The notes under the pieces are model-generated. The model did no database searches. It saw only the letters and a program-made list of their open reading frames with translations, and was not told where the DNA came from. DNA of 63,016 nt, counting the filler. It is 14 parts of 14 records of this genome, joined end to end, with 100 filler letters (N's around TTAATTAATTAA, not from the genome) between each part and the next. Parts side by side here need not be neighbours in the genome. Positions count along the whole stretch, not along the records: positions 22,551 to 25,743 come from SRR7504441_109982; 13 more parts are not named here. The stretch is one strand, 5' to 3'. Positions 1-63,016 of the stretch are shown here, one piece after another; position 1 is the first letter of the stretch; each line of letters begins with the position of its first letter. Made by a program: the position numbers and the translations under genes.

Positions 1-3000
1 TCAGACCATTGTTGCTTACTGTCCCACAGGCTGGATTGTACTCGTGCCACCATGTCCATTGGATAGTAGGAAGGAATGTTGCGGCTGTGGAGCTTCCAAC
101 TTCCGCATTACCAGCCTCATCCAGTGTGATCTTCACCCCAGTCCCCTGAGGCAACGTGCTGCGCTGATCAAATTCCAGAATCATGCCATCTGCGCCAGGA
201 AGCTTGATCATCATCGAGTCACGGTCAAGGTTGGTGAGAGGATGTGGCGTTTCCACCTCACACGAGATTTGTTTGATCATTTCTTGTCTTGGCTTACCAT
301 CAACTTGCTCCCTGTGATCTAGCCAGGCATCGACCACGATTGCAGTTGGAATTGGCTGGCCAGCAGCAAGTGCGTCCATCGCCTACAAGCGAAACACCTC
401 AATCACCGAACTGTGCTCGAGTTTTACCGACACAACTTGAGAAAAGGATCTGAGCCACTCCTCATCGTGGCCGTCAATACCCGAGGACAGGTCATGGATG
501 TTCACAGTAACCTAAAGAAGTAAACAGAATCAATATCAAAGCTATCATATGCATACCTTGTCAGCAAACATGCAGCACACTGGGAGCAGTGGGCCTTTCA
601 GTCCATGGAAAATGACAGTCTCCGTTTCTGCAGCCTTTTCCCTGTTGCCCACCACCGACAAGGTTCCAGCTGTAAGATCGAGCCTGAATTTCAGCATAGT
701 CTCCAGCCATTCTGTGGTATTGGCTTTGCGCAATGGCTCTGTGTCTTCGATGGCACCAGAGCCAAATAGGCTCAGATCAGAGCATCTGATGACGTGGATG
801 TGAGGGCTGCGTCGATAGTCAACCTCATTGAGTGAGCCAAGGCAGGATCTGGCAATCACCCCAAAGGCGACCCCCCCTGAGCAAAGCTGGTCGCGAGCGA
901 GCTCAAACCCAAACAAATTGACCCCATCCTCATATTCAAGATTGCCCACTGCAAACGTAAGCCCACTCGTATGTGTTTTGACTGCCGTGCCGCCGTTATG
1001 AATCGTAGCCCCAGGCATGGTACAGGAAATGTCGAAGCGCAATGGCAGTAGAGCGGCTGTAGCAGATTTGGATGTGAGACCAAGATGCATCATCAGCTCA
1101 GCAACAAGACCGGTAAGTTGTGGATTCTTTGCTGCTTTAGCGAAAGACATCATCGATTGCAAGGTAGTGGTGGCTGTGCTCCAGTCGCTTTCGTGTGAGA
1201 ATGCCTTCGACGCAGCAATCATGCTTTTGAACAAGAGCGAGCGAACATTAGCCGATTGTGTGGAGACAGCAAGTGACAAGGCAAGTGAAGAGAGGAAAGC
1301 AGGCGGAGGAACCGAAGCTTCGATGAGCAGACCCTGCCAAAGCGTCTAGTCAGCCCGATAGGCAGGGAATAGAAGTCACCATGAGCCAAGATGCCACTTT
1401 GGGCGAAGGTGTCTTCATCAAGTCAGCATCCGCCGTTTTATTCTCTGTGATCACTATGCGCCATCCCCACTTCTGGCAGGACGAGTCAGAGTGAAACGTC
1501 ATCCAGACGAAGTCTTGTTTTACGACCATCTCAAAGTTTCGAGCTCCGGAACCGGTAAGCTTTTGTATCAAAGTGGTTTGACTCTCGTCTTCCCAGAATT
1601 GCAGATAGTCGCAACCGTCTTCAAATAGGCAGCGCTCATCAAATACAAGCTTGAGCTCACTTGCACCAGGGAGACAGAGCTTTTTCTTCAAATCCATTGA
1701 AGCGCCATAGTCGTGACTGCTCTCCTCGATGAGTGTTTCTACCTCTGGCTTTCGGAATGAACCAAGAAGATGCCACATTGCCTCCTGCACAACACCGTCT
1801 CTGAGAGCCGCCGAGCTGGCATGCTGTAAATTCTCCGCCAGGCCTGCGCGAAGAGCTCGAAGCTCGGTGGCAAACGCGGATCTGTTGGTGATCATCAGGC
1901 GAAGAAGATGCCGGAAGCTCATACTGGTGCCGCAATCTTGGACAGTCATCGGCCTGCTGCTTGGCCAGTTAGCCAAGACTCGTGCTAAACAGTACCGAGC
2001 CCGAATGACAGTCTCCATCCGCCTGCAAAGCCTCAACCTGTCGTCAAGCTCTGTCTTCAGTGCTGGGTCACAATCGCCTTGACAGGCGAGATCCGAAAAC
2101 GTCTTTCGAATGGCAGTGAATGCATTTCGATCCTGAGGCTCGTCCTGAGGGTCGCTTTGATCATCTTCAAAATCCTCTACAGTTGTTGGCAGCTTGCTCA
2201 GCATACCATAAGTTGCCTTTGCAGCACTTTGATTGGCGGGCACCTGATCATTGCATGCGCACAACGAGGTCACGCTCTCAAAACGCTCCGAGGCAAACGC
2301 AATCGCCTCCTCAAAGAGCGGTGAGTTCAAATCTTCCATCTTCGCGATTTCTGCTGCTGCTCCAGCCGGGACCTTGGCCCTAACGAGCATATTGAAGTAT
2401 CTTTTGCTCGGTTCGTCGAGAGCAGATAAGTCTGGATTCGTCGAAAAGCTGTCCAAATACTGGCGCGCTGTATCTGAGCTTACCTCAGCTGTTTCTTGCT
2501 GGGCAGTAAAGCTTGTCAAGCTGTTCCAGCCGCTCAGGAATCCTTCCTTTAGTGCAGCAAAGGTGCTTCTCTCCCTCTCAACCTCAATCTGTTGCTGCGT
2601 CTTCTGCATCTTTTTCAATTTTGTCAACAACTCAAGCTCGCCGTCATCGGATGACACACTCTCGGGCGACGTTGCCATTTTGAGCAGCTGTTTAAACCCT
2701 TGACCCTCTAGAAGAGAGCAACGCGCCGACTCGAGACCAATCACCGACTCGAGGACATCGGCTGACTTCATTTGGAAGTGGGAAAACAGCTGTTGGGCTG
2801 CTGGCATAGATGCGAAGTCGGGCCCTTCTTCCTGTTCCATAGCCTGACATGCAAGCAGTCACGCCAAGCAGGATGGCCTAGTGATCACCTTAAGAGCGAA
2901 GTCTAGCATCGCATGAGCCAGATCAGCATCCATGCGCTTGGGTGATAGGGGTTGTCGAATAGTCTTCATATTCACAGTCTCTGCCTCCTCCAATTTCTCG

Positions 3001-6000
3001 ATTGTATCAGCTTTGTCGTAAAGAAGACGATATGGACCTGGGCAGGTCGGCTCACCAACATCCACTGATGCAATAATTGCTTCGACGCCGCTTAAAAGCA
3101 CAACTCGGCTAAGCTCAGGCAGGTTTGAACGAATGCCGCCAACCACTGCCAGCAGACCAAGCAGCTCTAAGACGGTTTCTTCGTGCTTATCAAAAGAACT
3201 GCAAATCTGGGCAAGATCTACGCTTTTGGGAAGGATACCAGCTGCCACCTGCTCAAATGCAGTCTTTGCTGCTGTAGATATTTTGATGATTGCTTGGAAG
3301 AAGAGCACAACTTGCACTGCTACAGCGTCACCTCCTGTATGGAACGAGTCGGTTACACTTCGGTCGCTGGATGTGCCACTGAACTCGACTGCACCGAGGA
3401 TACGGAGAAGGTCATGCATGATAGCAGTCCATTCAAAGCACTCAGGCAAACAAGGAGCCACTTTCTTGAGCAGCTCCAGGGTGAGTGTGATCATTGCAGC
3501 CTACACACACAGTCTCAACGAATAAGGGCGTCATTGGCATGCCTACCGTGCCATGGTTGACCAACCATGTAAGGAATGGGTAGGCACCAGTCCCGAGCAG
3601 TCTGCTAACTGCTGCTGCACTTGCTGGGCCGCTATGGCACATGCGCAGAAGCAGGACCAAGTATGAGCACACGGTGTGAGGGGTCTGGTTGGCACTAGCG
3701 TCGTTGTACAAATGCGCCCAGCCACCGCAGTGCTCTTCAATGTACAATCTCCCGCTGTTTCCAAATCGAGATCCCAGGGTCCTGCTCGTTTCACATCTCT
3801 TTTTTTCATCAATCCATGATTCCGAAGGTTGGTGAACTGCTTCTGTGATTTGATGCAACGCTGCCGAAAGGATATTTGTGTGTACCTTCCCCACGCCAGT
3901 GCCCAGTCCTGGCATGTAGCCAAGGAGCTTGAAAATCAAGAACGCTACGTTCGGGACCTTCTGTGCCGCTGACCTTTGCCTACTGACTTTTTTCATGAAG
4001 TCGTCATCTGCCAGACGAATACTGGAGCAGTCCAGAGTGATAGTGCAGGGTACACCACATAGCTCAACCATACCTGAGAAGAGGCCATGGTAGCCAATCG
4101 ATTTGTTATCTTTTGACCCAAACCATTGAATCTCAGCCTGAGTCACTTGTTCACAGGTGGCTGTGCAAGCACTTATTGACATATCTCGAGTCAGTTGCAT
4201 CTGTGCATACAAAGTTGGTTGGTCAAATCTCCAGCCTTCCTCCTCAGAGGGGCCCTCCCTCGTTCTGAACAGCAACACAGCCCCGGACCGATTGACCTCC
4301 CATCGGAGGAGGAAGTAGCTTGTATTGTCCTCGTTGACCCTCCCGGACGCAATCAAATTCGGCAAAAGGTCTTCCTCGTGCGAAACTCCTGTTTCCCAGA
4401 GACCTTCAACCTGATCGTCCGAGATGACACCTTCGCGCAGCATAAAACTCCCCATGATCTCTCGAAGTTCGACCAACTCGAAGTGCCGCAACTCACCATC
4501 GTTCATTGCTCCTTTGATAAATTCCTCTAGGCTCAATTTTCCATCAGCATCGGTGTCGTAACCGTGATCAAGGAAAAAGTTGACAAATGATCCATCCTTC
4601 TGGTCGAGCCAGCCATCATGGTTCTTGTCCATTAAAGCAAACACTGTGGCAAAGCAAAACTCCTTGCTGTCAGAGCTGTAGGGTGATGAAGCTTTCGCAT
4701 CTGTGACGAGTCCGGCATTCTTGACTTTAGACTGCATTTTCCAGTACTTATAGCCATCAGGAGCGTCAAAGAGCGTACTGTCAGCAACCCATGACCCATC
4801 AACGTGCTCAAACGCATTATCCCCAGCATGTTTCAGCTGTTGCCATGAGCCGTCAGCTCCAATATCCAGTACGACAGTATTGCCATCCAGCAGGGAACCC
4901 ATGCAGTTGTAAATCCCAGAAATGGCCGTCGCACACCATTCGCCTCCATTGGTGGTCCATTGATCCAGGTCAAACCCGGCTGGCGGAGGAATAGGCAAGC
5001 CCTCAGTTGCTGCCACAGCCGATCTTGGACTGCTGACTTTTAGCGTAGTATGCCACTCTCCTGTGAACGTCTTGTTGCTGCAAGGTTGATTGTTAGTGAG
5101 ACAGATTTGCTCAGCGCACGCCGCTATAGAAGCTTGAAGTTCAGACCACTTCGAGCTTCCATACGTGCCACAGCCAGCAGAAGCCTCGAATGCTTCTCCT
5201 CCTGGTTTGATCATGTAGGTTTGTCGTGCCTTCAAAGTGCCGTCCTGAAATTCTCCTGAGCAGCAGACCCCAAACTTGCCCTTTGGGGTGGTTATCCCCA
5301 GCTCCCACTTGAGATCTGACAGGTCCGCTTCTACCTCTGGAATGTAGCTCGTAGAGTCAAAGTTCCATGGCAGAAGCGGGTTCAGGCGCTTGATGACTGC
5401 GATCCTTTCAAGACTCTCTGCATCACAATCTTTAAATCCTATTCCGAGAATAGACAGTGCACGCAGCTTGATTGCTGGCTGTGACTGGCCCTCAGGTGCC
5501 GCAATGTCGAGCATGCACGACAGAATGCCGTCAAAGAATGCACTCTCCAGGCTAGATCTGATTGTCGAATCTACCACATCCAGTCCATGAGTCGGGTGTT
5601 CTATCTGTTGTAGCTGATCTGCCAGTGACCGGAGCAGGAGTGCTTTAGAGCTGTCGTCTGCACCACAGATCAAAACATTAATGAACCCAAGTCCAATTGC
5701 TCGCAGGATGGCTGTCTCGCAAGCAGATTGGATGGCCTGAAAGATGTCCGACTCTTCAATGTCTGCATCCAGGAAGGACTGGATTGAGCCAGCCACGTCT
5801 TGTGTGCGGCTATTCATTGACAGGTCACTCGCCTGCAAGGTGATCTTAATCAACCAAGTTGGGTGAGCCAATCACGGGGAGATACCTTGATTGGCTTCAT
5901 CAGGGCGCGCAGCCGGCGAGCTGCTGCCATAGACGACCGCACCCGCCCCCAGCCATGTCGAATAGTTGTAGTGGCAGACCGCACAAGGGATGAATCGTCC

Positions 6001-6752
6001 GCATTCTCAAGCTGCTCCCAAGCACGATTGGAGCCAGAGAGCAAAACTTTGCACTTTCGGATCACCTGATCGGCCTGCGCAACGAGTTAGCACTCTTGGT
6101 CAGTGAATGGTACTCACGTGTTTTGCTTTCGCGTCGTGGTCCATCGCTTGAGTTCTTTGCGCCAGCCACAGTTGTAGTGCTTTGGCTCGATCCCATGCAT
6201 TGACAAGACCTGGAGGAGGCGTGCTCGAAACATCACGTGCAAAACTGAGAGCTTCCTCCAGCAAGCCACCATGATGCACTAGACACGCAAACATGGCACA
6301 TCTGATCGGAGACGTTCCAAACCCACGCGGGAGAGCATCAACCACCTTCCTACCCGGACCTTCGGCATTCAGCAGTTCAAGAATGAATGTATGCTGCTCA
6401 TTCGACGGACTGAAGTCCACGCAGACAGCAGCAGGACCCAGTACCTCTTTGAATTGGTCAACTGCAGCCAGCAAGGTCTTGTCTAGCGTCACATCAATTC
6501 CAAGCAGGCTCTGCAATGCGGCTCGAGAAATGCCACCACTGAAAAGCGGCGAGTCAATGACGACTTCTGTCTTTGCGCCAATCATCTGACTAGCCAATGA
6601 AGCCAGAATGCTTGCTATTTGCAGCCCAATTTCACGTTTCCAAGGAACTGAGGAATGGCAATCCAGCACCGTTGCCTTCACTGTGCACTTCCAGCCCCAG
6701 GATGTGTTGCTTGAATCAGAGTGGAATTTGAAGTTTAGGGTCTCAGTGCCCT
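1..6752 (-). CDS. Partial giant multidomain protein (EF-hand pair, two CUB-like ESxHxY/ETxHP modules, SPRY-like domain); both ends lie outside the contig
   Basis: ORFs 6100-6681, 5850-6065, 3442-5871, 2859-3494, 1350-2840, 545-1279 and two exons below 511 join in frame via GT-AG introns at 6075-6117, 5845-5885, 3501-3546, 2844-2888, 1334-1379, 512-556 and 383-427. Motifs: DKNHDGWLD and DTDADGKLSLEEF (EF-hand); ESSHDY..LPGASELKLVFDERC..FHSDSS..WGWRI (CUB-like). Confidence 0.7.
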
Positions 6753-6852
6753 NNNNNNNNNNNNNNNNNNNNNNNNNNNNNNNNNNNNNNNNNNNNTTAA
6801 TTAATTAANNNNNNNNNNNNNNNNNNNNNNNNNNNNNNNNNNNNNNNNNNNN
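6753..6852. other. Artificial contig linker (N44-TTAATTAATTAA-N44); identical linkers at 11681-11780, 15640-15739, 19030-19129, 22451-22550, 25744-25843, 28959-29058, 37930-38029, 41781-41880, 46239-46338, 49623-49722, 55103-55202, 59777-59876
   Basis: Fixed 100-nt N spacer with a core that places stops in all six frames; ORFs and base composition break at each one. Confidence 0.98.
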
Positions 6853-6995
6853 ATCAATAAATGACTTCAACTCTCTCTCTATAATTATGCTATATTCAGA
6901 CCGGTTCAGTGTCTGCAAATCTCGGTTATCGCAAACTTAGAGCCTACTTAGAGCCGGCAGCGATGGCGACTAGATCACGGATACTCATACGGGTT

Positions 6996-9900
6996 TCAAA
7001 GGGAAGGTCGAAATATACTACTACTACTACTACTATAAGACTGATTCAACTCCGCGCATCCTCTCGCTCTGTAGGAAGTGGATGGAGTCGTAGACATGTC
7101 GAGCTTGGCGAGGGGCTGCTCGCCGCTATCATTCAGCGCGCTCGCATCGAATTCCCATTTGGCCTCAGGTACATCAAACCTGTCAGCAGAATAGACGGAT
7201 TGCTGTTCGGGTCGTCGCTCTTCTGCGAGCATCGTCATCAGTTGTTCAACGCGCTTGCCATAGATGACTTGTTTGGCGATTGCGACTGCGGCCTCGCTCC
7301 CAGCTCGCATCCCAAGCGTTCTCTGCAAAGAGGTCAGCGCTCCCTGCGCGCGATTGATCCAAGCCAACCAGACGCTGGTGTCGGCATGCAGAGCGGGTGG
7401 CTTGCTGACCCGCGTACGGAGCTCGACTGTTGGTTCGTGCTGCAGTTCGTCTAGCTGATTCTGCAGCCGCTTAACATGGATGACTCTATCTTGGTACCGC
7501 TCCTTCTCGGCCTGCAGCTTCCATACAAGAAGCATTGCCAAAACAACAAGCCAGTACAGCGTGGTGCAGATACTGTTGATCAACTCAAAGTTCTGGATCT
7601 GGCAAAGACGCTTTCCGAATGGGTAGTTGACAGGGTCAGTGGTTGTGATCACCCACTCGTTTAGGCCGTCTCTGCCCATGTACTTGGCCAGCGGGAAAGT
7701 GCGCCATTGCTGCAAAGCAATGGCGCACTGCTCCAAAACCTGGTAGCCAAACAGTCTGAGATACACGAAATCCAACCCGCGTGACACAACTGCGTTTCCC
7801 TTGACTGCACCAGGCAAGCGCGTTCCGTTGAACACACGAAGTCCTACGAGCTTTGAGGAGTAGTACCAAGCCGAAATCAACGCGTCGATGGCTCCAATCA
7901 CTCTGAGCATTGCAGACATGAGCAACGGAACCTTGTTGCAATCACTCTCGTCAGGAGGCCAGACCCACTGGACCTGCTGGACCTGCGTCTCGTCGCCGTT
8001 GGACCATTTCCCAGTAATCTGTTCGGATGAGAGTACCAGGTACATGTCTATAACGCCACAGAGAATCCACAGGCACCCATATACCACCAGAATTCGGCAA
8101 CGGTGGCTGGCTGGCGCATGAAGCTTTGAAGTGAATGCATCTGCAGTGTCTGAAAGGTATCTGAAATGAATTTGCAGGAGCATTTCAAACCCGAGAAAAG
8201 CTGCGATGGCTGCCTCGCAAGCTTGGCACCGGTCCCAGACATTTGTTGGTGTCCCGTAATTTCGCGGATTGAATGGATATGTTATGATCTCGCCAATATC
8301 TGACAGCCAGACACAATAGAAGATCATCTCACTCGCGAGGCTGATTACAGCATACCATCGAGACCATCGTCCAGTCATGGCAAAGAAGAAGACCGGCAGG
8401 AACATGCAGCGACAATAGCGCTGGACCAAAAGCTTGAAAACTGTCAGCCCAGCAACAAATTTCGACGCTTCAACGGTCGCAATGGCATCCCAGAGCCCTA
8501 TTTTTGTGAATGTAAGGAAACAGGCGTAGCCTACGACCGCGGGTACCATGTCAAGAGTCAGCATGAAACTGACCAAAACTCGGAGAGCAAAGAGAACCTT
8601 CTTCCAGACTGCCCATTCGGACCATTCATACGGCACATTTGGAATGAATAATGCCATTTGGGTGCGATTTGTGAGACAAAGCGACGGCCAGAGATTGATC
8701 AGATCCAGCCGGGTCGAATCTAGCGCGACCGCAATATAATTCCGGCCCACAAATTCGGGTTTGAACAGCAAGAGCCGCCAGAAGCAACGTGCCAGCTCTC
8801 GCAGAGAGCGGACAGATAAGCTCATCATTAATGTGCAGTCAGCCAGGCCAAGTGAATGATAGTCGATTGCTCCGTGAGACACATGCTTCATAGTCGAGGC
8901 TATTAGCTTGGTTGTTTCTTCGTCTGTCTCACAATTGGCCAACGCATCTAGTAAGTATAAAACCTCCCGAGGCTCGGCCAAGGTGCTGTGCAATTGCCAC
9001 AAGGGAACTTTCGCGTCCGTTGCGTAAAGCCAGAACCAAGCGGCCTGCTCGATATCAGTCACCCAGCCCGCCATCTGAAGCGAGCCCACACTCAACGAAA
9101 TATGCTGCAAGGCCTGTCTTCTAGTCTCGTCTGCCAACAACCTACCTTTGTACACTGCACAAGCGCCAAGTGCTGCGATTGCCTCCTTGAGCTCTGTTTG
9201 CCGTTCATGAGGCACACGGCCACTGTCTATCAGGCTTCTGATCAAGTTGTAGGCGCCAGAAGCATAGCCTGATAGGTATTTACCACAGATGTAAGAGGCT
9301 ACCAGGCCGGATACGCGGGCCCTGATTACCTCCATATCAACGACAAGCGCATCATCCGATCTTCCAGTCAGGCGAAGCGAGGGAACTGTCACAGCAAGTC
9401 CGTCAAACGCGCCCAGCTCGAGTGTCGGCTTGGCAGTCACTGCTGAGATGACATGGCCTTTGGTCGTCCGAGGGACAGTCTTGGTATTTGGTCGTCCGAG
9501 GGACTGACATGGCGCTGGGGATGGTATTTCGACTATCAACATCAAGCCGTCTTCTGTGCCAGGCGGGAGATCGCTCTGATCCATGATTGGCATTTTGCAT
9601 TCAAGCAAATTGTCTAGATGGAGAGAATCAATCGCTTGCCGGAGCCGGGCCACGTTGAATCCCATATGGACGCTCTCACACCTGGCGTGTGCTTTTGTTG
9701 AGGAATACAGAAGTTCGAAGTCCTCGGCGATGAGCAGGCAGACGATTGCTGACCAGCACCTTTGTGATAGTTCGAAGAGCTCCCTAGCCTCCCTGGTGGT
9801 CTGATGCCACGAGCAAGGTTGCCTCATCACTCGCTTGATGAGCTCGAGACTTTCGCCACTGTCGTCGCTCGCAGTGAGCTGTGACACCATTAGGAGCGAC

Positions 9901-11680
9901 ACCCGACAGTGTGCCCTCAAGGTCAGCGAGAGGTCCTCCACGTCATCCAGCATTCCATCGGCATCAACATCGTCTGCTGAAGGCACCACCCATCCCATGT
10001 ACACTCGCTTCATAATGATTGCTTGGGCCAGTCGCTGCAGCTGAGTGCGTGACACCCCAGCAATCTGATCATGCTGTTTAAGCTTCTGCTCAACATCTGA
10101 AATAATAATCAGAAACACCTGGCGCATCGCATCTCTGGCCTCTTCACTCAAAGCAAGCCCGATTGGCTCAGCGAAGCAGCACACGGTGCCCTGAGAGTCG
10201 AGCGCCCACATCTCAACCTCAACGCTCGACAACGTCTCTGGCAATAGCCGAATCGCACCTTTGCGTAATCTCCAGGACACATTGAGAAGCAAAACTGGCG
10301 GCATGTGCAACATTTTGAATCCCTCCCACAGGGACAGGCACGAGGTGCTCACGTCCCTTATAGTAGCGCTGCAGCCGGTCAGCTTAGCTTCGATTTCTGA
10401 CGGTTTGCGGTCCTGGGGAGCAATAGCGAATCCCGACGAAGTGCTTTCGGCCGGGCACCTGACATGCATTTCGCCCACATTGATCTCGATCTCTAGACTG
10501 TCCCTCTGCCAGCGCAACACAGGCAGCTGCATATCCAAACTAAGCTGCACCCCGATTGGCCTGTGCATTTCTGGGCTCACATGTGACACCAACTGCCGCC
10601 CTGCCTCTATCAGCCGATCTGCCAGCCCGGCTGCGGTGTCATGATCGATCTCTCGCAATCGCTTGGCCAACAACTCGAGTTTGTGCAGCACGATGCTGTC
10701 GTTGAGCATGGCAATCCCGTGCTGGACTATTTTAGCCTCGTTGTCCATCTCCTCCTCTACGAGCGCTGTCATCAAATTTTGCAGTTCAAGCTCGAGCAAT
10801 TTCTTGCGCGCCTGCACGTTAGACTCTTCCACACAGGGCATCTGCTGCCCCACAACAGACTCCCACTCGTCATCGCTGATCAGACCGTCGCCGTTCAGAT
10901 CCAGACCTGAGGCCAGAATGTCCGACATCGCCTGTTCCCACTGGGCCGCCCCGAGCACACCGTCCTTAGACTCTGCAGACGAGCCCAACATGAACACCAA
11001 CCACGTCAACGAATACGATGCGAGTTGGCACACGGTCTCTGTTATGGCCTCGATGTCGAGCTCTACTGCCATCTGAGTCGTCATCTGCAGCTCAGCATAC
11101 GCCCAGAACCTTTGCTCATAGAAGCGCACTTGAGCGAACCGGAGGACCTCCAGCCGGTGCCTGATGTCATTGAGCTCATCACCGGAGAGCCCATCCGCAA
11201 CCGCTGTTTCAAGCTGCTTGCTGAGCTCTGCGTGCTCGGCTCGCAACTGTACAAGCTCCTGACGGCCGGGATCTTTGCCCACAACGTTCTCCCAGCCTTG
11301 CTGGTAGCATGAAAGCTCGGTGTCGTTGTTGCCTGGAATCAAATCAACAATGTTGCACCAACGGAATGAGTAAAGAGGCTGCTCCACGTCCGCATTCGAC
11401 AGGCAGCTCCGCCGCTCTCGCCCAAGACGGAGTTCGATGCTGCCTACGGTGCCGTGCACATCGTAGTGCAGCCAGTGGTCTTGGGTGAGGCTCAGTTGGA
11501 GTGCTGTAACCTGCAGCTCGAGCACGTCGCCGACCCTCAGTTGGAGCGCCTGCAGCTGCATACTGAACGGCAAATGCAGCAGGTGGTACTCTAGTGCCTG
11601 CGACATGTCGACCTTTTGAAGCTGAGAATATTTGTCCAGATGCCGGCCGAAAAACTGACGGTGCTCCAGCATCAGCCGGT
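6996..11680 (-). CDS. Large hypothetical protein (5'-partial, >1550 aa) with EF-hand-like loops and a C-terminal multi-pass membrane region
   Basis: Uninterrupted 1558-aa ORF. Contains DLNGDGLISDDEW and DVDADGMLDD loops, many hydrophobic segments in the last ~550 aa, and a coiled-coil-like stretch after them. Confidence 0.65.
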
Positions 11681-11780
11681 NNNNNNNNNNNNNNNNNNNN
11701 NNNNNNNNNNNNNNNNNNNNNNNNTTAATTAATTAANNNNNNNNNNNNNNNNNNNNNNNNNNNNNNNNNNNNNNNNNNNN

Positions 11781-13373
11781 CCCAGCGACCTCTTCCTGTA
11801 ACGACTCGACAAGTTGGACAGACTGGAAACCAGCCGCTACCTCTTCTGCTGCTGTGTTGGCCGCTGCGCTTAGTTCACTTGCCCTCGACTCGGCTGCGCT
11901 CTTCTCCTTGCACAGTTCAGCTACCCTCGATTCAGCAAGGCTATTCGCCTTACACAGCTGCTCTTTCTCCTCCTGCAACCGCCGCACTTGGAGCTGCGAC
12001 TCGTGTAGCCTGGCCTCAGTCCCGCTGTTAGCGGCCTGCAGTTCGACGGTGGCAGCCTGCAGCGTGCCCACCAGCCTCTCCGCCTCGTCTGCCTGGCTCA
12101 GCCGGAGCTCGAGCGTGCTGTTAGCCAGAGTTAATCGGTCCAGCTCCACCCGGAGCGTCTTGACGTGCTGCTCGGAGCTCTGTGAGTTGGTTAGTGTGGC
12201 AGCCAGCCTGTCTTTGAACCCGGCCACTTCCTGCTTGAGAGCATCGATCAGGCAGCCCGCCTTCTTCAGGTAATTGAATAAATCAAACCGCTGCTGCTCC
12301 GCCCCTAGCTTGCCCGACAGCTTCCTGAGCTGCTCGAGCCGCGCGTCCTGGGTCCAGCCATCGAACTGCCCCCGGGCCTCTGGCGAACTCAGCATCCCAG
12401 CCACCAGCCTCGCCTTGGCCTCGAATTCTTCCAAAAGAACCGCCTCCAGTTCACCCAGCTCCGCCGACTTCTGACTCCTCTGAGCGGCCTCGCCCGCGCG
12501 CTTGCGCCACTGGACCAGCCGCCGACGGAGCATCCAGCCGCTCACGCAGCAGTCCACTTGCTCAGTGTAAACCTGTGAGGCCATCCACATATTCCACTTG
12601 ACAAAACTCCGGCCCATTACCCGCTGCTCCCGCTCGGCCATCCGCTCGCCCGCCCCGCACCCCAGCCGCCACTGGCGCACCCGACCGCCCAGCCGCGCCT
12701 GGTCCAGCCAAGTCGCGAGCAGTCTGCGAACCCCCGGGCCAAGCCGCTGCGGTGCCTGCGGGGCAACCGGCCGCTTCGCAGCCGGCTGAGTCCCGGCAGA
12801 ATCGGTCCTGTACCTCGGGCGGTACCCGAGCAAGACATCAGCGTGCCGTCGCCCGCCTGCTACTGCCGACTGGGCCGCCTGGCCGAACGTCCCCCTCGGC
12901 GCGTCGTAAGCGGGCGGCTGCTGCGGCTGGTAAGTGGGCTGCTGCTGCTCGTCGCGCATTAGACACATTGACAGCACCTCCAGGCTGCGCTCAGCCGGCC
13001 GGGTGGTGGCCAGGCGCCGCCAGTCGACGCAGCCGCACCAGAGGCTCCAGGCCTGGGAGAGCTCCATTGCCCGCCAGTGGGCCAGAGCCTCCACCACCGT
13101 GCTGACCGCCACATCGCCCGCGCCCAGCATCGGCCCGGCCTGCTCAGTCAGTCCAGCCAGCTGCCTGCCGTATGCCCGGGCCTCTGCCACGCTATTGCTC
13201 GTGAGCAGGCACCGGGCAATCGCCCCGATCGGGCCGCCGTCGGGCGGCTTCTGGCGGGCGCGGGAGGGGGCCGGATGCGGGGCGGGGCGGTCGGCCGTCT
13301 GCTCGAGTAGCTGCAGGTCCCACTCGATCCTGGACAGGTTGCCCCGCCCGCCGGGCCACAGCCCTCGGGCCAT
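11781..13373 (-). CDS. Hypothetical coiled-coil protein (3'-partial)
   Basis: ATG at 13373 (MARGLWPGG) within ORF 11733-13730; heptad-rich E/L/A/Q C-terminal region. Confidence 0.55.
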
Positions 13374-13451
13374 ACTGTCAGCTGACTGTATTTTACAAGC
13401 CTCGGGGCCGTGTGAGCACCATAGATTGAATAAAAAATAACGGCTCTCGCC

Positions 13452-14066
13452 ATGTCTCGAATGTCGGCCACTGCACCGTTCGGGATCACCCACACGCACG
13501 CCACATCGATCCGGCCAGCCCCGGGGCTCACGCTCCGCCGGGCCCGGCAGCAGAAGCTCCGGCTGGGCCAGCTCTCCATCAGGCCAGCCCGGGCCGGGGA
13601 GGTGGAGACGGTCGCCCGGATGTGGGCAGACCTCTACCCGGACCAGGCCGTCGCCCACCTGCCGGCCGAGTTCCTTGCCGAGCGGCAGCTCGCGCAGTTC
13701 AGGCCGAGGGTGGTTGAGCGGCTGGGGCACACGCTGGTGGCTGCTGACAGCGACAGGAGGCTGGTCGGATTCTGCGTTGCAAAGGACGGCGAGATCGAGC
13801 AGCTGTTCGTCTCACGGGATGTGCGCGGGACTGGCGTGGCAGGCCGGCTGCTCGAGTGCGGGGAGCGGGTGCTGGCGGCGCAGGGCAGGACAGTGGCCTG
13901 CCTGTGGGTGTTTGATACCAATGGGCGGGCGCTGCGCTTTTACGAGCGGCAGGGCTGGCGGGTCTGCGGGGTGGAGGAGCACATGGTGCAAGTCAGCGGG
14001 GGGAGCTACCCGCTACAGCTGGTCCGGTGCGAGAAGGAATTGGGCCCTAGCACGACGGCAACGTGA
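13452..14066 (+). CDS. GNAT-family N-acetyltransferase (true start may be downstream)
   Basis: IRPARAGE start, IEQLFVSRDVRGTGVAGRLL (acetyl-CoA motif A), LWVFDTNGRALRFYERQGW (motif B). Confidence 0.9.
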   Translation: MSRMSATAPFGITHTHATSIRPAPGLTLRRARQQKLRLGQLSIRPARAGEVETVARMWADLYPDQAVAHLPAEFLAERQLAQFRPRVVERLGHTLVAADSDRRLVGFCVAKDGEIEQLFVSRDVRGTGVAGRLLECGERVLAAQGRTVACLWVFDTNGRALRFYERQGWRVCGVEEHMVQVSGGSYPLQLVRCEKELGPSTTAT

Positions 14067-14314
14067 TAAATGATGCATCAGATCTAGCACAAGCAATATA
14101 AGTACCGTGAGTACGAGTACAGTAAGCATCTACGTACTTAGAAACAACTAACATTACACTTCGTTGATCGAAACTAACCTCGGAATACGACGATCTTGGA
14201 AATTGCCGAAAGATAAACTGATTGCAGCATGTATACGTTTCATAACCCAATATTTATCTGAGCTTATTACCAAACGATTGCGTGGTTTGACGTAGCTCAT
14301 TAATGCTCAAGATG

Positions 14315-15508
14315 TCACTCAAATGTGACGACCGCCTGTACATTGTCGCAGCCCTTGTCCACGCAACGGTGCATGTGTGTGGCGCCAACACCATACTGGA
14401 TAGCAAAGCTGTGATTGGGCAGCTGGACCACGGATGAGTACGTTGTGGCTGCGGATCGGTCATCCAGGCTTACTGCCAGTTCCCAAGAGCGCCCAGCGTC
14501 GGTGGACGAGAATAAACTCATGTTGACCCGCTGGTATTCATTGCTAGGATTGGTGAACACAAGCATGGAACCCGTTTCAAAGCTGTCAGTCGTCATTGAA
14601 CCAAACACAATAGGATCTATCAACGTCTCCGCCAGGTACAGCGGCGAGGACCAGGAGGCCCCAGCGTCGTTGGACCAGCTGATGCCACGGTGGACGGAAT
14701 GGGACCTGCTGCCTATGTAATTTCTAGAATTCATTACGAGAGTGCCATTGGCAAGCTCGGCCAGGCTGCACTCGTTAGTGGTGGCAGTGTCCAGCGAGCC
14801 CCCGATCTGCCACGACTCACCCCCGTCGTCAGAATAGATGACGTGTGAGAAAGAGTGGGCCTGAACAGCATCGTTTATCCAGGTCCCGTTCTGGTGGTCG
14901 CAGCAAACCAGCAGCCGCCCGTTCCTGCCACCCGCCCCTTGGTGCTCCAGCTGTACACCGCTGAAGGTGGTGGCATACCAGCCCCAGGCCCGCGGATCCG
15001 GAATCAGCCCCGGGGGCTTGACAGTCGCGGTAATGTCCTTGGCTTGGCTCCAGCTTTGCCCGTTATCATCGGAGAAAGACAGGAGCACGTCCGTGTTGTT
15101 GCGGCACATGAGCACAATCACACGCCCTGTGTTCCGGTCGAGTACCGCCGCCTGGTTCCCGATCACCACCTGGTGCGTCTTATTGCTCTCGGAGTGCACC
15201 AGCACCGCCGGCAGCCACGATCTGCCGTTATCGTCCGACCGCTTGACCAGGATATCGTGCCGGCCGCTGTCATCCTCGACGGATCCGGACGGGCCGGCCT
15301 TGCGGGCCTCGCTGAGGCTGAGCAGCGAGCCATTGGAAGTGAGCAGGAGCTGAGGCGCCCCGTATATGTCGTACTGAAGCCCGGCCGCTCTCTCTCCGAA
15401 CCGCCACACCGTTGAAAATCCCTCAACCCGCGCCGTCCGGGCGCCGCGGGTGATGCGGCTGAGCAGGGCGACCACAAGCAAGCTGGCCAAGCTCGCGCGT
15501 CCTGTCAT
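14315..15508 (-). CDS. Secreted BNR/Asp-box sialidase-fold (GH33-like) glycoside hydrolase
   Basis: Signal peptide; five Asp boxes (SDDNGRSW, SDDNGQSW, SDDGGESW, SNDAGASW, STDAGRSW); EAR, NEC, MNSR and YSS sialidase-type motifs. Confidence 0.85.
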   Translation of the reverse strand: MTGRASLASLLVVALLSRITRGARTARVEGFSTVWRFGERAAGLQYDIYGAPQLLLTSNGSLLSLSEARKAGPSGSVEDDSGRHDILVKRSDDNGRSWLPAVLVHSESNKTHQVVIGNQAAVLDRNTGRVIVLMCRNNTDVLLSFSDDNGQSWSQAKDITATVKPPGLIPDPRAWGWYATTFSGVQLEHQGAGGRNGRLLVCCDHQNGTWINDAVQAHSFSHVIYSDDGGESWQIGGSLDTATTNECSLAELANGTLVMNSRNYIGSRSHSVHRGISWSNDAGASWSSPLYLAETLIDPIVFGSMTTDSFETGSMLVFTNPSNEYQRVNMSLFSSTDAGRSWELAVSLDDRSAATTYSSVVQLPNHSFAIQYGVGATHMHRCVDKGCDNVQAVVTFE

Positions 15509-15749
15509 CAGTGACCTGCCCGCCCGGCGCGGCTTTGGAGGCTTTGGAGTCTTGGCGCGCGGAGGGGTCTTGCGAAGCTGCTTGGCGGGAGGGCGGATAC
15601 GATTCCGTTAAGGGTTTAGCCAACGAACGCGTTCACCAANNNNNNNNNNNNNNNNNNNNNNNNNNNNNNNNNNNNNNNNNNNNTTAATTAATTAANNNNN
15701 NNNNNNNNNNNNNNNNNNNNNNNNNNNNNNNNNNNNNNNGCTCCCACTG

Positions 15750-17249
15750 ATGAGCCTGGCGCTAGTGGATCACAGCTTGCTGCCACCGTATCGGCACGGG
15801 CTGCCCACCCGACCGCGGCTGCTGCTCACCGACTTTGGCGGCGTCCCCGATGGCCAGACCAACAACCAGCAAGCCTTCCGGCGCGCGCTGGCCCACTGTG
15901 ACTCGCTACCGGCCGGATGCGCCCTCGAACTGCCTGCCGCGCCGCCCAACACACCCACTGTGTACCGCACCAGCGCCATCAATTTAACCTCCAGGCTGGA
16001 CCTCATAATCCCGCCCAACGTCACCCTGCGAGCCACAGAGACGGACCCCGACAACTGGGGGGCGGCCTGGCCGACACTCGAGCACAGCAGCGCGCCCAGC
16101 CCGTGCGCAGGCACGCCCGGCAACTGCGGGTGCGGCCCGGCGAAGCAAGGCTGGCTGCGGGGATACAATGTGAGCCAGCTGTCGGTGGGTGGGGGCGGGA
16201 CGATCCACGGCGGCGGGAGGTACTGGTGGTGCGTGCGATCCAACTGGCAGCACGGCCACGCCAGGTGGCAGCCTGCGATGCAGCGGCACGGCTGCGCGAC
16301 CACCAAGGCACTGCCCAATGTGAGCCGGGCGGGCCAGCTGCTCGCTACCTGCCCGCCTCGGATGGTGCACATTGTCGAGTCGCACGATGTCAGATTGTAC
16401 GACCTCAACGTTCGCTGGGCCGGCTATTGGACGGTGCACTTCCAGTTCTCGGATCAAGTGCTCGTGGAAGGTGTGCACATCTGGAACCCGAGCAATACGA
16501 CCTTCAATGGCCCCAATGGTGATGGGATAGATGTTGACTCATCGACTAACGTCTTGGTACGAGATAGCATCGTCGACGCTGCAGACGACGCGTTGTGTAT
16601 CAAGTCTGGGGCCGACTGGTTGGGCAGGCAGGTGGGTAGGCCCACCGAGAATGTGCTGTTTACCAACATCGAAGTACGTAACGGGCACGGATTAACCCTG
16701 GGCTCCGACTGTTCGGGGGGTGCGAGGAATATAACCTGGCGGCACATCTACCTGAACGGCCGCGGGCCCACCTGCACGATAGATGGTGTTAATACGTGTG
16801 GGAACGGGCCGGGCAGGGGGGTTGGGCCAGGGGGGCCTCACTGGAAGACAGGCCGAGGGCGGGGTGGGACGTGGGAGGATGTAATGTGGGATGATATATA
16901 CGGAGACACAACCATGAATGCGATCGCCTTCGAGGGGGGCAATTACATTGCAGCACCGCCCACCAACATGAGTGCGACGCCCAAGCTGAGAAATATTACC
17001 GTCCAGAATCTCAAGCTCACAAATGTTAACGGAGCATATCAAGGGATCAGCACGCTACAGGAGTCGCCTATTGAAGGCCTGTTCCTGCGCAACGTGAGTT
17101 TTACGATGGCCAAGGAGCACCGAGCTGCGTGGACTTGCGTGGCAGATTGCACAGGGCCTAAGCCGGGGGAAGGTTGCATCAATCGTGTCTTTGCGAGTGG
17201 TACTCTTCAAGATGTCTCACCACCGCTCCCTAAAGAGTGCCAGTACTGA
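15750..17249 (+). CDS. GH28 polygalacturonase-like beta-helix glycoside hydrolase (possibly 5'-partial)
   Basis: DFGGVPDGQTNNQQAF start, PNGDGIDVDSS, DDALCIKSG, GHGLTLGS, KTGRGRGG. Confidence 0.88.
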   Translation: MSLALVDHSLLPPYRHGLPTRPRLLLTDFGGVPDGQTNNQQAFRRALAHCDSLPAGCALELPAAPPNTPTVYRTSAINLTSRLDLIIPPNVTLRATETDPDNWGAAWPTLEHSSAPSPCAGTPGNCGCGPAKQGWLRGYNVSQLSVGGGGTIHGGGRYWWCVRSNWQHGHARWQPAMQRHGCATTKALPNVSRAGQLLATCPPRMVHIVESHDVRLYDLNVRWAGYWTVHFQFSDQVLVEGVHIWNPSNTTFNGPNGDGIDVDSSTNVLVRDSIVDAADDALCIKSGADWLGRQVGRPTENVLFTNIEVRNGHGLTLGSDCSGGARNITWRHIYLNGRGPTCTIDGVNTCGNGPGRGVGPGGPHWKTGRGRGGTWEDVMWDDIYGDTTMNAIAFEGGNYIAAPPTNMSATPKLRNITVQNLKLTNVNGAYQGISTLQESPIEGLFLRNVSFTMAKEHRAAWTCVADCTGPKPGEGCINRVFASGTLQDVSPPLPKECQY

Positions 17250-17397
17250 TTGATGTAATTCGTGTCATTGTTGTGGAGTTAAATATTGTGGAGTAATAAA
17301 GCTACCTGGTAGAGTAAAGCTGGCGTGCTATGAGTGCTCAGCAAATTATAACGGCTCGGTCAAGTGCACGTGGGCGCGGCTGCGTTAAAGCCGAGCG

Positions 17398-19029
17398 ATG
17401 AGCAGTGGCAGCTCGCCCGACGGTCGACAGTCGACCCCGCGCCAGCCAAAAACGTGCGTCCTCATGCCTCCGAGCCGCACTGAAGCTGGGTGGATCAGGG
17501 CGCGGGACAGCGGGCAGTGGTTCGCGAAAACCCTGACGCTCCAGCGGCTGCGGACGCTCTCGGCAGCTCAGGCGGGTGGGGGCTGGGGTCAGGGCGGAGC
17601 GGGGGCAGGCGGAGGTGCTCAAGGAGCTCAAGTTCGGGCAGGTGTCCTGGGTGCTCCAGGGGCTGCTGTTGGTCTGGCTCTACTCGCTGCTGCTCCGATA
17701 CTGGGCCGACCAGTGGCGGGCCCAGCAAGCCGAATCGGACCCGTTCGCCCAGTCCTGGCTCTCGTACCCAGTGGGCTGGACCGTGCTCTACCTCGGGCTG
17801 GTCCGGTCGGTCAGCCGGCACATGGAGACCCGAGCCCCGTTCGAGTCACGGGTGTACGAGGCGATGCTGGTGTACAACCTGTACCAGATCTGCCTCAACA
17901 TGTGGTGCTTTGGGGCCTTCCTGCTCGAGCACCGCCGGCTGGGGATGAGTGTGTGGGGGAACGCTCACGACAAGTCGCCAGCTGGGTGGAGGATAGGGTT
18001 TCTGATCTGGGTGCACTACAACAACAAGTACGTTGACATGCTCGACACGGTGTTCATCCTGATCCGGAAGAAGTACAACCAGATGACCTTCCTGCACTAC
18101 TTCCAAAGGCTGGTGCTCATTTGGTCCTGGTTCTTGGTCACCCGGCTCGGGTGCGGCGGCGACTCGTACTTTGGGGCCATGCTGCACTCGGGCGTCTCCG
18201 TGATCACATACTCTTACTACCTGTTTGCCCAGCTCGACTTGCCGCTGCCCCGGGGCTGGAAGTCGGCCGTGGTCCGGCTGCACATGCTTCAGTTTGCAGT
18301 CTGCGCCGCGCACTCGCTGTTTGTGTTATGGCACGCCAACATGCCTCGCCCGCTCGCGCTCATACAGCTGATCACGATGGCCTGGATGCTCCTCCTCTTT
18401 ATGAACTTTGACGCCGCCGACAAGGAGCCGGCAATTCGGCCGGACCAGTCGGGCCGCCGGCTCACGCTCTCTTTCGACTCGTCTGGCTGGCTCTACTTGT
18501 ACCACTTTGGGGTGCCTGACGCCAGGCCGCTGTGGCTTTATCGGGCTTGTCAGGTGGCTCAGTTTGTAGAGGAATGCCTGGTCCCGCATCAGGACCCGAG
18601 CCTGGCCTACTCCGGCTCGTCCGGCGGAGCGCTTGCGGCCACAGCGCTCGCTGCCCGAGTGCCAATCAAGTCGCTGGTCGAGATGATCGTAGGCTGCCGC
18701 GAGATTTGCAAGTTTAATCCGTTCATGATGCTCCCGTCGGCCGAGCGGGTGCTCCAGGCCCAGGTGCCTGATGACGGGCACACTGTGGCCACCGGCAAGC
18801 TGCGGGTGCTCAACACTCGGATCCTGCTCAAGCCGCCGTTCGTGACCGGGCAGGTGGTCAGCTCGTTCGACTCTCGGGCCGAGCTGATCCGGGCGCTGCG
18901 GGCCTCGTGCCACATCCCGCTGATCGGCGGGCTGCTCCCCTACAAGACCCGGCACGGCTGGATGTACGACGGGATGTTCTGGAGCAGCGCGCTGCTCATC
19001 CCGTGGCGCACGTTCAGGCACTAACCCTA
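17398..19029 (+). CDS. ELO/GNS1-SUR4 elongase-like membrane domain fused to a patatin-like (PNPLA-type) lipase domain; 3'-partial
   Basis: KYVDMLDTVFILIRKK..QMTFLH (ELO), then SFDSSGWLYLYHFGV, SGSSGG, ALRASCHIP and YDG (patatin) in one frame. Introns: 17572-17608 (GC-AG) and 18512-18553 (GT-AG). Confidence 0.8.
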
Positions 19030-19590
19030 NNNNNNNNNNNNNNNNNNNNNNNNNNNNNNNNNNNNNNNNNNNNTTAATTAATTAANNNNNNNNNNNNNNN
19101 NNNNNNNNNNNNNNNNNNNNNNNNNNNNNCCGAGTTACCGAGTTACACAACTATGGATGATTCACACGGCCGAGTTTACTGGCTTGAAGTGGCCGCTGGT
19201 CACCACGACCCTCGTCGAGGGTGCCCCGGCGGATAATCAAGTTCATCAATCCAGCTACGTACGGACAGAGAGCAGTTTGCAGCCCTGAAGGGTGAGATCT
19301 ACGGTGCGTGCCGGCGCAGTATGGCAACGCACGTTCCGGGCCTGGATACATGTACTAGGGCAGGGATTTACCCGGGGAACAGAAGCTGCCAACGAGCTTC
19401 AGTCCCATCTATCAACTGCAGAGCGGGTGCTGAAGGAGCATCTGGACAGTGGTCAGTCTCAGAGCGAACCTGGAGGAAAAGCGGGACCTGCGACGCAAGA
19501 TGCGACTGCATATTAAGGTGCATTTGAAACCTACCCCGGGTATTTATGTCCCTAGGCCTGGCGTACTACGTAGAGCTACTGTACTTTTTG

Positions 19591-22387
19591 TCACACAAAA
19601 GTCCTACTATACTTTTTGATCTCGTGCATGATACTTGGCAACGAGACAATCTCTTTTGAGAATGCATTGGGACCAAATATCGATTTGACAATATCAAGAA
19701 ATCGTGTGTAATACAGAAGCAACTGGGTGAGCACCTGATTCAACTGAGCACAGCTGAGCTTAGCAAGGGCTCACATGCTTTAAGATGTCCATTCCATTCT
19801 TGAAGTTGGAGAAATACTTCATGACAGCCCCATTTACCTTATTTCAAACCATCAGGGCCAGTGCTCTGATCATAAGAACCTTGTCTATCGCACCCTGCCA
19901 ATTCTTGGAAAATTCTGCAAGGCATTCATGGTCAGGTCCGATTCCCAAGTGACAGCAGAGTACCATCAAGCAAGTCCACAACAAAATCCTGCTTGTATGG
20001 CAAGTCAGCTTCACTGGTCTGCCCAGCCTGCCCATCGATTGAGCGGAGGCATGCTGGCAGGTGCCTGCACAAGAGGTTCAACCTCCTTGACGTATCCAAT
20101 CAGCTTGCTAAAGTACGTTTGCAGCTCATCTTCCACAAACGCGGCGGTGGCTGTGGACAGCAGCTCCTCCAATCTGTCCGTCTAATCAGACCGCCAGTGG
20201 TCGCTTTGTCACTTTGTTGTGTCGTCGCAGGTCACGTTTCTCTCCTTCAGTACAGAGAGCACCAGGTCGTAGTTGTTGATCAGGAAGATGTGCCGCTGTT
20301 TGCTTGCTGCCAGCCCTTGTGACATGCTCACTAGCCGTGCTTCCATCGCCTCGAGGAAGTTACGCATGTTGTGCATGAGCATCGTGTTGTCGACGCCTTG
20401 ATTGAGCGAATGGATCGACGCCGCCAGCTCCGCATACTTTCGCGCAATGAAATGCGGGTGCGAGTCGCTTATTTTGGGCCGGTCTCGTGGATTGGTCACT
20501 GAAACTAAGTTGGCGTCAAACACCCTTTTGAAACGAGGCCATAGGCTGAGGTTCACTCGGTCGAAAGTGGCGTCCAGCACCTGCCCACCCACACTGTACA
20601 AGGCAAAAGAGCATAGGCTGTCACAGGGACTCTGCGGCGGGACATAATAAGCTGGTGGTCCCGAGTCAGTCGGATCATAAGGAGCAGCCCGACAGCGTCA
20701 TGACAGTCCACTAGGTGAGTCTCGACAGCCTCCATGAAGAAACCTAAAGCCCAGCCACCAAACCTCAGGTCAGGCAGGGCAGCAATGGCTGCCTATGGTC
20801 TTGGCAAAGATTTGATGGAAGATTGAATCCATCCGGCCAAAAAATTGGTGGGTGAAGAGGTACTCGGTGGTAGCAGACTCACACAACAGGTGCAGCATTG
20901 ACCGAAACAATGCTTCAAAAGGGAATTTCTCCTTCTTTTCAGCAGCAATGTGCGGAATTATTGAATCAGACGAGACCTAAGTAAGTCCGTGACGCGTGCC
21001 GAGCAGGGCATGCACGGACCTCTTCAAGAACTTTGCCCCGGTCCCCTAGAGAGAACACAGAGGTGCGATTAGTCATGCTCTTGTTCCCCGCCATCGACGC
21101 AAACAGCGAGCCTCGGCTGCTATCCGAGACCCCGACGAGGTCGTTCTTTGTGGCCACCTGGCCGTCACTGGCTCAGAACTTACCAGATTTTAGCGTCGCG
21201 CCTCGTATTCAAGCTTGAGCAGCGACCCAGCGTATACCTTGAACTTGCTATGATAGTAGCGACTCATCGTGTCCACATACGAAGCCCGCACCTACTTGTG
21301 GTCAGCCACCCAAAGTCGAGGTCAGCGCTTGCCTCCACCGAGATCTCTGGCGCATGCGCCGCCAGGAAAGTGTTGAAATACTTATACTTGAGTAGCACAT
21401 TCTGCTGCAGGATCTGAATGTTTGTCCGCTTATTCTTGAGCTGTTCTACCTGCGATCCTGTCATCGCCATACCGGCTACAGCACGCGCCTTCTGCATCAG
21501 GAAATCGCGGATCCGTGCAGCCGCCTTGGCCCTCAGCTTCTCGAGCTCTGGCTCCACGTCCTGGAAGGCCAATGTCTGTCGGGCACGATCGTCCTGTGCC
21601 TGCTCAGTCGACGGCTGCTAGTTGATCCTGACCATTAGGCAACTCATCTTTTTACTTAGCGCCACAATAAACTCGAGATATGCATCGTTCACCTGCCGCT
21701 CCAGGCTCAGTCCGGCCAATGCTGAGCTGGCACCTCTGCCTCACAGACGTTGTTGACCAGATCTGGCGGCAGTGCGACTGAATCAATAAACTGCCAGCGG
21801 CCCTTCACATCCCCGTCAGCAGCCCAGGCAACACCTGCCGCAGCTTGGCCTCCACAGACTTCCGATTCCGCAGCTTCAGTTTCATCGAAAGCGATTCTTC
21901 CTGCGCAGCAGCGGGTGAGCCCAGTAAAGCTGGCCCTGCCCGCCTGTAGGTGTCTAATCTCGGAGGAAATGTTGCCCAGACTGGTCTGAAAGCTGGTTAG
22001 CATCTGCTCCATGTTTCCCAGCACCTATCGCCCCCAGCTCTCCCCCCTCGCCGCTCCGGTGCACCTCGTCGCACTCAGCGATCTCCTGGTGCAAAGTTTC
22101 CAGATGTGACGACTCCTTCAGGTAGTCCTCCACCTGCCCGAGCCTTCCCTCGCGCCAGCCAGCCGGTCACACCGAGGCGGTCTCGATCTCGCGCATCTCC
22201 GCCTCCACTTGCTTGGCGCTCTCTCGGATACCCGCCGCCTCCGTGAGCACCTGCCCGGCTGGGTGAGAGCCCTAGAGGGGGCCGCCGGGCCAGCCTGTGC
22301 GATAACGGGGTCGTCGGCGAGCTGCGAGAGCTCCTCGTCTAGCCCATCCAACCCGTCCAGCGGGAAGTTCTCCACCAGCGCGGCCAT
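19591..22387 (-). CDS. VPS52: GARP/EARP complex subunit Vps52, multi-exon
   Basis: Spliced protein includes VEDYLKESSHLETLHQEIAECDEVLGNMEQMLTSFQTSLGNISSEIRHLQ, DVEPELEKLRAKA, PHFIARKYAE, IFLINNYDLVL and QLLLYYTRF, ending EIKKYSRTFV*. More than 10 introns of about 39-44 nt. Confidence 0.93.
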
Positions 22388-22760
22388 AGCCTACCGGTAC
22401 ATGGCACCTCTCTCTTTCACAGTATTGTCGTTCTCGCTGAACTTCGACCCNNNNNNNNNNNNNNNNNNNNNNNNNNNNNNNNNNNNNNNNNNNNTTAATT
22501 AATTAANNNNNNNNNNNNNNNNNNNNNNNNNNNNNNNNNNNNNNNNNNNNGGATCGCGTTTCCGGTCTCAAAAATGAGATGAAACAATTTTTCAACACCA
22601 AAAATTCGATATTTTGTGTTTTTTCAGTGTTTTTCTCACTTTTTGTGTTGTCGTGGCTATAGGTTGGGCCAAGTCGGCTGACTCCCTGTTGTGAATCTAG
22701 TAACGATTCCATCCAGGCAAACGCAGATGCCTTGTGCTCCCATGTGCGTACACTCACAAC

Positions 22761-25305
22761 TCAGAAGAGTTCCGGAAAGCAATGCTTGAGCTCCCATGCT
22801 GCGGCCGACTCCGAGTCACTGCCATGGACCGCATTCCTGATCCCATCGGTCCCAAACCTGTCAGACCGTCAGCCGGTTTGTTCCTTGCTCACTCGGACCT
22901 GGTTCGAAGCCCCACACCCGGCGCTGAGAAGCGGAGCTCCCAGCCGGACGGTCCGATTACCACCCGCCACTGCTCAATCGCGTCGGGACCTTCGAGAGCC
23001 ATGATCATTGATTCACCCGAAGCATTGAACTCGACCATTTCGCCATAGTACTCCCTGAATCATGCTAAGCTCGCCTGATCAATTGGACCACACCTGTTCA
23101 CATGTTCGTAATAGAACTCCGCAGTCTCAGCCTCGGTTCTCTTGCCAGTCCATGAGGACTTGACTTGCAGCCCTGCCTCTGCAATCTGTTCGAGAATTGC
23201 CTCAGTGTGCCCCGCGGAGACTGCGTCCGGTTTGATGATCCCTAGTGTGCACTGCCAAACTGCCGGCGCCCGGAAAGCAATCCGCCTCTCCAAGATTGCC
23301 TGCATCAACCAGGCTCGCCGTCGGCCATAGCGTGCGCGGCTGCCTGATACTTCGTGCGGCTACCATGCACAGCGTTCTGCAGACGGTTGGTCCCGTACCG
23401 CTGCTTAAGCTCTGAGGAGAGCGGTCGCCACAGCCGGAGTGCGTCCTCGGCTTCAACGTCCAGGAGCACCATAGGCCCTGACGAGATGAACTCGACTATG
23501 CTCAAAAAGTAGGGCTGCTCGCTGCTCGGGGCATAGAAGCTGTCCGCCTGCTCCCAACTGAAGTGCTCAGTCTTAAGCTGGAGGATCGAAAACCCTGCCC
23601 CGGCTGACCAAAGGGCGAGAGAGGATCAAACCTGCTTGGCGGATCCTGTCGAGGATTTCGCCGACCAGATCCTCCCGGCTAGCCACGTCGGGCTTGATCA
23701 GCAGCACCATCCGTTTCCGAGTCATCGAGTCATCGCCCAGGTCGTCTCCTGGTCACTAGAGTGAGCGCGAATATTGGCAGGCCTGGCACCGACAGACAAC
23801 GGGCCCTTCACTTGCTGTGGCTCAAAGCCATGCCCAAGAACTGCCCGTGCGGCCAGCGGGGGCATGCGGGCACTGGGCCCAGCGGCGATGGCGCTCTCCG
23901 TCCTGCGCGCTATCCTCGCAAGCCACTCGACTGCCTGGACCGGGAAACGGCCTGGAGTGTGTGAGGGCCATCAACTGAGGATGTGGGCCACCTTTGGTCA
24001 TCTCATCCGAGAGCATCACTGCAGTGCAACCGTCAATGATGGCGTTGGCCACGTCATCGACGTCCGCTCGGGTGGGGCTGGGTGTTTGGACAGTGCCCAT
24101 CAGCATCTGGGTGGCGCAGATGCACATCTTGCCAGCTGCCACACACTTAGCTGTCAGGAGCTTCTGCACGGCTGGCATGTTCTCGAGCCCGATCTCGACC
24201 CCCATGTCCCCCCGCGCGATCATCAGCCCGTGACTCAGCCGCAAAATCTCATCGATGTTGGCAACTGCCTGCGGCTTCTCTATTTTTGGTATGATCTTGG
24301 GCTGGAGGGCCTGAGGCACGCCCAGCCGCTCCATCTCACCAATCAGGTCCTCGATATCGCTCGCCGACTTGACAAACGACATTGCAATGTAATCCACCTG
24401 CCCCAAGCTGGCCCTGGCCGGGCACTGGCGCCACCTTCTGGGTCAAGAAGAACTCCAGGTCAAGCTTGTCCTTCGCAGTCAGGGCCGAGAAGTTCAGCTC
24501 GGCAGCCGGCACGTTCACGCCTTGCCTGGATTGGAGCAGCCCGCCCCTCTCCACTGTGCACAGCACCGTATCCTCCCCCAGCCGCCGGGCCACCTTCAGC
24601 CGGATAAAGCCGTCATGCAACAGCACCTCAGCCCCGGGCTGAAGCGACCGCACCAGCTCGCTCTGTTCGAGAGTCCTCTCCAGTGTCACCCTTCTGCTTG
24701 TGGTGCAGTCCGTCGGTCCGTCTCGTAAGGCTAGTTCCAGCTCGTCCCCGCCGCGCAGCCGCACCCCGCCCCGCTCGGCCTCGGTGGTCCGTATCTTGGG
24801 CCCCTGCAGGTCCCCCAGCACAGCCACCGGCCGGTCCACCTCAGCCAACATCGCACGGATCCGCGGAAAGACCTCCTCAAACTCGCCAGGCCGCCGGTGT
24901 GATCCGTTCACCCGGATAATGTCCAGCCCGGCGTCCACGCAGCCGCGCATGTACTCCGGCCTCCACGAGAGACCTCCGATCGACCCTACCAACTGCGTCC
25001 GTCGGCCGGCGATCGACCCGCCAGCGCTAGGCCCGAGCTGGCCGGCCGCATCGCGGAGCATCTCAACGGCGGTCTGCTGGGCCTTGAGCGACAACTCGGC
25101 TGTGACGAACTCGGCCCGCACTCGGGCGAGATCCAGGTCCAGCGGAGTCGGGCTCTGCGCCAGCCGGTCGGCCACCAGCGCAGCCCGGGCCGCGCGAAGG
25201 TCGAGGCCGTTGGCGGCGGCCAGCGCGGCCGCGTCAGCCTGTGGGGGATGGTTGGCGCCAGGAGGCCGCGGGCACCTCGAATTCGTCGTAGTACGAGCCG
25301 CCCAT
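22761..25305 (-). CDS. Pyruvate kinase (barrel plus B domain, no C domain) fused to two nucleoside-diphosphate kinase domains; 742 aa predicted
   Basis: PK motifs DLQGPKIRT, KIEKPQAV, GLMIARGDMGVE, ATQML, DVANAIIDG. NDK motifs LLIKPD..NAVHGS and IIKPDA..NAVHGSDS. Eight introns (25239-25275, 24398-24434, 23952-23991, 23749-23789, 23595-23631, 23300-23343, 23055-23093, 22858-22898) give one 2229-nt ORF. Confidence 0.8.
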
Positions 25306-25951
25306 CCCCGATGCGCACCTGACAGGTCCCGATGTGCTCGAGATTCAGCGTTTAAAGGAACTCCGTGAGTGGACCAACGGATGAAAAAGCAGTCCTACAA
25401 ATTCGATCGCAAATGCCCCTGGATTGGCTCAGCCCCATCTGCTCCGCTGGTGCGCCCGAGGTGGGCACTGCCGTGCGCCGTGAGACCGTGCGAGGCTTCC
25501 TCAACAACTACCCCGACGACGGGTACGTTTCTGACGTCAGCTTGGCCTCCGACCTGGATGAACTGGACGAGCAGGATGGGGATGGTGAGACCCGCTATGC
25601 CCGCCCGGCGTGCTGAACGGGCCGGCGCAGGTGAGAGCAGCTCGCTGCCTACCACGTGCTGCCCGTGTGGTGGAGCGCGAGAGGGTGCCGGGCGCAAGCG
25701 CAAGCACTTCGCCACCGGCGAGAAGACCGCGGCCCAGGTAAAGNNNNNNNNNNNNNNNNNNNNNNNNNNNNNNNNNNNNNNNNNNNNTTAATTAATTAAN
25801 NNNNNNNNNNNNNNNNNNNNNNNNNNNNNNNNNNNNNNNNNNNCACGAACGAGCTAGTCTTTATTAACTCTAACATGTACCTAAATTAAACGCGCTCTTC
25901 CCAAAATTGTTGTACACGAGTGTTCAGAAATGGATGAAATCCATGTGAACG

Positions 25952-26671
25952 TTATTTCATATCTTGACACGCGTGACGGAACGGCTCGCGGTATTGCGGC
26001 CTTAGCTCGACCTTGGAACCTGTGATTGGGCAAACTAAAGAGTATACCTCGCCTTGGTTCAACCGTGTTGTGGTTGCGCTGGCCTGTTCCCCCCTGGCGT
26101 CAAACTCCTTGATGCACAGCAATTCAACAAAGTATCCTGGAATGGTGACATCCGATTCATTGGCCCAAGACTTGATCCACTCCTTGAATTGAACGATTGT
26201 GTTATGAAGACCAGGGTGTTCAGCTTTCTTACCCTTGACAAACTGCACTTGGTCAAGTGTATAGTATGAGCTGTAGCACCATGCGGGGTTGCCGTGCCGA
26301 TTGTCCTTGGGGTCTCCTGTGAAGAGGACGTCTATGTCTCGTCTACCAATTCCAGTGCTCAGAGTCACTTTCATGCTGGTTGTACGTAAGAATTTTTGCA
26401 TCACGCTCCCTACAGTTTCGATTCCTAGAAGGGCGGTTCTGCAATAGGCCTTGCCTTGCGTCCAGTCAAAGTCAGGTAAAACCACCACGAGGTCAATATC
26501 TGAGCCTTCGACAGCAGTATTCTTGGCCTCTGATCCACCCTTCATTATTCTTGTGGGGTGGAAGATGGAGTGCAGCTGTCGAACCATGGCATCAACTAGC
26601 AAGCCGCTCTCTTGCGGTGCCATGTGCACGGTGGAATCCAAGGCGTGATGAAGGCCCGTGCCCTCCATCAC
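25952..26671 (-). CDS. 2'-5'-oligoadenylate synthetase-like (OAS/cGAS-DncV superfamily) nucleotidyltransferase
   Basis: KGGSEAKNTAVEGSDIDLVV (GS..DxD), third acidic residue in DIDVL, and IPGYFVELLCI matching the OAS PxYxLELL motif; intronless. Confidence 0.85.
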   Translation of the reverse strand: MMEGTGLHHALDSTVHMAPQESGLLVDAMVRQLHSIFHPTRIMKGGSEAKNTAVEGSDIDLVVVLPDFDWTQGKAYCRTALLGIETVGSVMQKFLRTTSMKVTLSTGIGRRDIDVLFTGDPKDNRHGNPAWCYSSYYTLDQVQFVKGKKAEHPGLHNTIVQFKEWIKSWANESDVTIPGYFVELLCIKEFDARGEQASATTTRLNQGEVYSLVCPITGSKVELRPQYREPFRHACQDMK

Positions 26672-26686
26672 GCCTACTGAAAATCC
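26641..26686 (-). promoter_or_regulatory. Candidate -1 programmed ribosomal frameshift signal (G_GAU_UUU, 4-nt spacer, 14-bp hairpin)
   Basis: Minus strand reads gtG GAT TTT cagt AGGCGTGATGGAGG gcacggg CCTTCATCACGCCT. The heptamer is in the collar ORF frame and the -1 frame is the OAS-like frame. Confidence 0.6.
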
Positions 26687-27378
26687 ACTGTCCTCATGAT
26701 AAAGGCGAGGGCCAGGAAAGGAGGGCGAGGCAGTTTCATTTCGATTGGGTCCGGGCTCTTGGAACCAGCTTGTCCTGTGCGACTCTCGAAGCTAGGTACG
26801 TGGGTGACCTGGATAGGGTCTGTCTCAATATCAACGTAGCCGTCAGGGCACTTCTCATAGTGACTCCAATGGCATTGCGAACGCCCCTTCTGGATGCATT
26901 TGCACTGGGTCTTCTTCTCGTGGGTGTAGGCTTTGACTTCCAGCGTTCGTTTGGCCGTCTCGCCAATATTCAACGTCGGTGCTAGGACTGGTATGTCGTT
27001 CCCGTCTCCATCAGCTCGGCGCGGGTGGCTATGCGCAGGCATGTTCTTCTCGGTCAGAATCGCACTGGCCACGGAGCCTCCTCCTGAGGTCAGCACTGCC
27101 AGCTTGTCGGACGTGCCGATGACGAACTTTTCGCGCAAATCAGGGGTGCCCTGGCTGCCATCGCAGAGATGCCATCCGACCGGTATCGCATTCGATGGGC
27201 CAGACCACATCACGATCACACCAGCTGCGAGCCCAGCGTCTTCCGACGCGTTCTTGTACATGCCACATCCACGACAGAAGATGCTACCCGTCTTGGAGTG
27301 CTCGACAAAGTTGTGGGGGTCGCATTTGATGTCAGGAGGCATGCTTCGCTTCATCGTGGCAAGGTGAGGTGTATACAC
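26674..27378 (-). CDS. Phage tail-collar-domain protein with N-terminal Zn-ribbon-like motif
   Basis: GVIVMWSG..IPVGWHLCDGSQGTPDLREKFVIG..GG...LTEKNMPAHSH and C-terminal PPFLALAFIMR are typical collar-family motifs; N-terminal CDPH..IFCRGCG. Confidence 0.88.
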   Translation of the reverse strand: MYTPHLATMKRSMPPDIKCDPHNFVEHSKTGSIFCRGCGMYKNASEDAGLAAGVIVMWSGPSNAIPVGWHLCDGSQGTPDLREKFVIGTSDKLAVLTSGGGSVASAILTEKNMPAHSHPRRADGDGNDIPVLAPTLNIGETAKRTLEVKAYTHEKKTQCKCIQKGRSQCHWSHYEKCPDGYVDIETDPIQVTHVPSFESRTGQAGSKSPDPIEMKLPRPPFLALAFIMRTVDFQ

Positions 27379-27492
27379 GAATCCTGTCCATCAACCGTGG
27401 CGTGTTGAGCACGCGGTCCGTTATTTTTTGTCCGTTATTCTTGTGTGGTTGACCCACTTGACCCGAGCCGCCCGTGACACAGCAATCGAGGC

Positions 27493-28621
27493 ATGGCAGA
27501 AGTGTCTGGCTTTGTGGCGGCAGCCTTGTCGGCGTTCTGCAACGGGTCATTCGCCGCGCTTTCCAAGCTGCCGGCGGTGCGGCGGGCTGAGATCCACCCG
27601 ATCCTGTTCAACACCTACGTCTCCCTCGGGGTGTTTGTCTCATCCTTCCTCGTGGTGCCCTTCCTCCAGTACAACCCAACCTTCGCCGACAACTCGGCCG
27701 CCGGCACCACCTTCGCCTTCGAGCCGCTCGGACTGATCGCCGGCTTTCTGATCGGTGCCCCGCCGGCCGGCTCGGACTCACCGGGGGACAGTCTGCGCTT
27801 TCACGTTCTCGTTCCTGGCGATCCCGCTGGTCGGGCTCTCGATCGGCCAGGGGGTGTGGGGCGGCGCCGCGATCGTGGTCTCATTCGTCGCCGGTCTGAT
27901 CGTGGGCCAGTCCGCGGTGAGCTCGATGCTGATCATCCTGGCCTTGGGGCTGCTGCTGACTGGGGTGGCCGGGATCGCCTTCTGCCAGGACATCTCGGCC
28001 AAGATCACCCAGTGGCTCGGGATGGACGGACCCGCCGGGATAGACAAGCGGTCCCTGCTTCCGACTCCGAGCGGGGAGGACGGCGAAGACGTGGAGTACT
28101 ATCAACTGCCAGACGATCAGACCGAAGAGCCACCGGAGCAGCTGTCGTCGCAGTTCTGCCTCGGGATCACGTTTGCGCTCATTGTCGGGCTGGCCGGCGG
28201 ATCGATCCTGGTGCCCTCCACCTACGTGGGCGACAAGACTTCTGGGCTTGTATTCGTGCCTTCGCTCGGGATTGGGGCTGGCGTGTGTGCGCCGCTGGTG
28301 CCGCTGGTCTACTTTGGGTGCAAGGGCGAAACGAGTCAACTGCGGCTCGAGAATCTGCACCTGGGCAGCTGCCTGTTGCCCGGGCTGCTGGCCGGGCTGG
28401 TGTGGAATCTGGGCAACACAGCAAGTATCTGGGCAATCCCACGGATGGGCTACTCAGTGGCACAGCCAATCATGCAGTGCGCGCTGCTCGTGTCGGCGCT
28501 GTGGGGCGTGTTCGTGTTCAAAGAGATCACCGACCGCTCGACGATAATTGTGCTATTCTCGTCCGGTGCAGTATTGCTCGGAGGAGCTGCTGTGTTAGCC
28601 GTAAGTGTGGACACCAAATAA
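27493..28621 (+). CDS. TMEM144-like / DMT-superfamily multi-pass transporter
   Basis: Intron 27755-27791 joins the two ORFs; two hydrophobic halves separated by an acidic loop; GLLAGLVWNLGN and LVSALWGVFVFKEI motifs. Confidence 0.75.
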
Positions 28622-29518
28622 ACCGCACTACCAGCACAATTAAAATACATCTATCAAATCTGATGATGAGGTCAGACATGAGCATCTACAGTACAAGCAT
28701 CTCCTTGATCCGCAGAGTAACATTATGTTCAATCGGGAGAATAGCTTCTCATATCAAGAAGAAATCAGTCACAATGCGCCAACCAGGAGCTCACTCGTTG
28801 TGCTCGTGCTGCTGTCGATCCAGCGCTTCCCGCCGGGCCATCCAGGTCGGGGTGCTCGGCATGTCCTCCTTCTCTTTCAGCGCGACTGTGGCACCCATCG
28901 CCGCCCCTGTGTCGCACAACTGATCAGACTCGGCCTGCAGCCAGCACTGACCGACCACNNNNNNNNNNNNNNNNNNNNNNNNNNNNNNNNNNNNNNNNNN
29001 NNTTAATTAATTAANNNNNNNNNNNNNNNNNNNNNNNNNNNNNNNNNNNNNNNNNNNNTCTAAGTAGGTTGGATGTAGGTGGTAGTCAAATGAATACATA
29101 TTTGCTTTGGTGAGCGGCCTGAATGATTAAAGTCGGCCCGTGATTCTACAAGTACCATGATTCAACATTCAATAGTAACTAACGTAACTGACTAACGTGT
29201 GCCGGAATCGTTATTGAGCTTACACGTTATGGCAAAGTGAGAATGGAGTCGGTCAAACTTTCATCATCATGCTGCCTTGCCTCTCGTACTTATAATCAAT
29301 GATGTGCTCGCTTGTGATAGGCTTCCACATGTGTCCTGCCCCATGTCATCCCCTGCTATTCGAGCCATTCACCGCCCATCTTCTGCACAGATCCGCCGAG
29401 CGAGAGCGCCACACACGCATCGGCGCTCCCACCGCGCCGACCAGCCATCAGCGCTGATTCCAGCGATAGAAGCTGGCGATCCTGACTCACATACACGATA
29501 TACTCACGAGAAGTTTCC

Positions 29519-30708
29519 TCAAAACTCTCCTGCATCCAACCAAATTAAACACAACTCAAGCTTAGGCTCGAGCTGCCTGGTTGTACAGCCGAGTGGCGTG
29601 CAGCCGGAGCGTGAACTCGTATTTGGTCCGAGTGACGTAAAACACGCCTTTCTGGATGTACACCCACCCGTCGTGCCCATTCTCACCATCCTTCCATTTG
29701 TACCACTCAGCAGTATCCCTGCGCCACTGTCGGCCGGGCCCTCCGGGTGCACACACCGGTGCTCGAATGACCCGTCGGCGTTTAGCACCACAGCTTCCAG
29801 ATGGAACGTGTTGGGGTCAAACCCACTCACACGCTTGTTTGAGTACTCGAGTCTAGAGGCCTGCCAGCTGGCTTCAGCGGCCATTCCAGGCCGGAGCGCC
29901 CACCCCGCCGAATAGCGCGGCCATGCAGTCCTCCTCCGCCGGCGGTCGGGCTGGACTCATACTGGAACAGTCCTTCACGCCCTCCCTGCCCCCCCTGTGA
30001 GCGCCGCTCGCCGGGGGCGTGCACGTAGTCGGCGACGCGCTGAAAGGTTCGCCCTCGGCCCGAGGTGGCGAGGCGGCGCCCTGCGGCCCTGCGCCCAGCG
30101 CGCTCAGGGTGAGCCGGTGGGGCATCCAGACTGTGCCGGGCGGAGATATTGAGAGGGTCGCCGAAGGTGGCCTCGTCCAGCTCATTGGCGAACTCGCTGT
30201 TGCCGTATATAATATCGCGCTGGCCAGCCGGGCTCATCGGCCAGGGGGTGCCCGTGCGCTCACCTGCCGCTCGTTGGTCGTCTCGAAGTTCTGGTGCGAC
30301 AGCTGGCGCGCCTTGCTGCCCCAAACCGATGAGAGCCCGGCCCGCGAGGTGCACCAACCTGATCTCGTTCATCCCTGCGGAGAGGCCCACACAGGCTCTG
30401 CCGGAGATGGCCGGGGTACAGGTCTGACTCTTGCCCGTCACATGCAGCAGCGCCTCGGCCGTCTTCTCGGCCGAGTCGGCAGCGTCCTTCTGGTGCACGT
30501 AATTGTCGAAGTCGCGCAGCAGCTGGTGCCGCTTCTGCAGCTCCTCGTAAAGCGAACCTGGCCTCCCCGGGTCGAGGGCAGAGCGGCAGGCCGCCAGACC
30601 GCCCTCGTCGGGGCCCGCCGCCCGCAGGGTCGACGTGGACACGTAGTGATACGCAGCTGTCGACATACTGCGATGACAGGTGTTGGCGGTTATTTCCGCG
30701 GCCCACAT
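29519..30708 (-). CDS. Hypothetical intron-containing gene(s), structure unresolved
   Basis: Overlapping protein-like minus-strand ORF pieces (29827-30708, 29519-29884, 29562-29756); no family recognised. Confidence 0.35.
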
Positions 30709-30889
30709 CTGGCCACAAGGGGCGACGCAGGTCGATTATGCGAGTGGCCATAGTGGACTCCGGTCGGCTATATTGCTCAAGTCCTTCCGCCTTCCCGGGC
30801 CGGTTAGGGTCTGCACGTGCGTCTGAGCGCATCGGTCGGTCTTGGTGACGTCAACAGGTCCTCGAGATACTGATGCCGGAGGACAATAA

Positions 30890-31695
30890 TCAAGATATCG
30901 CGCATTTATCACAACAAGTACACAAGCTCTTGTTCGTCGGCGGGGCCTCTAGCCTCGCCACCAGCTGCTCGGTCAGCTCGCTACGGTCCGAGTGCTTGCT
31001 AGAATACTCGGCCGGCCTGTGTCGCGGCTCCTCGGCACTCCAGTACGGCTGGTCCTGCCCCCGCGCTCCCCGGGGCACACCACAGACCACAGCCCACCTG
31101 GTGGCCCGGCTGCTCCCAGCTCACAGTCGCCGGCCCCAGCTGCGGGGCGGCCAGTCTGGATTCCCTGGGGGTGGTGGGCGGGCTGATCCGTGTGCTGCTT
31201 GCCCTTATCTCTAGTTGCGCCTCTGCAATCGAGAGCACTGGCTTGGCCGGAACCAGCTCCGGGTTCGCCTCTCGGTTGGCCATCCGGGCCGCCTTGCGCT
31301 GCCGCCGGTCGGCCGTGGACCGAGAGGGGGGTTACCTCCTGCATCCGGCGCAGCTCGGCCTGCGCCTGCGTGGACTGGTCGTTGATCTCGCGGTGGAGCA
31401 CCCGGTACCATTGAGCGGCCTGGGCGCAACGGAACTGGAAAGCTTTGCCGTCGGATGGGGTGAGCGTGAACTGGTTGTCTTGGAGCAGCGCGATCCGGGC
31501 CCCAGCCAGACTGACCGCCTCGTCCTCGTCCGAGAAGAGCGGGCCGCCCGAGTTCGGATCGACGTCGACCAGCCGGAGTTTGTCCCCGACCAGGCTCGCC
31601 TGCCGCTTGACGAACCCGTGCCGCGAGAGCAGCTCCACCTCGCCCGGCGTGCCCGGCCCGAAGCTGCCCCCCGGAGGTTCCGGCCTCGAGCCCAT
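30890..31695 (-). CDS. PH-like domain protein with C-terminal CaaX motif
   Basis: VSLAGARI..NQFTLT..KAFQFRC..QWYRVL is PH-like; two small GT-AG introns; ends LCTCCDKCAIS*. Confidence 0.6.
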
Positions 31696-32712
31696 CGATG
31701 AGGAAAGTCAGTTCAGATCAAGTGAGTCGTTGCCGATCAACGGAAACCCAGCGCGACACGGAATCGCGGCTGGACAGGCATCTCATCTGGCTCGGTGTCG
31801 AGAGGGAGCATCGGGAGGGCTGCCTTGAGCGTACCAAGGGCGGGGGACGCGGCTCTACAGCCCTGTGGACCCAGCCGCTTGCTGACACTGCGCGCACAGC
31901 CTCGCTCTGACCATGGAAGGATCCGTGCCCCTTGCCGAAGGCCTGATGGGCGACGACGCTCTCGAGTACGAGGACGATGAGGTGCCTCGCCCGCCGCGCG
32001 GTCCGGGGCGTCGTGATTGTGACTGTCTGTGTCTGCGCAGCTGTGCTTCTTCGATGAAGTGCCTGAGGAGGAGCTGCCCGCTCAGGAGCCGGCGAGCCTG
32101 CCGCCACAACAGGTGTGCCCCGCTTGTAAACTATGGGCTCGCCTCCGGCCGATGGCTGATCGCGAGGGGGGCAGGTGGAGGACGATCCCAAGGTGTGCTA
32201 CCGCAATTACAACTTCAATGTGGGCCCGGCCTCTACCGCGCTCTCCGGTGGCGCCCCGGCCTGAGGTGGGTTGAGCGGGATGCAGGCACCTCGCATGTGC
32301 TGCATCTATGGTGGGAGGAGGGCCAGAACCGGTTCGACTGCGGATATAGCCACAGCAAGTACGTTGGGCTCACCGTCCCCATTTGCTTCCAGGTGCCCCT
32401 GACCGATCAGCCAAAGCTGAACTCCGCAGGTGCCTCTACCGAGCATAGAACAGTTCCTCAGCTGGCTATGCCAGACCAGTTCTTCTTTGCCGTCCATGGA
32501 CCAGTGGTGCCCCGGCCGCCCGCCCGCTCCTCAGGCGCCGGGCGCTCAGGTTTTGTTGTCGTTCCGCGCTCGCAGACCTGAATCAGCTGGTGGCTGGCGA
32601 GGCTCTAGATCCAGAGCTTATCAAACACATATACTCAACCGTCGTCGCGATGAGGTGCCACCGCCACCGGCCTGATCTCGCTTGACAGGATGTCAGGCAA
32701 AATCTGCAGCCG

Positions 32713-33732
32713 ATGGCTCCTTTCCCTGAGGAGTTGCTGCCTGATGTGCTGGAGCATCCGTGGCTGGTGGCTTTCGGGTTCCGAAACGACGGGGCCGACC
32801 TCCGGAGCTTTACGTCTGCAGTACAGCGGTGGCAGCCGTCAGGCCCACAGGCCGCAGTCTCTCTCAACTTGATGTCCGGGGCCAACGACAACCAATCTTC
32901 GGCTTCCGGGGCTTCAGTGACAGAGGCAGGAAGGGTGGGGATGGGGATCTCCCCTGTCTCACAGGGTCGGTCCCGGGCCGACTCGGGAGCAAAGCGCACC
33001 AGGGAGACCGAATCGGCCGACCCGTTGCTGGTGGCAAGTCACCACATGGGTGAGCCTTTGCCTCAGCTTACTTCGACAGAGTGGCGCAAGATCCTAGAGA
33101 CGGAGTCGGTGGTGGCCGAGCTGGAACCGATGGCTGAGCTGGTCCGATTTGCCAGCGGGGCCGATTCTGTCCTGGTGACTGTTCTCGAAGGGCATCAGCA
33201 GCGGATCGTGGTCAACTCAAGCCAGGAGCAGACGTGTGTGTGGGGAGTGTGTGCGACGTCGCTGGAGGAATCAGTGTGCAAGGTTGTGTTCTCCAGGGTG
33301 GGCAAGACGGTGGAGGAGCAGCGCGGCAGGTTCCGCGAGGTTGTGGACACGAACCAAGATCCGCACCTGCACACTGCCCCCTTGGTGGTGGACGGCCCGT
33401 GCATCCGGTACTACCTCGGTTTCGAGCTGATTCCGGGCCTAGCATACGTGTGCTTGCTATGTTCTAATGCTGGACGCCCGGCCAAAGTGCAAGAGAGCGA
33501 CTCGTTCCGGCAGTTCTGTGGTATCATGATGGAGCTTTGCGACACCAAGCGCGAGTCAGTAGAGCGATTATATGCATCAATGATCAAAATACGAGAGGGG
33601 CACCCAGAGGCAACAAACTGGAAATTTACAGACTTTTATGTTGAGGGAGATACCCCTACTGGCTCAGCGGCACTCGAGACAATTGACGAGATTGCACCCA
33701 CTACAAGTAGCCATGGCGATTCCAATGCATAA
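32713..33732 (+). CDS. Protein with a divergent GAF-like domain
   Basis: ESVCKVV..VVDTNQDPHLHTAPLVVDGPCIRYYLGFELI..YVCLL resembles the GAF pattern SFC..VxDxxxDxRFxxNPLV..IRFYAGxPL. Confidence 0.6.
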   Translation: MAPFPEELLPDVLEHPWLVAFGFRNDGADLRSFTSAVQRWQPSGPQAAVSLNLMSGANDNQSSASGASVTEAGRVGMGISPVSQGRSRADSGAKRTRETESADPLLVASHHMGEPLPQLTSTEWRKILETESVVAELEPMAELVRFASGADSVLVTVLEGHQQRIVVNSSQEQTCVWGVCATSLEESVCKVVFSRVGKTVEEQRGRFREVVDTNQDPHLHTAPLVVDGPCIRYYLGFELIPGLAYVCLLCSNAGRPAKVQESDSFRQFCGIMMELCDTKRESVERLYASMIKIREGHPEATNWKFTDFYVEGDTPTGSAALETIDEIAPTTSSHGDSNA

Positions 33733-34003
33733 CAACAGTTGCTACAATGACATTGTCATGCTTACAAGTAGTAGCCAATCTTGATGGGGAGCTTATCTGC
33801 TTGTCTTGGCTATGGCCAAGGTGAGGCGCGCTATTGCATCTGCAGTGTAGCTACTTGCCTTGATCGCTTTGCAAGTCATTTCAACCACCTCAAAATCTAG
33901 AATTACAACGATTGGGAAATGATAATTATAATTATACTCAATCGTCCGATCGTCTGGCAACTTTTAATTAGTACCACATCACTGCCACAAAGGCCAAAGC
34001 GAA

Positions 34004-35157
34004 ATGGGCTGCTGGAAGCACGAAAATTTGACCCTGTTAAGCCTGTTTGGTCTCTCGCCATCGTCACAGATGGTCAAGGACGCAGTCGGGGCATTCTTGA
34101 AGCCAACAGAAAAGCTCTTTTTCCACGGACAGTCTGTGAACGTACATCTTCAGCACTCTATCCGTAACGGATTAAAGTGGTCCGCATCGCGTTGACGCCT
34201 CCTCGCTGTGCTCGCTTTTCGCGATGCGGTTGTGGTGCTCCGTCGCGAGATCCGCTGTTGGCTGCAGTGTGCTGTTACGCACTCAAAAACAATGCAGCTC
34301 CAGCCTTGCAAAAAGTCAACTTTGACTTTCCCATCTCCAACAACTTTGCCGTGGTGCGCTTTGACCCATTGGCAGTGACCTATGACAAGGAAGCCGACGC
34401 ATTGGTCTTCGCGCTGCGTGGTGACATCGTTCAGGCGCAAGACATGCAGGACCCCCCAGGCACGTATCCACGATCACTGCCACCGTGGGACATAGCGTAC
34501 CCAGACACTGACCTGCAGATTGCTCTCTCTCAATGGAGCCTTCAAACTGGGTTTGTGAACTATCAACGGGCTGGTCACTTGGCTCTAGATATTCTGCCTA
34601 CAGACGTCCCTGCGGGCTTCCCCCTGCAACTGAGAACCGGCGCCTTTGCCCTGGTTGCGCCTGGACTTGTGCTGAAGTATGGAAGGAATAGGCCTATGCG
34701 CCTTGCGCTGGCGCTTGAGCAAGATATGAATGTGACGATGAGCCCTGATGACGGGCTTGCTGTGACTGGTCCTGCTGGGATCATATTTCAAGTGGAGACC
34801 AACACCTCCAACACCTCGGTGGATGCATTTGCAATTCAACTGAATCTGCACTTGTCGGTGAACGCGTCTGTTGTCGGTGTCAATGATTCTGCACGTCTTT
34901 CTCTGGCCTTCACGGCTCTTTCATTTCCGTCGAAGGTTGCAAATTCCACCGTTGGGCCTGTCTTTTTGCTGCCCCCGTTGCTCAACGCTCTCTCCTTTCT
35001 GGTCAAAAATGTTGGAGTCCCGCTGATCAATAGTAGATTCATGGAAGGAATTCCGCTACCCTCATCCCCACAAGTTCACCTAAACAAGAGCCAAGATGCG
35101 ATACGGCAAGAGTACCTCGTCGTGGCGTCGGACGTGGTGGTGTCCCCAGCTGATTGA
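34004..35157 (+). CDS. BPI/LBP/CETP (TULIP) family lipid-binding protein; 5' structure uncertain
   Basis: IALSQWSLQTGFVNYQRAG, LRTGAFALVAPGLVLKY..RPMRL and PLINSRFMEGIPLP..YLVVASDV match the BPI C-terminal domain pattern. Confidence 0.75.
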
Positions 35158-35391
35158 ATAATGATCTATTGTTCCTATGATAAATAACATTCCGAGTGTG
35201 ACATGGCAAGGTCCAGGCTGCTCACTCAATGGCATAAATGAATAAGGCCTTAGTGTGCAAAACAGTGTGCATTATGCCGACTCGTACTTCACACCAATAT
35301 TACAAGACTTAGTATTGACGCCGGACTTACTACTAGTTAAGCTTACTGTAGTCATGGTAACCGTGATTCATGATCCGCACTAGAAGCGCGA

Positions 35392-36609
35392 TCAGAATTT
35401 GAACTTCACACCATTCGAATCCAAGCATGGTAAGAGATTGCGCGTAAATTCCATGGCCTGGTCTATCACATCCTGAGGAATCCTCCCCTCATCTGGAACA
35501 CTACAACCTTGAAAATGAGCCCTCTCCAGTGCAGCAGCGCCACCGCATTCCAGCACTTCGAGCAATGTGAGCACACCTCGGCGACCGATCGAGTTGGAAC
35601 CAAAATCTAGTGCTCTCACTGCCCGATTGTGTTGCAAAGCTTTGGCTAGAATCACAAAGTCCTCGTCTCGCCATGTGGAAATGTGGCACCACAGAGCCTC
35701 CACCACAGAGTCCCCTTCGAGCAGCCGCGACAGCCGGCGCATCTGGGCCTCGGTCGGAGTTGCCTCGTGCCAGTTGACTACGGAGCACGCTCCGGCCTCG
35801 ACTTGGTCCAATATTTCGTCTGCGTACTCGGGGGCCGGGGTCCAATCATCCGGAGCTGGCGACCAGGCGTCCTCGACTTGACCTGTCGAGATTTGTAGCT
35901 CCGGATGGGCTTGTAACGCGACCTTCTCCTGTGCCTTAGGGAACTGTACCTTTACCTGAAAGTGGCTGCCTGGCGTTGTTTGGTTGCCTATGTAGACCGT
36001 ACTCGGGCGCCCTCGGAGGTCTAAGGCCCGCAGATTCGGGCATGGGACGGATGCCAGGACCTCGAGCGTCGCCAAGGCCCCTTCCACGTCTAGACCCCTG
36101 CCATAACCCGAAGACTGACACCCGGCCTCGGTGCCAGACACGTCCAATTCCTCCAAGCTACCGGCCCACCGGCGCAGCAGCGGTTCGAGCCCCGAAGGTC
36201 GGATGTCCGCGCACCAGGTGAGCCGCAGCCGCCGGAGACGGAGCGCGGGGCAGCGCTGGACGATCATGGCGAGCACTTCACCGCCCGACGGGCGAGCCCC
36301 CTCCTGGCCGGGCGGCAGGAACCCATGTTTGCCGTCCCAGCTCATGGGCATGTGCACCGAGAGAGAGTCGAGCTCGCTGCAGATGGCGAGCAGCGCGCCG
36401 AAGCCGGGGCAGCGCACGTTGGTGCGGCCGCAGATCGTCAGGTCGGGCCAGGCCAGCGGGTCCCGGGAGGCATCGAGGAAGGCTCGGGACACCAGGCTGG
36501 CCACGAGCCGGTGAGCCTGCGGCAGTCGGCCAATGATCCACGCCAGCTGGTGCGCCAGCCGCGGGTCCCCGAACCGGAGCTCTGCTCCTTGGGAGGCCTG
36601 GGCTGCCAT
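35392..36609 (-). CDS. F-box-like / leucine-rich-repeat protein
   Basis: IIGRLP..RLVASLVSRAF..LAW (F-box-like), LEELDVSGT, PNLRALDLRG and VRALDFGSNSIGRRG (LRR). Confidence 0.75.
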   Translation of the reverse strand: MAAQASQGAELRFGDPRLAHQLAWIIGRLPQAHRLVASLVSRAFLDASRDPLAWPDLTICGRTNVRCPGFGALLAICSELDSLSVHMPMSWDGKHGFLPPGQEGARPSGGEVLAMIVQRCPALRLRRLRLTWCADIRPSGLEPLLRRWAGSLEELDVSGTEAGCQSSGYGRGLDVEGALATLEVLASVPCPNLRALDLRGRPSTVYIGNQTTPGSHFQVKVQFPKAQEKVALQAHPELQISTGQVEDAWSPAPDDWTPAPEYADEILDQVEAGACSVVNWHEATPTEAQMRRLSRLLEGDSVVEALWCHISTWRDEDFVILAKALQHNRAVRALDFGSNSIGRRGVLTLLEVLECGGAAALERAHFQGCSVPDEGRIPQDVIDQAMEFTRNLLPCLDSNGVKFKF

Positions 36610-36720
36610 CCCGGGGAAGTGAGGCCGAGCCGCCGGGAGATGTCGGTTGGGCCTCTAGGATCTGAAGGTTTTTTTTTTTTCTCAGAATAGCACAAGAGGG
36701 GTGGACAAGCGCGGGCAACC

Positions 36721-37054
36721 ATGTGCATGAACAGCGCGGAGTCGATCCGGTTCGCGGAGAAGATCCGGCGGGAGAACGAGTGCCGGGAGGCCTGGTATAA
36801 CACGCACGGGGTGGAGCTCGGGATCGGCAAGGTGACGCCCCGCGCCGCCGGGCCTCACCCAAGGCGTGCAGCGGCGGTATAACCGCGCGGACGCCAAGGA
36901 GCGGCAGGAGATCATGGACCAGATGCGGCAGAAGCCCAAGCCCAAAGCGGAGGAACAGGAGGAGGAGGAGGAGGAGACCCGGCCGTTGAGCATTGTTTAC
37001 AATCAGCAGCGGTTCCCAGCAGCGTGCGCCGCAGCCGGCTGGGGCCCGGCCTGA
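36721..37054 (+). CDS. Small hypothetical spliced protein, boundaries approximate
   Basis: MCMNSAESIRFAEKIRRENECREAW exon joined by a GT-AG mini-intron to the charged exon in ORF 36866-37054. Confidence 0.35.
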
Positions 37055-37525
37055 CTGGCAGGACAGGTATGACATGGCGGCCTGGGGCGACGCGGCCATA
37101 CATAGCGGGTACCGGACGGTTTACTACCGGGTATAGAGTAAGCTGGGGTCTGCGGGGGAGCCGGGTCGGAGCGGAGCCGGCTGCTGTAGAGGCTGGGGTG
37201 TGAGGTAAGGGTAGAAGTGTCGAGGGGCGCGGGCGGGAGCAGTAGGCGCTGCGGATGCTTGTGTACGTACCCTTTATGTAGCGGTGAGGCAGCATCCGGC
37301 CTCGAGTTGGTGAACTAAGCGATCAATCTCTCGAAGGACCGGTAATCTTTATACGTAAGTACGAGCACTGTATATTAATTTTATTCTCCTGATTTTAATG
37401 AAAGTTTAATGAAAGCATCTATTCTGCGCATTGTCACTCAGACTACGTCTGTACTATATGTAAGCGAGCCCAATCCGAAAGGGCCCATAGGGGTTGCGCT
37501 GCCCGGTCAGAGAACAACCCTCTGC

Positions 37526-37929
37526 TCAACACACGGTCTTGAGGTAGGCGATCAAATCCTTTCGCTCCCCTGCCTTCTTGATTCCGGCGAACGCCATCTT
37601 GGTGCCCTGTCCGCCGGCTCGCCGAGCCCGGGCGCTGTGGCCGCCTTGATGTACTTCTTCGGATTCTCGAGGTACTCGAACAGTATCTGCAGCTCGGCTC
37701 GCCGGGCAGGCGGGGCTGGGCACGTCCTCGGACCAGGTGATGCCAGACTCTTTGTTGGCCCGCGAGTAGGAGAAGCCGTCCACCTGGCCGGACTCCCGGC
37801 CGAAGAGACCGGTCAGATTCGGTCCGGTTGAGTTCTTTGCGTCCTGCCCACCGGCCGATCGCGCGCCCGGCCCGGCAGCCGGAGCACCGGCCCGGGGACA
37901 GTGTGGCACTGGAGGCACTTCTGCTTGAA
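37526..37929 (-). CDS. CYC: Cytochrome c, mitochondrial type, nucleus-encoded, 5'-partial
   Basis: Spliced [69 protein letters not shown]; three mini-introns, one GC-AG (37607-37644). Confidence 0.95.
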
Positions 37930-38029
37930 NNNNNNNNNNNNNNNNNNNNNNNNNNNNNNNNNNNNNNNNNNNNTTAATTAATTAANNNNNNNNNNNNNNN
38001 NNNNNNNNNNNNNNNNNNNNNNNNNNNNN

Positions 38030-39515
38030 AACTGCGAAGAAGCCAGTGGACCCGAAGAATCCAGTGGACGAGGCCGTACTAGCGAAGGAAGCGAAGCTGA
38101 AAAAGCTCAGTCTTGATGCTAGGGCAGCAGAGGGCACAATAACCATTGCAAAACATAAAGAGATAAATGTGAAAGCAGCATTGAAGAAAGAAGCATCAAC
38201 AACACCTGAGAAGAAAAAGCTTACCAGCGCCGAGGAGGTGCAAGAATTGAAGAGCAAAGCAGCAAGAAAGGCCATGCTTTCTACAATGCCCCGAACTGCT
38301 TTGACCCCAAATGACATCCACGGGCACAGGGGCTATATTGACCCATCTCAACCGCGGCGTGACTTCCTCCTGCCACCGGCCACCACACCACGAGGGTACA
38401 AGTACTGCACAGACCGGCATAAGGTCACTTTCACCACAAGTGAGGCACCAAACATACCTGCCGAGCTGTGTGGTAAGTGCGAGAATGGCTTCACAATTCT
38501 ACCCATGGTCTATCTGTCCAACCAGCTGCTGGGAATTTGTTACGAGATGCGCGGGTTGCCACTCTGGAAGCGAATGCTGACGATCCCGAAGCTTATGCGA
38601 AATAGAGCGAAAACGCTAGCCACAGGTAGTCGCAACAAAGCCGGACCATCTATGTACAATGACCGGACCTGCCGCTACTTCTACACTACAAAAGGCTGGA
38701 AGAACAAGAAGGACTATCTTCTTGAACAGAAAGGAAAGGGCACCTGGGCAAATGTGGAGGATCCGTCGAGTGCTTTCCCAACCGCGCACGGATCTCAGTG
38801 TGCAGTCTGCTCCCAAAACAATGACACCTCTATTGGGGAGTACGATGACCAGACCGCCTACATGCAGTTCCTGAAACGCGGCAGAAAGCTTGGCTACAGA
38901 GCCCCGGACATCATTAAACGGGATTTGGTAGCAGGTAAGGGTTGGAAGCTGAGCATGCAGCGGCTCACCGTGGCCAAGTTTGCCTCTTGCTATACGCACA
39001 AACAGAGCAAGGCGGAGATCACGTGCGACAAAATCACCGAGACCCAGAGTTGCCTGGAAGTGAACGTGTTCAGCACCTGGGGCGAGTACCACGAGGCGGT
39101 AAAGGAAGACAGTCTCACAGTGCTTCAGAACGTGACCATTAAAGGGTTCAACCCTGGAAAAAAAACCAATATTGGGGACATTCGTATTTTGGTCGTTGAG
39201 AAAAACAACCCATTTGCAGCGACTCGTTCGGGTCGGACAACCGCTACTTGGGTTATCGATGAACGTCATTTGAACTACGGTACATCAAACCACGATGCGA
39301 AGTTCCAGGCTAGGATGAAAGCGAAGGGCAAGGATTTTTCGCCCCCAAAACTGGGCAGTAGAGGCCATGCGTTGAGGGCAGCCAGATGCCGGAATGTTTG
39401 GGCGAGACAGGCGCTCAAAGCTGCCGAGTACGCGATGGACATGGAAAAGTCAATTAGTGACGTGCACAAACAATGCGATCGGGTGATTAGTGAATCCGCC
39501 CTCTCTCTACAATAA
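38030..39515 (+). CDS. Hypothetical basic, Cys-containing protein (5'-partial)
   Basis: Uninterrupted ORF of about 490 aa from the contig edge with CxxC pairs; no family recognised. Confidence 0.55.
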
Positions 39516-39692
39516 ATTTACGTACATAAATCCTTACTTCATACTAGCTGGCCGTCCGGCCGTCCTACCTCGGCCACGCTCCTAACAAAGATCCGACACT
39601 TGTGCTGGGTTTGGGTACAATGTATGTACGAGATAATACGGGCGCTGCCGGTGGTCGAGTGCGGTTAGTGCTCGAGTCTCTCACTTAGTTAT

Positions 39693-41693
39693 TTAGTCTA
39701 TTATTCCGTCATTGAAAAAGATAAGCTCAGCCAATGATGCAAGCTCTACTCGTGCTCTTTCGGCCACATGCACTCTGCCTAACGCGCGATCATGAAAGCT
39801 CCAGCCACGATTTGCACCAAGCCCCGTCAAATCCACCGCGATGGACCGGTCCCTCGTGGCCAGATTGACGAGCTTAAACTCACCTTTGGCAGCATCGTGC
39901 ACCCAACGGAGCGCGATCCGAGGCTGAGTGAGAGTGACGGACCCGGACTCGGCTAGCATCGGAGCGAGTTCCAAGTCGGCATCGAGTGAAGGCTTGAGCC
40001 CCAGTAAGTCGTGATGGAGCACCCAAGAGAAGGCTGCGGGGTACTCGTAGTAGCCCATCCGGCCATGGTAGTGCTTGCCGTCGACGTAATACACGTGGTC
40101 CATATCATACCGCTCAGCCATCGTGTAGTTAGTAAGCGCAGCCTCGCTTGCCACACGCATCAGCTGCCACTTGATCATGCTGCCATTCCGCACTGAGGTC
40201 CAGTACGCCGAGTCCCACACCCATACTCTGCCCATGGCGCACAGATCATACGGCAGGTTGATTTCCGAACCGGTGTAGTCCTCAATCTTGGCAGCCACGA
40301 AGCTCGGAAGTCGTTGAAAATCGACGTGATACTTGCTGACCAGCTCTGCCACGCTATGCTTCTGAGCAGCGGTTGCGTACCCAAATGCGCTTGGCAGCAC
40401 ATTGGCCAGCAGGTGGATGTGGTCATGCGTCTGGCCCAGCCTGTCAACCCAATCCACAAACCGGCCGGCGCTCTCGTTCCAGTAGCCCACGGGGACAGGC
40501 GCCACCAGTGCGACCGAGATCTTCTCGGAAAGCTCTCTGTACCTCACTGCCTGGGCGGTCCTGTTCAGCCGATCCTCCAGCTCGGCTGCAATCCCAAACG
40601 CACGCGCCGCAAACGCCTGGGCCTGGGCCGTCCGGCCGTCCTTGATGCATTGGTCCTCGTAGTACACGTCGCTCCACACCCTCCCCTGCCCATCCGTGTT
40701 GAGCTCAACCCAACCTAGAGCCTCCTCCAGCCGGCCGACAACGGCTTCGAGCCAAGCCCAGTCCTTGGTAGCCGCCGCGTGCAGCCAGATGTTCTCGGGC
40801 AGCCCGATGTTGGCAGTCAGCGGGAACATCTCGGCGTTGACCTGCCCGTCCTTGCTTGACCGCCTCACATGGTACTCGCCCAGGCTCGGACTGCCCGGGC
40901 ACACGTCTCCTTCCGGATGGACAGCGCAAGGGATCCTGTACAGCCCGGCCGGGTCCCTGCCACTAGATTCGAGCTGCAGCTCAATCATCCGCCGGCTGAT
41001 CGCGTCATCGAGCGGGTTGCCCAGAACGGTCCGGCCCTTGATGTGGAATTCGTGGTCTACATCGGGGTAAGTGCCATCATACCCACCGCCCGCCGCCTGG
41101 TGCAGCATCGAGAGCACAAACCCGTCCGGCCGGCTGTACCCGCTAGCCAGCGTACGTTCCACCACCAGCCGCAAGCTGGTTCCCCAGTAGAACGCGGCTT
41201 GCGTGCTGGCCAGGACCGCCCCGCCGTCGAAATCAAACTGATAACGGTTGCCGAACAGGTCCGCATGGGGGCGCGGCTCGAACAAAAGGAGCCGGCAGCG
41301 CGGCGCGGACACCGCCACTGCGACCCCACCGGAGTGCTGCCTGGTGACGGTTATGCTGGCGTTCGCCGCGTCGATCATGTAGCTCGGCTGGTCTGAGGCA
41401 CTAGGCTCGCGCGGCAGCACCCAGGCGATGCGGCTACCCCGGCTGGTCTGCGGCTGCCACGGCTGCTCAAGGTCTGGCTTGACAAACGGCTGGCCAGCCT
41501 CCAAGTCCAAGGCCAGCGTCATGCCGTCGCTGAAGGCCAACGAGATCCCCCAGGCCGCAGCCGAGATCGTGTAGCTCCTGCCCGAGCCGGCGCAGCTGGC
41601 GTTGACACCGGTGAGCAGCCGGCTGAGCGGGCACTCTGCCGCAGCGGCTGCCCAGCACAGCAGGCTGCACAGCACCCGACCTCCTCGGCGCAT
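39693..41693 (-). CDS. Secreted six-hairpin (alpha/alpha)6-barrel glycosidase-like protein
   Basis: Signal peptide; AAATKDWAWL, QAFAARAFGIAAELEDRL..AVRYRELSEKI..YWNESAGRFVDW and HDLLGLKP are typical of six-hairpin glycosidases; intronless. Confidence 0.65.
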   Translation of the reverse strand: MRRGGRVLCSLLCWAAAAAECPLSRLLTGVNASCAGSGRSYTISAAAWGISLAFSDGMTLALDLEAGQPFVKPDLEQPWQPQTSRGSRIAWVLPREPSASDQPSYMIDAANASITVTRQHSGGVAVAVSAPRCRLLLFEPRPHADLFGNRYQFDFDGGAVLASTQAAFYWGTSLRLVVERTLASGYSRPDGFVLSMLHQAAGGGYDGTYPDVDHEFHIKGRTVLGNPLDDAISRRMIELQLESSGRDPAGLYRIPCAVHPEGDVCPGSPSLGEYHVRRSSKDGQVNAEMFPLTANIGLPENIWLHAAATKDWAWLEAVVGRLEEALGWVELNTDGQGRVWSDVYYEDQCIKDGRTAQAQAFAARAFGIAAELEDRLNRTAQAVRYRELSEKISVALVAPVPVGYWNESAGRFVDWVDRLGQTHDHIHLLANVLPSAFGYATAAQKHSVAELVSKYHVDFQRLPSFVAAKIEDYTGSEINLPYDLCAMGRVWVWDSAYWTSVRNGSMIKWQLMRVASEAALTNYTMAERYDMDHVYYVDGKHYHGRMGYYEYPAAFSWVLHHDLLGLKPSLDADLELAPMLAESGSVTLTQPRIALRWVHDAAKGEFKLVNLATRDRSIAVDLTGLGANRGWSFHDRALGRVHVAERARVELASLAELIFFNDGIID

Positions 41694-41880
41694 TCGACCC
41701 CTGGACCAGCTACGAGCTGCAGAGCCAGACAGTGGGCGCCCGGCCCAGCGCGACGGGTCCGGCAGGGTCGCCCGGCCCAGNNNNNNNNNNNNNNNNNNNN
41801 NNNNNNNNNNNNNNNNNNNNNNNNTTAATTAATTAANNNNNNNNNNNNNNNNNNNNNNNNNNNNNNNNNNNNNNNNNNNN

Positions 41881-43875
41881 AGCCCGGCCGAAGAGGCGGA
41901 GCAGCAGCCGAGCCGCGGCTTCCTGATCCAGTGCGGCCACTTTGGTCTGGAGGACCAGGCCGCCGCTCAAGTCCGTGCGAGTCTCCGCGCACTGGGCTGC
42001 CCGGCTCTCCACAGGGCCGCTCTGCCGCAGAAAGGGGTGGCACTTCTTCTTGTTCAGGAGCCTGGGCCCTGCCCTGTCGAGCTCTACGCCAAGCTGGTGG
42101 CCGCGCACGACGCCCCGCCCCCGGAAGTAGGGGGAAATATCCGTGAGTGCCGCCTTGCATGTGCTGATGCGGCTTACGTGCTGCGTGCAGAGTTGCAGCT
42201 GGTTCCATTGCAGCGGCTGGTGCGCACTGGCCATGAGCTCACCCAGGCCACCCGGGAGCTCGCGGCCGCTGTAGGGCTGGAGGAAGGCAGCTCGTACAGC
42301 GTCTCGTACAGCTGCAGGGGCGACGATAAGATCCAGATGAGCGCAGGGGCGCCGGAGCCATGGCTTGACAAGCAGCAGGCGCTGGCTGCAGTGGCGGCAG
42401 GCATAGGGCCCTCGCGCACAGTGGACCTCAAGAGCCCTGGGTGCCTGGTGTGCGTCCGGCTGTGGCGGCGCCCGTCAGACCGCCAGTTTGAGTGCGGATT
42501 GGGGCTGGTGCCCGGACGGCTCTGCAGGCGGACTGGCTCGGGGTTCAAGCTCGCTGGACTGCCGGCCCGGGAGGCGCCGCCCAGGCCGGCAGCCAAGCCC
42601 AAGCCGAAGCGGCAGCGCACCGGCCCCGCGGGGCCGCTCAGCTTGCCCGCTGAGACTGACGCGCGGATGCTCGGGTTGCTCCGGAGAGCGATTGACTCCC
42701 GCGCAGCCGTGCTCGAGCAGCTCCTAGCAGAGGGCACCGACTGCTACCGGTGCACGGCCGGATCTAAAGCGCTGAGCCTATGGCGCCAGGCTCGTGCATG
42801 GGTCGGGGGACGGGCTGGCGGGGCTCACTCTAGACAGGCTCGGGCCAGTGCTGATGCTAGAGCAACACGAGGCAGCCGCCCAGCCCCTCGCGCTCGCCTC
42901 CGCGGTGCGCCAGCCGAGCGCTGAGCGCTGAGCCTGGGCGGCAGGTGGTGGAAGTATACCCGGCCGTGCCGCTGTTCCTCAAGCAGCGGTGCCACAGCAG
43001 CACGAGCGCGCAGCGGGCGGGGCAGCAGGTGTGCCCGTCAGTGCCCGCGGCCCTGACTGAGAGCTCTTGCACAGATAGCAGGCCCAGCGCACGGCGCCGA
43101 CACAGTGACCGTGTGCGAGCGCGAGCTCCGGTTCGAGCTCCGACTGTGCCATGAGGAGCACGTGGGGCTCTGGCTCGACAGCCGACCGGCTCGCAAGCTC
43201 TGTGCGGCTGTGAGCAAAGGGCGGCGGGTGCTCAACCTATTCAGCCACAGCGCCGGGTTTGGGCTGGCAGCGGCGGCGGCAGGGGCGCTCTCCACTGAGA
43301 ATGTGGACAACAAGGCCAGGTGCGCGGGGTGCTGCCGGTCAGGCCCTGAGCGCTGAGGCCGCAGCTGCCACCGCATGGGGCAGGCCAACTACGCAGCCTC
43401 GGGGCTCGGCGCCGCGGTGGACGACCGCAAGACGTTCCACAAGGCTGACGTCGTGAGCATGCTCGACAGGGTGTTGAGCTGTCACCAAAGGTCGGTCTGC
43501 ACCGCATGGCCGCTGAGCATCGTACTGTTCAGGTCGGAGCCGGGGAGTGTCCAGCAGCTCTACGACTTGATCGTATTGGACCCACCGCCGTGCTTTAGCC
43601 GGCACTCGAAGATCAACTTCGTGGCCAAGCAGGGCTACAGCGCACTGCTCGCCCGGTGCTTGCGGGCCACCAAGCCGGCGGCCGGCAGCCTAGTGCTCGC
43701 GGGGCTCAACGCGAGGGCGGTTGCCGATGCGGAGCTCGAGCGGATGATAGCGGAGGCAAGCGCCGAGGCCGGGGTCGGCTGCCGGGTGCTCAAGAAGCTA
43801 GAGGCCGGTGCTGACTTTGCGCCTGGCTGCCCGGACCGACCCACCGCACGGTTCTTTCTTCTCGAATGTGACTAG
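41881..43875 (+). CDS. RlmI/RlmK-like SAM-dependent RNA methyltransferase with an N-terminal THUMP-like region; spliced, 5'-partial
   Basis: TDCYR, HVGLWLDSRPAR, GRRVLNLFSHSAGFGLAAAAAGA..ENVD, YDLIVLDPPPCF and GADF; upstream SYSVSYSCRG..TVDLKSPGCLVCVRL is THUMP-like. Confidence 0.75.
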
Positions 43876-44178
43876 CCCACACTTCACGGCCCAACCGAGC
43901 CGCCAAAAATACACAACACAAACACTAAACACAATATGAATCACCCCCCGGCCTGAGAATTTTCAGAGGGGAGGAAGAAGGGGTACCGGTTTCTGGGCCG
44001 CTAGCGCTTAGCTAGAACTTTTTCGGATTGCATTGGGTTGTGAGGCCCGAGCTGCATTGGCGAGCAAGTATACACAAGCAGTGCCATACGTATGCCATAC
44101 GCGTGATGGCGTGCCCTCCGATATAAATATTAATTGAATGACTTCTTCCATATTTTGTTGTATAATTGTCCGCCTTAT

Positions 44179-45420
44179 TTACTCCACGCGGGCGATAAGC
44201 AATGGATACTCCACAAGATCTTCGTCTCCGCATATGACCATGAAGACACAATCCTCATCAACACACAGCCAATAGAAGGTGGCGTCTTCCCATTCTGATG
44301 TGGAGTACCCGCCACACGCACGAGCAAGAGCACATGTTGGCACCCCGTGACATTCAGTCGCCATGGCATTTTCAGACCATTGAGCGAGGGCGAACCTTTC
44401 GTTGCTGCACTCAAGGATCCGTGTACTGTAGACAGGTTTATCCTGTGCAGCTGCAAAAAGAAGCCGACTTCGAGGATGGAACGCCATCGTGAAAGGACCG
44501 TTCGGGCCCGATGACGGAATGCTGATGCTGTGCTGGAAGTTGAGTTGATTGTCGCTAGAGTAGCCAAGTACCTGAATGCGTCCATTACTTTCGTCGGCCA
44601 CCAACACGTGCCCAGTGTGGGTGATAGCAATTGCACGTGGGAACTTGAAGCATTTCGGCCCACTGCCTGGGCTACCAACCGAACCGATGAAACGTAGCGT
44701 TGGCACACCGTCTGCCAGCAGCTGAAACCGGAGAAGGCGGTGATAGCTGCTTGAGCATGCATCTGCAACGAGCAGTTCGCCTTGTCCTTCGTGTACGGCG
44801 ATTCCTTGAGGGGCTCCTTTGATCAAGCCGGCTGGCGTCATTCGGCCTGTAAATACGAGCTGTGGACTGGCCGAAGTGTTGTTACCGCCCCACACGCCCG
44901 ATCCGGCGTGTGGCTCGGCCGATTCATCAGGGGGTAGCCAGGTGAACTCCCGGACCACGGCCCACCTGTCACGGTCGGGCCCCACCTGTTCGACGTGGAT
45001 TATGAAAATGAACAGGCGGCGGCCCCAGGTGCAGCTCCCACCGGGTCCTTCCCATGTTTGACCGTCACTGGTACTCTCGTACCGATGCACGTGTTGCTGG
45101 TTCTCAAGGTCAACCATCTCGACGGCATCATCAAACGTGTTCATCACTGCAGCATAGCGGAGACGACCATGCTTATCCGGAAGCGGGAGGACCCCTTGCG
45201 CCCGGTCGACCCGCAGGCCGTGGGGCGCGCCCAGCATCGAGTCAAGCCGGAGCCCCGTGTACGTCGAGGCGAGCGCGGCCTCCCACGCGGCCCTCTCGGG
45301 CCGAAGCTGCCTGCAGGTCTCGGACAAATTGACCAGCGCCGAGCGGTTCAGCTGCGGGTAGAGCACCCGCTGCAGTTCGCCCAGTACCCCGGCCCAGTCG
45401 AGCTCGCCGGCGACAGGCAT
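44179..45420 (-). CDS. NHL-repeat beta-propeller protein with an F-box-like N-terminus
   Basis: PQGIAV..LLVAD..HRLLRF and GSPGSGPKCFKFPRAIAI..VLVADESNGRIQV; N-terminal LVNLSETCRQLR. Confidence 0.8.
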   Translation of the reverse strand: MPVAGELDWAGVLGELQRVLYPQLNRSALVNLSETCRQLRPERAAWEAALASTYTGLRLDSMLGAPHGLRVDRAQGVLPLPDKHGRLRYAAVMNTFDDAVEMVDLENQQHVHRYESTSDGQTWEGPGGSCTWGRRLFIFIIHVEQVGPDRDRWAVVREFTWLPPDESAEPHAGSGVWGGNNTSASPQLVFTGRMTPAGLIKGAPQGIAVHEGQGELLVADACSSSYHRLLRFQLLADGVPTLRFIGSVGSPGSGPKCFKFPRAIAITHTGHVLVADESNGRIQVLGYSSDNQLNFQHSISIPSSGPNGPFTMAFHPRSRLLFAAAQDKPVYSTRILECSNERFALAQWSENAMATECHGVPTCALARACGGYSTSEWEDATFYWLCVDEDCVFMVICGDEDLVEYPLLIARVE

Positions 45421-45772
45421 CGTTCCGCCGCGGAATGATGAGCAGATCGGTAACGGACTTCCATCTACCGGAAAGCCGATGCCGCTTTCGGGCGACGCGC
45501 ATCAGGCGTTTAAGGGCAAGGAGGGGCCGTTCCCGGGCCCCGAGGCTGTCAAGCAGCGGCTGGAGGTGGTCGTCAGCCACATCGACAAAAACAGTCCCCC
45601 CCCCCCCCGCCGATCTATCCCTGGGCGCCTCGGGCGGCGCTGTTAGGGCCCGGGTTAGGGTCTGGCCCAATCCAGATCGACTACGCCAGTTCGCCTGATG
45701 GCCTGGCAGCCCCAGCGGCCGGCCGGCTAGAGCTCGCGTTATTACGCCTCCCCGCTGCCCAGTGGTTCAGAC

Positions 45773-46111
45773 TTGGTGTGGTGGGCAGACGACGGCGTGC
45801 TCTCCAAAGACGAGTTCCTCAGCCTGCTTCCGTCGGACGAACACGACGAAGACCTGTTCGGCATCACCGGTGACCCCCCGTGCCGTCGGCACCGCGGCGA
45901 GCCGGTCGCAGCCGAGGCCTTCGTGGAGCAAATCTCTGGATATTTCTGCGAGGCAATTTTAATTAAGGGCCGTCCAGCGGCTCAGCCTGTGGCAGTCGGG
46001 GAACTGGGACTCGGCCGGCCCCAAGCTGATGGCGATGGAAGAGTTCTACAGCATCGAGGAGGAAGAGGAGACCTGACTGGAGCGGCACTATCCGGTACGA
46101 GTATTAGGTAG
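45773..46111 (+). CDS. Small spliced protein with an EF-hand-like loop, boundaries approximate
   Basis: ADDGVLSKDEFLSLL motif followed by apparent mini-introns. Confidence 0.3.
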   Translation: MVWWADDGVLSKDEFLSLLPSDEHDEDLFGITGDPPCRRHRGEPVAAEAFVEQISGYFCEAILIKGRPAAQPVAVGELGLGRPQADGDGRVLQHRGGRGDLTGAALSGTSIR

Positions 46112-46566
46112 CGAGGTTGGTGTCCGGGCTGTTTATTTAGTGAACATTTATTGGGCTGGCCTGTGTGTGTATGTATACATCGAGCCTCCGTATAGACGTT
46201 GCCGGCTCCGTTTGTGATCATTGGCCCTTGTCGCATCGNNNNNNNNNNNNNNNNNNNNNNNNNNNNNNNNNNNNNNNNNNNNTTAATTAATTAANNNNNN
46301 NNNNNNNNNNNNNNNNNNNNNNNNNNNNNNNNNNNNNNGAACCGGCCCGGCGGCATTTATTTTAGGAGATCTTTTCTAAAATGTCATAAAGACTTAATTA
46401 AGTACTAAAAGTGACTGTGCCGCCCCGTCTGCACTGCACCCAGACACAGCAGCCTAGGAGCACAAGGCCCCAGAGGTAGCGCCCAGGGCTTGCCATGCTC
46501 CGGAATCTCCACTCAGGAGATGCCTACTCGTATGGACTTTGGAAACAACGGAAGATTGCCAGTCTT

Positions 46567-46590
46567 CTGTAGACTGTAGACTGTAGACTG
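46567..46590. repeat. Short tandem repeat (CTGTAGA)x3
   Basis: ctgtagactgtagactgtagactg. Confidence 0.8.
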
Positions 46591-46975
46591 AGGGTGCCTA
46601 TGTTTAATTCTCTAGGTATTGTAATAGAGATTGTAATAAAACAAAATTCTTACGGTACTATAGATCCCCCTGGCGGGAGGTGTGAAAAATCCGCTCATGA
46701 TCAGTCTAAGCCGAGCTGGGCATGGCGGCATGGTTGCATGGCATTTCGTGATCACGATCATGATCGCATGATCAGGCCTACGTAGGGGAGATGGGTGGGC
46801 GTGCACGGGCGTGTCAGGCTACCAACTGGGCTACTATCGGGCTACGCCGGCTATACGCGGCTTGCACGCCTACGCGCCGGCTCCTTCGCTCCTCAGCTCC
46901 TCGGAATAATGATCTCTCAGTAAAGCCATAGTTGAATAAAGTTTTGTTCGAATGCGTAAACAGTTTCATATAATG

Positions 46976-48158
46976 CTAATCGCCCGCGTCCTCTTCATCG
47001 GAGTCTTCTACTACATTACCGGCCTTGTTGACCGTCACCATGTGCGGGGGCGGCTCACCCGCCAGCATCATCAGCTTCAGCCGACTGAGTGTCTTCCGAT
47101 CCACTCGCTCCCCTGGCATGAGCCCAGCCCACTCCTTGATCTCCCTCTTCTGCTCCGCCTTGGACGCCAGTCCATGCTTGAGCGCCTGCCCACCCATCCT
47201 CCAGCCCCGCCCAGCCAGGGGCCACCTGCACACTGTGGTACGGGCAGCGCAACTTGGGCTGGGGGCACGGCACGCCGGCGTGGCTCAACACGCCGCACAG
47301 CTCCTCCGCCTCTTCCCCGCATCGCAGCTCATGAGCCTCCGCGATCGCCAGCCTGCCAAACTCTAGCCCGCACTTGTCGCAGACGTAGACCTCTCCGTCG
47401 CCGCCTTCGTCTGCCCAACCACCCTCCTCCTCCGGTGGCGCGCAGGGCAGGCATACATCCCCCACTGCCGCCTCCTCCTCGCAGGAGTCCTCGTGCGGGG
47501 CGGCGATTTGTCCCATCCCGAGCCGTTTCCTAGCTGCATTGTGCCACTTGGCTAGCTGGGCCCGCTGAGTCCCAGTACAGCCCAACTGGTCAGCCCGGGC
47601 GCACAGCAGCTCGAGCAGACCCCGACCCTGCTCAACGTCCCGCTCCGGCACCTTGGGCCCGAACCGGCCCGGCTTGCCCCCGCCGAGCGGCCCCGACTGC
47701 ATCGCGCGCTGCGCCACCTCGAACACCGCTTGCCCTACCGACCGGTCCCGCGCTGCCCCGCCAGGAATGGGCCCGCCCGGCCGCAAGAACACGGCCAGCT
47801 GCTCCGCCGCCGACCGCCACGCCCCCGCCCCGATTTGGCTGCCTCGCTGCTGCTTGGGCCCCCGGCCGCCGAACCGGTCGCTCAGCCCCGAGAGCACCCG
47901 GGCGTGCCGCGGGTGCAGACGCCCGTCCGGTGGGGGCTCGGGCTCGGACGAGCTGTTGGCATGCTCGGGCGGCGCCGGCTCCTCGGTCTCGGGCGGCGCC
48001 GGGTCGTCCCCCTCGGAAGAAGACGGCTGGTCCTCCTCGGAAGATGGGGGGTCTGGCCTGTCCCGCTGGGCGGCCCGCTTGGCTCTGAGGGCCTCGCGCT
48101 TCTGCTTGCCCGAGTGGGGCGTCCGGCGGGGAGCCCAGGAGGGCTGGCCCTGCACCAT
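46976..48158 (-). CDS. Hypothetical protein with a C2H2-like and a C3H-like zinc finger
   Basis: YVCDKCGLEF..AEAHELRC and CGVLSHAGVPC..RCPYH; basic N-terminus; the last exon is in ORF 46976-47233. Confidence 0.55.
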
Positions 48159-48277
48159 GGTGCTGGGGGACTGCGAGTGCCGGCTCTACTCGAGTGCCCC
48201 TGCACGCAGCCACGAAGTCCGTTGTGTAAATCGCGTCGGGTGTCCGGCGCTTCGCTCTCCACTGCAGCGTAGCAGGG

Positions 48278-49622
48278 ATGGACCCCGCGGAGGTGCGCGT
48301 GGAGCCGGCCGACTTGGACGAGGCCGAGCGGCTGCTGCCCGGACCGGGGGCCAAGTCCGGCGGCGAGCTGCAGCACCCGCCCAATTTCCACTGCTGGGCA
48401 ATCGTGACGGCGACCGCAAGCGGGGCCTCGCTCGGGTCGGGGGTGCTCCGGCTGGCGCTCTCGATACTGGTGGTGCTGGTGCAAGTGTTTGTGCTCGGCC
48501 TGATGATACGTGAGAGCGACAACGCGCGGTGCCTCGGGCACGAGGGCTGCCCGTCAGGCACCTGGTGCGGGGGTGTGGGTGACCTGGCCGGTGGGGCTGG
48601 CAAGAGCGGGGCCTGCTTCGACTGCTACTACGTCACTGCCGACACCCAGTGGGCCCGGACGCACACTTCAACCGACTTCGAGGAGGCGAGGGCGCACTGC
48701 GCCAGGCACGACTTGTACCCGGACCGGTGCGACTACATAGTGCGCAGCTCGGAGCGGGCGACGGGCTGCTCGCTGTTTATTGTGCTGTTTGTGGCTGTGC
48801 TTGTCCCACTGCCGATCATCAACGACGCCGACGAGGTGGCGGCAGATAACCAGATCCTAGTGCACAGGCTTGAGACTATGGAGTCTGCCACTCGGCAATG
48901 GGTGTTGTACGCACTGGCCTGGACTGTTTTAGTGCTCCGGAAGTGGCTGCTGCCTGCGATGCTGGTGGGGGCGGCGGTGGCACAGACGCTCACCAATCCA
49001 ATGACAGTGCAGCAGATCCTGCTCAACGGACTGTGCGTTTGCTTTATAATGGAGGTGGATGTTGTCTTATGGCATTACATCATCCCCCGCAGCCAGGAGC
49101 AGGTCATTCAGGTGATGCAAACGGCCACACCGACCGAGCCCCCGCCCACCCCACACGGCGCCATCAAACACTTCGGCCCTTTCTGGAGCCAAGATCACAT
49201 TATGATCAGGAGAGAGCCTTGGCTGCTCTCCAGGGCGTATGCTTTCTCGCTCTCTCTGCTGATGGTCGCCTTGTGCTACTCTCCATTCTCTTTCTCGCAC
49301 GAATCCTTCTTCTTCGTGCGACGGGTCTCTACGCCGGAGTTCCCGATGGCACCGCACAAGATGGGTCTGTGTGACAAAATCTCCGCCGTGTGCTCCACTA
49401 CCGTGCTTTTCTCTCTCGTGGCGGCATTCACAGTGGGGATCGTCCAAATGTTCCAGTCAATACAGCGCAGGTATCGATGCCAAAAGCCGGATAGGTGGGC
49501 GCTCGAGATTGGCATTGGGCTCGCGTCGCTGCTGGTACGGATCCTGGTGTTGTGCGCAACGTTTCTGCCGCTCAGCTGGGCGGCCGACGCGCTGTACAAC
49601 ACGGGTTTTGTTTCAGATGACG
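48278..49622 (+). CDS. Hypothetical multi-pass membrane protein with a Cys-rich extracellular loop (3'-partial)
   Basis: ORF of about 450 aa with about 8 hydrophobic segments and a CLGHEGCPSGTWC..CFDC loop. Confidence 0.65.
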
Positions 49623-49722
49623 NNNNNNNNNNNNNNNNNNNNNNNNNNNNNNNNNNNNNNNNNNNNTTAATTAATTAANNNNNNNNNNNNNNNNNNNNNN
49701 NNNNNNNNNNNNNNNNNNNNNN

Positions 49723-50022
49723 ACAGAATGTTCCAAAATACGTTACCAAACATAAGCCTTGAAAGAAGTTACGAGATAGAAAAGGTTTGATAACATGATT
49801 CCTATTCATTTCTTCTTTCAGGTCTGACAAGTAAATGTATATGTCCGAGTTATAAACGTACTTTGTTCTCAATACATATATATAATGTAAAATAGATAAA
49901 ATAAGTATTTTAGATATATTTATGATAAAAGGTGTTCCTATTATAAAGTCTACAAAGATAATAAAGATTATTCCAATAGGAAAAGCCAACGCGCGCCAAT
50001 TTTTCGTAAGATTTTTAAACAT
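49723..50022 (-). CDS. Unassigned mitochondrial membrane ORF (3'-partial)
   Basis: ATG at 50022, two hydrophobic N-terminal segments, open to the contig end. Confidence 0.45.
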
Positions 50023-50056
50023 AAAGCGAATTGTGATTCTTTTATTATTAAAATAA

Positions 50057-50129
50057 TAGGCAATAACGGGTTCGAACCGTTGACCTTCTCGGTGTAAACG
50101 AGACGCTCTACCAACTGAGCTAATTACCT
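50057..50129 (-). tRNA. trnV: tRNA-Val(UAC)
   Basis: Acceptor AGGTAAT/ATTGCCT; anticodon arm TCTCG-TTTACAC-CGAGA; GTTCGAA T-loop. Confidence 0.95.
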
Positions 50130-50178
50130 TATAAAAAGTACACCCAGAAAGCTGAAGTGTATCTTTTATTTATTTATT

Positions 50179-50934
50179 CTAATGTAAATTAATACTATCA
50201 GATAAGTACATACAGGCTAGCATTGTGAAAACGTAAGCTTGTAAGAATGCTATACCAACTTCTAAACCTGTAACAGCAAGTACAACAGAAAGTGTTAAGA
50301 ACGATCCAAAAAGACCTAAAGCTCCTGCAGATAACATTGCCCAAGCAAAACCTGCCAGAATCTTTAAAAGAGAGTGACCCGCCATCATATTTGCAAATAA
50401 TCGTACAGATATAGAAATGACTTGAAAAAAGTAGGATAAAATTTCAATACCAATTAAGAATGGCATCATAGCAAAAGGAGCTCCTGATGGCATAAACCGA
50501 CTAAAAAAATGGATTCCATGGTGTCGAAGTCCAATAATCATAGCACCAAACCAAATTATGATTCCTAATGTAAAAGTAACTGCCAAGTGACTTGTTACAC
50601 AAAAACTATAAGGGACCATACCGACTAAATTTGAAAATAATATAAAAGAGAACAAGAAAAAGTAAAAAGGGAAATATCGGGCTGCTAATTTTTCATCCCC
50701 AACCATATTTTCTACTGTTTCTAAGATGAATTCATATAAAGACTCTACACCAGATTGCCAGTTACTAGGAATAATTGTAGCTTGATACATAGCTAGGCTA
50801 TAAATCAGATACATTAGATCACAACCAATTATCATAAAAAGACTAGAGTTAGTAAAAGATAAACAAGTATTTCCAAATTCAATGCTTATAAGTGAGCTTA
50901 CACAAAATTGTTCTAAGGGTGAATGTAAAAACAT
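50179..50934 (-). CDS. atp6: ATP synthase F0 subunit a
   Basis: SPLEQF, NLVGMVPYSF, ISISVRLFANMMAGH, LEVGIAFLQAYVF. Confidence 0.98.
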   Translation of the reverse strand: MFLHSPLEQFCVSSLISIEFGNTCLSFTNSSLFMIIGCDLMYLIYSLAMYQATIIPSNWQSGVESLYEFILETVENMVGDEKLAARYFPFYFFLFSFILFSNLVGMVPYSFCVTSHLAVTFTLGIIIWFGAMIIGLRHHGIHFFSRFMPSGAPFAMMPFLIGIEILSYFFQVISISVRLFANMMAGHSLLKILAGFAWAMLSAGALGLFGSFLTLSVVLAVTGLEVGIAFLQAYVFTMLACMYLSDSINLH

Positions 50935-51287
50935 AATACTTTATAATTAAATTTTTTTTAATTAGTTAATTTTTCTAAAACATTGTATATAAATAAATGA
51001 AGTTATCTTCATTTAAAACTGTAAATTAAAATTATTTCAACGAATAAAGAGTAATAAAAGCTAATTTTTTAAAAATCTCTATTAATTTCTCAACACCTTT
51101 CAAAGACTATTCTTGAACGACTCTTTGGGTACCGTGAAGATATGTAAGGCTTCTACAGCAATAAATATGACTGTTATAGGATTTGTTGAAATAAATTCTA
51201 TAACAGAAAAAAACATAAATTAGTTGGTTCCTTTTAAAGGAATAAGTTAAATTTTTTTTTTTAATTATGTAAATATTCAAATATAAC

Positions 51288-51360
51288 GGGTGTATAGCTC
51301 AGTTGGTAGAGCACCAGGCTTTTAACCTGTGGGTCTTGGGTTCGAATCCCAATGCACTCA
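51288..51360 (+). tRNA. trnK: tRNA-Lys(UUU)
   Basis: GGGTGTA/TGCACTC acceptor; CTTTTAA anticodon loop; GGTTCGAATCC T-arm. Confidence 0.95.
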
Positions 51361-51382
51361 TAACTTAAAAATAATAAAGAAT

Positions 51383-51682
51383 ATGTCAAATTTCCTTAAA
51401 CGTGATAGTAAACGTCGCGTAAATTATTTAAAAACTTTTCGACTGCGAGAAACTCTAAGAACGAAATTGAAAGACCGTAGTGTGTGTATGCAAGAACGAT
51501 ATCAAATGCAGATTAAATTGAATCAATTAGCAAAAGATTCATCTAAAATTCGTCTTAGTAATCGGTGTATAAAATCTGGACGAACTCATAGCGTTTTGAA
51601 AGTTTTTCGATTATCACGAATTGAATTAAGAGGTTATATTAATGAAGGTTCTGTCAATGGTTTTAAAAAATCAAGTTGGTAG
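51383..51682 (+). CDS. rps14: Ribosomal protein S14
   Basis: MSNFLKRDSKRR..DSSKIRLSNRCIKSGR..FRLSRIELR..GFKKSSW. Confidence 0.96.
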   Translation: MSNFLKRDSKRRVNYLKTFRLRETLRTKLKDRSVCMQERYQMQIKLNQLAKDSSKIRLSNRCIKSGRTHSVLKVFRLSRIELRGYINEGSVNGFKKSSW

Positions 51683-52030
51683 TCTTTTAAAAAAAAGGTT
51701 TTTGTTTTCATTGAACAAACCAGATTCCCAACTAAATTCAGTGAGGTTTTTTAAAAAATTATTATTATCTTTCTCCTTCAAAGCTCCTAATTTTATATAT
51801 ATATAACAAAATGTAGTGTAAGATATATCACCATTATTATAGGACTCACATATTTTTTTTAAACAGAGACTACTTCTTCGTAGTAACAAAGTATTATTTA
51901 ACAGGAAAACTTTTTGTTGAGGCATATCAGATCTTAAAGTTAATACAACTCTATTGTCTTTTAAGATCTGTCCATAGTAATATTGGTTCGATACTCTTAG
52001 AGTAGACTTTAGTTTAAATAGATATTTCAT
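51671..52030 (-). CDS. rpl18: Divergent ribosomal protein L18
   Basis: Lies directly after rpl6 (spc order S8-L6-L18) with a TAATG overlap. LRVSNQYYYGQILKDNRVVL resembles SNKHIYAQII; KNLTEFSWESGLF resembles KALADAAREAGLxF. Confidence 0.7.
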   Translation of the reverse strand: MKYLFKLKSTLRVSNQYYYGQILKDNRVVLTLRSDMPQQKVFLLNNTLLLRRSSLCLKKICESYNNGDISYTTFCYIYIKLGALKEKDNNNFLKNLTEFSWESGLFNENKNLFFKRLPT

Positions 52031-52572
52031 TATTTCTTTTTACCTTCTTTTAATATTAATTTTTCGTTTTCTTGCAAAATTCCTTTACCTTTATAAACAT
52101 CTCTTTTTTTTAGACATTTTATTTGAGAAATAACTGTATGTACATCACGTTTGTTTATTCCAAAGATAAAAAGCTTATCTGGTTTTGGTGTTTGAATAAT
52201 TACAGTGCTAGGAATATTAAAAATCACTTCGTGACTGTAACCTAACTTGAAAATCAGTTTATTTTTTACTATACTTGCTCTATATCCTACCCCTTTTAGT
52301 ATAAGAGTTTCGCTAAATCCACGAGAAATACCATCAATGATATTTTTTAGATTTCGATATTCAGTTCCCCACAAACACTTTAACTTTTTGTTATTCTTTG
52401 TTTCTTTTGGAGTGATTGATAAGGTTGTTTTATCTAGTAAACTTGCTTGTAGGTTAGAGTGTATTTCATAATCTATGTTACCTAGATCACTTGAGAGTTT
52501 TATTAAACCATTATTTAAAATAACTCTCGTATTTGAGGGTACTTTAATTTTTTGTATTCCTATATTTGACAT
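52030..52572 (-). CDS. rpl6: Ribosomal protein L6
   Basis: MSNIGIQKIKVPS, LWGT, LKGVGYRA, LGYSHEV, DVYKGKGI..LKEGKKK. Confidence 0.97.
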   Translation of the reverse strand: MSNIGIQKIKVPSNTRVILNNGLIKLSSDLGNIDYEIHSNLQASLLDKTTLSITPKETKNNKKLKCLWGTEYRNLKNIIDGISRGFSETLILKGVGYRASIVKNKLIFKLGYSHEVIFNIPSTVIIQTPKPDKLFIFGINKRDVHTVISQIKCLKKRDVYKGKGILQENEKLILKEGKKK

Positions 52573-52580
52573 ATATTCTT

Positions 52581-52982
52581 TTAAAAGATTCTTAACAATA
52601 ATTTTCCCCCCTTGCGATTTTTTAAACATTCATAATCACTTATAATTCCTAGTGGAGTTGACAAAATGAATAAAGATAATCCAGATAAGGCTAATTTTTG
52701 TTTTGTAAGGTAGTTTAATTGTCTAAAAGATACTGTATTGTTGATATTTAATTGTGAATAGTATTTTATATTCTTTAGAACAGATTCATCTTTTGAATAT
52801 TTGAGAATAATTCTTATAAATGTTTTTTCAATACGAAAACTGTGTATATAACCATAAGTACGTAATATAACTACAATTTCTTCTATTTGCTTTGATTTGA
52901 CTAGAAGGACTTCTGATTGATTCTTACGAATGCTACTTAAAATTCTTGCAACAGCGTCAGCAAGTATATTGTTAATTTTCAT
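52581..52982 (-). CDS. rps8: Ribosomal protein S8
   Basis: LADAVARI, LRTYGYI, IILKY, ILSTPLGII, GGKLLLRIF. Confidence 0.93.
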   Translation of the reverse strand: MKINNILADAVARILSSIRKNQSEVLLVKSKQIEEIVVILRTYGYIHSFRIEKTFIRIILKYSKDESVLKNIKYYSQLNINNTVSFRQLNYLTKQKLALSGLSLFILSTPLGIISDYECLKNRKGGKLLLRIF

Positions 52983-53013
52983 CTTATTTAAGTTTTATAA
53001 TGTGTTTAATTAG

Positions 53014-53087
53014 TGCGGAATAGAGCAGTTCGGTAGCTCGTCAGGTTCATGACTTGAAGGTCATAGGTTCAAATCCTATTTCCGCAA
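53014..53087 (+). tRNA. trnM: tRNA-Met(CAU), fMet-like body
   Basis: TGCGGAA/TTCCGCA acceptor; TAGAGCAGTTCGGTAGCTCG D-arm; TTCATGA loop. Confidence 0.92.
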
Positions 53088-53094
53088 TTTCAAA

Positions 53095-53166
53095 TGAAGT
53101 ATAGCCAAGTGGTAAGGCATCCGTTTTTGATATGGACATGCAAAGGTTCGAATCCTTTTACTTCAA
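53095..53166 (+). tRNA. trnQ: tRNA-Gln(UUG)
   Basis: TGAAGTA/TACTTCA acceptor; TCCGT-TTTTGAT-ATGGA anticodon arm. Confidence 0.95.
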
Positions 53167-53218
53167 TTCTACTTTATTTGAACATTTGTTAGACTAGAAG
53201 AAAAAATACGATGTAAAT

Positions 53219-53292
<74 letters not shown>

Positions 53293-53308
53293 ATAACTAA
53301 ATAAAAAA

Positions 53309-54115
53309 ATGAGCTTAAAGTATTATAAACCTACAACACCAGGACAACGGCATAAAGTACGAGTTGATTATAAAAAAGATAATATATGGAGAGGAACACC
53401 TTTGAAACGTTTAACTTATAATTTGAGAAAACAACAGGGACGTAATAAAGGATTAATTTCAAGCTTTCATCGTGGTGGTGGTGCTAAACGCACTTTTAGG
53501 TATATTGATTTTACACGCAAAATTTTGGATACGAAAGGTACTGTATTACGTATTGAGTATGATCCGAACCGTTCTGTTTATGCAGCTTTAGTAGTATTTG
53601 AAACGGGTGCTTTATGTTATATGTTAGCTACCGAAGGTATTGGCGCGTTTGATACAATAAGTTCTACACGATTTGGAAAAGTATCTATCAGAAATGGAAA
53701 TTCTATGCCTTTAAAAGATATTCCTATAGGTACTAAAGTTCATAATATTGAAATATTCCCTTTAGGTGGTGGATCACTTTCTAGAGCAGCAGGCACTTTT
53801 GCTAAAATAATAAAAAAAGAAAATTCAAAAGTAACTTTACGAGTTAAATCAAAAAGAGAAATAATAGTATCTGATAGTTGTTTAGCAACAATTGGAATAA
53901 GCGCAAAAATTGATCATAAGAATATTGTTGGAGGCATGGCTGGTTATTCTCGTCACTTAGGTCAGCGACCTGTTGTACGAGGTGTAGCTATGAATCCTGT
54001 TGATCACCCGCATGGAGGAGGAGAAGGTAAAACTTCAGGTGGTCGTTTATCTGTTACTCCTTGGTCTATTCCAACAAAAGGATATAAGACAAAAAGAAAA
54101 CATTTACGAAAATAA
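53309..54115 (+). CDS. rpl2: Ribosomal protein L2
   Basis: KPTTPGQR, HRGGGAKR, IEYDPNRS, RGVAMNPVDHPHGGGEG. Confidence 0.98.
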   Translation: MSLKYYKPTTPGQRHKVRVDYKKDNIWRGTPLKRLTYNLRKQQGRNKGLISSFHRGGGAKRTFRYIDFTRKILDTKGTVLRIEYDPNRSVYAALVVFETGALCYMLATEGIGAFDTISSTRFGKVSIRNGNSMPLKDIPIGTKVHNIEIFPLGGGSLSRAAGTFAKIIKKENSKVTLRVKSKREIIVSDSCLATIGISAKIDHKNIVGGMAGYSRHLGQRPVVRGVAMNPVDHPHGGGEGKTSGGRLSVTPWSIPTKGYKTKRKHLRK

Positions 54116-54126
54116 AATAAAAAAAA

Positions 54127-54396
54127 ATGAGTCGCTCAAAATGGAAAGGACCTTTTTTCGATATAACGCTTCTTAAAAAAACTTTAGCGTCAAAGGGTGA
54201 GTTTAAACGTCTTCGAACTCGATCGCGAAGTTCAACAATCTTACGAGAGTTCATAGGTCGTGAGTTTGAAGTGCATACAGGCAACAATTTTGTAACTCTT
54301 AAAGTAACTAATGATATGCTAGGCCACAAATTTGGCGAATTTGCTTCAACAAGACGTTATGGTGTGAAAAAGAAGAAAAAAGGAAAAAAAGGATAA
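54127..54396 (+). CDS. rps19: Ribosomal protein S19
   Basis: MSRSKWKGPF, RSSTI, VHTG, MLGHKFGEFASTR. Confidence 0.98.
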   Translation: MSRSKWKGPFFDITLLKKTLASKGEFKRLRTRSRSSTILREFIGREFEVHTGNNFVTLKVTNDMLGHKFGEFASTRRYGVKKKKKGKKG

Positions 54397-54399
54397 TTT

Positions 54400-55102
54400 A
54401 TGACACGTCGTTCAACAAGATTAATGCGTTTAGAGAATTCTCTTTATACTTATAATTCGCAAACTGAAGCTTGGGATATTAAAGAAGTTCATGAGGATCA
54501 AATAAATTTAACCAGTACTGATTTATTTGAAAAAGGAAGTTATTTTACGTGTAAGCATATGTCACAAAAAACAAGTCCTATTTCTATTCGATTGGATAAT
54601 ATAGATACTTGGGATTCCTTATGGTATAGTAAGTATAAAGCACCAAGTGTTGCTTCAACAAAATTAAATATTGATTTTATCATTAGAGATTATATAGAGA
54701 ATGTTTTAAATTCTTTAAATATGCTTGTTAATCGTATATATATAAAGGAACTAAACCAAAATTATTTTGTTACAATAAATTTATATGAAATAGGGACACT
54801 ATCAAAAAAGGATACTTTTGTTAATTTGAATAGGAAAAAACGTTTTTTAGATCAAGGTTATTCCGAAGTAAAACAAAGTGGGATAAACCCGTTTTATGAT
54901 ACTAAAAATAACTTTGAAAAAATAACCTACGCAGATATTCCAAAGTTACTTGTTTATATAGAAAAACAATTGCATATTTATACCAAACGTCCCATTCATT
55001 TATCAGTGATACCTGTAAGTAACCTTGGGTCTAGTGCTTCATTATTAGGTAAATTTTTAGTAAAGGAATTAGAAAAACCAAACCCAAGTTTTAAAAAAGC
55101 TT
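54400..55102 (+). CDS. rps3: Ribosomal protein S3 (3'-partial; canonical start at 54559, ORF opens at 54400)
   Basis: MSQKTSPISIRL..WDSLWY and SASLLGKFLVKELEK..SFKKA; located after rps19. Confidence 0.88.
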
Positions 55103-55449
55103 NNNNNNNNNNNNNNNNNNNNNNNNNNNNNNNNNNNNNNNNNNNNTTAATTAATTAANNNNNNNNNNNNNNNNNNNNNNNNNNNNNNNNNNNNNNNNNN
55201 NNGGAGAGCGCCGAGTAGACACTATTCCATTGCGTGCGATGCGTGCGCAGGTACTTGTTGGAAAACGCCGGCACTTTCGGCACAATGGGTTAGTTGGTAA
55301 TTGTTGGGTGGGTTCGAGACCAATGGGGACCTCGTAGACCGCAACTAAGCGCCCCTATATAGCTGGTCGCCCGGACCCGCAAGGCAAGCCTTTTTGTTTT
55401 AAATAAAAATTTCCGCAACCCTGTCCAGAACCTGTGTTAGTTGCACAGG

Positions 55450-57079
55450 TTAGAGTGTTAAACTTTCGTCCTTCACAGTGATCGCCGGTGTTTCTGCATG
55501 TGAATGGTGCGATTCTCGGGTACCATCCGCAATAATTGACACCTCAACCCCTTGCTCGCCCTGGAGATCTTTGTGATCGTGCTGAGGAGATTCACCAAGC
55601 TTTTGTTGTCCTGGTGCAGGATGATCGGCAGTATCTACGACTATAGCACTACTGGTCATTTCTTCCAGGCCAATGTCCACAGATGATACCTCTTGGTAGT
55701 CTCTAGATCGTTTACCACGGGTCCGTGCTGGGATATTGGTCTGCACTCGGGTATCCACAGCGGCTACCTCTTCGCGGTGCCGACAGCAGAAGTGGCACAC
55801 CAATCGTCGCAAACATATGGCTAGACAGATGACGGTTAGAATTGCGCCAAGTGCAATCAGAATGACTTGCCACAGCGACATGCTAGCTAAGGAGACCAAG
55901 AAGTAATCACCAGAGCAGAAATCCACCTGGAATACTTGATTCTCATCTGGTGAGGCCGTACAGCTGCTGCCCCCGCCGTTGTGGCACTGTGATCCTACAC
56001 AACTGAAGTCTCTGTTTTGAAACGTGGCGTTCAGAAACTCAGTGTACTTCTCCAATCGCGTATACACTGCCACCCTGCAGAGACCAAACGTGAAGCAAAG
56101 TCGCCAGGGTAAAGCATACCTCCCATCAGCCCCGCATGCTGGCCCGGACCGAGGCAACTCGCTCCCCTTAACCAGCACCCCCAAGACCCAGGTTGCGTTG
56201 ACGTCGGAGCCCGCAGCGCATGCCACTACAGGGCTACCCGAGTCGCCATTGCAGCTATCCTTGCCGGCCTAGAAAGACAGCTATCAGTCACTAGACTGCC
56301 AGATGAATCACCCCTCCACTCGTGCAGATCACGTTATCAAAGTTGATCAACCGCTCTTTTACCGCTTTAGGCTCCTGCTGGGCGCAAGAGCTCGATGAGA
56401 CTGTGTGCACCTGGTGCAAATCAAGTCACCAGTGCAACGTGCCAGAGAGGCACCTCCACGCGCCGCAGGATCCCTTTTGAACCACGATCTGAGGTGCCCA
56501 TCCCGAGCAGATGGACTGGACTTCCAGCGGGTATGCGCGGATACTGGGCCGCTGCAGTCTGGCCGAGATGGTGAGGGCCACCGACGATGCCCAGCCCGGG
56601 GATCATCGGGTACTCGGCCACCTCCGCCGGTCGGTCGAGCTCGGCCAGGCACAGGTCATCGTGGTCGTCGCAACAGCTGATAGCGTAGCATGGGTGCGGA
56701 ACCCACCGCTTGATGTTCCGGTACTGGCACTGGCTGCATTGCACAGCCGAGTCAGTCAATGCGAAGTCCTGGTGCCGTCTCACCCGGAAAGCGCGTGACA
56801 CCCAAAGGTGATCTGGGAGCCCTGGGCTGGATGATAGCCGGTGTAGTCTGGTTTGATGACGCAGTGGCACGCGGTGATGGCCCACGTCGGGCTGACCAGC
56901 GACATGCCACAACCAGTGGGCCGACCACCCACCCGCGAGAGCTGCGCAAACCACGGGAATGTCCCCGGGTCGCCAACCTCCACGCCGCCCACGATCCGGC
57001 GGGCACCGCCTCGCAAGCTCCCCTCCGCCGAGCCCACTGCCACCGCCGCCGACCCGAAGAGGAGCACGAAGGCTCGCAT
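55450..57079 (-). CDS. Trypsin-like (S1A) serine protease with a C-terminal transmembrane anchor, spliced
   Basis: Signal peptide, RR|IVGG activation site, TACHC (His), DDLCLAEL (Asp), KDSCNGDSGSP (Ser), GVLVKG..C..YTRL and the TM helix WQVILIALGAILTVICLAICL. Confidence 0.9.
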
Positions 57080-57216
57080 CAGCCTGGACAGATCCGTCGT
57101 CGGGGTAGGGCAGTCGGGACCAGGACGTAGGGTGGTCACACCCAGAGAGGACGACGTCCGTTGAATTGTTGCTCGGTCCGGTGTGCCGGTAGATCTACCG
57201 GCCGGTACTCTTCAAG

Positions 57217-59769
57217 ATGGACGATGAGTCGCTGCGAGCGCTGGTGTTGGAGGCACTCGACAAGCCGCAGGAGCAGCTCGGGGTGCACTCGGCCGACGAG
57301 CTCTTCCCGGATCCAGCCACTGCCCCCGAGCACATGCCGCCCAAATTCTGGATCTGGATGGCCCCGACCGGATGGGAGGTTAGCCAGGCGCAGATCTACC
57401 CCCCCGATCAAGCTCTGTTTGAGGCGGTAGCCCGCAGCGACCTGGCGGCCGCACGGGCGGAACTCCGCGGACAGACTGTCAACTCCAATTCGAAGAAGCT
57501 CAATGGCATGTCCGTCATCCACCTGGCCACCCGGGAATGCCTCCGGGCGGGCAAGGCAGGGATTGCGGTGCTCCGGGCGCTCCTGGCCAACGGGACCGAT
57601 TCCAACGTCTTCAATGCGGATGGCCAGAGCCCACTCATGCTCGCTGCCCGGGATCTTGACGAGCCGGTGGTGGAGATGCTCCTGGCCAACGGCGCCAACC
57701 CGGACCTGACCGACCCGCAGGGCAACACCGCACTGCACCTGGCGGTGGCTGCCGGTGCAAGCAGTCAGCTGGTCTCAGTGATGCTTAAGGTCGGGGCCGA
57801 TGCGACCATCCTCAACGATGCGGGTCACACCGCCATTAACATTGCACGTGAGACCCAGGCGAACGATCTGGTCGCACTGTTGGATGTGGCATCGCCGGTG
57901 CTCGAGCATCAGCCATCGCCAGCTGGAACGCCAGAGCAGCTCCAGCTCACCGCGGCAGGGGCCCAGTATGAGCCACAGTACAATTCAAAGGGCCAAGTCC
58001 GGTGCCCATTCGCTGACGTACGCGGCGAGGAGCTGGCCAAGGCTATCGTGCAACTGATCGACGAGCACAAAGTCTTGGAAGTACCCAACCTGGAATTGGT
58101 GATGACCCGCCAATTTGACCCCGTTGTCTCCTCCCCAATGACCAAGTCGCGCAGTGGAGCCCGGCCCAGGCCAGACCCACTCCGGACAACTCGGAGCGGC
58201 AACAAGAAGCTGGACCGGCGGTACGACATGCACAAGCTACCGACCGAACCGTTCATGGCATTCCTCCGGTGCGAGTCCAAGATGCCTTCACTCTGGTACA
58301 CCAACGGCACACTGATTGCTCGCACCAAACCAGAAGTTGAACCAGAGTCCAATTTCAAGCCTCCAGCGGCCAGCCCAGACGGCGAGTACCAGAAGCTCCG
58401 AACAATCTACAACTCGTTTGACTACATTCCTGAGGCTGATGGTGACCTACCCGATTCCGCCCTTTCGCCAAGCAAAGCAGCTGCGCGAGGAAGAGAATTT
58501 TTGGTGCGCAGAGCACTACGAGCTCATCGTGAGGGGATTAACCTTGACGTTTTCAAGCAGAATCTCTGCTCCATGGTTCCCGGTGACATGTACTCAGCAT
58601 TGTCACTATGGGAGGAGCCGGATCCGATCCGCCCTAAGGCTGTAATCAAGCACCGCGCAGCGTGCCAGCTACAGATGTATCGGGGGGATAGTTTCACACT
58701 TACAATAATCCACAAACAGGCCGGTGGCGACAGGGTGACCAAGCTCATGGAAGGCGTGATGCTTGTCGGAACTTTTGTAAGGTCGCCTGATGGTACGTGG
58801 CAGTTCACAGCCATTTCAAAAGCACACCTCAATCTGAACGACGAGCCAACAACGGCGCTTGTCAACGACACTAAGTTCAAAGCCACCACTGAATCTGTCA
58901 CTGTGACGAGGGACGGGGACACCAAGGTAACGTGCATCAAACTTCACGGGGACCTGCCCAGCGCAACTGTTGAGGATGTCGTTGGTCCTGACTTGCTGAT
59001 TCTGAAACTGGCCGCTAAGGGTCCAAAACCAGTCGATCTGAAGGATCTTGTGGATGCAAATTGCGATGGTGTGCCAGATGAGCTCCACGGGTGGACGGAG
59101 AAGCTATTTGGTGCCGACCCAGAGCTTGGCAGAAATACACTCTACCTCTGTCCGACAAGCGGGGAAGTGTTTAAAACGGAGGAGGATTGCGCTGTATACA
59201 CAGTGCATTCGGGGCTCGCCGAGTTTTGTGTGCTGGATTTCTGGATTTATAAAACTAATCCTGCCAGACCTACAGCTTCTGGATGGGATGTAGCAACACA
59301 GGCTATTAACCCAAGCTGGGCCCCAATGTACGACGCAATGAAGGTCTACGACGCCCCAGCCCTGGACACCATGTGGACTGATGATCGTGATCTGCTGAAG
59401 GCGGAGGATCTGAGTGGCTGGGGTATTGTTCATTACATGGTTCGAAATGCTGCAAAAGCCGAGACGGATGACCAGAAAAGTAAGGCCGCTGAGGTCCTGC
59501 GCTTGGCCTTGGTGCATGGCGCCGATTCATGTGCACTGGGACCAAACCAACAAACACCTCTGCATCTCGCAGCAGAAACTGGGATTGCTGAATTGGTCCA
59601 GCTTCTGCTGATCAATGATGGACAAAGAAAGGCCACCATGGTCAATCAAAATGGAAAGAAGCCACTCGACCTTGCACGCGCAAATGACCAAGACGGATCA
59701 CACGAGGATGTAATTGACGTATTACACAACTTCAGCCGCACACGGAGCCCACGTGCATTACAATACTGA
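57217..59769 (+). CDS. Ankyrin-repeat protein with N- and C-terminal repeat blocks around an unrecognised core
   Basis: GQSPLMLAA, GANPDLTDPQGNTALHLAV, QTPLHLAAETG, GKKPLDLA. Confidence 0.9.
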   Translation: MDDESLRALVLEALDKPQEQLGVHSADELFPDPATAPEHMPPKFWIWMAPTGWEVSQAQIYPPDQALFEAVARSDLAAARAELRGQTVNSNSKKLNGMSVIHLATRECLRAGKAGIAVLRALLANGTDSNVFNADGQSPLMLAARDLDEPVVEMLLANGANPDLTDPQGNTALHLAVAAGASSQLVSVMLKVGADATILNDAGHTAINIARETQANDLVALLDVASPVLEHQPSPAGTPEQLQLTAAGAQYEPQYNSKGQVRCPFADVRGEELAKAIVQLIDEHKVLEVPNLELVMTRQFDPVVSSPMTKSRSGARPRPDPLRTTRSGNKKLDRRYDMHKLPTEPFMAFLRCESKMPSLWYTNGTLIARTKPEVEPESNFKPPAASPDGEYQKLRTIYNSFDYIPEADGDLPDSALSPSKAAARGREFLVRRALRAHREGINLDVFKQNLCSMVPGDMYSALSLWEEPDPIRPKAVIKHRAACQLQMYRGDSFTLTIIHKQAGGDRVTKLMEGVMLVGTFVRSPDGTWQFTAISKAHLNLNDEPTTALVNDTKFKATTESVTVTRDGDTKVTCIKLHGDLPSATVEDVVGPDLLILKLAAKGPKPVDLKDLVDANCDGVPDELHGWTEKLFGADPELGRNTLYLCPTSGEVFKTEEDCAVYTVHSGLAEFCVLDFWIYKTNPARPTASGWDVATQAINPSWAPMYDAMKVYDAPALDTMWTDDRDLLKAEDLSGWGIVHYMVRNAAKAETDDQKSKAAEVLRLALVHGADSCALGPNQQTPLHLAAETGIAELVQLLLINDGQRKATMVNQNGKKPLDLARANDQDGSHEDVIDVLHNFSRTRSPRALQY

Positions 59770-59982
59770 GCGCCGANNNNNNNNNNNNNNNNNNNNNNNN
59801 NNNNNNNNNNNNNNNNNNNNTTAATTAATTAANNNNNNNNNNNNNNNNNNNNNNNNNNNNNNNNNNNNNNNNNNNNCCGTACCATACATCTCAGCAAAGG
59901 TCCAGTACATCGCTTGGCGCGTTCTGGACGGCCGAGGAGGGTGTTGGTGTTGGTGTTAGTGTTGGTCCCGACCGAGCACGCA

Positions 59983-62735
59983 ATGGAGGATGTCAGGGGC
60001 TCGGGTAAGAAGAAGTCGGGCGGGTTCCAGTCGTTCGGGCTGGCCTACCCGGTGTACTCGGGGATCATGCGGATCGGGTACCAGCTCCCGACCCCGATCC
60101 AGCGCCGGGCCATCCCGGCAATCATCAAGGGGCACGACACGGTGGTCATGGCCCGCACCGGTGCCCCGCCCGGCCCGTTAGGGCATCGAGCGGTTTGGGG
60201 CAGGCTCGGGCAAGACGGCCGCCTTTTTGATCCCGATGCTGCACAGGCTGGCTGAGCACTCGACAAAGGTCGGTGTGCGCGGGCTGTTGCTCGCCCCCAC
60301 ACGAGGTGACCCGCACAGCTCGCCGCCAGCCGAGCCCCGGGCAGAACTAGCGATGCAGACGCTCGGCTTCGCCAAGAAGCTCGGGAGGGCCACCGGGCTG
60401 CGGTACTGCCTGCTGGTGGGCGGCGACTCGATGGAGGAGCAATACGGCCAGCTAGCGGCCAACCCGGACGTGATTGTGGCCACCCCGGGCCGGCTGGTGC
60501 ACCACATGGAGGAGGTCAAGCTCGAACTGCGCACAGTGGTCCGACTGCCGCCACTGCCGCCTGGCTCAATGCAGGGCAGGTCTATTTCTGTGTAGATGAG
60601 GCAGATCGGCTGTTCGAGATGGGTGTGCAGGACCAGCTGCACCAGGTAGTGCAGGCGCTCCCGCCCTCGCGCCAGTCTGTGCTCTGCTCGGCCACGCTAC
60701 CGCGTGCCTTGCTCGACTTTGCTAGAGGAGGGGGCGACGCAGGTGAGGCCTGCTGATGTGCACAGCTCACCTATGGTCGTAGGGATTTCGGCGCTCAAGG
60801 AGCCGGTGGAGTACATCCGGCTGGACGCAGAAACCAAGATCTCCGAGAACCTGAGAATGGGCTTTTTCCAGCTGCGGCCGGAGGAGAAGCTGGGAGCGCT
60901 GCTGTACATGCTCAGGCATCTAGTCAAGCCCGGAGAGCAGACAATTGTGTTCGTGGCCACCAGGCACCAGGTCGAGCTCATCGCCGAGCTGCTCCCCCGG
61001 TACAGCCCTCCGTTTGCTCGGCCAAGCCGGTGGCAGCTGCGGGTTTGAGTTGTCTGTTGTGTTTGGAGAAATGGACCAGGCAGACTCGCCCGTCCCTCCG
61101 CTGCTCAGCGGCCGGGGCAGGCGGCGCGCACCAGTCACCTGGGTCGGTTCCGAGCCAAGAAGACCAGCATCCTGGTGGTAACGGATGTGGCGGCTCGCGG
61201 AATCGACATCCCGTTGCTCTCAAACGTGATCAACTTTGACTTCCCAGCCAAGCCCAAGCTATTCGTGCACCGGGTGGGCCGGACTGCCCGGCAGGGCCAG
61301 CAGGGCATCGCGTACAGCCTGCTGGCTAACGACGAACTCGGGTATATGCTTGACCTTCTGCTCTTCCTGGGGCGCAAGGCTCACAACGTATGCCCCGATC
61401 CGGCCGATGCAGCCAGCGGTGTCTGGTATGGGGGTCTGCCTAGGCGTCAGCTAGAGGAGGAGTGCGACACCGCCCGTAGCATTATCTCCCAGGCGCATGA
61501 TCTGCAAGCGCTCCAGAGGTCGGCAGCCAATGCGTTCAAAAGGTACCAAAACACACGCGCGTCTGCCTCCAAGGCGTCGGCTGGGCGGAGCAAGCAGCTG
61601 CCAGAGCTGCCGGCGGTGCATCCCTGGCTGCTCGACCAAGTCGGGGCGCAGGACGAGCAGTGGCTGGCCATGATGGGCGCGGTGCGCGGGTACCAGCCCA
61701 AGAGTACCATCCTCGAGATGAAGCAGGACTCGGACGGGTTTGCGAGCATGAAGCGCAAGCGCATGACAGACCAGGCCGCGGTCACCAACAAGCGGCGAGC
61801 AAGCGAACAGCCAGCGAAAGAGCCGGTGCTGGACCAGGAGGAGGAACAGCAGGACCCTGAGCTACGCGAGCACAAGTGGAAGGACAAGCAGTACTTTATT
61901 GAGTACGAGCCGGCAGACAGGGATCCGGCAGCAGACTTCGGGTTCGAGATCGGTGACGGCCTGTGTGATTCTGTCGGCTGAGTGGGGCCAGGTGGGTCGC
62001 ACGCGCAAATGGAGGCGAGCGTGTTGGATCTGGGCGGCGACACAGAGTCCGGGATGCAGCGGGCCAAACAGGTGCGCAAGTGGGATGCCAAGAAGAAGCG
62101 GTGTGGCGCCTGGGCCAGAGCGGTCGGTTTAGGTTGAGTGCAGGTACGTGATGATGGAGCTGGACAACGAGGGCCGGGCCAAGCGGCAGAAGCTGAACGA
62201 GGCCGGACAAGCGGTCACCTCCAAGGCGGCCAAGGCCAAGGGCCGCTCGTACAAGGACTGGCAGAAGAAGATGCGGCTCTCCATCCCCAAGGCCGGTGAA
62301 GAGGAGTCCGCCAGGACCGCTGCAGCCGCCAAATCCAAAGACGAATGGCGTTGGGTGGACGGGCGTCGGATCAGGATGGGTGGGAAGGGCCAGCAGGACG
62401 GGCCGGGTGCCAAAGACGAGCTGCAAAACCCCCAACAGATCGCCAAGCTGCGACGGGAACAGCTGAAGAACAAGAACAGGAATTCCAAGAACCACTCGGG
62501 CGGCAAGGCGGCGCAGTTTGGGCGCGGAGGCAAGGGTGGTAAGGGCAGCAAAGGCAAGGGACGCCGGGGCGGAAGCACCCACGGGGGGGCGATGAGAGAC
62601 AGAATGCCCGGGCCTGGGATGGGCAAGAAAGGCTCCAACAACAAGAAGAGCAAGACGTCGCTGCCAGCCTCCAAGCTGACCAAAGGCAAGGCGCCCAAGA
62701 GGTCCGCAAGCCAGAAAGGCGCATCGAAGAAGTAG
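59983..62735 (+). CDS. DDX54: DEAD-box RNA helicase DDX54/Dbp10
   Basis: [64 protein letters not shown] and WDAKKKRYV. Introns: 60161-60203, 60306-60344, 60539-60579, 60743-60782, 61000-61036, 61080-61120 (GC-AG), 61953-61991, 62101-62143. Confidence 0.93.
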
Positions 62736-62860
62736 GCACGTCGCCAAGGGCCCTTGGCCATGAAACGCCAATGTTGGGCCAGTAAGAACGACAAGGTTGC
62801 GAACGATCTGTAATGGACGGGTCTCAATCGACAGATTTAATTTTTTCGACGGGTATAATT

Positions 62861-62902
62861 ATCAATCAATCAATCAAATCAATCAATCAATCAATCAATC
62901 AA
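62861..62902. repeat. (ATCA)n microsatellite, about 10 units with one imperfection
   Basis: atcaatcaatcaatcaaatcaatcaatcaatcaatcaatcaa. Confidence 0.9.
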
Positions 62903-63016
62903 GAGTAAATCAAGAGTTAATTACTAGTTAATTACAGTCTGTACTTAGTTTGTACTCGTATTGCACCTATATTGCACCGATGGATGTGTAGTCCTAGTAG
63001 ACTCGCGGCTCGAGCT

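Follow-up and report, generated by a model that had tools for sequence, protein, structure and literature searches.

A single spliced gene of an uncultured marine protist probably encodes a 742-residue protein with three enzyme domains, namely a pyruvate kinase (PK) barrel with its B domain and two nucleoside diphosphate kinase (NDK) domains, NDK1 and NDK2. The domains lie in this order on one strand. The window, i.e. the whole stretch of 63,016 nucleotides that was analysed, consists of 14 short contigs separated by N44-TTAATTAATTAA-N44 spacers. The gene is found on the minus strand of a 3193-nt metagenome-type contig at positions 22551-25743 and occupies most of it, the only clear intergenic region of the contig being approximately 100 nt located 5' of the ATG at 25305. 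Removal of eight introns of 37-44 nt, seven with GT-AG and one with GC-AG borders, gives a 2229-nt open reading frame (ORF) from this ATG to the stop codon at 22761-22763. This reproduces exactly the gene model of the original prediction, which had read the locus as a PK-NDK-NDK fusion; the join between PK and NDK, via intron 4, is supported indirectly. For the organism, the thraustochytrid code 23 was ruled out, as TTA is used 77 times.

Exon 1 (25276-25305) carries the first ATG of the ORF and has ten codons. It is followed by intron 1 (25239-25275, 37 nt, GT-AG) and by exon 2 (24435-25238), whose frame has no upstream ATG and has a pronounced codon periodicity that sets in at about 25238 (GC1/2/3 = 0.85/0.53/0.86). 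Exon 1 and the 78 codons at the start of exon 2 form an 88-residue N-terminal extension without a Pfam match at E-values up to 10. The remainder of exon 2, encoding the B domain together with the first half of the barrel, matches the PK profile (Pfam: PF00224) from position 2 to 188 with 109.5 bits. Across intron 2 (24398-24434, 37 nt, GT-AG) the profile continues from 188 to 191 into exon 3 (23992-24397), which encodes the second half of the barrel with the catalytic motifs (152.2 bits, profile 191-319; best PDB match 2e28, E-value 1.4e-32). Both scores are far above the cut-off of 30 bits, and the two exons cover positions 2-319 of the 328 in the profile. Intron 3 (23952-23991, 40 nt, GT-AG) is in phase 1, and the alignment to a full-length PK hidden Markov model (HMM) of 60 PKs is continuous across it into the last barrel helix on exon 4 (23790-23951). 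PK homology extends to about 23881 and is followed by an Ala/Pro/Gly-rich linker to the NDK part of roughly 45 residues, which is predicted to be flexible and has no PDB or Pfam match.

Residues 89-437 of the gene model match positions 5-341 of the 474 in the full-length PK HMM, and HMM positions 342-474 have no counterpart. The PK C-terminal domain (Pfam: PF02887), an alpha/beta domain with the effector site and the tetramer interface, has no match on any exon, so that Pfam and the full-length HMM agree with the earlier observation that it is missing. In contrast, all 120 listed PK relatives possess this domain, and the gene additionally differs from bacterial K+-independent PKs in its spliceosomal introns. 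To our knowledge, there is neither a PK without the C-terminal domain nor any replacement for this domain. The motifs N-x-S-H, GP-K/E-IR, K-I-E, ARGD-x-G, ATQML and PTRA, which we take to be catalytic and metal-binding, align with the consensus of the 60 PKs and with 2e28 and 1a3w. The barrel appears to be of the bacterial K+-independent type because L113, Q114 and K117 (rabbit-muscle numbering) are read in the PK motif. These residues are described as the K+-independent signature in the accessible text of PMC8835810, and PKs of the Lys117 cluster are K+-independent, whereas eukaryotic PKs carry Glu117 (PMC8835810, PMC4374775). The bacterial PKs of this cluster share barrel, B domain and L113/Q114/K117 with the gene and are, among the matches listed, 38-41% identical to exon 2 and 48-54% identical to exon 3.

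NDK1 starts on exon 5 (23632-23748), which contains seven linker codons, the ATG 23723-23725 and the IKPD motif and gives a weak NDK match (profile 2-26). The NDK profile continues from 26 to 29 across intron 5 (23595-23631, 37 nt, GT-AG) into exon 6 (23344-23594), the core of NDK1 with the catalytic His (Pfam: PF00334, 54.4 bits with a cut-off of 27). Intron 6 (23300-23343, 44 nt, GC-AG) lies between NDK1 and NDK2. The C-terminal helix of NDK1, a short linker and the start of NDK2 are on exon 7 (23094-23299; PF00334, 35.2 bits, profile 2-52), for which TXNDC6/NME9 is the best PDB match. NDK2 is completed, after intron 7 (23055-23093, 39 nt, GT-AG), by exon 8 (22899-23054, profile 56-90) and, after intron 8 (22858-22898, 41 nt, GT-AG), by exon 9 (22761-22857, profile 104-132) with the catalytic His and the stop codon. 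The 3' untranslated region (22625-22760) comprises at least 136 nt, with a contig of run X1 spanning 22625-22768.

Compared as whole domains with an HMM of 28 single-domain NDKs, NDK1 scores 118.1 bits and NDK2 129.4 bits. NAVHGS is found at the aligned position of the catalytic His in both, as expected from the phospho-His motif named in the original prediction. In NDK1 there is a 10-residue gap in the Kpn-loop region and Lys replaces the Arg of the consensus RkkfG; because of this deletion and replacement, NDK1 may be only weakly active. Similarly short Kpn loops are also found in P0159 and P0168. NDK2 has the entire Kpn-loop region; of its nucleotide-binding residues, Thr is replaced by Ser and Arg is conserved, and the domain looks complete.

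The mini-introns in this organism are real, because introns 7 and 8 are missing in RNA-type contigs and introns of the same size occur in other genes. Our transcript check covered contigs from 4 of the 24 listed runs, none of which spans 23571-24662. Introns 7 and 8 are removed at the RNA level: both are precisely missing, with their GT..AG ends, from RNA-type contigs of marine runs, intron 7 from a contig of run X2 and intron 8 from a contig of run X1. Intron 1 is kept in one 150-nt contig of run X3, an RNA library in which DNA is possibly present. On other contigs of the genome, introns of 37-44 nt are also found in a Vps52 gene, where GC is the only usable donor at two junctions, and in a DEAD-box helicase gene, where the intron 60161-60203 interrupts the TGSGKT motif between TG and SGKT. 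The GT/GC...AG borders and the narrow size class of this genome are common to all eight introns of the gene, and absence from RNA-type contigs was observed for introns 7 and 8. A genome-wide intron size histogram obtained by ORF bridging gave no signal above the scrambled-signal control, because the GC-rich DNA has long open frames throughout.

Splicing of intron 6 lets the NDK1 alignment reach HMM position 139 with 118.1 bits, compared to 132 and 116.6 bits when it is retained, so homology lends modest support to the NDK1-NDK2 join through this GC-AG intron. One X2 contig has its break points at both borders of intron 6, with the interior missing, in an 'opposite strands' joint for which we found no inverted repeat that accounts for it. 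We regard this contig as a chimeric record and as a weak hint for intron 6.

The contig itself could be an artefact, either a chimera between two unrelated loci or a locus with a decaying pseudogene, as it is a short metagenome-type contig and none of the examined contigs bridges both halves. However, the two halves are alike in intron size and form, strand and GC3 bias, the 742-codon ORF is intact with catalytic motifs in all three domains, and pieces at least 99% identical to the gene were found in four runs of three studies. We therefore give an artefact hardly any credence.

The PK-NDK join depends on intron 4 (23749-23789, 41 nt, GTG...CAG), the candidate for the fusing splice. It contains GCTCAC and has the typical size of this genome, both as described previously. 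The donor at 23789 is the only GT among seven frame-compatible candidates, and the acceptor is at 23749 or 23746. Among comparable 37-nt windows, 4.2% contain a frame-correct GTG...CAG segment of 38, 41 or 44 nt by chance, and 27% contain a GT...AG of any kind. With intron 4 retained, the PK frame stops at the TGA 23722-23724, 22 codons past the donor, and this stop overlaps the ATG 23723-23725 (ATGA), an overlap that the original prediction had pointed out and that is present in the sequence.

The overlap also fits two adjacent genes, a PK ending at this TGA and an NDK-NDK protein beginning at this ATG, either with its own promoter in the 3' part of the PK or by reinitiation on a message that is not spliced. 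Stand-alone NDKs begin at about the equivalent point, the Met being four residues before the start of the Pfam NDK domain, and it is conserved in the environmental homologue P0161. Within the 41-nt segment a CCAAT/AATATT stretch lies about 50 nt 5' of the ATG, so that a small internal promoter is possible; the 27% of windows with a frame-fixing GT...AG of suitable size and the lack of a PK+NDK protein among the relatives and loci searched also fit two genes. However, in an unspliced message the PK stop codon coincides in part with the start codon of the NDK frame, so that neither a 3' end nor a promoter can be accommodated, compared to about 100 nt in the other intergenic region of the contig. 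Likewise, the segment has the typical size and the GTG...CAG ends of an intron, which chance produces in 4.2% of windows, and two genes would need a PK ending without its C-terminal domain, for which no precedent is known to us. P0161, which is 55% identical to exon 6, matches exon 5 at 16 of the 21 positions that surround the Met, and of the six positions upstream of the Met in this single homologue three are identical and one is similar. In the gene, the stretch upstream of the NDK Met lacks an earlier ATG and is closed by two stops within intron 4. It is hence translatable only after splicing to an upstream exon, which is the only way in which the residues conserved in P0161 can be reached here. 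Two adjacent genes are thus unlikely, and we infer that intron 4 is spliced and all domains are in one chain, supported indirectly by the uniqueness and typical form of the intron, the missing intergenic space and one homologue.

Further comparisons around the junction were made. The codon-position GC of the linker is uninformative because of its Ala/Pro/Gly-rich composition. The out-of-frame upstream part of P0147, read for a hidden exon 5, has no compatible IKPD (best 16 of 39 residues, with a background of 13-15), and P0147 is uninformative on the PK-NDK junction. The clusters of P0161 and P0147, which are encoded on contigs of 1616 nt and 1951 nt, respectively, have single members and contain no longer forms. 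A search for homologues of near length to the 82-residue unspliced ORF at 23725-23970 gave four candidates, none of which scored.

Splicing of intron 4 might also be facultative, with PK alone as the main product and the fused enzyme as the minor one, or the reverse. The clean ending of the retained form shortly past the donor fits with this, and the intron 1 kept in one RNA-library contig hints at unspliced molecules. The NDK exons, however, are spliced in RNA-type contigs and yet would be untranslated in a PK-only message, which makes facultative splicing quite improbable compared to the fused protein.

A check of domain architectures for PK + NDK + NDK, as proposed earlier, found none among the 120 PK and 150 NDK relatives: PK and NDK occur together in none of the 120 PK relatives of at least 470 residues, and none of the 150 nearest NDK relatives contains a PK. 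No NDK was found within 4 kb of a bacterial PK in 80 loci, among the matches listed, and the literature search found no paper describing a PK+NDK fusion. Among the matches listed, metagenome loci matching exon 3 contain only bacterial PKs (48-54% identity). Comparing exon 6 with longer proteins gave 37 candidates, none of which scored, an alignment search of genome and viral contigs gave no confirmed match, and the ESM Atlas returned generic NDK clusters at 0.87, under the 0.9 level, for exon 6. So far, the members of this family come from one uncultured marine protist and two short environmental fragments.

Multidomain NDK proteins are the nearest NDK relatives among 1.84 billion representatives. 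Of 20 of these relatives that we scanned, three have an adenylate kinase, five a thioredoxin and one a guanylate kinase domain, and fusions of an NDK with other phosphotransfer domains are frequent in this group. Thioredoxin-NDK proteins (NME8/NME9), adenylate kinase-NDK and NDK-guanylate kinase all chain an NDK to another nucleotide-handling domain, as does the gene described here, but the partner here is a pyruvate kinase.

NME7 is an NDK of the axoneme and the gamma-tubulin complex whose two NDK domains come after a DM10 domain. The tandem NDK layout is shared with the gene, and the background given in the original prediction on tandem NDK domains in axonemal NME7-like proteins holds, as NME7 is found among the PDB matches, with the chains 8snb, 8g2z, 6u42 and 7ung among the best solved matches for both domains. 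P0159 (367 residues), with a short-loop first NDK domain, also has a tandem layout that looks NME7-like. The gene differs from NME7 in having no DM10, its N-terminal extension being without Pfam match, and in having a PK barrel in front. Since bacterial NDKs match with E-values close to those of NME7 (the best match of NDK1 being 3zto), orthology with NME7 is not implied.

In the proposed mechanism the PK reaction on PEP and ADP would yield ATP, whose phosphate the tethered NDK would hand to GDP or other NDPs, so that in net terms PEP + NDP would give pyruvate + NTP, with ADP and ATP cycled locally. The tandem NDK would replace the oligomerising role of the missing PK C-terminal domain. Substrate channelling in such a PEP-to-NTP generator is a reasonable inference, and a flagellar location or role is possible. 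According to the accessible text of PMC3414718, NDK-PK complexes, which the original prediction had mentioned for some bacteria, pair both activities for specific NTPs in Pseudomonas aeruginosa and Mycobacterium smegmatis. These complexes consist of separate proteins, whereas here a covalent link is predicted, in a eukaryote. In cilia, enolase and pyruvate kinase are reported at the C1b/C1f region of the central apparatus, where PK regenerates ATP locally (PMC8175508, accessible text), so that a link between PK and axoneme-type NDK domains would be plausible. Ciliary PKs, however, are ordinary stand-alone enzymes, whereas the protein predicted here is multidomain.

When the inter-domain introns are retained, the upstream stop overlaps an in-frame ATG in both cases (ATGA at 23722-23725 and TGATG inside intron 6). 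One possible origin, which we regard as very doubtful, is a bacterial pyk-ndk-ndk operon that was acquired by transfer and in which the short overlaps between cistrons became spliceosomal mini-introns; the bacterial Lys117 type of the PK would fit with this. Splicing would then fuse three cistrons into a PEP-driven NTP generator, and retention could release separate proteins.

If the fusion is true, it would be the first PK found in which the regulatory C-terminal domain is swapped for another enzyme, and the first NDK tethered to its own ATP-making step. The fusion protein would form a compact PEP-to-NTP module without regulation, probably for GTP, with relevance to how nucleotides are regenerated locally. 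Cilia are an example, as PK, enolase, adenylate kinase and proteins of the NDK family already meet there. The protein would also be a ready design for in vitro NTP regeneration. Finally, the gene indicates that a PK barrel of the bacterial, apparently K+-independent type can occur in an intron-rich eukaryotic gene.

The PK/NDK gene is encoded on the minus strand of a contig of 3193 nt (22551-25743, GC 62%). Rebuilding it from the sequence reproduced exactly the original prediction of eight introns and a 2229-nt open reading frame (ORF) of 742 codons, with the ATG at 25305 and the stop at 22761-22763, and all the sequence features listed there are present. The introns measure 37, 37, 40, 41, 37, 44, 39 and 41 nt; seven are GT-AG and one is GC-AG, and CAG forms the 3' end of all eight. 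Within 25306-25743, about 100 nt separate the ATG from a divergent plus-strand ORF (frames 25356-25613 and 25369-25743), which runs past the contig end. This spacing of about 100 nt carries a TTTAAA element at 25351-25356 and is likely the shared promoter of the two.

In Pfam, exons 2 and 3 match the pyruvate kinase (PK) barrel (profile 2-319 of 328), whereas exon 6 (29-118) and exons 7, 8 and 9 (2-52, 56-90 and 104-132) match nucleoside-diphosphate kinase (NDK), as exon 5 does weakly (2-26). The PK C-terminal domain is missing, as had been claimed: Pfam finds none on the gene, and model residues 89-437 correspond to positions 5-341 of 474 in a hidden Markov model (HMM) built from 60 full-length PKs out of 120 relatives, and its final 133 positions, which make up the C domain, have no counterpart. 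Without this domain, PK would lack its effector site and one of its tetramer interfaces. The catalytic motifs of the barrel are kept. The nearest PK relatives are bacterial or metagenomic and are 29-41% identical over exon 2, and exon 3 is 48-54% identical to bacterial PKs from metagenome loci, among the matches listed. The monovalent-cation site, L113/Q114/K117/T120 in rabbit-muscle numbering, is of the K+-independent type, which fits these relatives. Lys117 with L113/Q114 is described as a mark of K+-independent bacterial PKs, whereas eukaryotic PKs have Glu117 (PMC8835810 and PMC4374775). The 88-residue N-terminal extension had no match in Pfam, and the linker none in Pfam or the PDB.

Both NDK domains read NAVHGS at the aligned position, confirming that the catalytic His is kept, and with an HMM of 28 single-domain NDKs the first (NDK1) scores 118.1 bits and the second (NDK2) 129.4 bits. 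NDK2 is full length with its key residues aligned. NDK1 is missing 10 residues of the Kpn-loop region, has Lys at a consensus Arg position, and resembles the NDK relatives P0159 and P0168 in its short loop. The best solved matches of the domains are axonemal NME7, NME5 and TXNDC6/NME9 as well as bacterial NDKs, with similar E-values; group I NDKs gave lower scores.

The window consists of 14 separate contigs of 3.1-8.9 kb each (1-63016, spacers N44-TTAATTAATTAA-N44) and is not a single chromosome stretch, so features that appear to span a spacer are not true neighbours. Pieces of the PK/NDK contig occur at at least 99% identity in four runs that belong to three studies with the label seawater or marine metagenome. 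Genes of eukaryotic type are present on other contigs (Vps52, DEAD-box helicase, ELO, LBP/BPI and ankyrin). Together these observations identify the source organism as an uncultured marine protist. A mitochondrial contig (49723-55102, 30% GC) contains atp6, rpl2-rps19-rps3, rps8-rpl6, a possible rps14 and five tRNAs (Val, Lys, Met, Gln and Asn), the protein-gene names being readings of ORF translations and not search results. Its code is standard, with no TGA inside ORFs and TTA used 77 times, which rejects the thraustochytrid mitochondrial code. Elsewhere, an uninterrupted 495-codon frame (17537-19021, plus strand) joins an ELO fatty-acid elongase domain (residues 76-291) to a patatin-like phospholipase (312-479) and is possibly another enzyme fusion of the same organism. 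On contigs adjoining in the window, a BNR/sialidase-like ORF (14318-15607, minus strand) and a GH28 polygalacturonase-like ORF (15741-17246, plus strand) hint at a heterotrophic lifestyle with polysaccharide degradation.

The mini-introns are real in this organism. Introns 22858-22898 and 23055-23093 are exactly skipped by contigs from the marine runs X1 and X2, respectively, each with GT..AG ends on the strand of the gene. Both runs are labelled RNA-Seq; that they are RNA is presumed, and the best sign of it is a gap of intron length bounded by splice ends. Introns 2, 3 and 5 are required, since the profile alignments are unbroken across their junctions. The exon-2 frame is evidently coding (GC1/2/3 of 0.85/0.53/0.86) but lacks any upstream ATG, and so calls for intron 1. 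Intron 1 is retained in one 150-nt contig of an oligo-dT RNA library, which extends into the upstream TTTAAA element and may be DNA. In the Vps52 and DEAD-box helicase genes, Pfam profile coordinates likewise continue across frame changes where the only available joins are of 37-44 nt. Examples from the helicase are 60161-60203 (43 nt, splitting the TGSGKT motif after TG) and 60536-60579 (44 nt, just before VDEAD). Two Vps52 joins on the minus strand (20744-20792 and 21901-21943), placed by profile continuity, offer only GC donors. A GC-AG intron 6 is thus unremarkable here, and such introns seem frequent in the genome.

Support for intron 6 (23300-23343, minus strand) is modest. When it is spliced, the NDK1 alignment reaches HMM position 139 at 118.1 bits and includes the C-terminal helix, compared with position 132 and 116.6 bits when it is retained. 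Furthermore, the break points of one chimeric X2 contig fall at the two borders of the intron, whose interior is absent from it. This contig (23302-23432) links exon 7 with exon 6 in inverted orientation, with 8 letters unplaced; no inverted repeat was found to explain the join, which thus probably reflects a cDNA chimera or a misassembly. With intron 6 retained, NDK1 stops at a TGA overlapping an in-frame NDK2 ATG (TGATG). Branch-like motifs containing TGA (TTGAT, CTGAC) occur in five of the eight introns, so this overlap is probably a by-product of splice signals.

The splice that would join PK to NDK is intron 4 (23749-23789). Seven GT/GC...AG segments of 25-120 nt join the two frames without a stop. 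The sole GT donor among them is 23789, with its acceptor at 23749 (41 nt) or 23746 (44 nt); the others use GC donors and span 56-119 nt, outside the intron size class of this genome. On the nuclear contigs, the chance of a frame-correct GT...AG (38, 41 or 44 nt) per 37-nt acceptor window is 27%, and that of the GTG...CAG form, as in intron 4 and most neighbouring introns, is 4.2% in the same windows. When 1.84 billion representatives were searched with exon 6, two environmental relatives turned up, P0147 (79% identical) and P0161 (55%). P0161 reaches the NDK domain start, where 16 of 21 residues match, and in this single homologue three of the six positions before the Met are identical and one is similar. 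In the PK/NDK gene, the corresponding stretch contains no ATG and is closed upstream by a TAG and a TGA inside intron 4; its translation would therefore require splicing to an exon further upstream, for which PK is the sole candidate.

Two separate genes, PK and NDK-NDK, would be consistent with an NDK Met (23723-23725) that is kept in P0161 and lies four residues before the Pfam domain start, presumably about where stand-alone NDKs begin, and with CCAAT/AATATT within the 41-nt segment. Unspliced, the two coding regions would overlap by four bases, and the one clear intergenic region of the contig is about 100 nt; we consider separate genes unlikely. As predicted, retention of intron 4 stops the PK frame after 22 codons, at a TGA (23722-23724) overlapping that ATG. 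An 8-nt unit, GATGACTC, is found in tandem twice at 23719-23734 (minus strand), and its second copy gives rise to the ATG of the NDK frame as well as the TGA of the PK frame, which overlap as ATGA. That intron 4 is mainly retained appears quite improbable, and an artefact is very hard to credit. The argument for splicing is indirect, because no run contig examined covers 23749-23789. Judged from sequence, PK-NDK-NDK is likely one spliced fusion protein. The gene model and mini-introns of the original prediction thus stand, its PK-to-NDK join is supported indirectly, by frame uniqueness, intron form, the lack of an intergenic gap and P0161, and its interpretation as a whole is partly supported.

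A search for this architecture elsewhere gave no precedent among the relatives and loci covered. None of the 120 PK relatives of at least 470 residues among the matches listed contains NDK, and all 120 have the PK C domain. No PK part was found in the 150 nearest NDK relatives, nor NDK within 4 kb of bacterial PK at 80 loci among the matches listed. A Pfam scan of 20 NDK relatives detected thioredoxin in five, adenylate kinase in three, guanylate kinase plus choline kinase in one and PK in none. These word-based searches detect close relatives only, and intron-split eukaryotic genes are under-represented in the protein sets searched. A full-text literature search covering few subscription journals returned no paper that describes PK fused to NDK domains. 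The architecture is rare, with one genome and two environmental fragments, and the gene is a new addition to a known kind of protein, the multidomain NDKs fused to phosphotransfer partners.

PK forms ATP from PEP and ADP, and NDK transfers the gamma-phosphate to any NDP via a phospho-histidine. One chain with both activities would regenerate NTPs from PEP, with the adenine nucleotide cycled locally. Such a chain may escape the usual allosteric control, and the NDK pair may provide oligomer contacts. The earlier statement that PK-NDK complexes exist in some bacteria agrees with a passage of PMC3414718, which cites P. aeruginosa and M. smegmatis as having non-covalent complexes that steer NTP synthesis. 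In Tetrahymena cilia, PK and enolase are central-apparatus-associated enzymes, according to a section of PMC8175508. The NDK domains of this gene resemble axonemal NDKs, and the PK-NDK-NDK protein may possibly have a ciliary role.

Follow-up and report, generated by a model that had tools for sequence, protein, structure and literature searches.

A phage tail collar-like ORF abuts an OAS/cGAS-like nucleotidyltransferase ORF whose start codon lies in a hairpin in marine protist DNA

The RNA2 of pea enation mosaic virus, an umbravirus, carries a -1 ribosomal frameshift site that reads G_GAU_UUU_UGG_UAG, in which the slippery heptamer is followed by a 5-nt spacer and the stop codon sits at the base of a stimulator that includes a bulged stem and a long-distance pairing. 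The same order of elements is found in relatives of this virus, and the -1 signals of the dianthovirus red clover necrotic mosaic virus and of barley yellow dwarf virus belong to the same group of comparisons. An arrangement of this order, with the identical heptamer GGAUUUU that is again followed by one sense codon and then UAG, occurs at the junction of two ORFs in the DNA of a cellular eukaryote. Unlike the viral sites, which have 5-nt spacers, it has a spacer of 4 nt, its stimulator would be a simple 14-bp hairpin that shows no sign of the bulged stem or the long-distance pairing, and the ORF downstream has a conserved ATG of its own inside the stem.

The first of the two ORFs encodes a protein related to the phage tail collar / microcystin-dependent protein (MdpB-like) family, of which it keeps both the core GVIVMWSG...IP.GW.LCDG..GTPDL and the C-terminal PP[FY].ALA[FY]IM[KR]. 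It departs from its relatives in an N-terminal stretch of 45 residues with Cys/His pairs, in a unique insert in the middle and in being encoded on a eukaryotic contig. The second ORF encodes a nucleotidyltransferase (NTase) that shares catalytic motifs and fold matches with the Pol-beta-fold group of OAS, cGAS, CD-NTase and DZF proteins, but is only 239 aa long and stays far under the family thresholds in all its scores. The stop codon of the first ORF and the start codon of the second are 5 nt apart, and the start is buried in a stem that covers the upstream stop, an arrangement to be set beside translational coupling by termination-reinitiation, in which ribosomes arriving from upstream open a stem that masks the start codon, and beside the overlapping stops and starts of some RNA viruses; the known clear cases are bacterial, phage or viral, and the junction differs from these systems in its long upstream ORF. 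The reading preferred here, held tentatively at a probability of roughly 0.45, is that the locus comprises two complete and separately initiated genes, the NTase being made from its own ATG and the hairpin masking that start.

The stretch of DNA analysed (the window, 63,016 nt) consists of 14 short contigs joined by linkers of the form N44-TTAATTAATTAA-N44, and the joining of contigs by such linkers is a practice described in 10.1101/2023.02.08.527609. Because the window is a stitched draft, nothing beyond 25844-28958 counts as true genomic context for the junction. The setting is defined by the following features:

25744-25843, strand not applicable: artificial linker of 100 nt (N44-TTAATTAATTAA-N44), read from the sequence
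25844-28958: contig carrying the junction, 3.1 kb
25860-25865, minus strand: AATAAA of putative function, lying 87 nt past the NTase stop, read from the sequence
25952-26668, minus strand: OAS/cGAS-like NTase ORF, ATG at 26668, stop TAA at 25954-25952, 239 aa
26677-27378 (to 26674 with the stop), minus strand: collar-domain ORF, 234 codons from GTG 27378 or 226 codons from the first ATG at 27354
27493-28621, plus strand: TMEM144-family gene, the divergent neighbour, whose relatives carry PF07857 (best relative 64% identical)
28959-29058: next linker after the contig of the locus

The TMEM144 gene is interrupted by a 37-nt GT-AG intron (27755-27791), which marks the contig as eukaryotic nuclear DNA, and the source of the collar/NTase pair is the nuclear DNA of an uncultured marine protist. 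The contig holds a single region of true intergenic DNA, 138 nt in length. The promoter-like repeat AATAACGGAC has two copies in this divergent intergenic region and none elsewhere, a distribution that is not above chance.

The collar protein matches PHROG tail collar fiber profiles with E-values of 1e-13 to 1e-14, and its alignment to one of them, phrog_1800 (E 1.1e-13), extends to the last position of the profile (545/545). Together with 11 relatives it has 24 invariant columns, and on these alignments its relatedness to the collar family is clear despite a score against Pfam Collar (PF07484) of 18.9 bits, which is under the threshold of 24. All 11 aligned relatives, which were picked from 39 matches, end 1-2 residues past the motif ALA[YF]IM[KR] and the protein described here ends 5 residues past it; judged by this comparison, it is at the natural end of its family that the collar protein stops. 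It has no close orthologue, the best match covering 29% of the query at 53% identity, and no collar match lies on a contig of 3552 nt, the size of the single contig that carries the closest NTase orthologue, P0001. Both observations count weakly against conservation of the pairing with the NTase, which looks lineage-specific.

The NTase matches PF01909 with an E-value of 1.4e-7 and its family profile matches OAS1 with an E-value of 3e-5. The residues of its GGS motif (G45, G46 and S47), of its DxD motif (D58 and D60) and its third Asp (D114) are invariant in 7/7 aligned sequences. An AlphaFold model of the protein has a mean pLDDT of 80.6, falls below 50 over residues 1-17 and begins its first helix at residue 19; searched with Foldseek it retrieves the DZF domain of NF90/NF45, OAS1 and CdnC, with TMq values of 0.54-0.65 and an rmsd of 5-6 Å. 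The Pfam OAS1_C domain was not detected in the NTase and is present in two distant relatives, and CBASS cyclase models match it weakly (25.3 bits vs a threshold of 200). The close relatives of the NTase are marine sequences, some of which are fused to an Alpha_kinase domain.

Several comparisons bear on where the NTase begins. Its ATG at 26668, which has a G at both -3 and +4, aligns with Met1 of P0001 (61% identical), and the orthologue fragment P0066 begins at the same Met; alternative starts are a GTG at 26671, given in the ORF listing, and a further ATG in frame at 26623. Among the 23 relatives with an E-value of 1e-10 or lower, every match begins at residue 1-65, which leaves no room for an N-terminal domain. 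The Collar domain was found in none of ten scanned NTase relatives with longer N-terminal parts, a set that did not include the 2725-aa P0098, and the extra domains of the relatives are C-terminal, comprising Alpha_kinase in 5 of 10 scanned, NUDIX in one and potato inhibitor in one. No collar-NTase fusion was found among 51 NTase relatives. A search of viral contigs for orthologue DNA returned no relative, and genome contigs yielded six distant bacterial NTase loci. In metagenome contigs 16 loci were found, which all match the catalytic core of the NTase only (34-73% identical over 30-84 residues), and none of them (0/16) encodes a collar relative. A literature search that paired phage tail collar with oligoadenylate synthetase found no paper. 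Compared with their families in this way, both ORFs are complete, and the NTase, which has its own aligned start Met and no fused counterpart among its relatives, is not seen to depend on a frameshift.

At the junction itself the minus strand of the collar ORF ends GTG GAT TTT CAG TAG, and the elements are arranged as follows:

26690-26628, minus strand: extended imperfect helix, -35.3 kcal/mol
26687-26682 and 26640-26635, minus strand: two copies of the 6-nt direct repeat TGGATT flanking the hairpin, read by eye
26686-26680, minus strand: heptamer G_GAT_TTT, in phase with the collar ORF
26679-26676, minus strand: 4-nt spacer between heptamer and hairpin, lengthening to 5 nt on opening of the terminal A-U pair
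26676-26674, minus strand: TAG stop codon of the collar ORF
26675-26641, minus strand: hairpin with a 7-nt loop and 14 bp, of which one is G-U
26673-26669, minus strand: 5-nt gap between the collar TAG and the NTase ATG

The hairpin takes in the AG of the collar stop codon and its 5' arm contains the ATG at 26668-26666. Its 4-nt spacer is to be compared with the 5-9 nt expected between heptamer and structure in a -1 signal. Upstream of the NTase start its frame stays open for 40 codons and downstream for 239, so a -1 slip at the heptamer reads past the UAG into that frame. An earlier note on this DNA had described the junction as a candidate programmed frameshift site, and its account of the layout was borne out, from the phase of the heptamer, the 4-nt spacer and the hairpin that overlaps the UAG and buries the AUG to the open frame entered by a -1 slip; its statement that G_GAU_UUU serves as a viral -1 site likewise agrees with the use of the identical heptamer by pea enation mosaic virus RNA2.

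The hairpin by itself has a predicted stability of -25.7 kcal/mol. Its 81-nt context reaches -43.3 kcal/mol, whereas 200 shuffles average -22.5 and none of them was as stable (z -6.49). When both strands were scanned in 41-nt windows, 40,780 in all (mean -8.41, sd 4.45), the locus ranked 10th in stability. The window contains no second copy of the hairpin, and an Rfam search of the contig, hairpin included, matched no family. The chance of meeting such a combination in the window was counted with a loose heptamer, in which positions 1 and 2 are alike and positions 4-6 are AAA or TTT, and a structure 3-9 nt after it; structures of -18 kcal/mol or better follow such a heptamer at 14 of 121,472 positions, and those of -24 kcal/mol or better at 4. 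In the extended helix the outer pairing joins GUGGA (26688-26684) to UCCAC (26635-26631), so that the heptamer is itself partly paired. P0001 and P0066 are 74% identical overall and agree at 9/9 residues over MRGTDPDHA, the stretch equivalent to the hairpin, after which the next ~18 residues diverge and contain gaps. As residues 1-17 are modelled with a pLDDT below 50, the conservation of the first nine codons may be easier to explain by RNA than by the protein fold, and on this comparison the orthologues may share the RNA hairpin. A candidate compensatory change is suggested by E3R together with L7P, which would convert pair 26664-26652 from A-U to G-C.

If the junction worked as its viral counterparts do, ribosomes would pause on G_GAU_UUU at the hairpin and some would slip by -1 past the UAG to yield a collar-NTase fusion, an explanation that is regarded as unlikely. 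Its products, also doubtful, would be the 226-234-aa collar protein and a fusion of ~475 aa, with the NTase possibly also made alone; the fuller version, in which an umbravirus/luteovirus-type signal gives free collar protein and fusion and the hairpin additionally gates initiation of the free enzyme, is likewise thought improbable. In favour of frameshifting, the phase of the heptamer is right and the -1 frame open, the heptamer is proven in pea enation mosaic virus RNA2 with the elements in the same order, the hairpin is far more stable than its shuffles and few positions in the window offer such a combination, an ordinary intron is unable to join the frames, and a frameshift would account for the expression of a second ORF that begins 5 nt behind a long one. 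However, both ORFs are complete members of their families and the start Met of the NTase is common to two orthologues, the 51 NTase relatives include no fusion and the 23 strong ones all have the NTase at the N-terminus, and the lack of a close collar orthologue makes the pairing look lineage-specific. The partial pairing of the heptamer in the extended helix counts against slippage as well, and so does the short spacer, since in pea enation mosaic virus RNA2 a spacer shortened to 2 nt reduces frameshifting 11-fold, a length of 4 nt having been untried there. Furthermore, the scanning of very many windows yields look-alikes by chance. As the relatives suggest that the NTase starts on its own, frameshifting is possible and unproven at this locus; the anatomy agrees very well with a -1 signal, and the comparative evidence leans against it.

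A fusion mRNA could also arise if splicing removed the junction, either through an atypical GT-AG intron or through removal of a 47-nt segment bounded by the TGGATT repeat, and this is considered very unlikely. Only three GT-AG candidates on the minus strand keep the C-terminal motif of the collar protein:

26688-26663, minus strand: 26-nt candidate
26677-26607, minus strand: 71-nt candidate
26688-26609, minus strand: 80-nt candidate

All three have GAG acceptors. Excision of 47 nt, from a point in one TGGATT copy to the corresponding point in the other, would join the frames by hand arithmetic, and the hairpin brings the ends of this segment together. Non-conventional introns of euglenids are bounded by repeats and have their ends brought together by pairing. 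All four removals would restore one open frame, the 71-nt and 80-nt versions would join the collar end to S/GLLVDAMVR, where the conservation of the NTase and its first helix begin, and other same-strand ORFs of the window that abut prove to be exons with a mini-intron between them. Against this, the introns here, found in part by a motif-guided search, are 31-45 nt long and have a CTCAC branch-like motif, and the candidates have no CTCAC near the 3' end; the earlier note had held that no mini-intron of the usual length bridges the junction, and candidates of 26, 71 and 80 nt agree with this. The supposed intron would moreover encode the conserved N-terminus shared with P0001 and P0066, and the 47-nt segment is without GT-AG ends. 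An organelle contig in the window, which has 30% GC and carries rpl2, does not fit a euglenozoan, an argument that is weak because the contigs are perhaps not all from one organism. A search for introns that merge ORFs gave no excess of GT-AG over control dinucleotides and was uninformative. Spliced-leader trans-splicing at TTTTCAG/TAG was also considered from the sequence and set aside for want of testable support.

The junction may instead be functionless, having arisen by a 1-nt error or mutation in an in-frame fusion, for example in the length of the T run, or through the decay of a recently acquired cassette; this is judged quite unlikely. The locus does lie on a 3.1-kb contig of a fragmentary, linker-joined draft, and metagenome contigs of the same organism (four short pieces from three marine runs at a depth of 2-3) cover only 26788-27300 and reach neither the junction nor the T run. 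GC3 is 0.575 in the NTase and 0.655 in the collar ORF, lower than the 0.80-0.85 of the TMEM144 gene on the same contig, which fits foreign or recently acquired DNA. Variants of the collar ORF in the metagenome contigs comprise one synonymous and four non-synonymous changes, so that 4/5 alter an amino acid, a number too small to weigh and at a depth too low to speak of selection. On the other side the fusion is absent from all relatives, and the stop codon falls at the natural end of the collar family and the ATG at the natural start of the NTase orthologues, a coincidence that a random indel would not produce. The catalytic residues of the NTase are also intact. Runs of four T are not error-prone on most sequencing platforms. 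An MDA chimera and a transposon footprint were likewise set aside as origins of the junction, again for want of testable support.

The preferred reading is concerned with the start-masking hairpin. The collar and NTase ORFs would be two complete genes placed head to tail on a small piece of protist nuclear DNA, and the NTase would be translated from the ATG at 26668 and not by way of a frameshift fusion. The hairpin would be part of the NTase coding sequence, at its 5' end, and, by holding the start codon in a 14-bp stem, would limit translation of the NTase; such gating of initiation is suggested by the position of the ATG in the stem. Since the stem covers the collar stop codon, a ribosome that ends the collar ORF must melt it, and on terminating it could free a small subunit 5 nt from the newly exposed AUG, leading to a termination-coupled restart. 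Alternatively, ribosomes could arrive on a short-leader transcript that starts inside the collar ORF, and either of the two routes may be the source. Leaky scanning cannot reach the NTase ATG on a collar transcript, as 16 ATGs lie upstream of it. Eukaryotic ribosomes restart poorly after an ORF of 226 codons unless a special tethering element is present, and no tethering motif was identified by eye upstream of the collar stop.

Besides the poor restart and the ATGs upstream, two further features run counter to the start-masking reading, namely that the layout is that of a proven -1 frameshift site and rare by chance, and that the gap is too short to hold a promoter between the genes. On the latter point the earlier note had argued that the 5 nt between stop and ATG leave no space for a separate promoter; the gap is as described, but the argument drawn from it is weak, because promoters may be located within an upstream ORF and the one true intergenic region of this contig measures just 138 nt.

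Were the start-masking reading true, the locus would be a rare eukaryotic instance of bacterial-style stop-start coupling, linking a phage-derived collar protein to an immune-type NTase, and would suggest that the two proteins act together. Were frameshifting true, the site would be among very few cellular -1 sites that are not derived from retroelements, and a protist enzyme of OAS/cGAS type would possess a signal with a layout indistinguishable from that of plant RNA viruses; a likely immune-type enzyme under recoding would surprise specialists in the field. Under either reading the junction, with its 60 nt, makes a compact element that lends itself to testing. No AATAAA lies between the collar and NTase ORFs, and the sole AATAAA, after the NTase ORF, would fit a single mRNA that spans both.

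The upstream ORF, which encodes a protein resembling phage tail collar proteins (the collar ORF), and the downstream ORF, which encodes an OAS/cGAS-like nucleotidyltransferase (NTase), meet at a junction with the following features:

27378-26677, minus strand: collar ORF of 234 codons, ending in GTG GAT TTT CAG TAG
27354, minus strand: first ATG of the collar ORF
26686-26680, minus strand: heptamer G_GAT_TTT, in phase with the collar ORF
26675-26641, minus strand: hairpin of 14 bp (one G-U) with a 7-nt loop, 4 nt from the heptamer
ATG 26668-26666 to 25952, minus strand: NTase ORF of 239 codons

Both the AG of the collar stop codon and the NTase ATG at 26668-26666 lie inside the hairpin, and the in-phase heptamer, short spacer and stem over stop and start that the earlier note describes are present at the coordinates given there. 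By itself the hairpin has a computed folding energy of -25.7 kcal/mol, and with its surroundings, 81 nt in all, the value falls to -43.3 kcal/mol, whereas 200 shuffled sequences average -22.5 ± 3.2 (z -6.49; 0/200 as stable). In the minimum-free-energy fold GUGGA (26688-26684) pairs with UCCAC (26635-26631) and lengthens the helix outwards, so that the heptamer too becomes part of an extended imperfect palindrome (-35.3 kcal/mol). The hairpin sequence has a single copy in the window and no match in Rfam.

By sequence comparison the upstream protein has its relatives among phage tail collar fibers and microcystin-dependent proteins. Its PHROG matches have E values of 1e-13 to 1e-14, with the phrog_1800 profile covered to its last position, and it has 24 invariant columns in common with 11 relatives; the Pfam Collar score is 18.9 bits, under the threshold of 24. 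In all 11 aligned relatives, taken from 39 hits, an ALA[YF]IM[KR] motif is followed by one or two residues to the end, and the window protein ends five residues past it. No close collar orthologue was found among the 39 hits in the database searched, and none of the collar hits lies on a contig sized like that of P0001, the closest NTase orthologue, which weakly suggests that the collar-NTase pairing is not shared. Near its N-terminus (residues ~14-40; window 27240-27340) the collar protein carries a C..H...C..C pattern (KCDPH...CRGCG) that is not present in the relatives and may form a small zinc-binding module.

The downstream protein belongs to the Pol-beta-fold nucleotidyltransferases, with a match to PF01909 (E 1.4e-7) and an invariant GGS, DxD and third Asp. 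The OAS-like label given to it earlier holds for fold and motifs, in that the family profile retrieves OAS1 (E 3e-5) and the AlphaFold model (mean pLDDT 80.6) resembles the NF90/NF45 DZF domain, OAS1 and bacterial CdnC (TMq 0.54-0.65), with weak matches to CBASS cyclase models, but the protein is not shown to belong to OAS proper. Partner domains in the relatives are always C-terminal to the NTase: five of the ten scanned carry an Alpha_kinase domain (P0069, P0073, P0076, P0079 and P0085, E 1e-44 to 1e-49) and others a NUDIX or potato-inhibitor-I protease inhibitor domain. Such effector-type fusions point to a eukaryotic family, probably of signalling or immune type, and this NTase-effector family looks undescribed.

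Comparative evidence says that each ORF is complete alone. A search of 1.84 billion representatives yielded 51 NTase relatives, and in all 23 with E values of 1e-10 or below the match starts at residue 1-65; none of ten scanned relatives with longer N-terminal parts, a set that leaves out one 2725-aa protein, contains a Collar domain. The ATG at 26668 aligns to Met1 of P0001 (61% identity), and the second close orthologue, the fragment P0066, has the same start. P0001 and P0066 are identical over their first nine residues (9/9; 74% overall) and beyond these diverge with gaps. The hairpin corresponds to the codons for these nine residues, and residues 1-17 of the NTase model have pLDDT values below 50, the first helix beginning at residue 19. 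From this conservation and low model confidence we infer that the constraint on the first nine codons acts on the nucleic acid rather than on the protein fold. The differences E3R and L7P between window and orthologue are those expected if pair 26664-26652 went from A-U to G-C, a candidate compensatory change read from protein sequences.

The proposed reading, with a probability of about 0.45, is that NTase translation begins at the gene's own ATG, a start on which the hairpin acts; the ribosomes would be supplied either by termination on the collar ORF or by a short-leader transcript. Genuine -1 frameshifting at the junction, as put forward in the earlier note, is unlikely. A slip would give the readable product TVDFSVGVMEG... 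since the 40 codons 5' of the NTase start contain no stop in that frame, and the layout is that of a proven viral site: pea enation mosaic virus RNA2 has G_GAU_UUU_UGG_UAG with a 5-nt spacer, a length common to red clover necrotic mosaic virus, barley yellow dwarf virus and six umbraviruses, and in RNA2 it matters that a stop lies at the base of the stimulator (PMC4737148, PMC5009743). Moreover, a eukaryote needs some route to an ORF whose start follows a long ORF by 5 nt and is preceded by 16 ATGs. However, the NTase ORF brings its own conserved start, each protein is complete, no fusion occurs among the relatives found, and the spacer is one nucleotide short, being 4 nt in the window where the virus, with the same heptamer, has 5 nt. 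Initiation at the NTase ATG and frameshifting are compatible, as one stem could gate the ATG and also stimulate low-level slippage.

Ranked against 41-nt windows from both strands (n=40,780; mean -8.41, sd 4.45 kcal/mol), the hairpin is the tenth most stable locus, and the other loci in the top ranks lie mostly inside GC-rich ORFs. A loose heptamer type that includes GGATTTT, with structure 3-9 nt downstream at -18 kcal/mol or better, is found at 14 of 121,472 positions, four of them at -24 kcal/mol or better, a rarity that makes the combination exactly at an ORF junction improbable for one window. In a scan of very many windows it would still be expected by chance, and chance or something not thought of takes the probability left over by the readings considered here. 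Long ORFs contain further very stable hairpins at 7693-7735 and 42556-42596; a perfect 14-bp palindrome (-28.2 kcal/mol) is found in a 1558-codon ORF and a hairpin of -34.1 kcal/mol in the ORF at 42037-42924.

The contig at 25844-28958, on which the collar/NTase locus lies, is eukaryotic. Its third gene, encoding a TMEM144-family transporter on the plus strand, has as nearest named relatives those of chlorarachniophytes (43% identity) and as best matches marine sequences (64%), and short pieces of the collar ORF are found at 95-99% or more identity in three marine metagenome runs. ORFs on other contigs, too, are connected by mini-introns (31-45 nt; two of exactly 37 nt) that have CTCAC 6-12 nt from the 3' end and in some cases end in GAG; exact frame restoration was examined for the first two listed (27755-27791 and 3474-3510):

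27755-27791, plus strand: 37-nt GT-AG intron of the TMEM144 gene, removal of which restores the frame
3510-3474: mini-intron of 37 nt
2888-2844: mini-intron of 45 nt
12561-12597, 17951-17981, 56751-56791 and 60743-60782: short GT-AG introns
26688-26663 (26 nt), 26677-26607 (71 nt) and 26688-26609 (80 nt), minus strand: GT-AG candidates at the junction
26687-26682 and 26640-26635, minus strand: 6-nt direct repeat TGGATT on either side of the hairpin

That unusual splicing joins the two frames is very improbable. As the earlier note anticipated, the stop is not bridged by any GT-AG or GC-AG intron in the 30-60 nt range that would leave the conserved collar C-terminus intact, and the three GT-AG candidates all have GAG acceptors and lack the CTCAC motif. 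Loss of the 47 nt between equivalent points of the repeat does, when read by hand, join ...RTVD to STVHMAPQ... in frame, but this segment has no GT-AG ends and encodes the conserved NTase N-terminus.

It is unlikely that the junction results from an indel or an assembly error, or that the locus is a cassette acquired and now decaying. GC3 is 0.655 in the collar ORF and 0.575 in the NTase ORF against 0.80-0.85 in the TMEM144 gene on the same contig, a difference in keeping with recent acquisition or with another class of expression.

The window is a concatenation of 14 contigs (3.1-8.9 kb; GC 30% to 63%), joined by thirteen 100-nt linkers of the form N44-TTAATTAATTAA-N44:

6753-6852, 11681-11780, 15640-15739, 19030-19129, 22451-22550, 25744-25843 and 28959-29058
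37930-38029, 41781-41880, 46239-46338, 49623-49722, 55103-55202 and 59777-59876

Stitching draft contigs with linkers that carry stop codons in all six frames is standard practice (10.1101/2023.02.08.527609). Gene neighbourhood across a linker is therefore without meaning, and the pyruvate kinase gene "next door" lies on a separate contig from the collar/NTase locus. The 30% GC contig at 49723-55102 carries ATP synthase A chain (50179-50934, minus strand) and ribosomal protein L2 (53309-54115, plus strand) genes and probably derives from an organelle genome, binned together with nuclear contigs. Between the divergent collar and TMEM144 genes, in a stretch of 138 nt, lies a tandem AATAACGGAC...AATAACGGAC (27416-27439, minus strand), which has no other copy in the window and does not exceed chance expectation. 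An out-of-frame ATG at 27389-27391 (minus strand), 37 nt 5' of the collar ATG, would if transcribed open a short upstream ORF running over the collar start.
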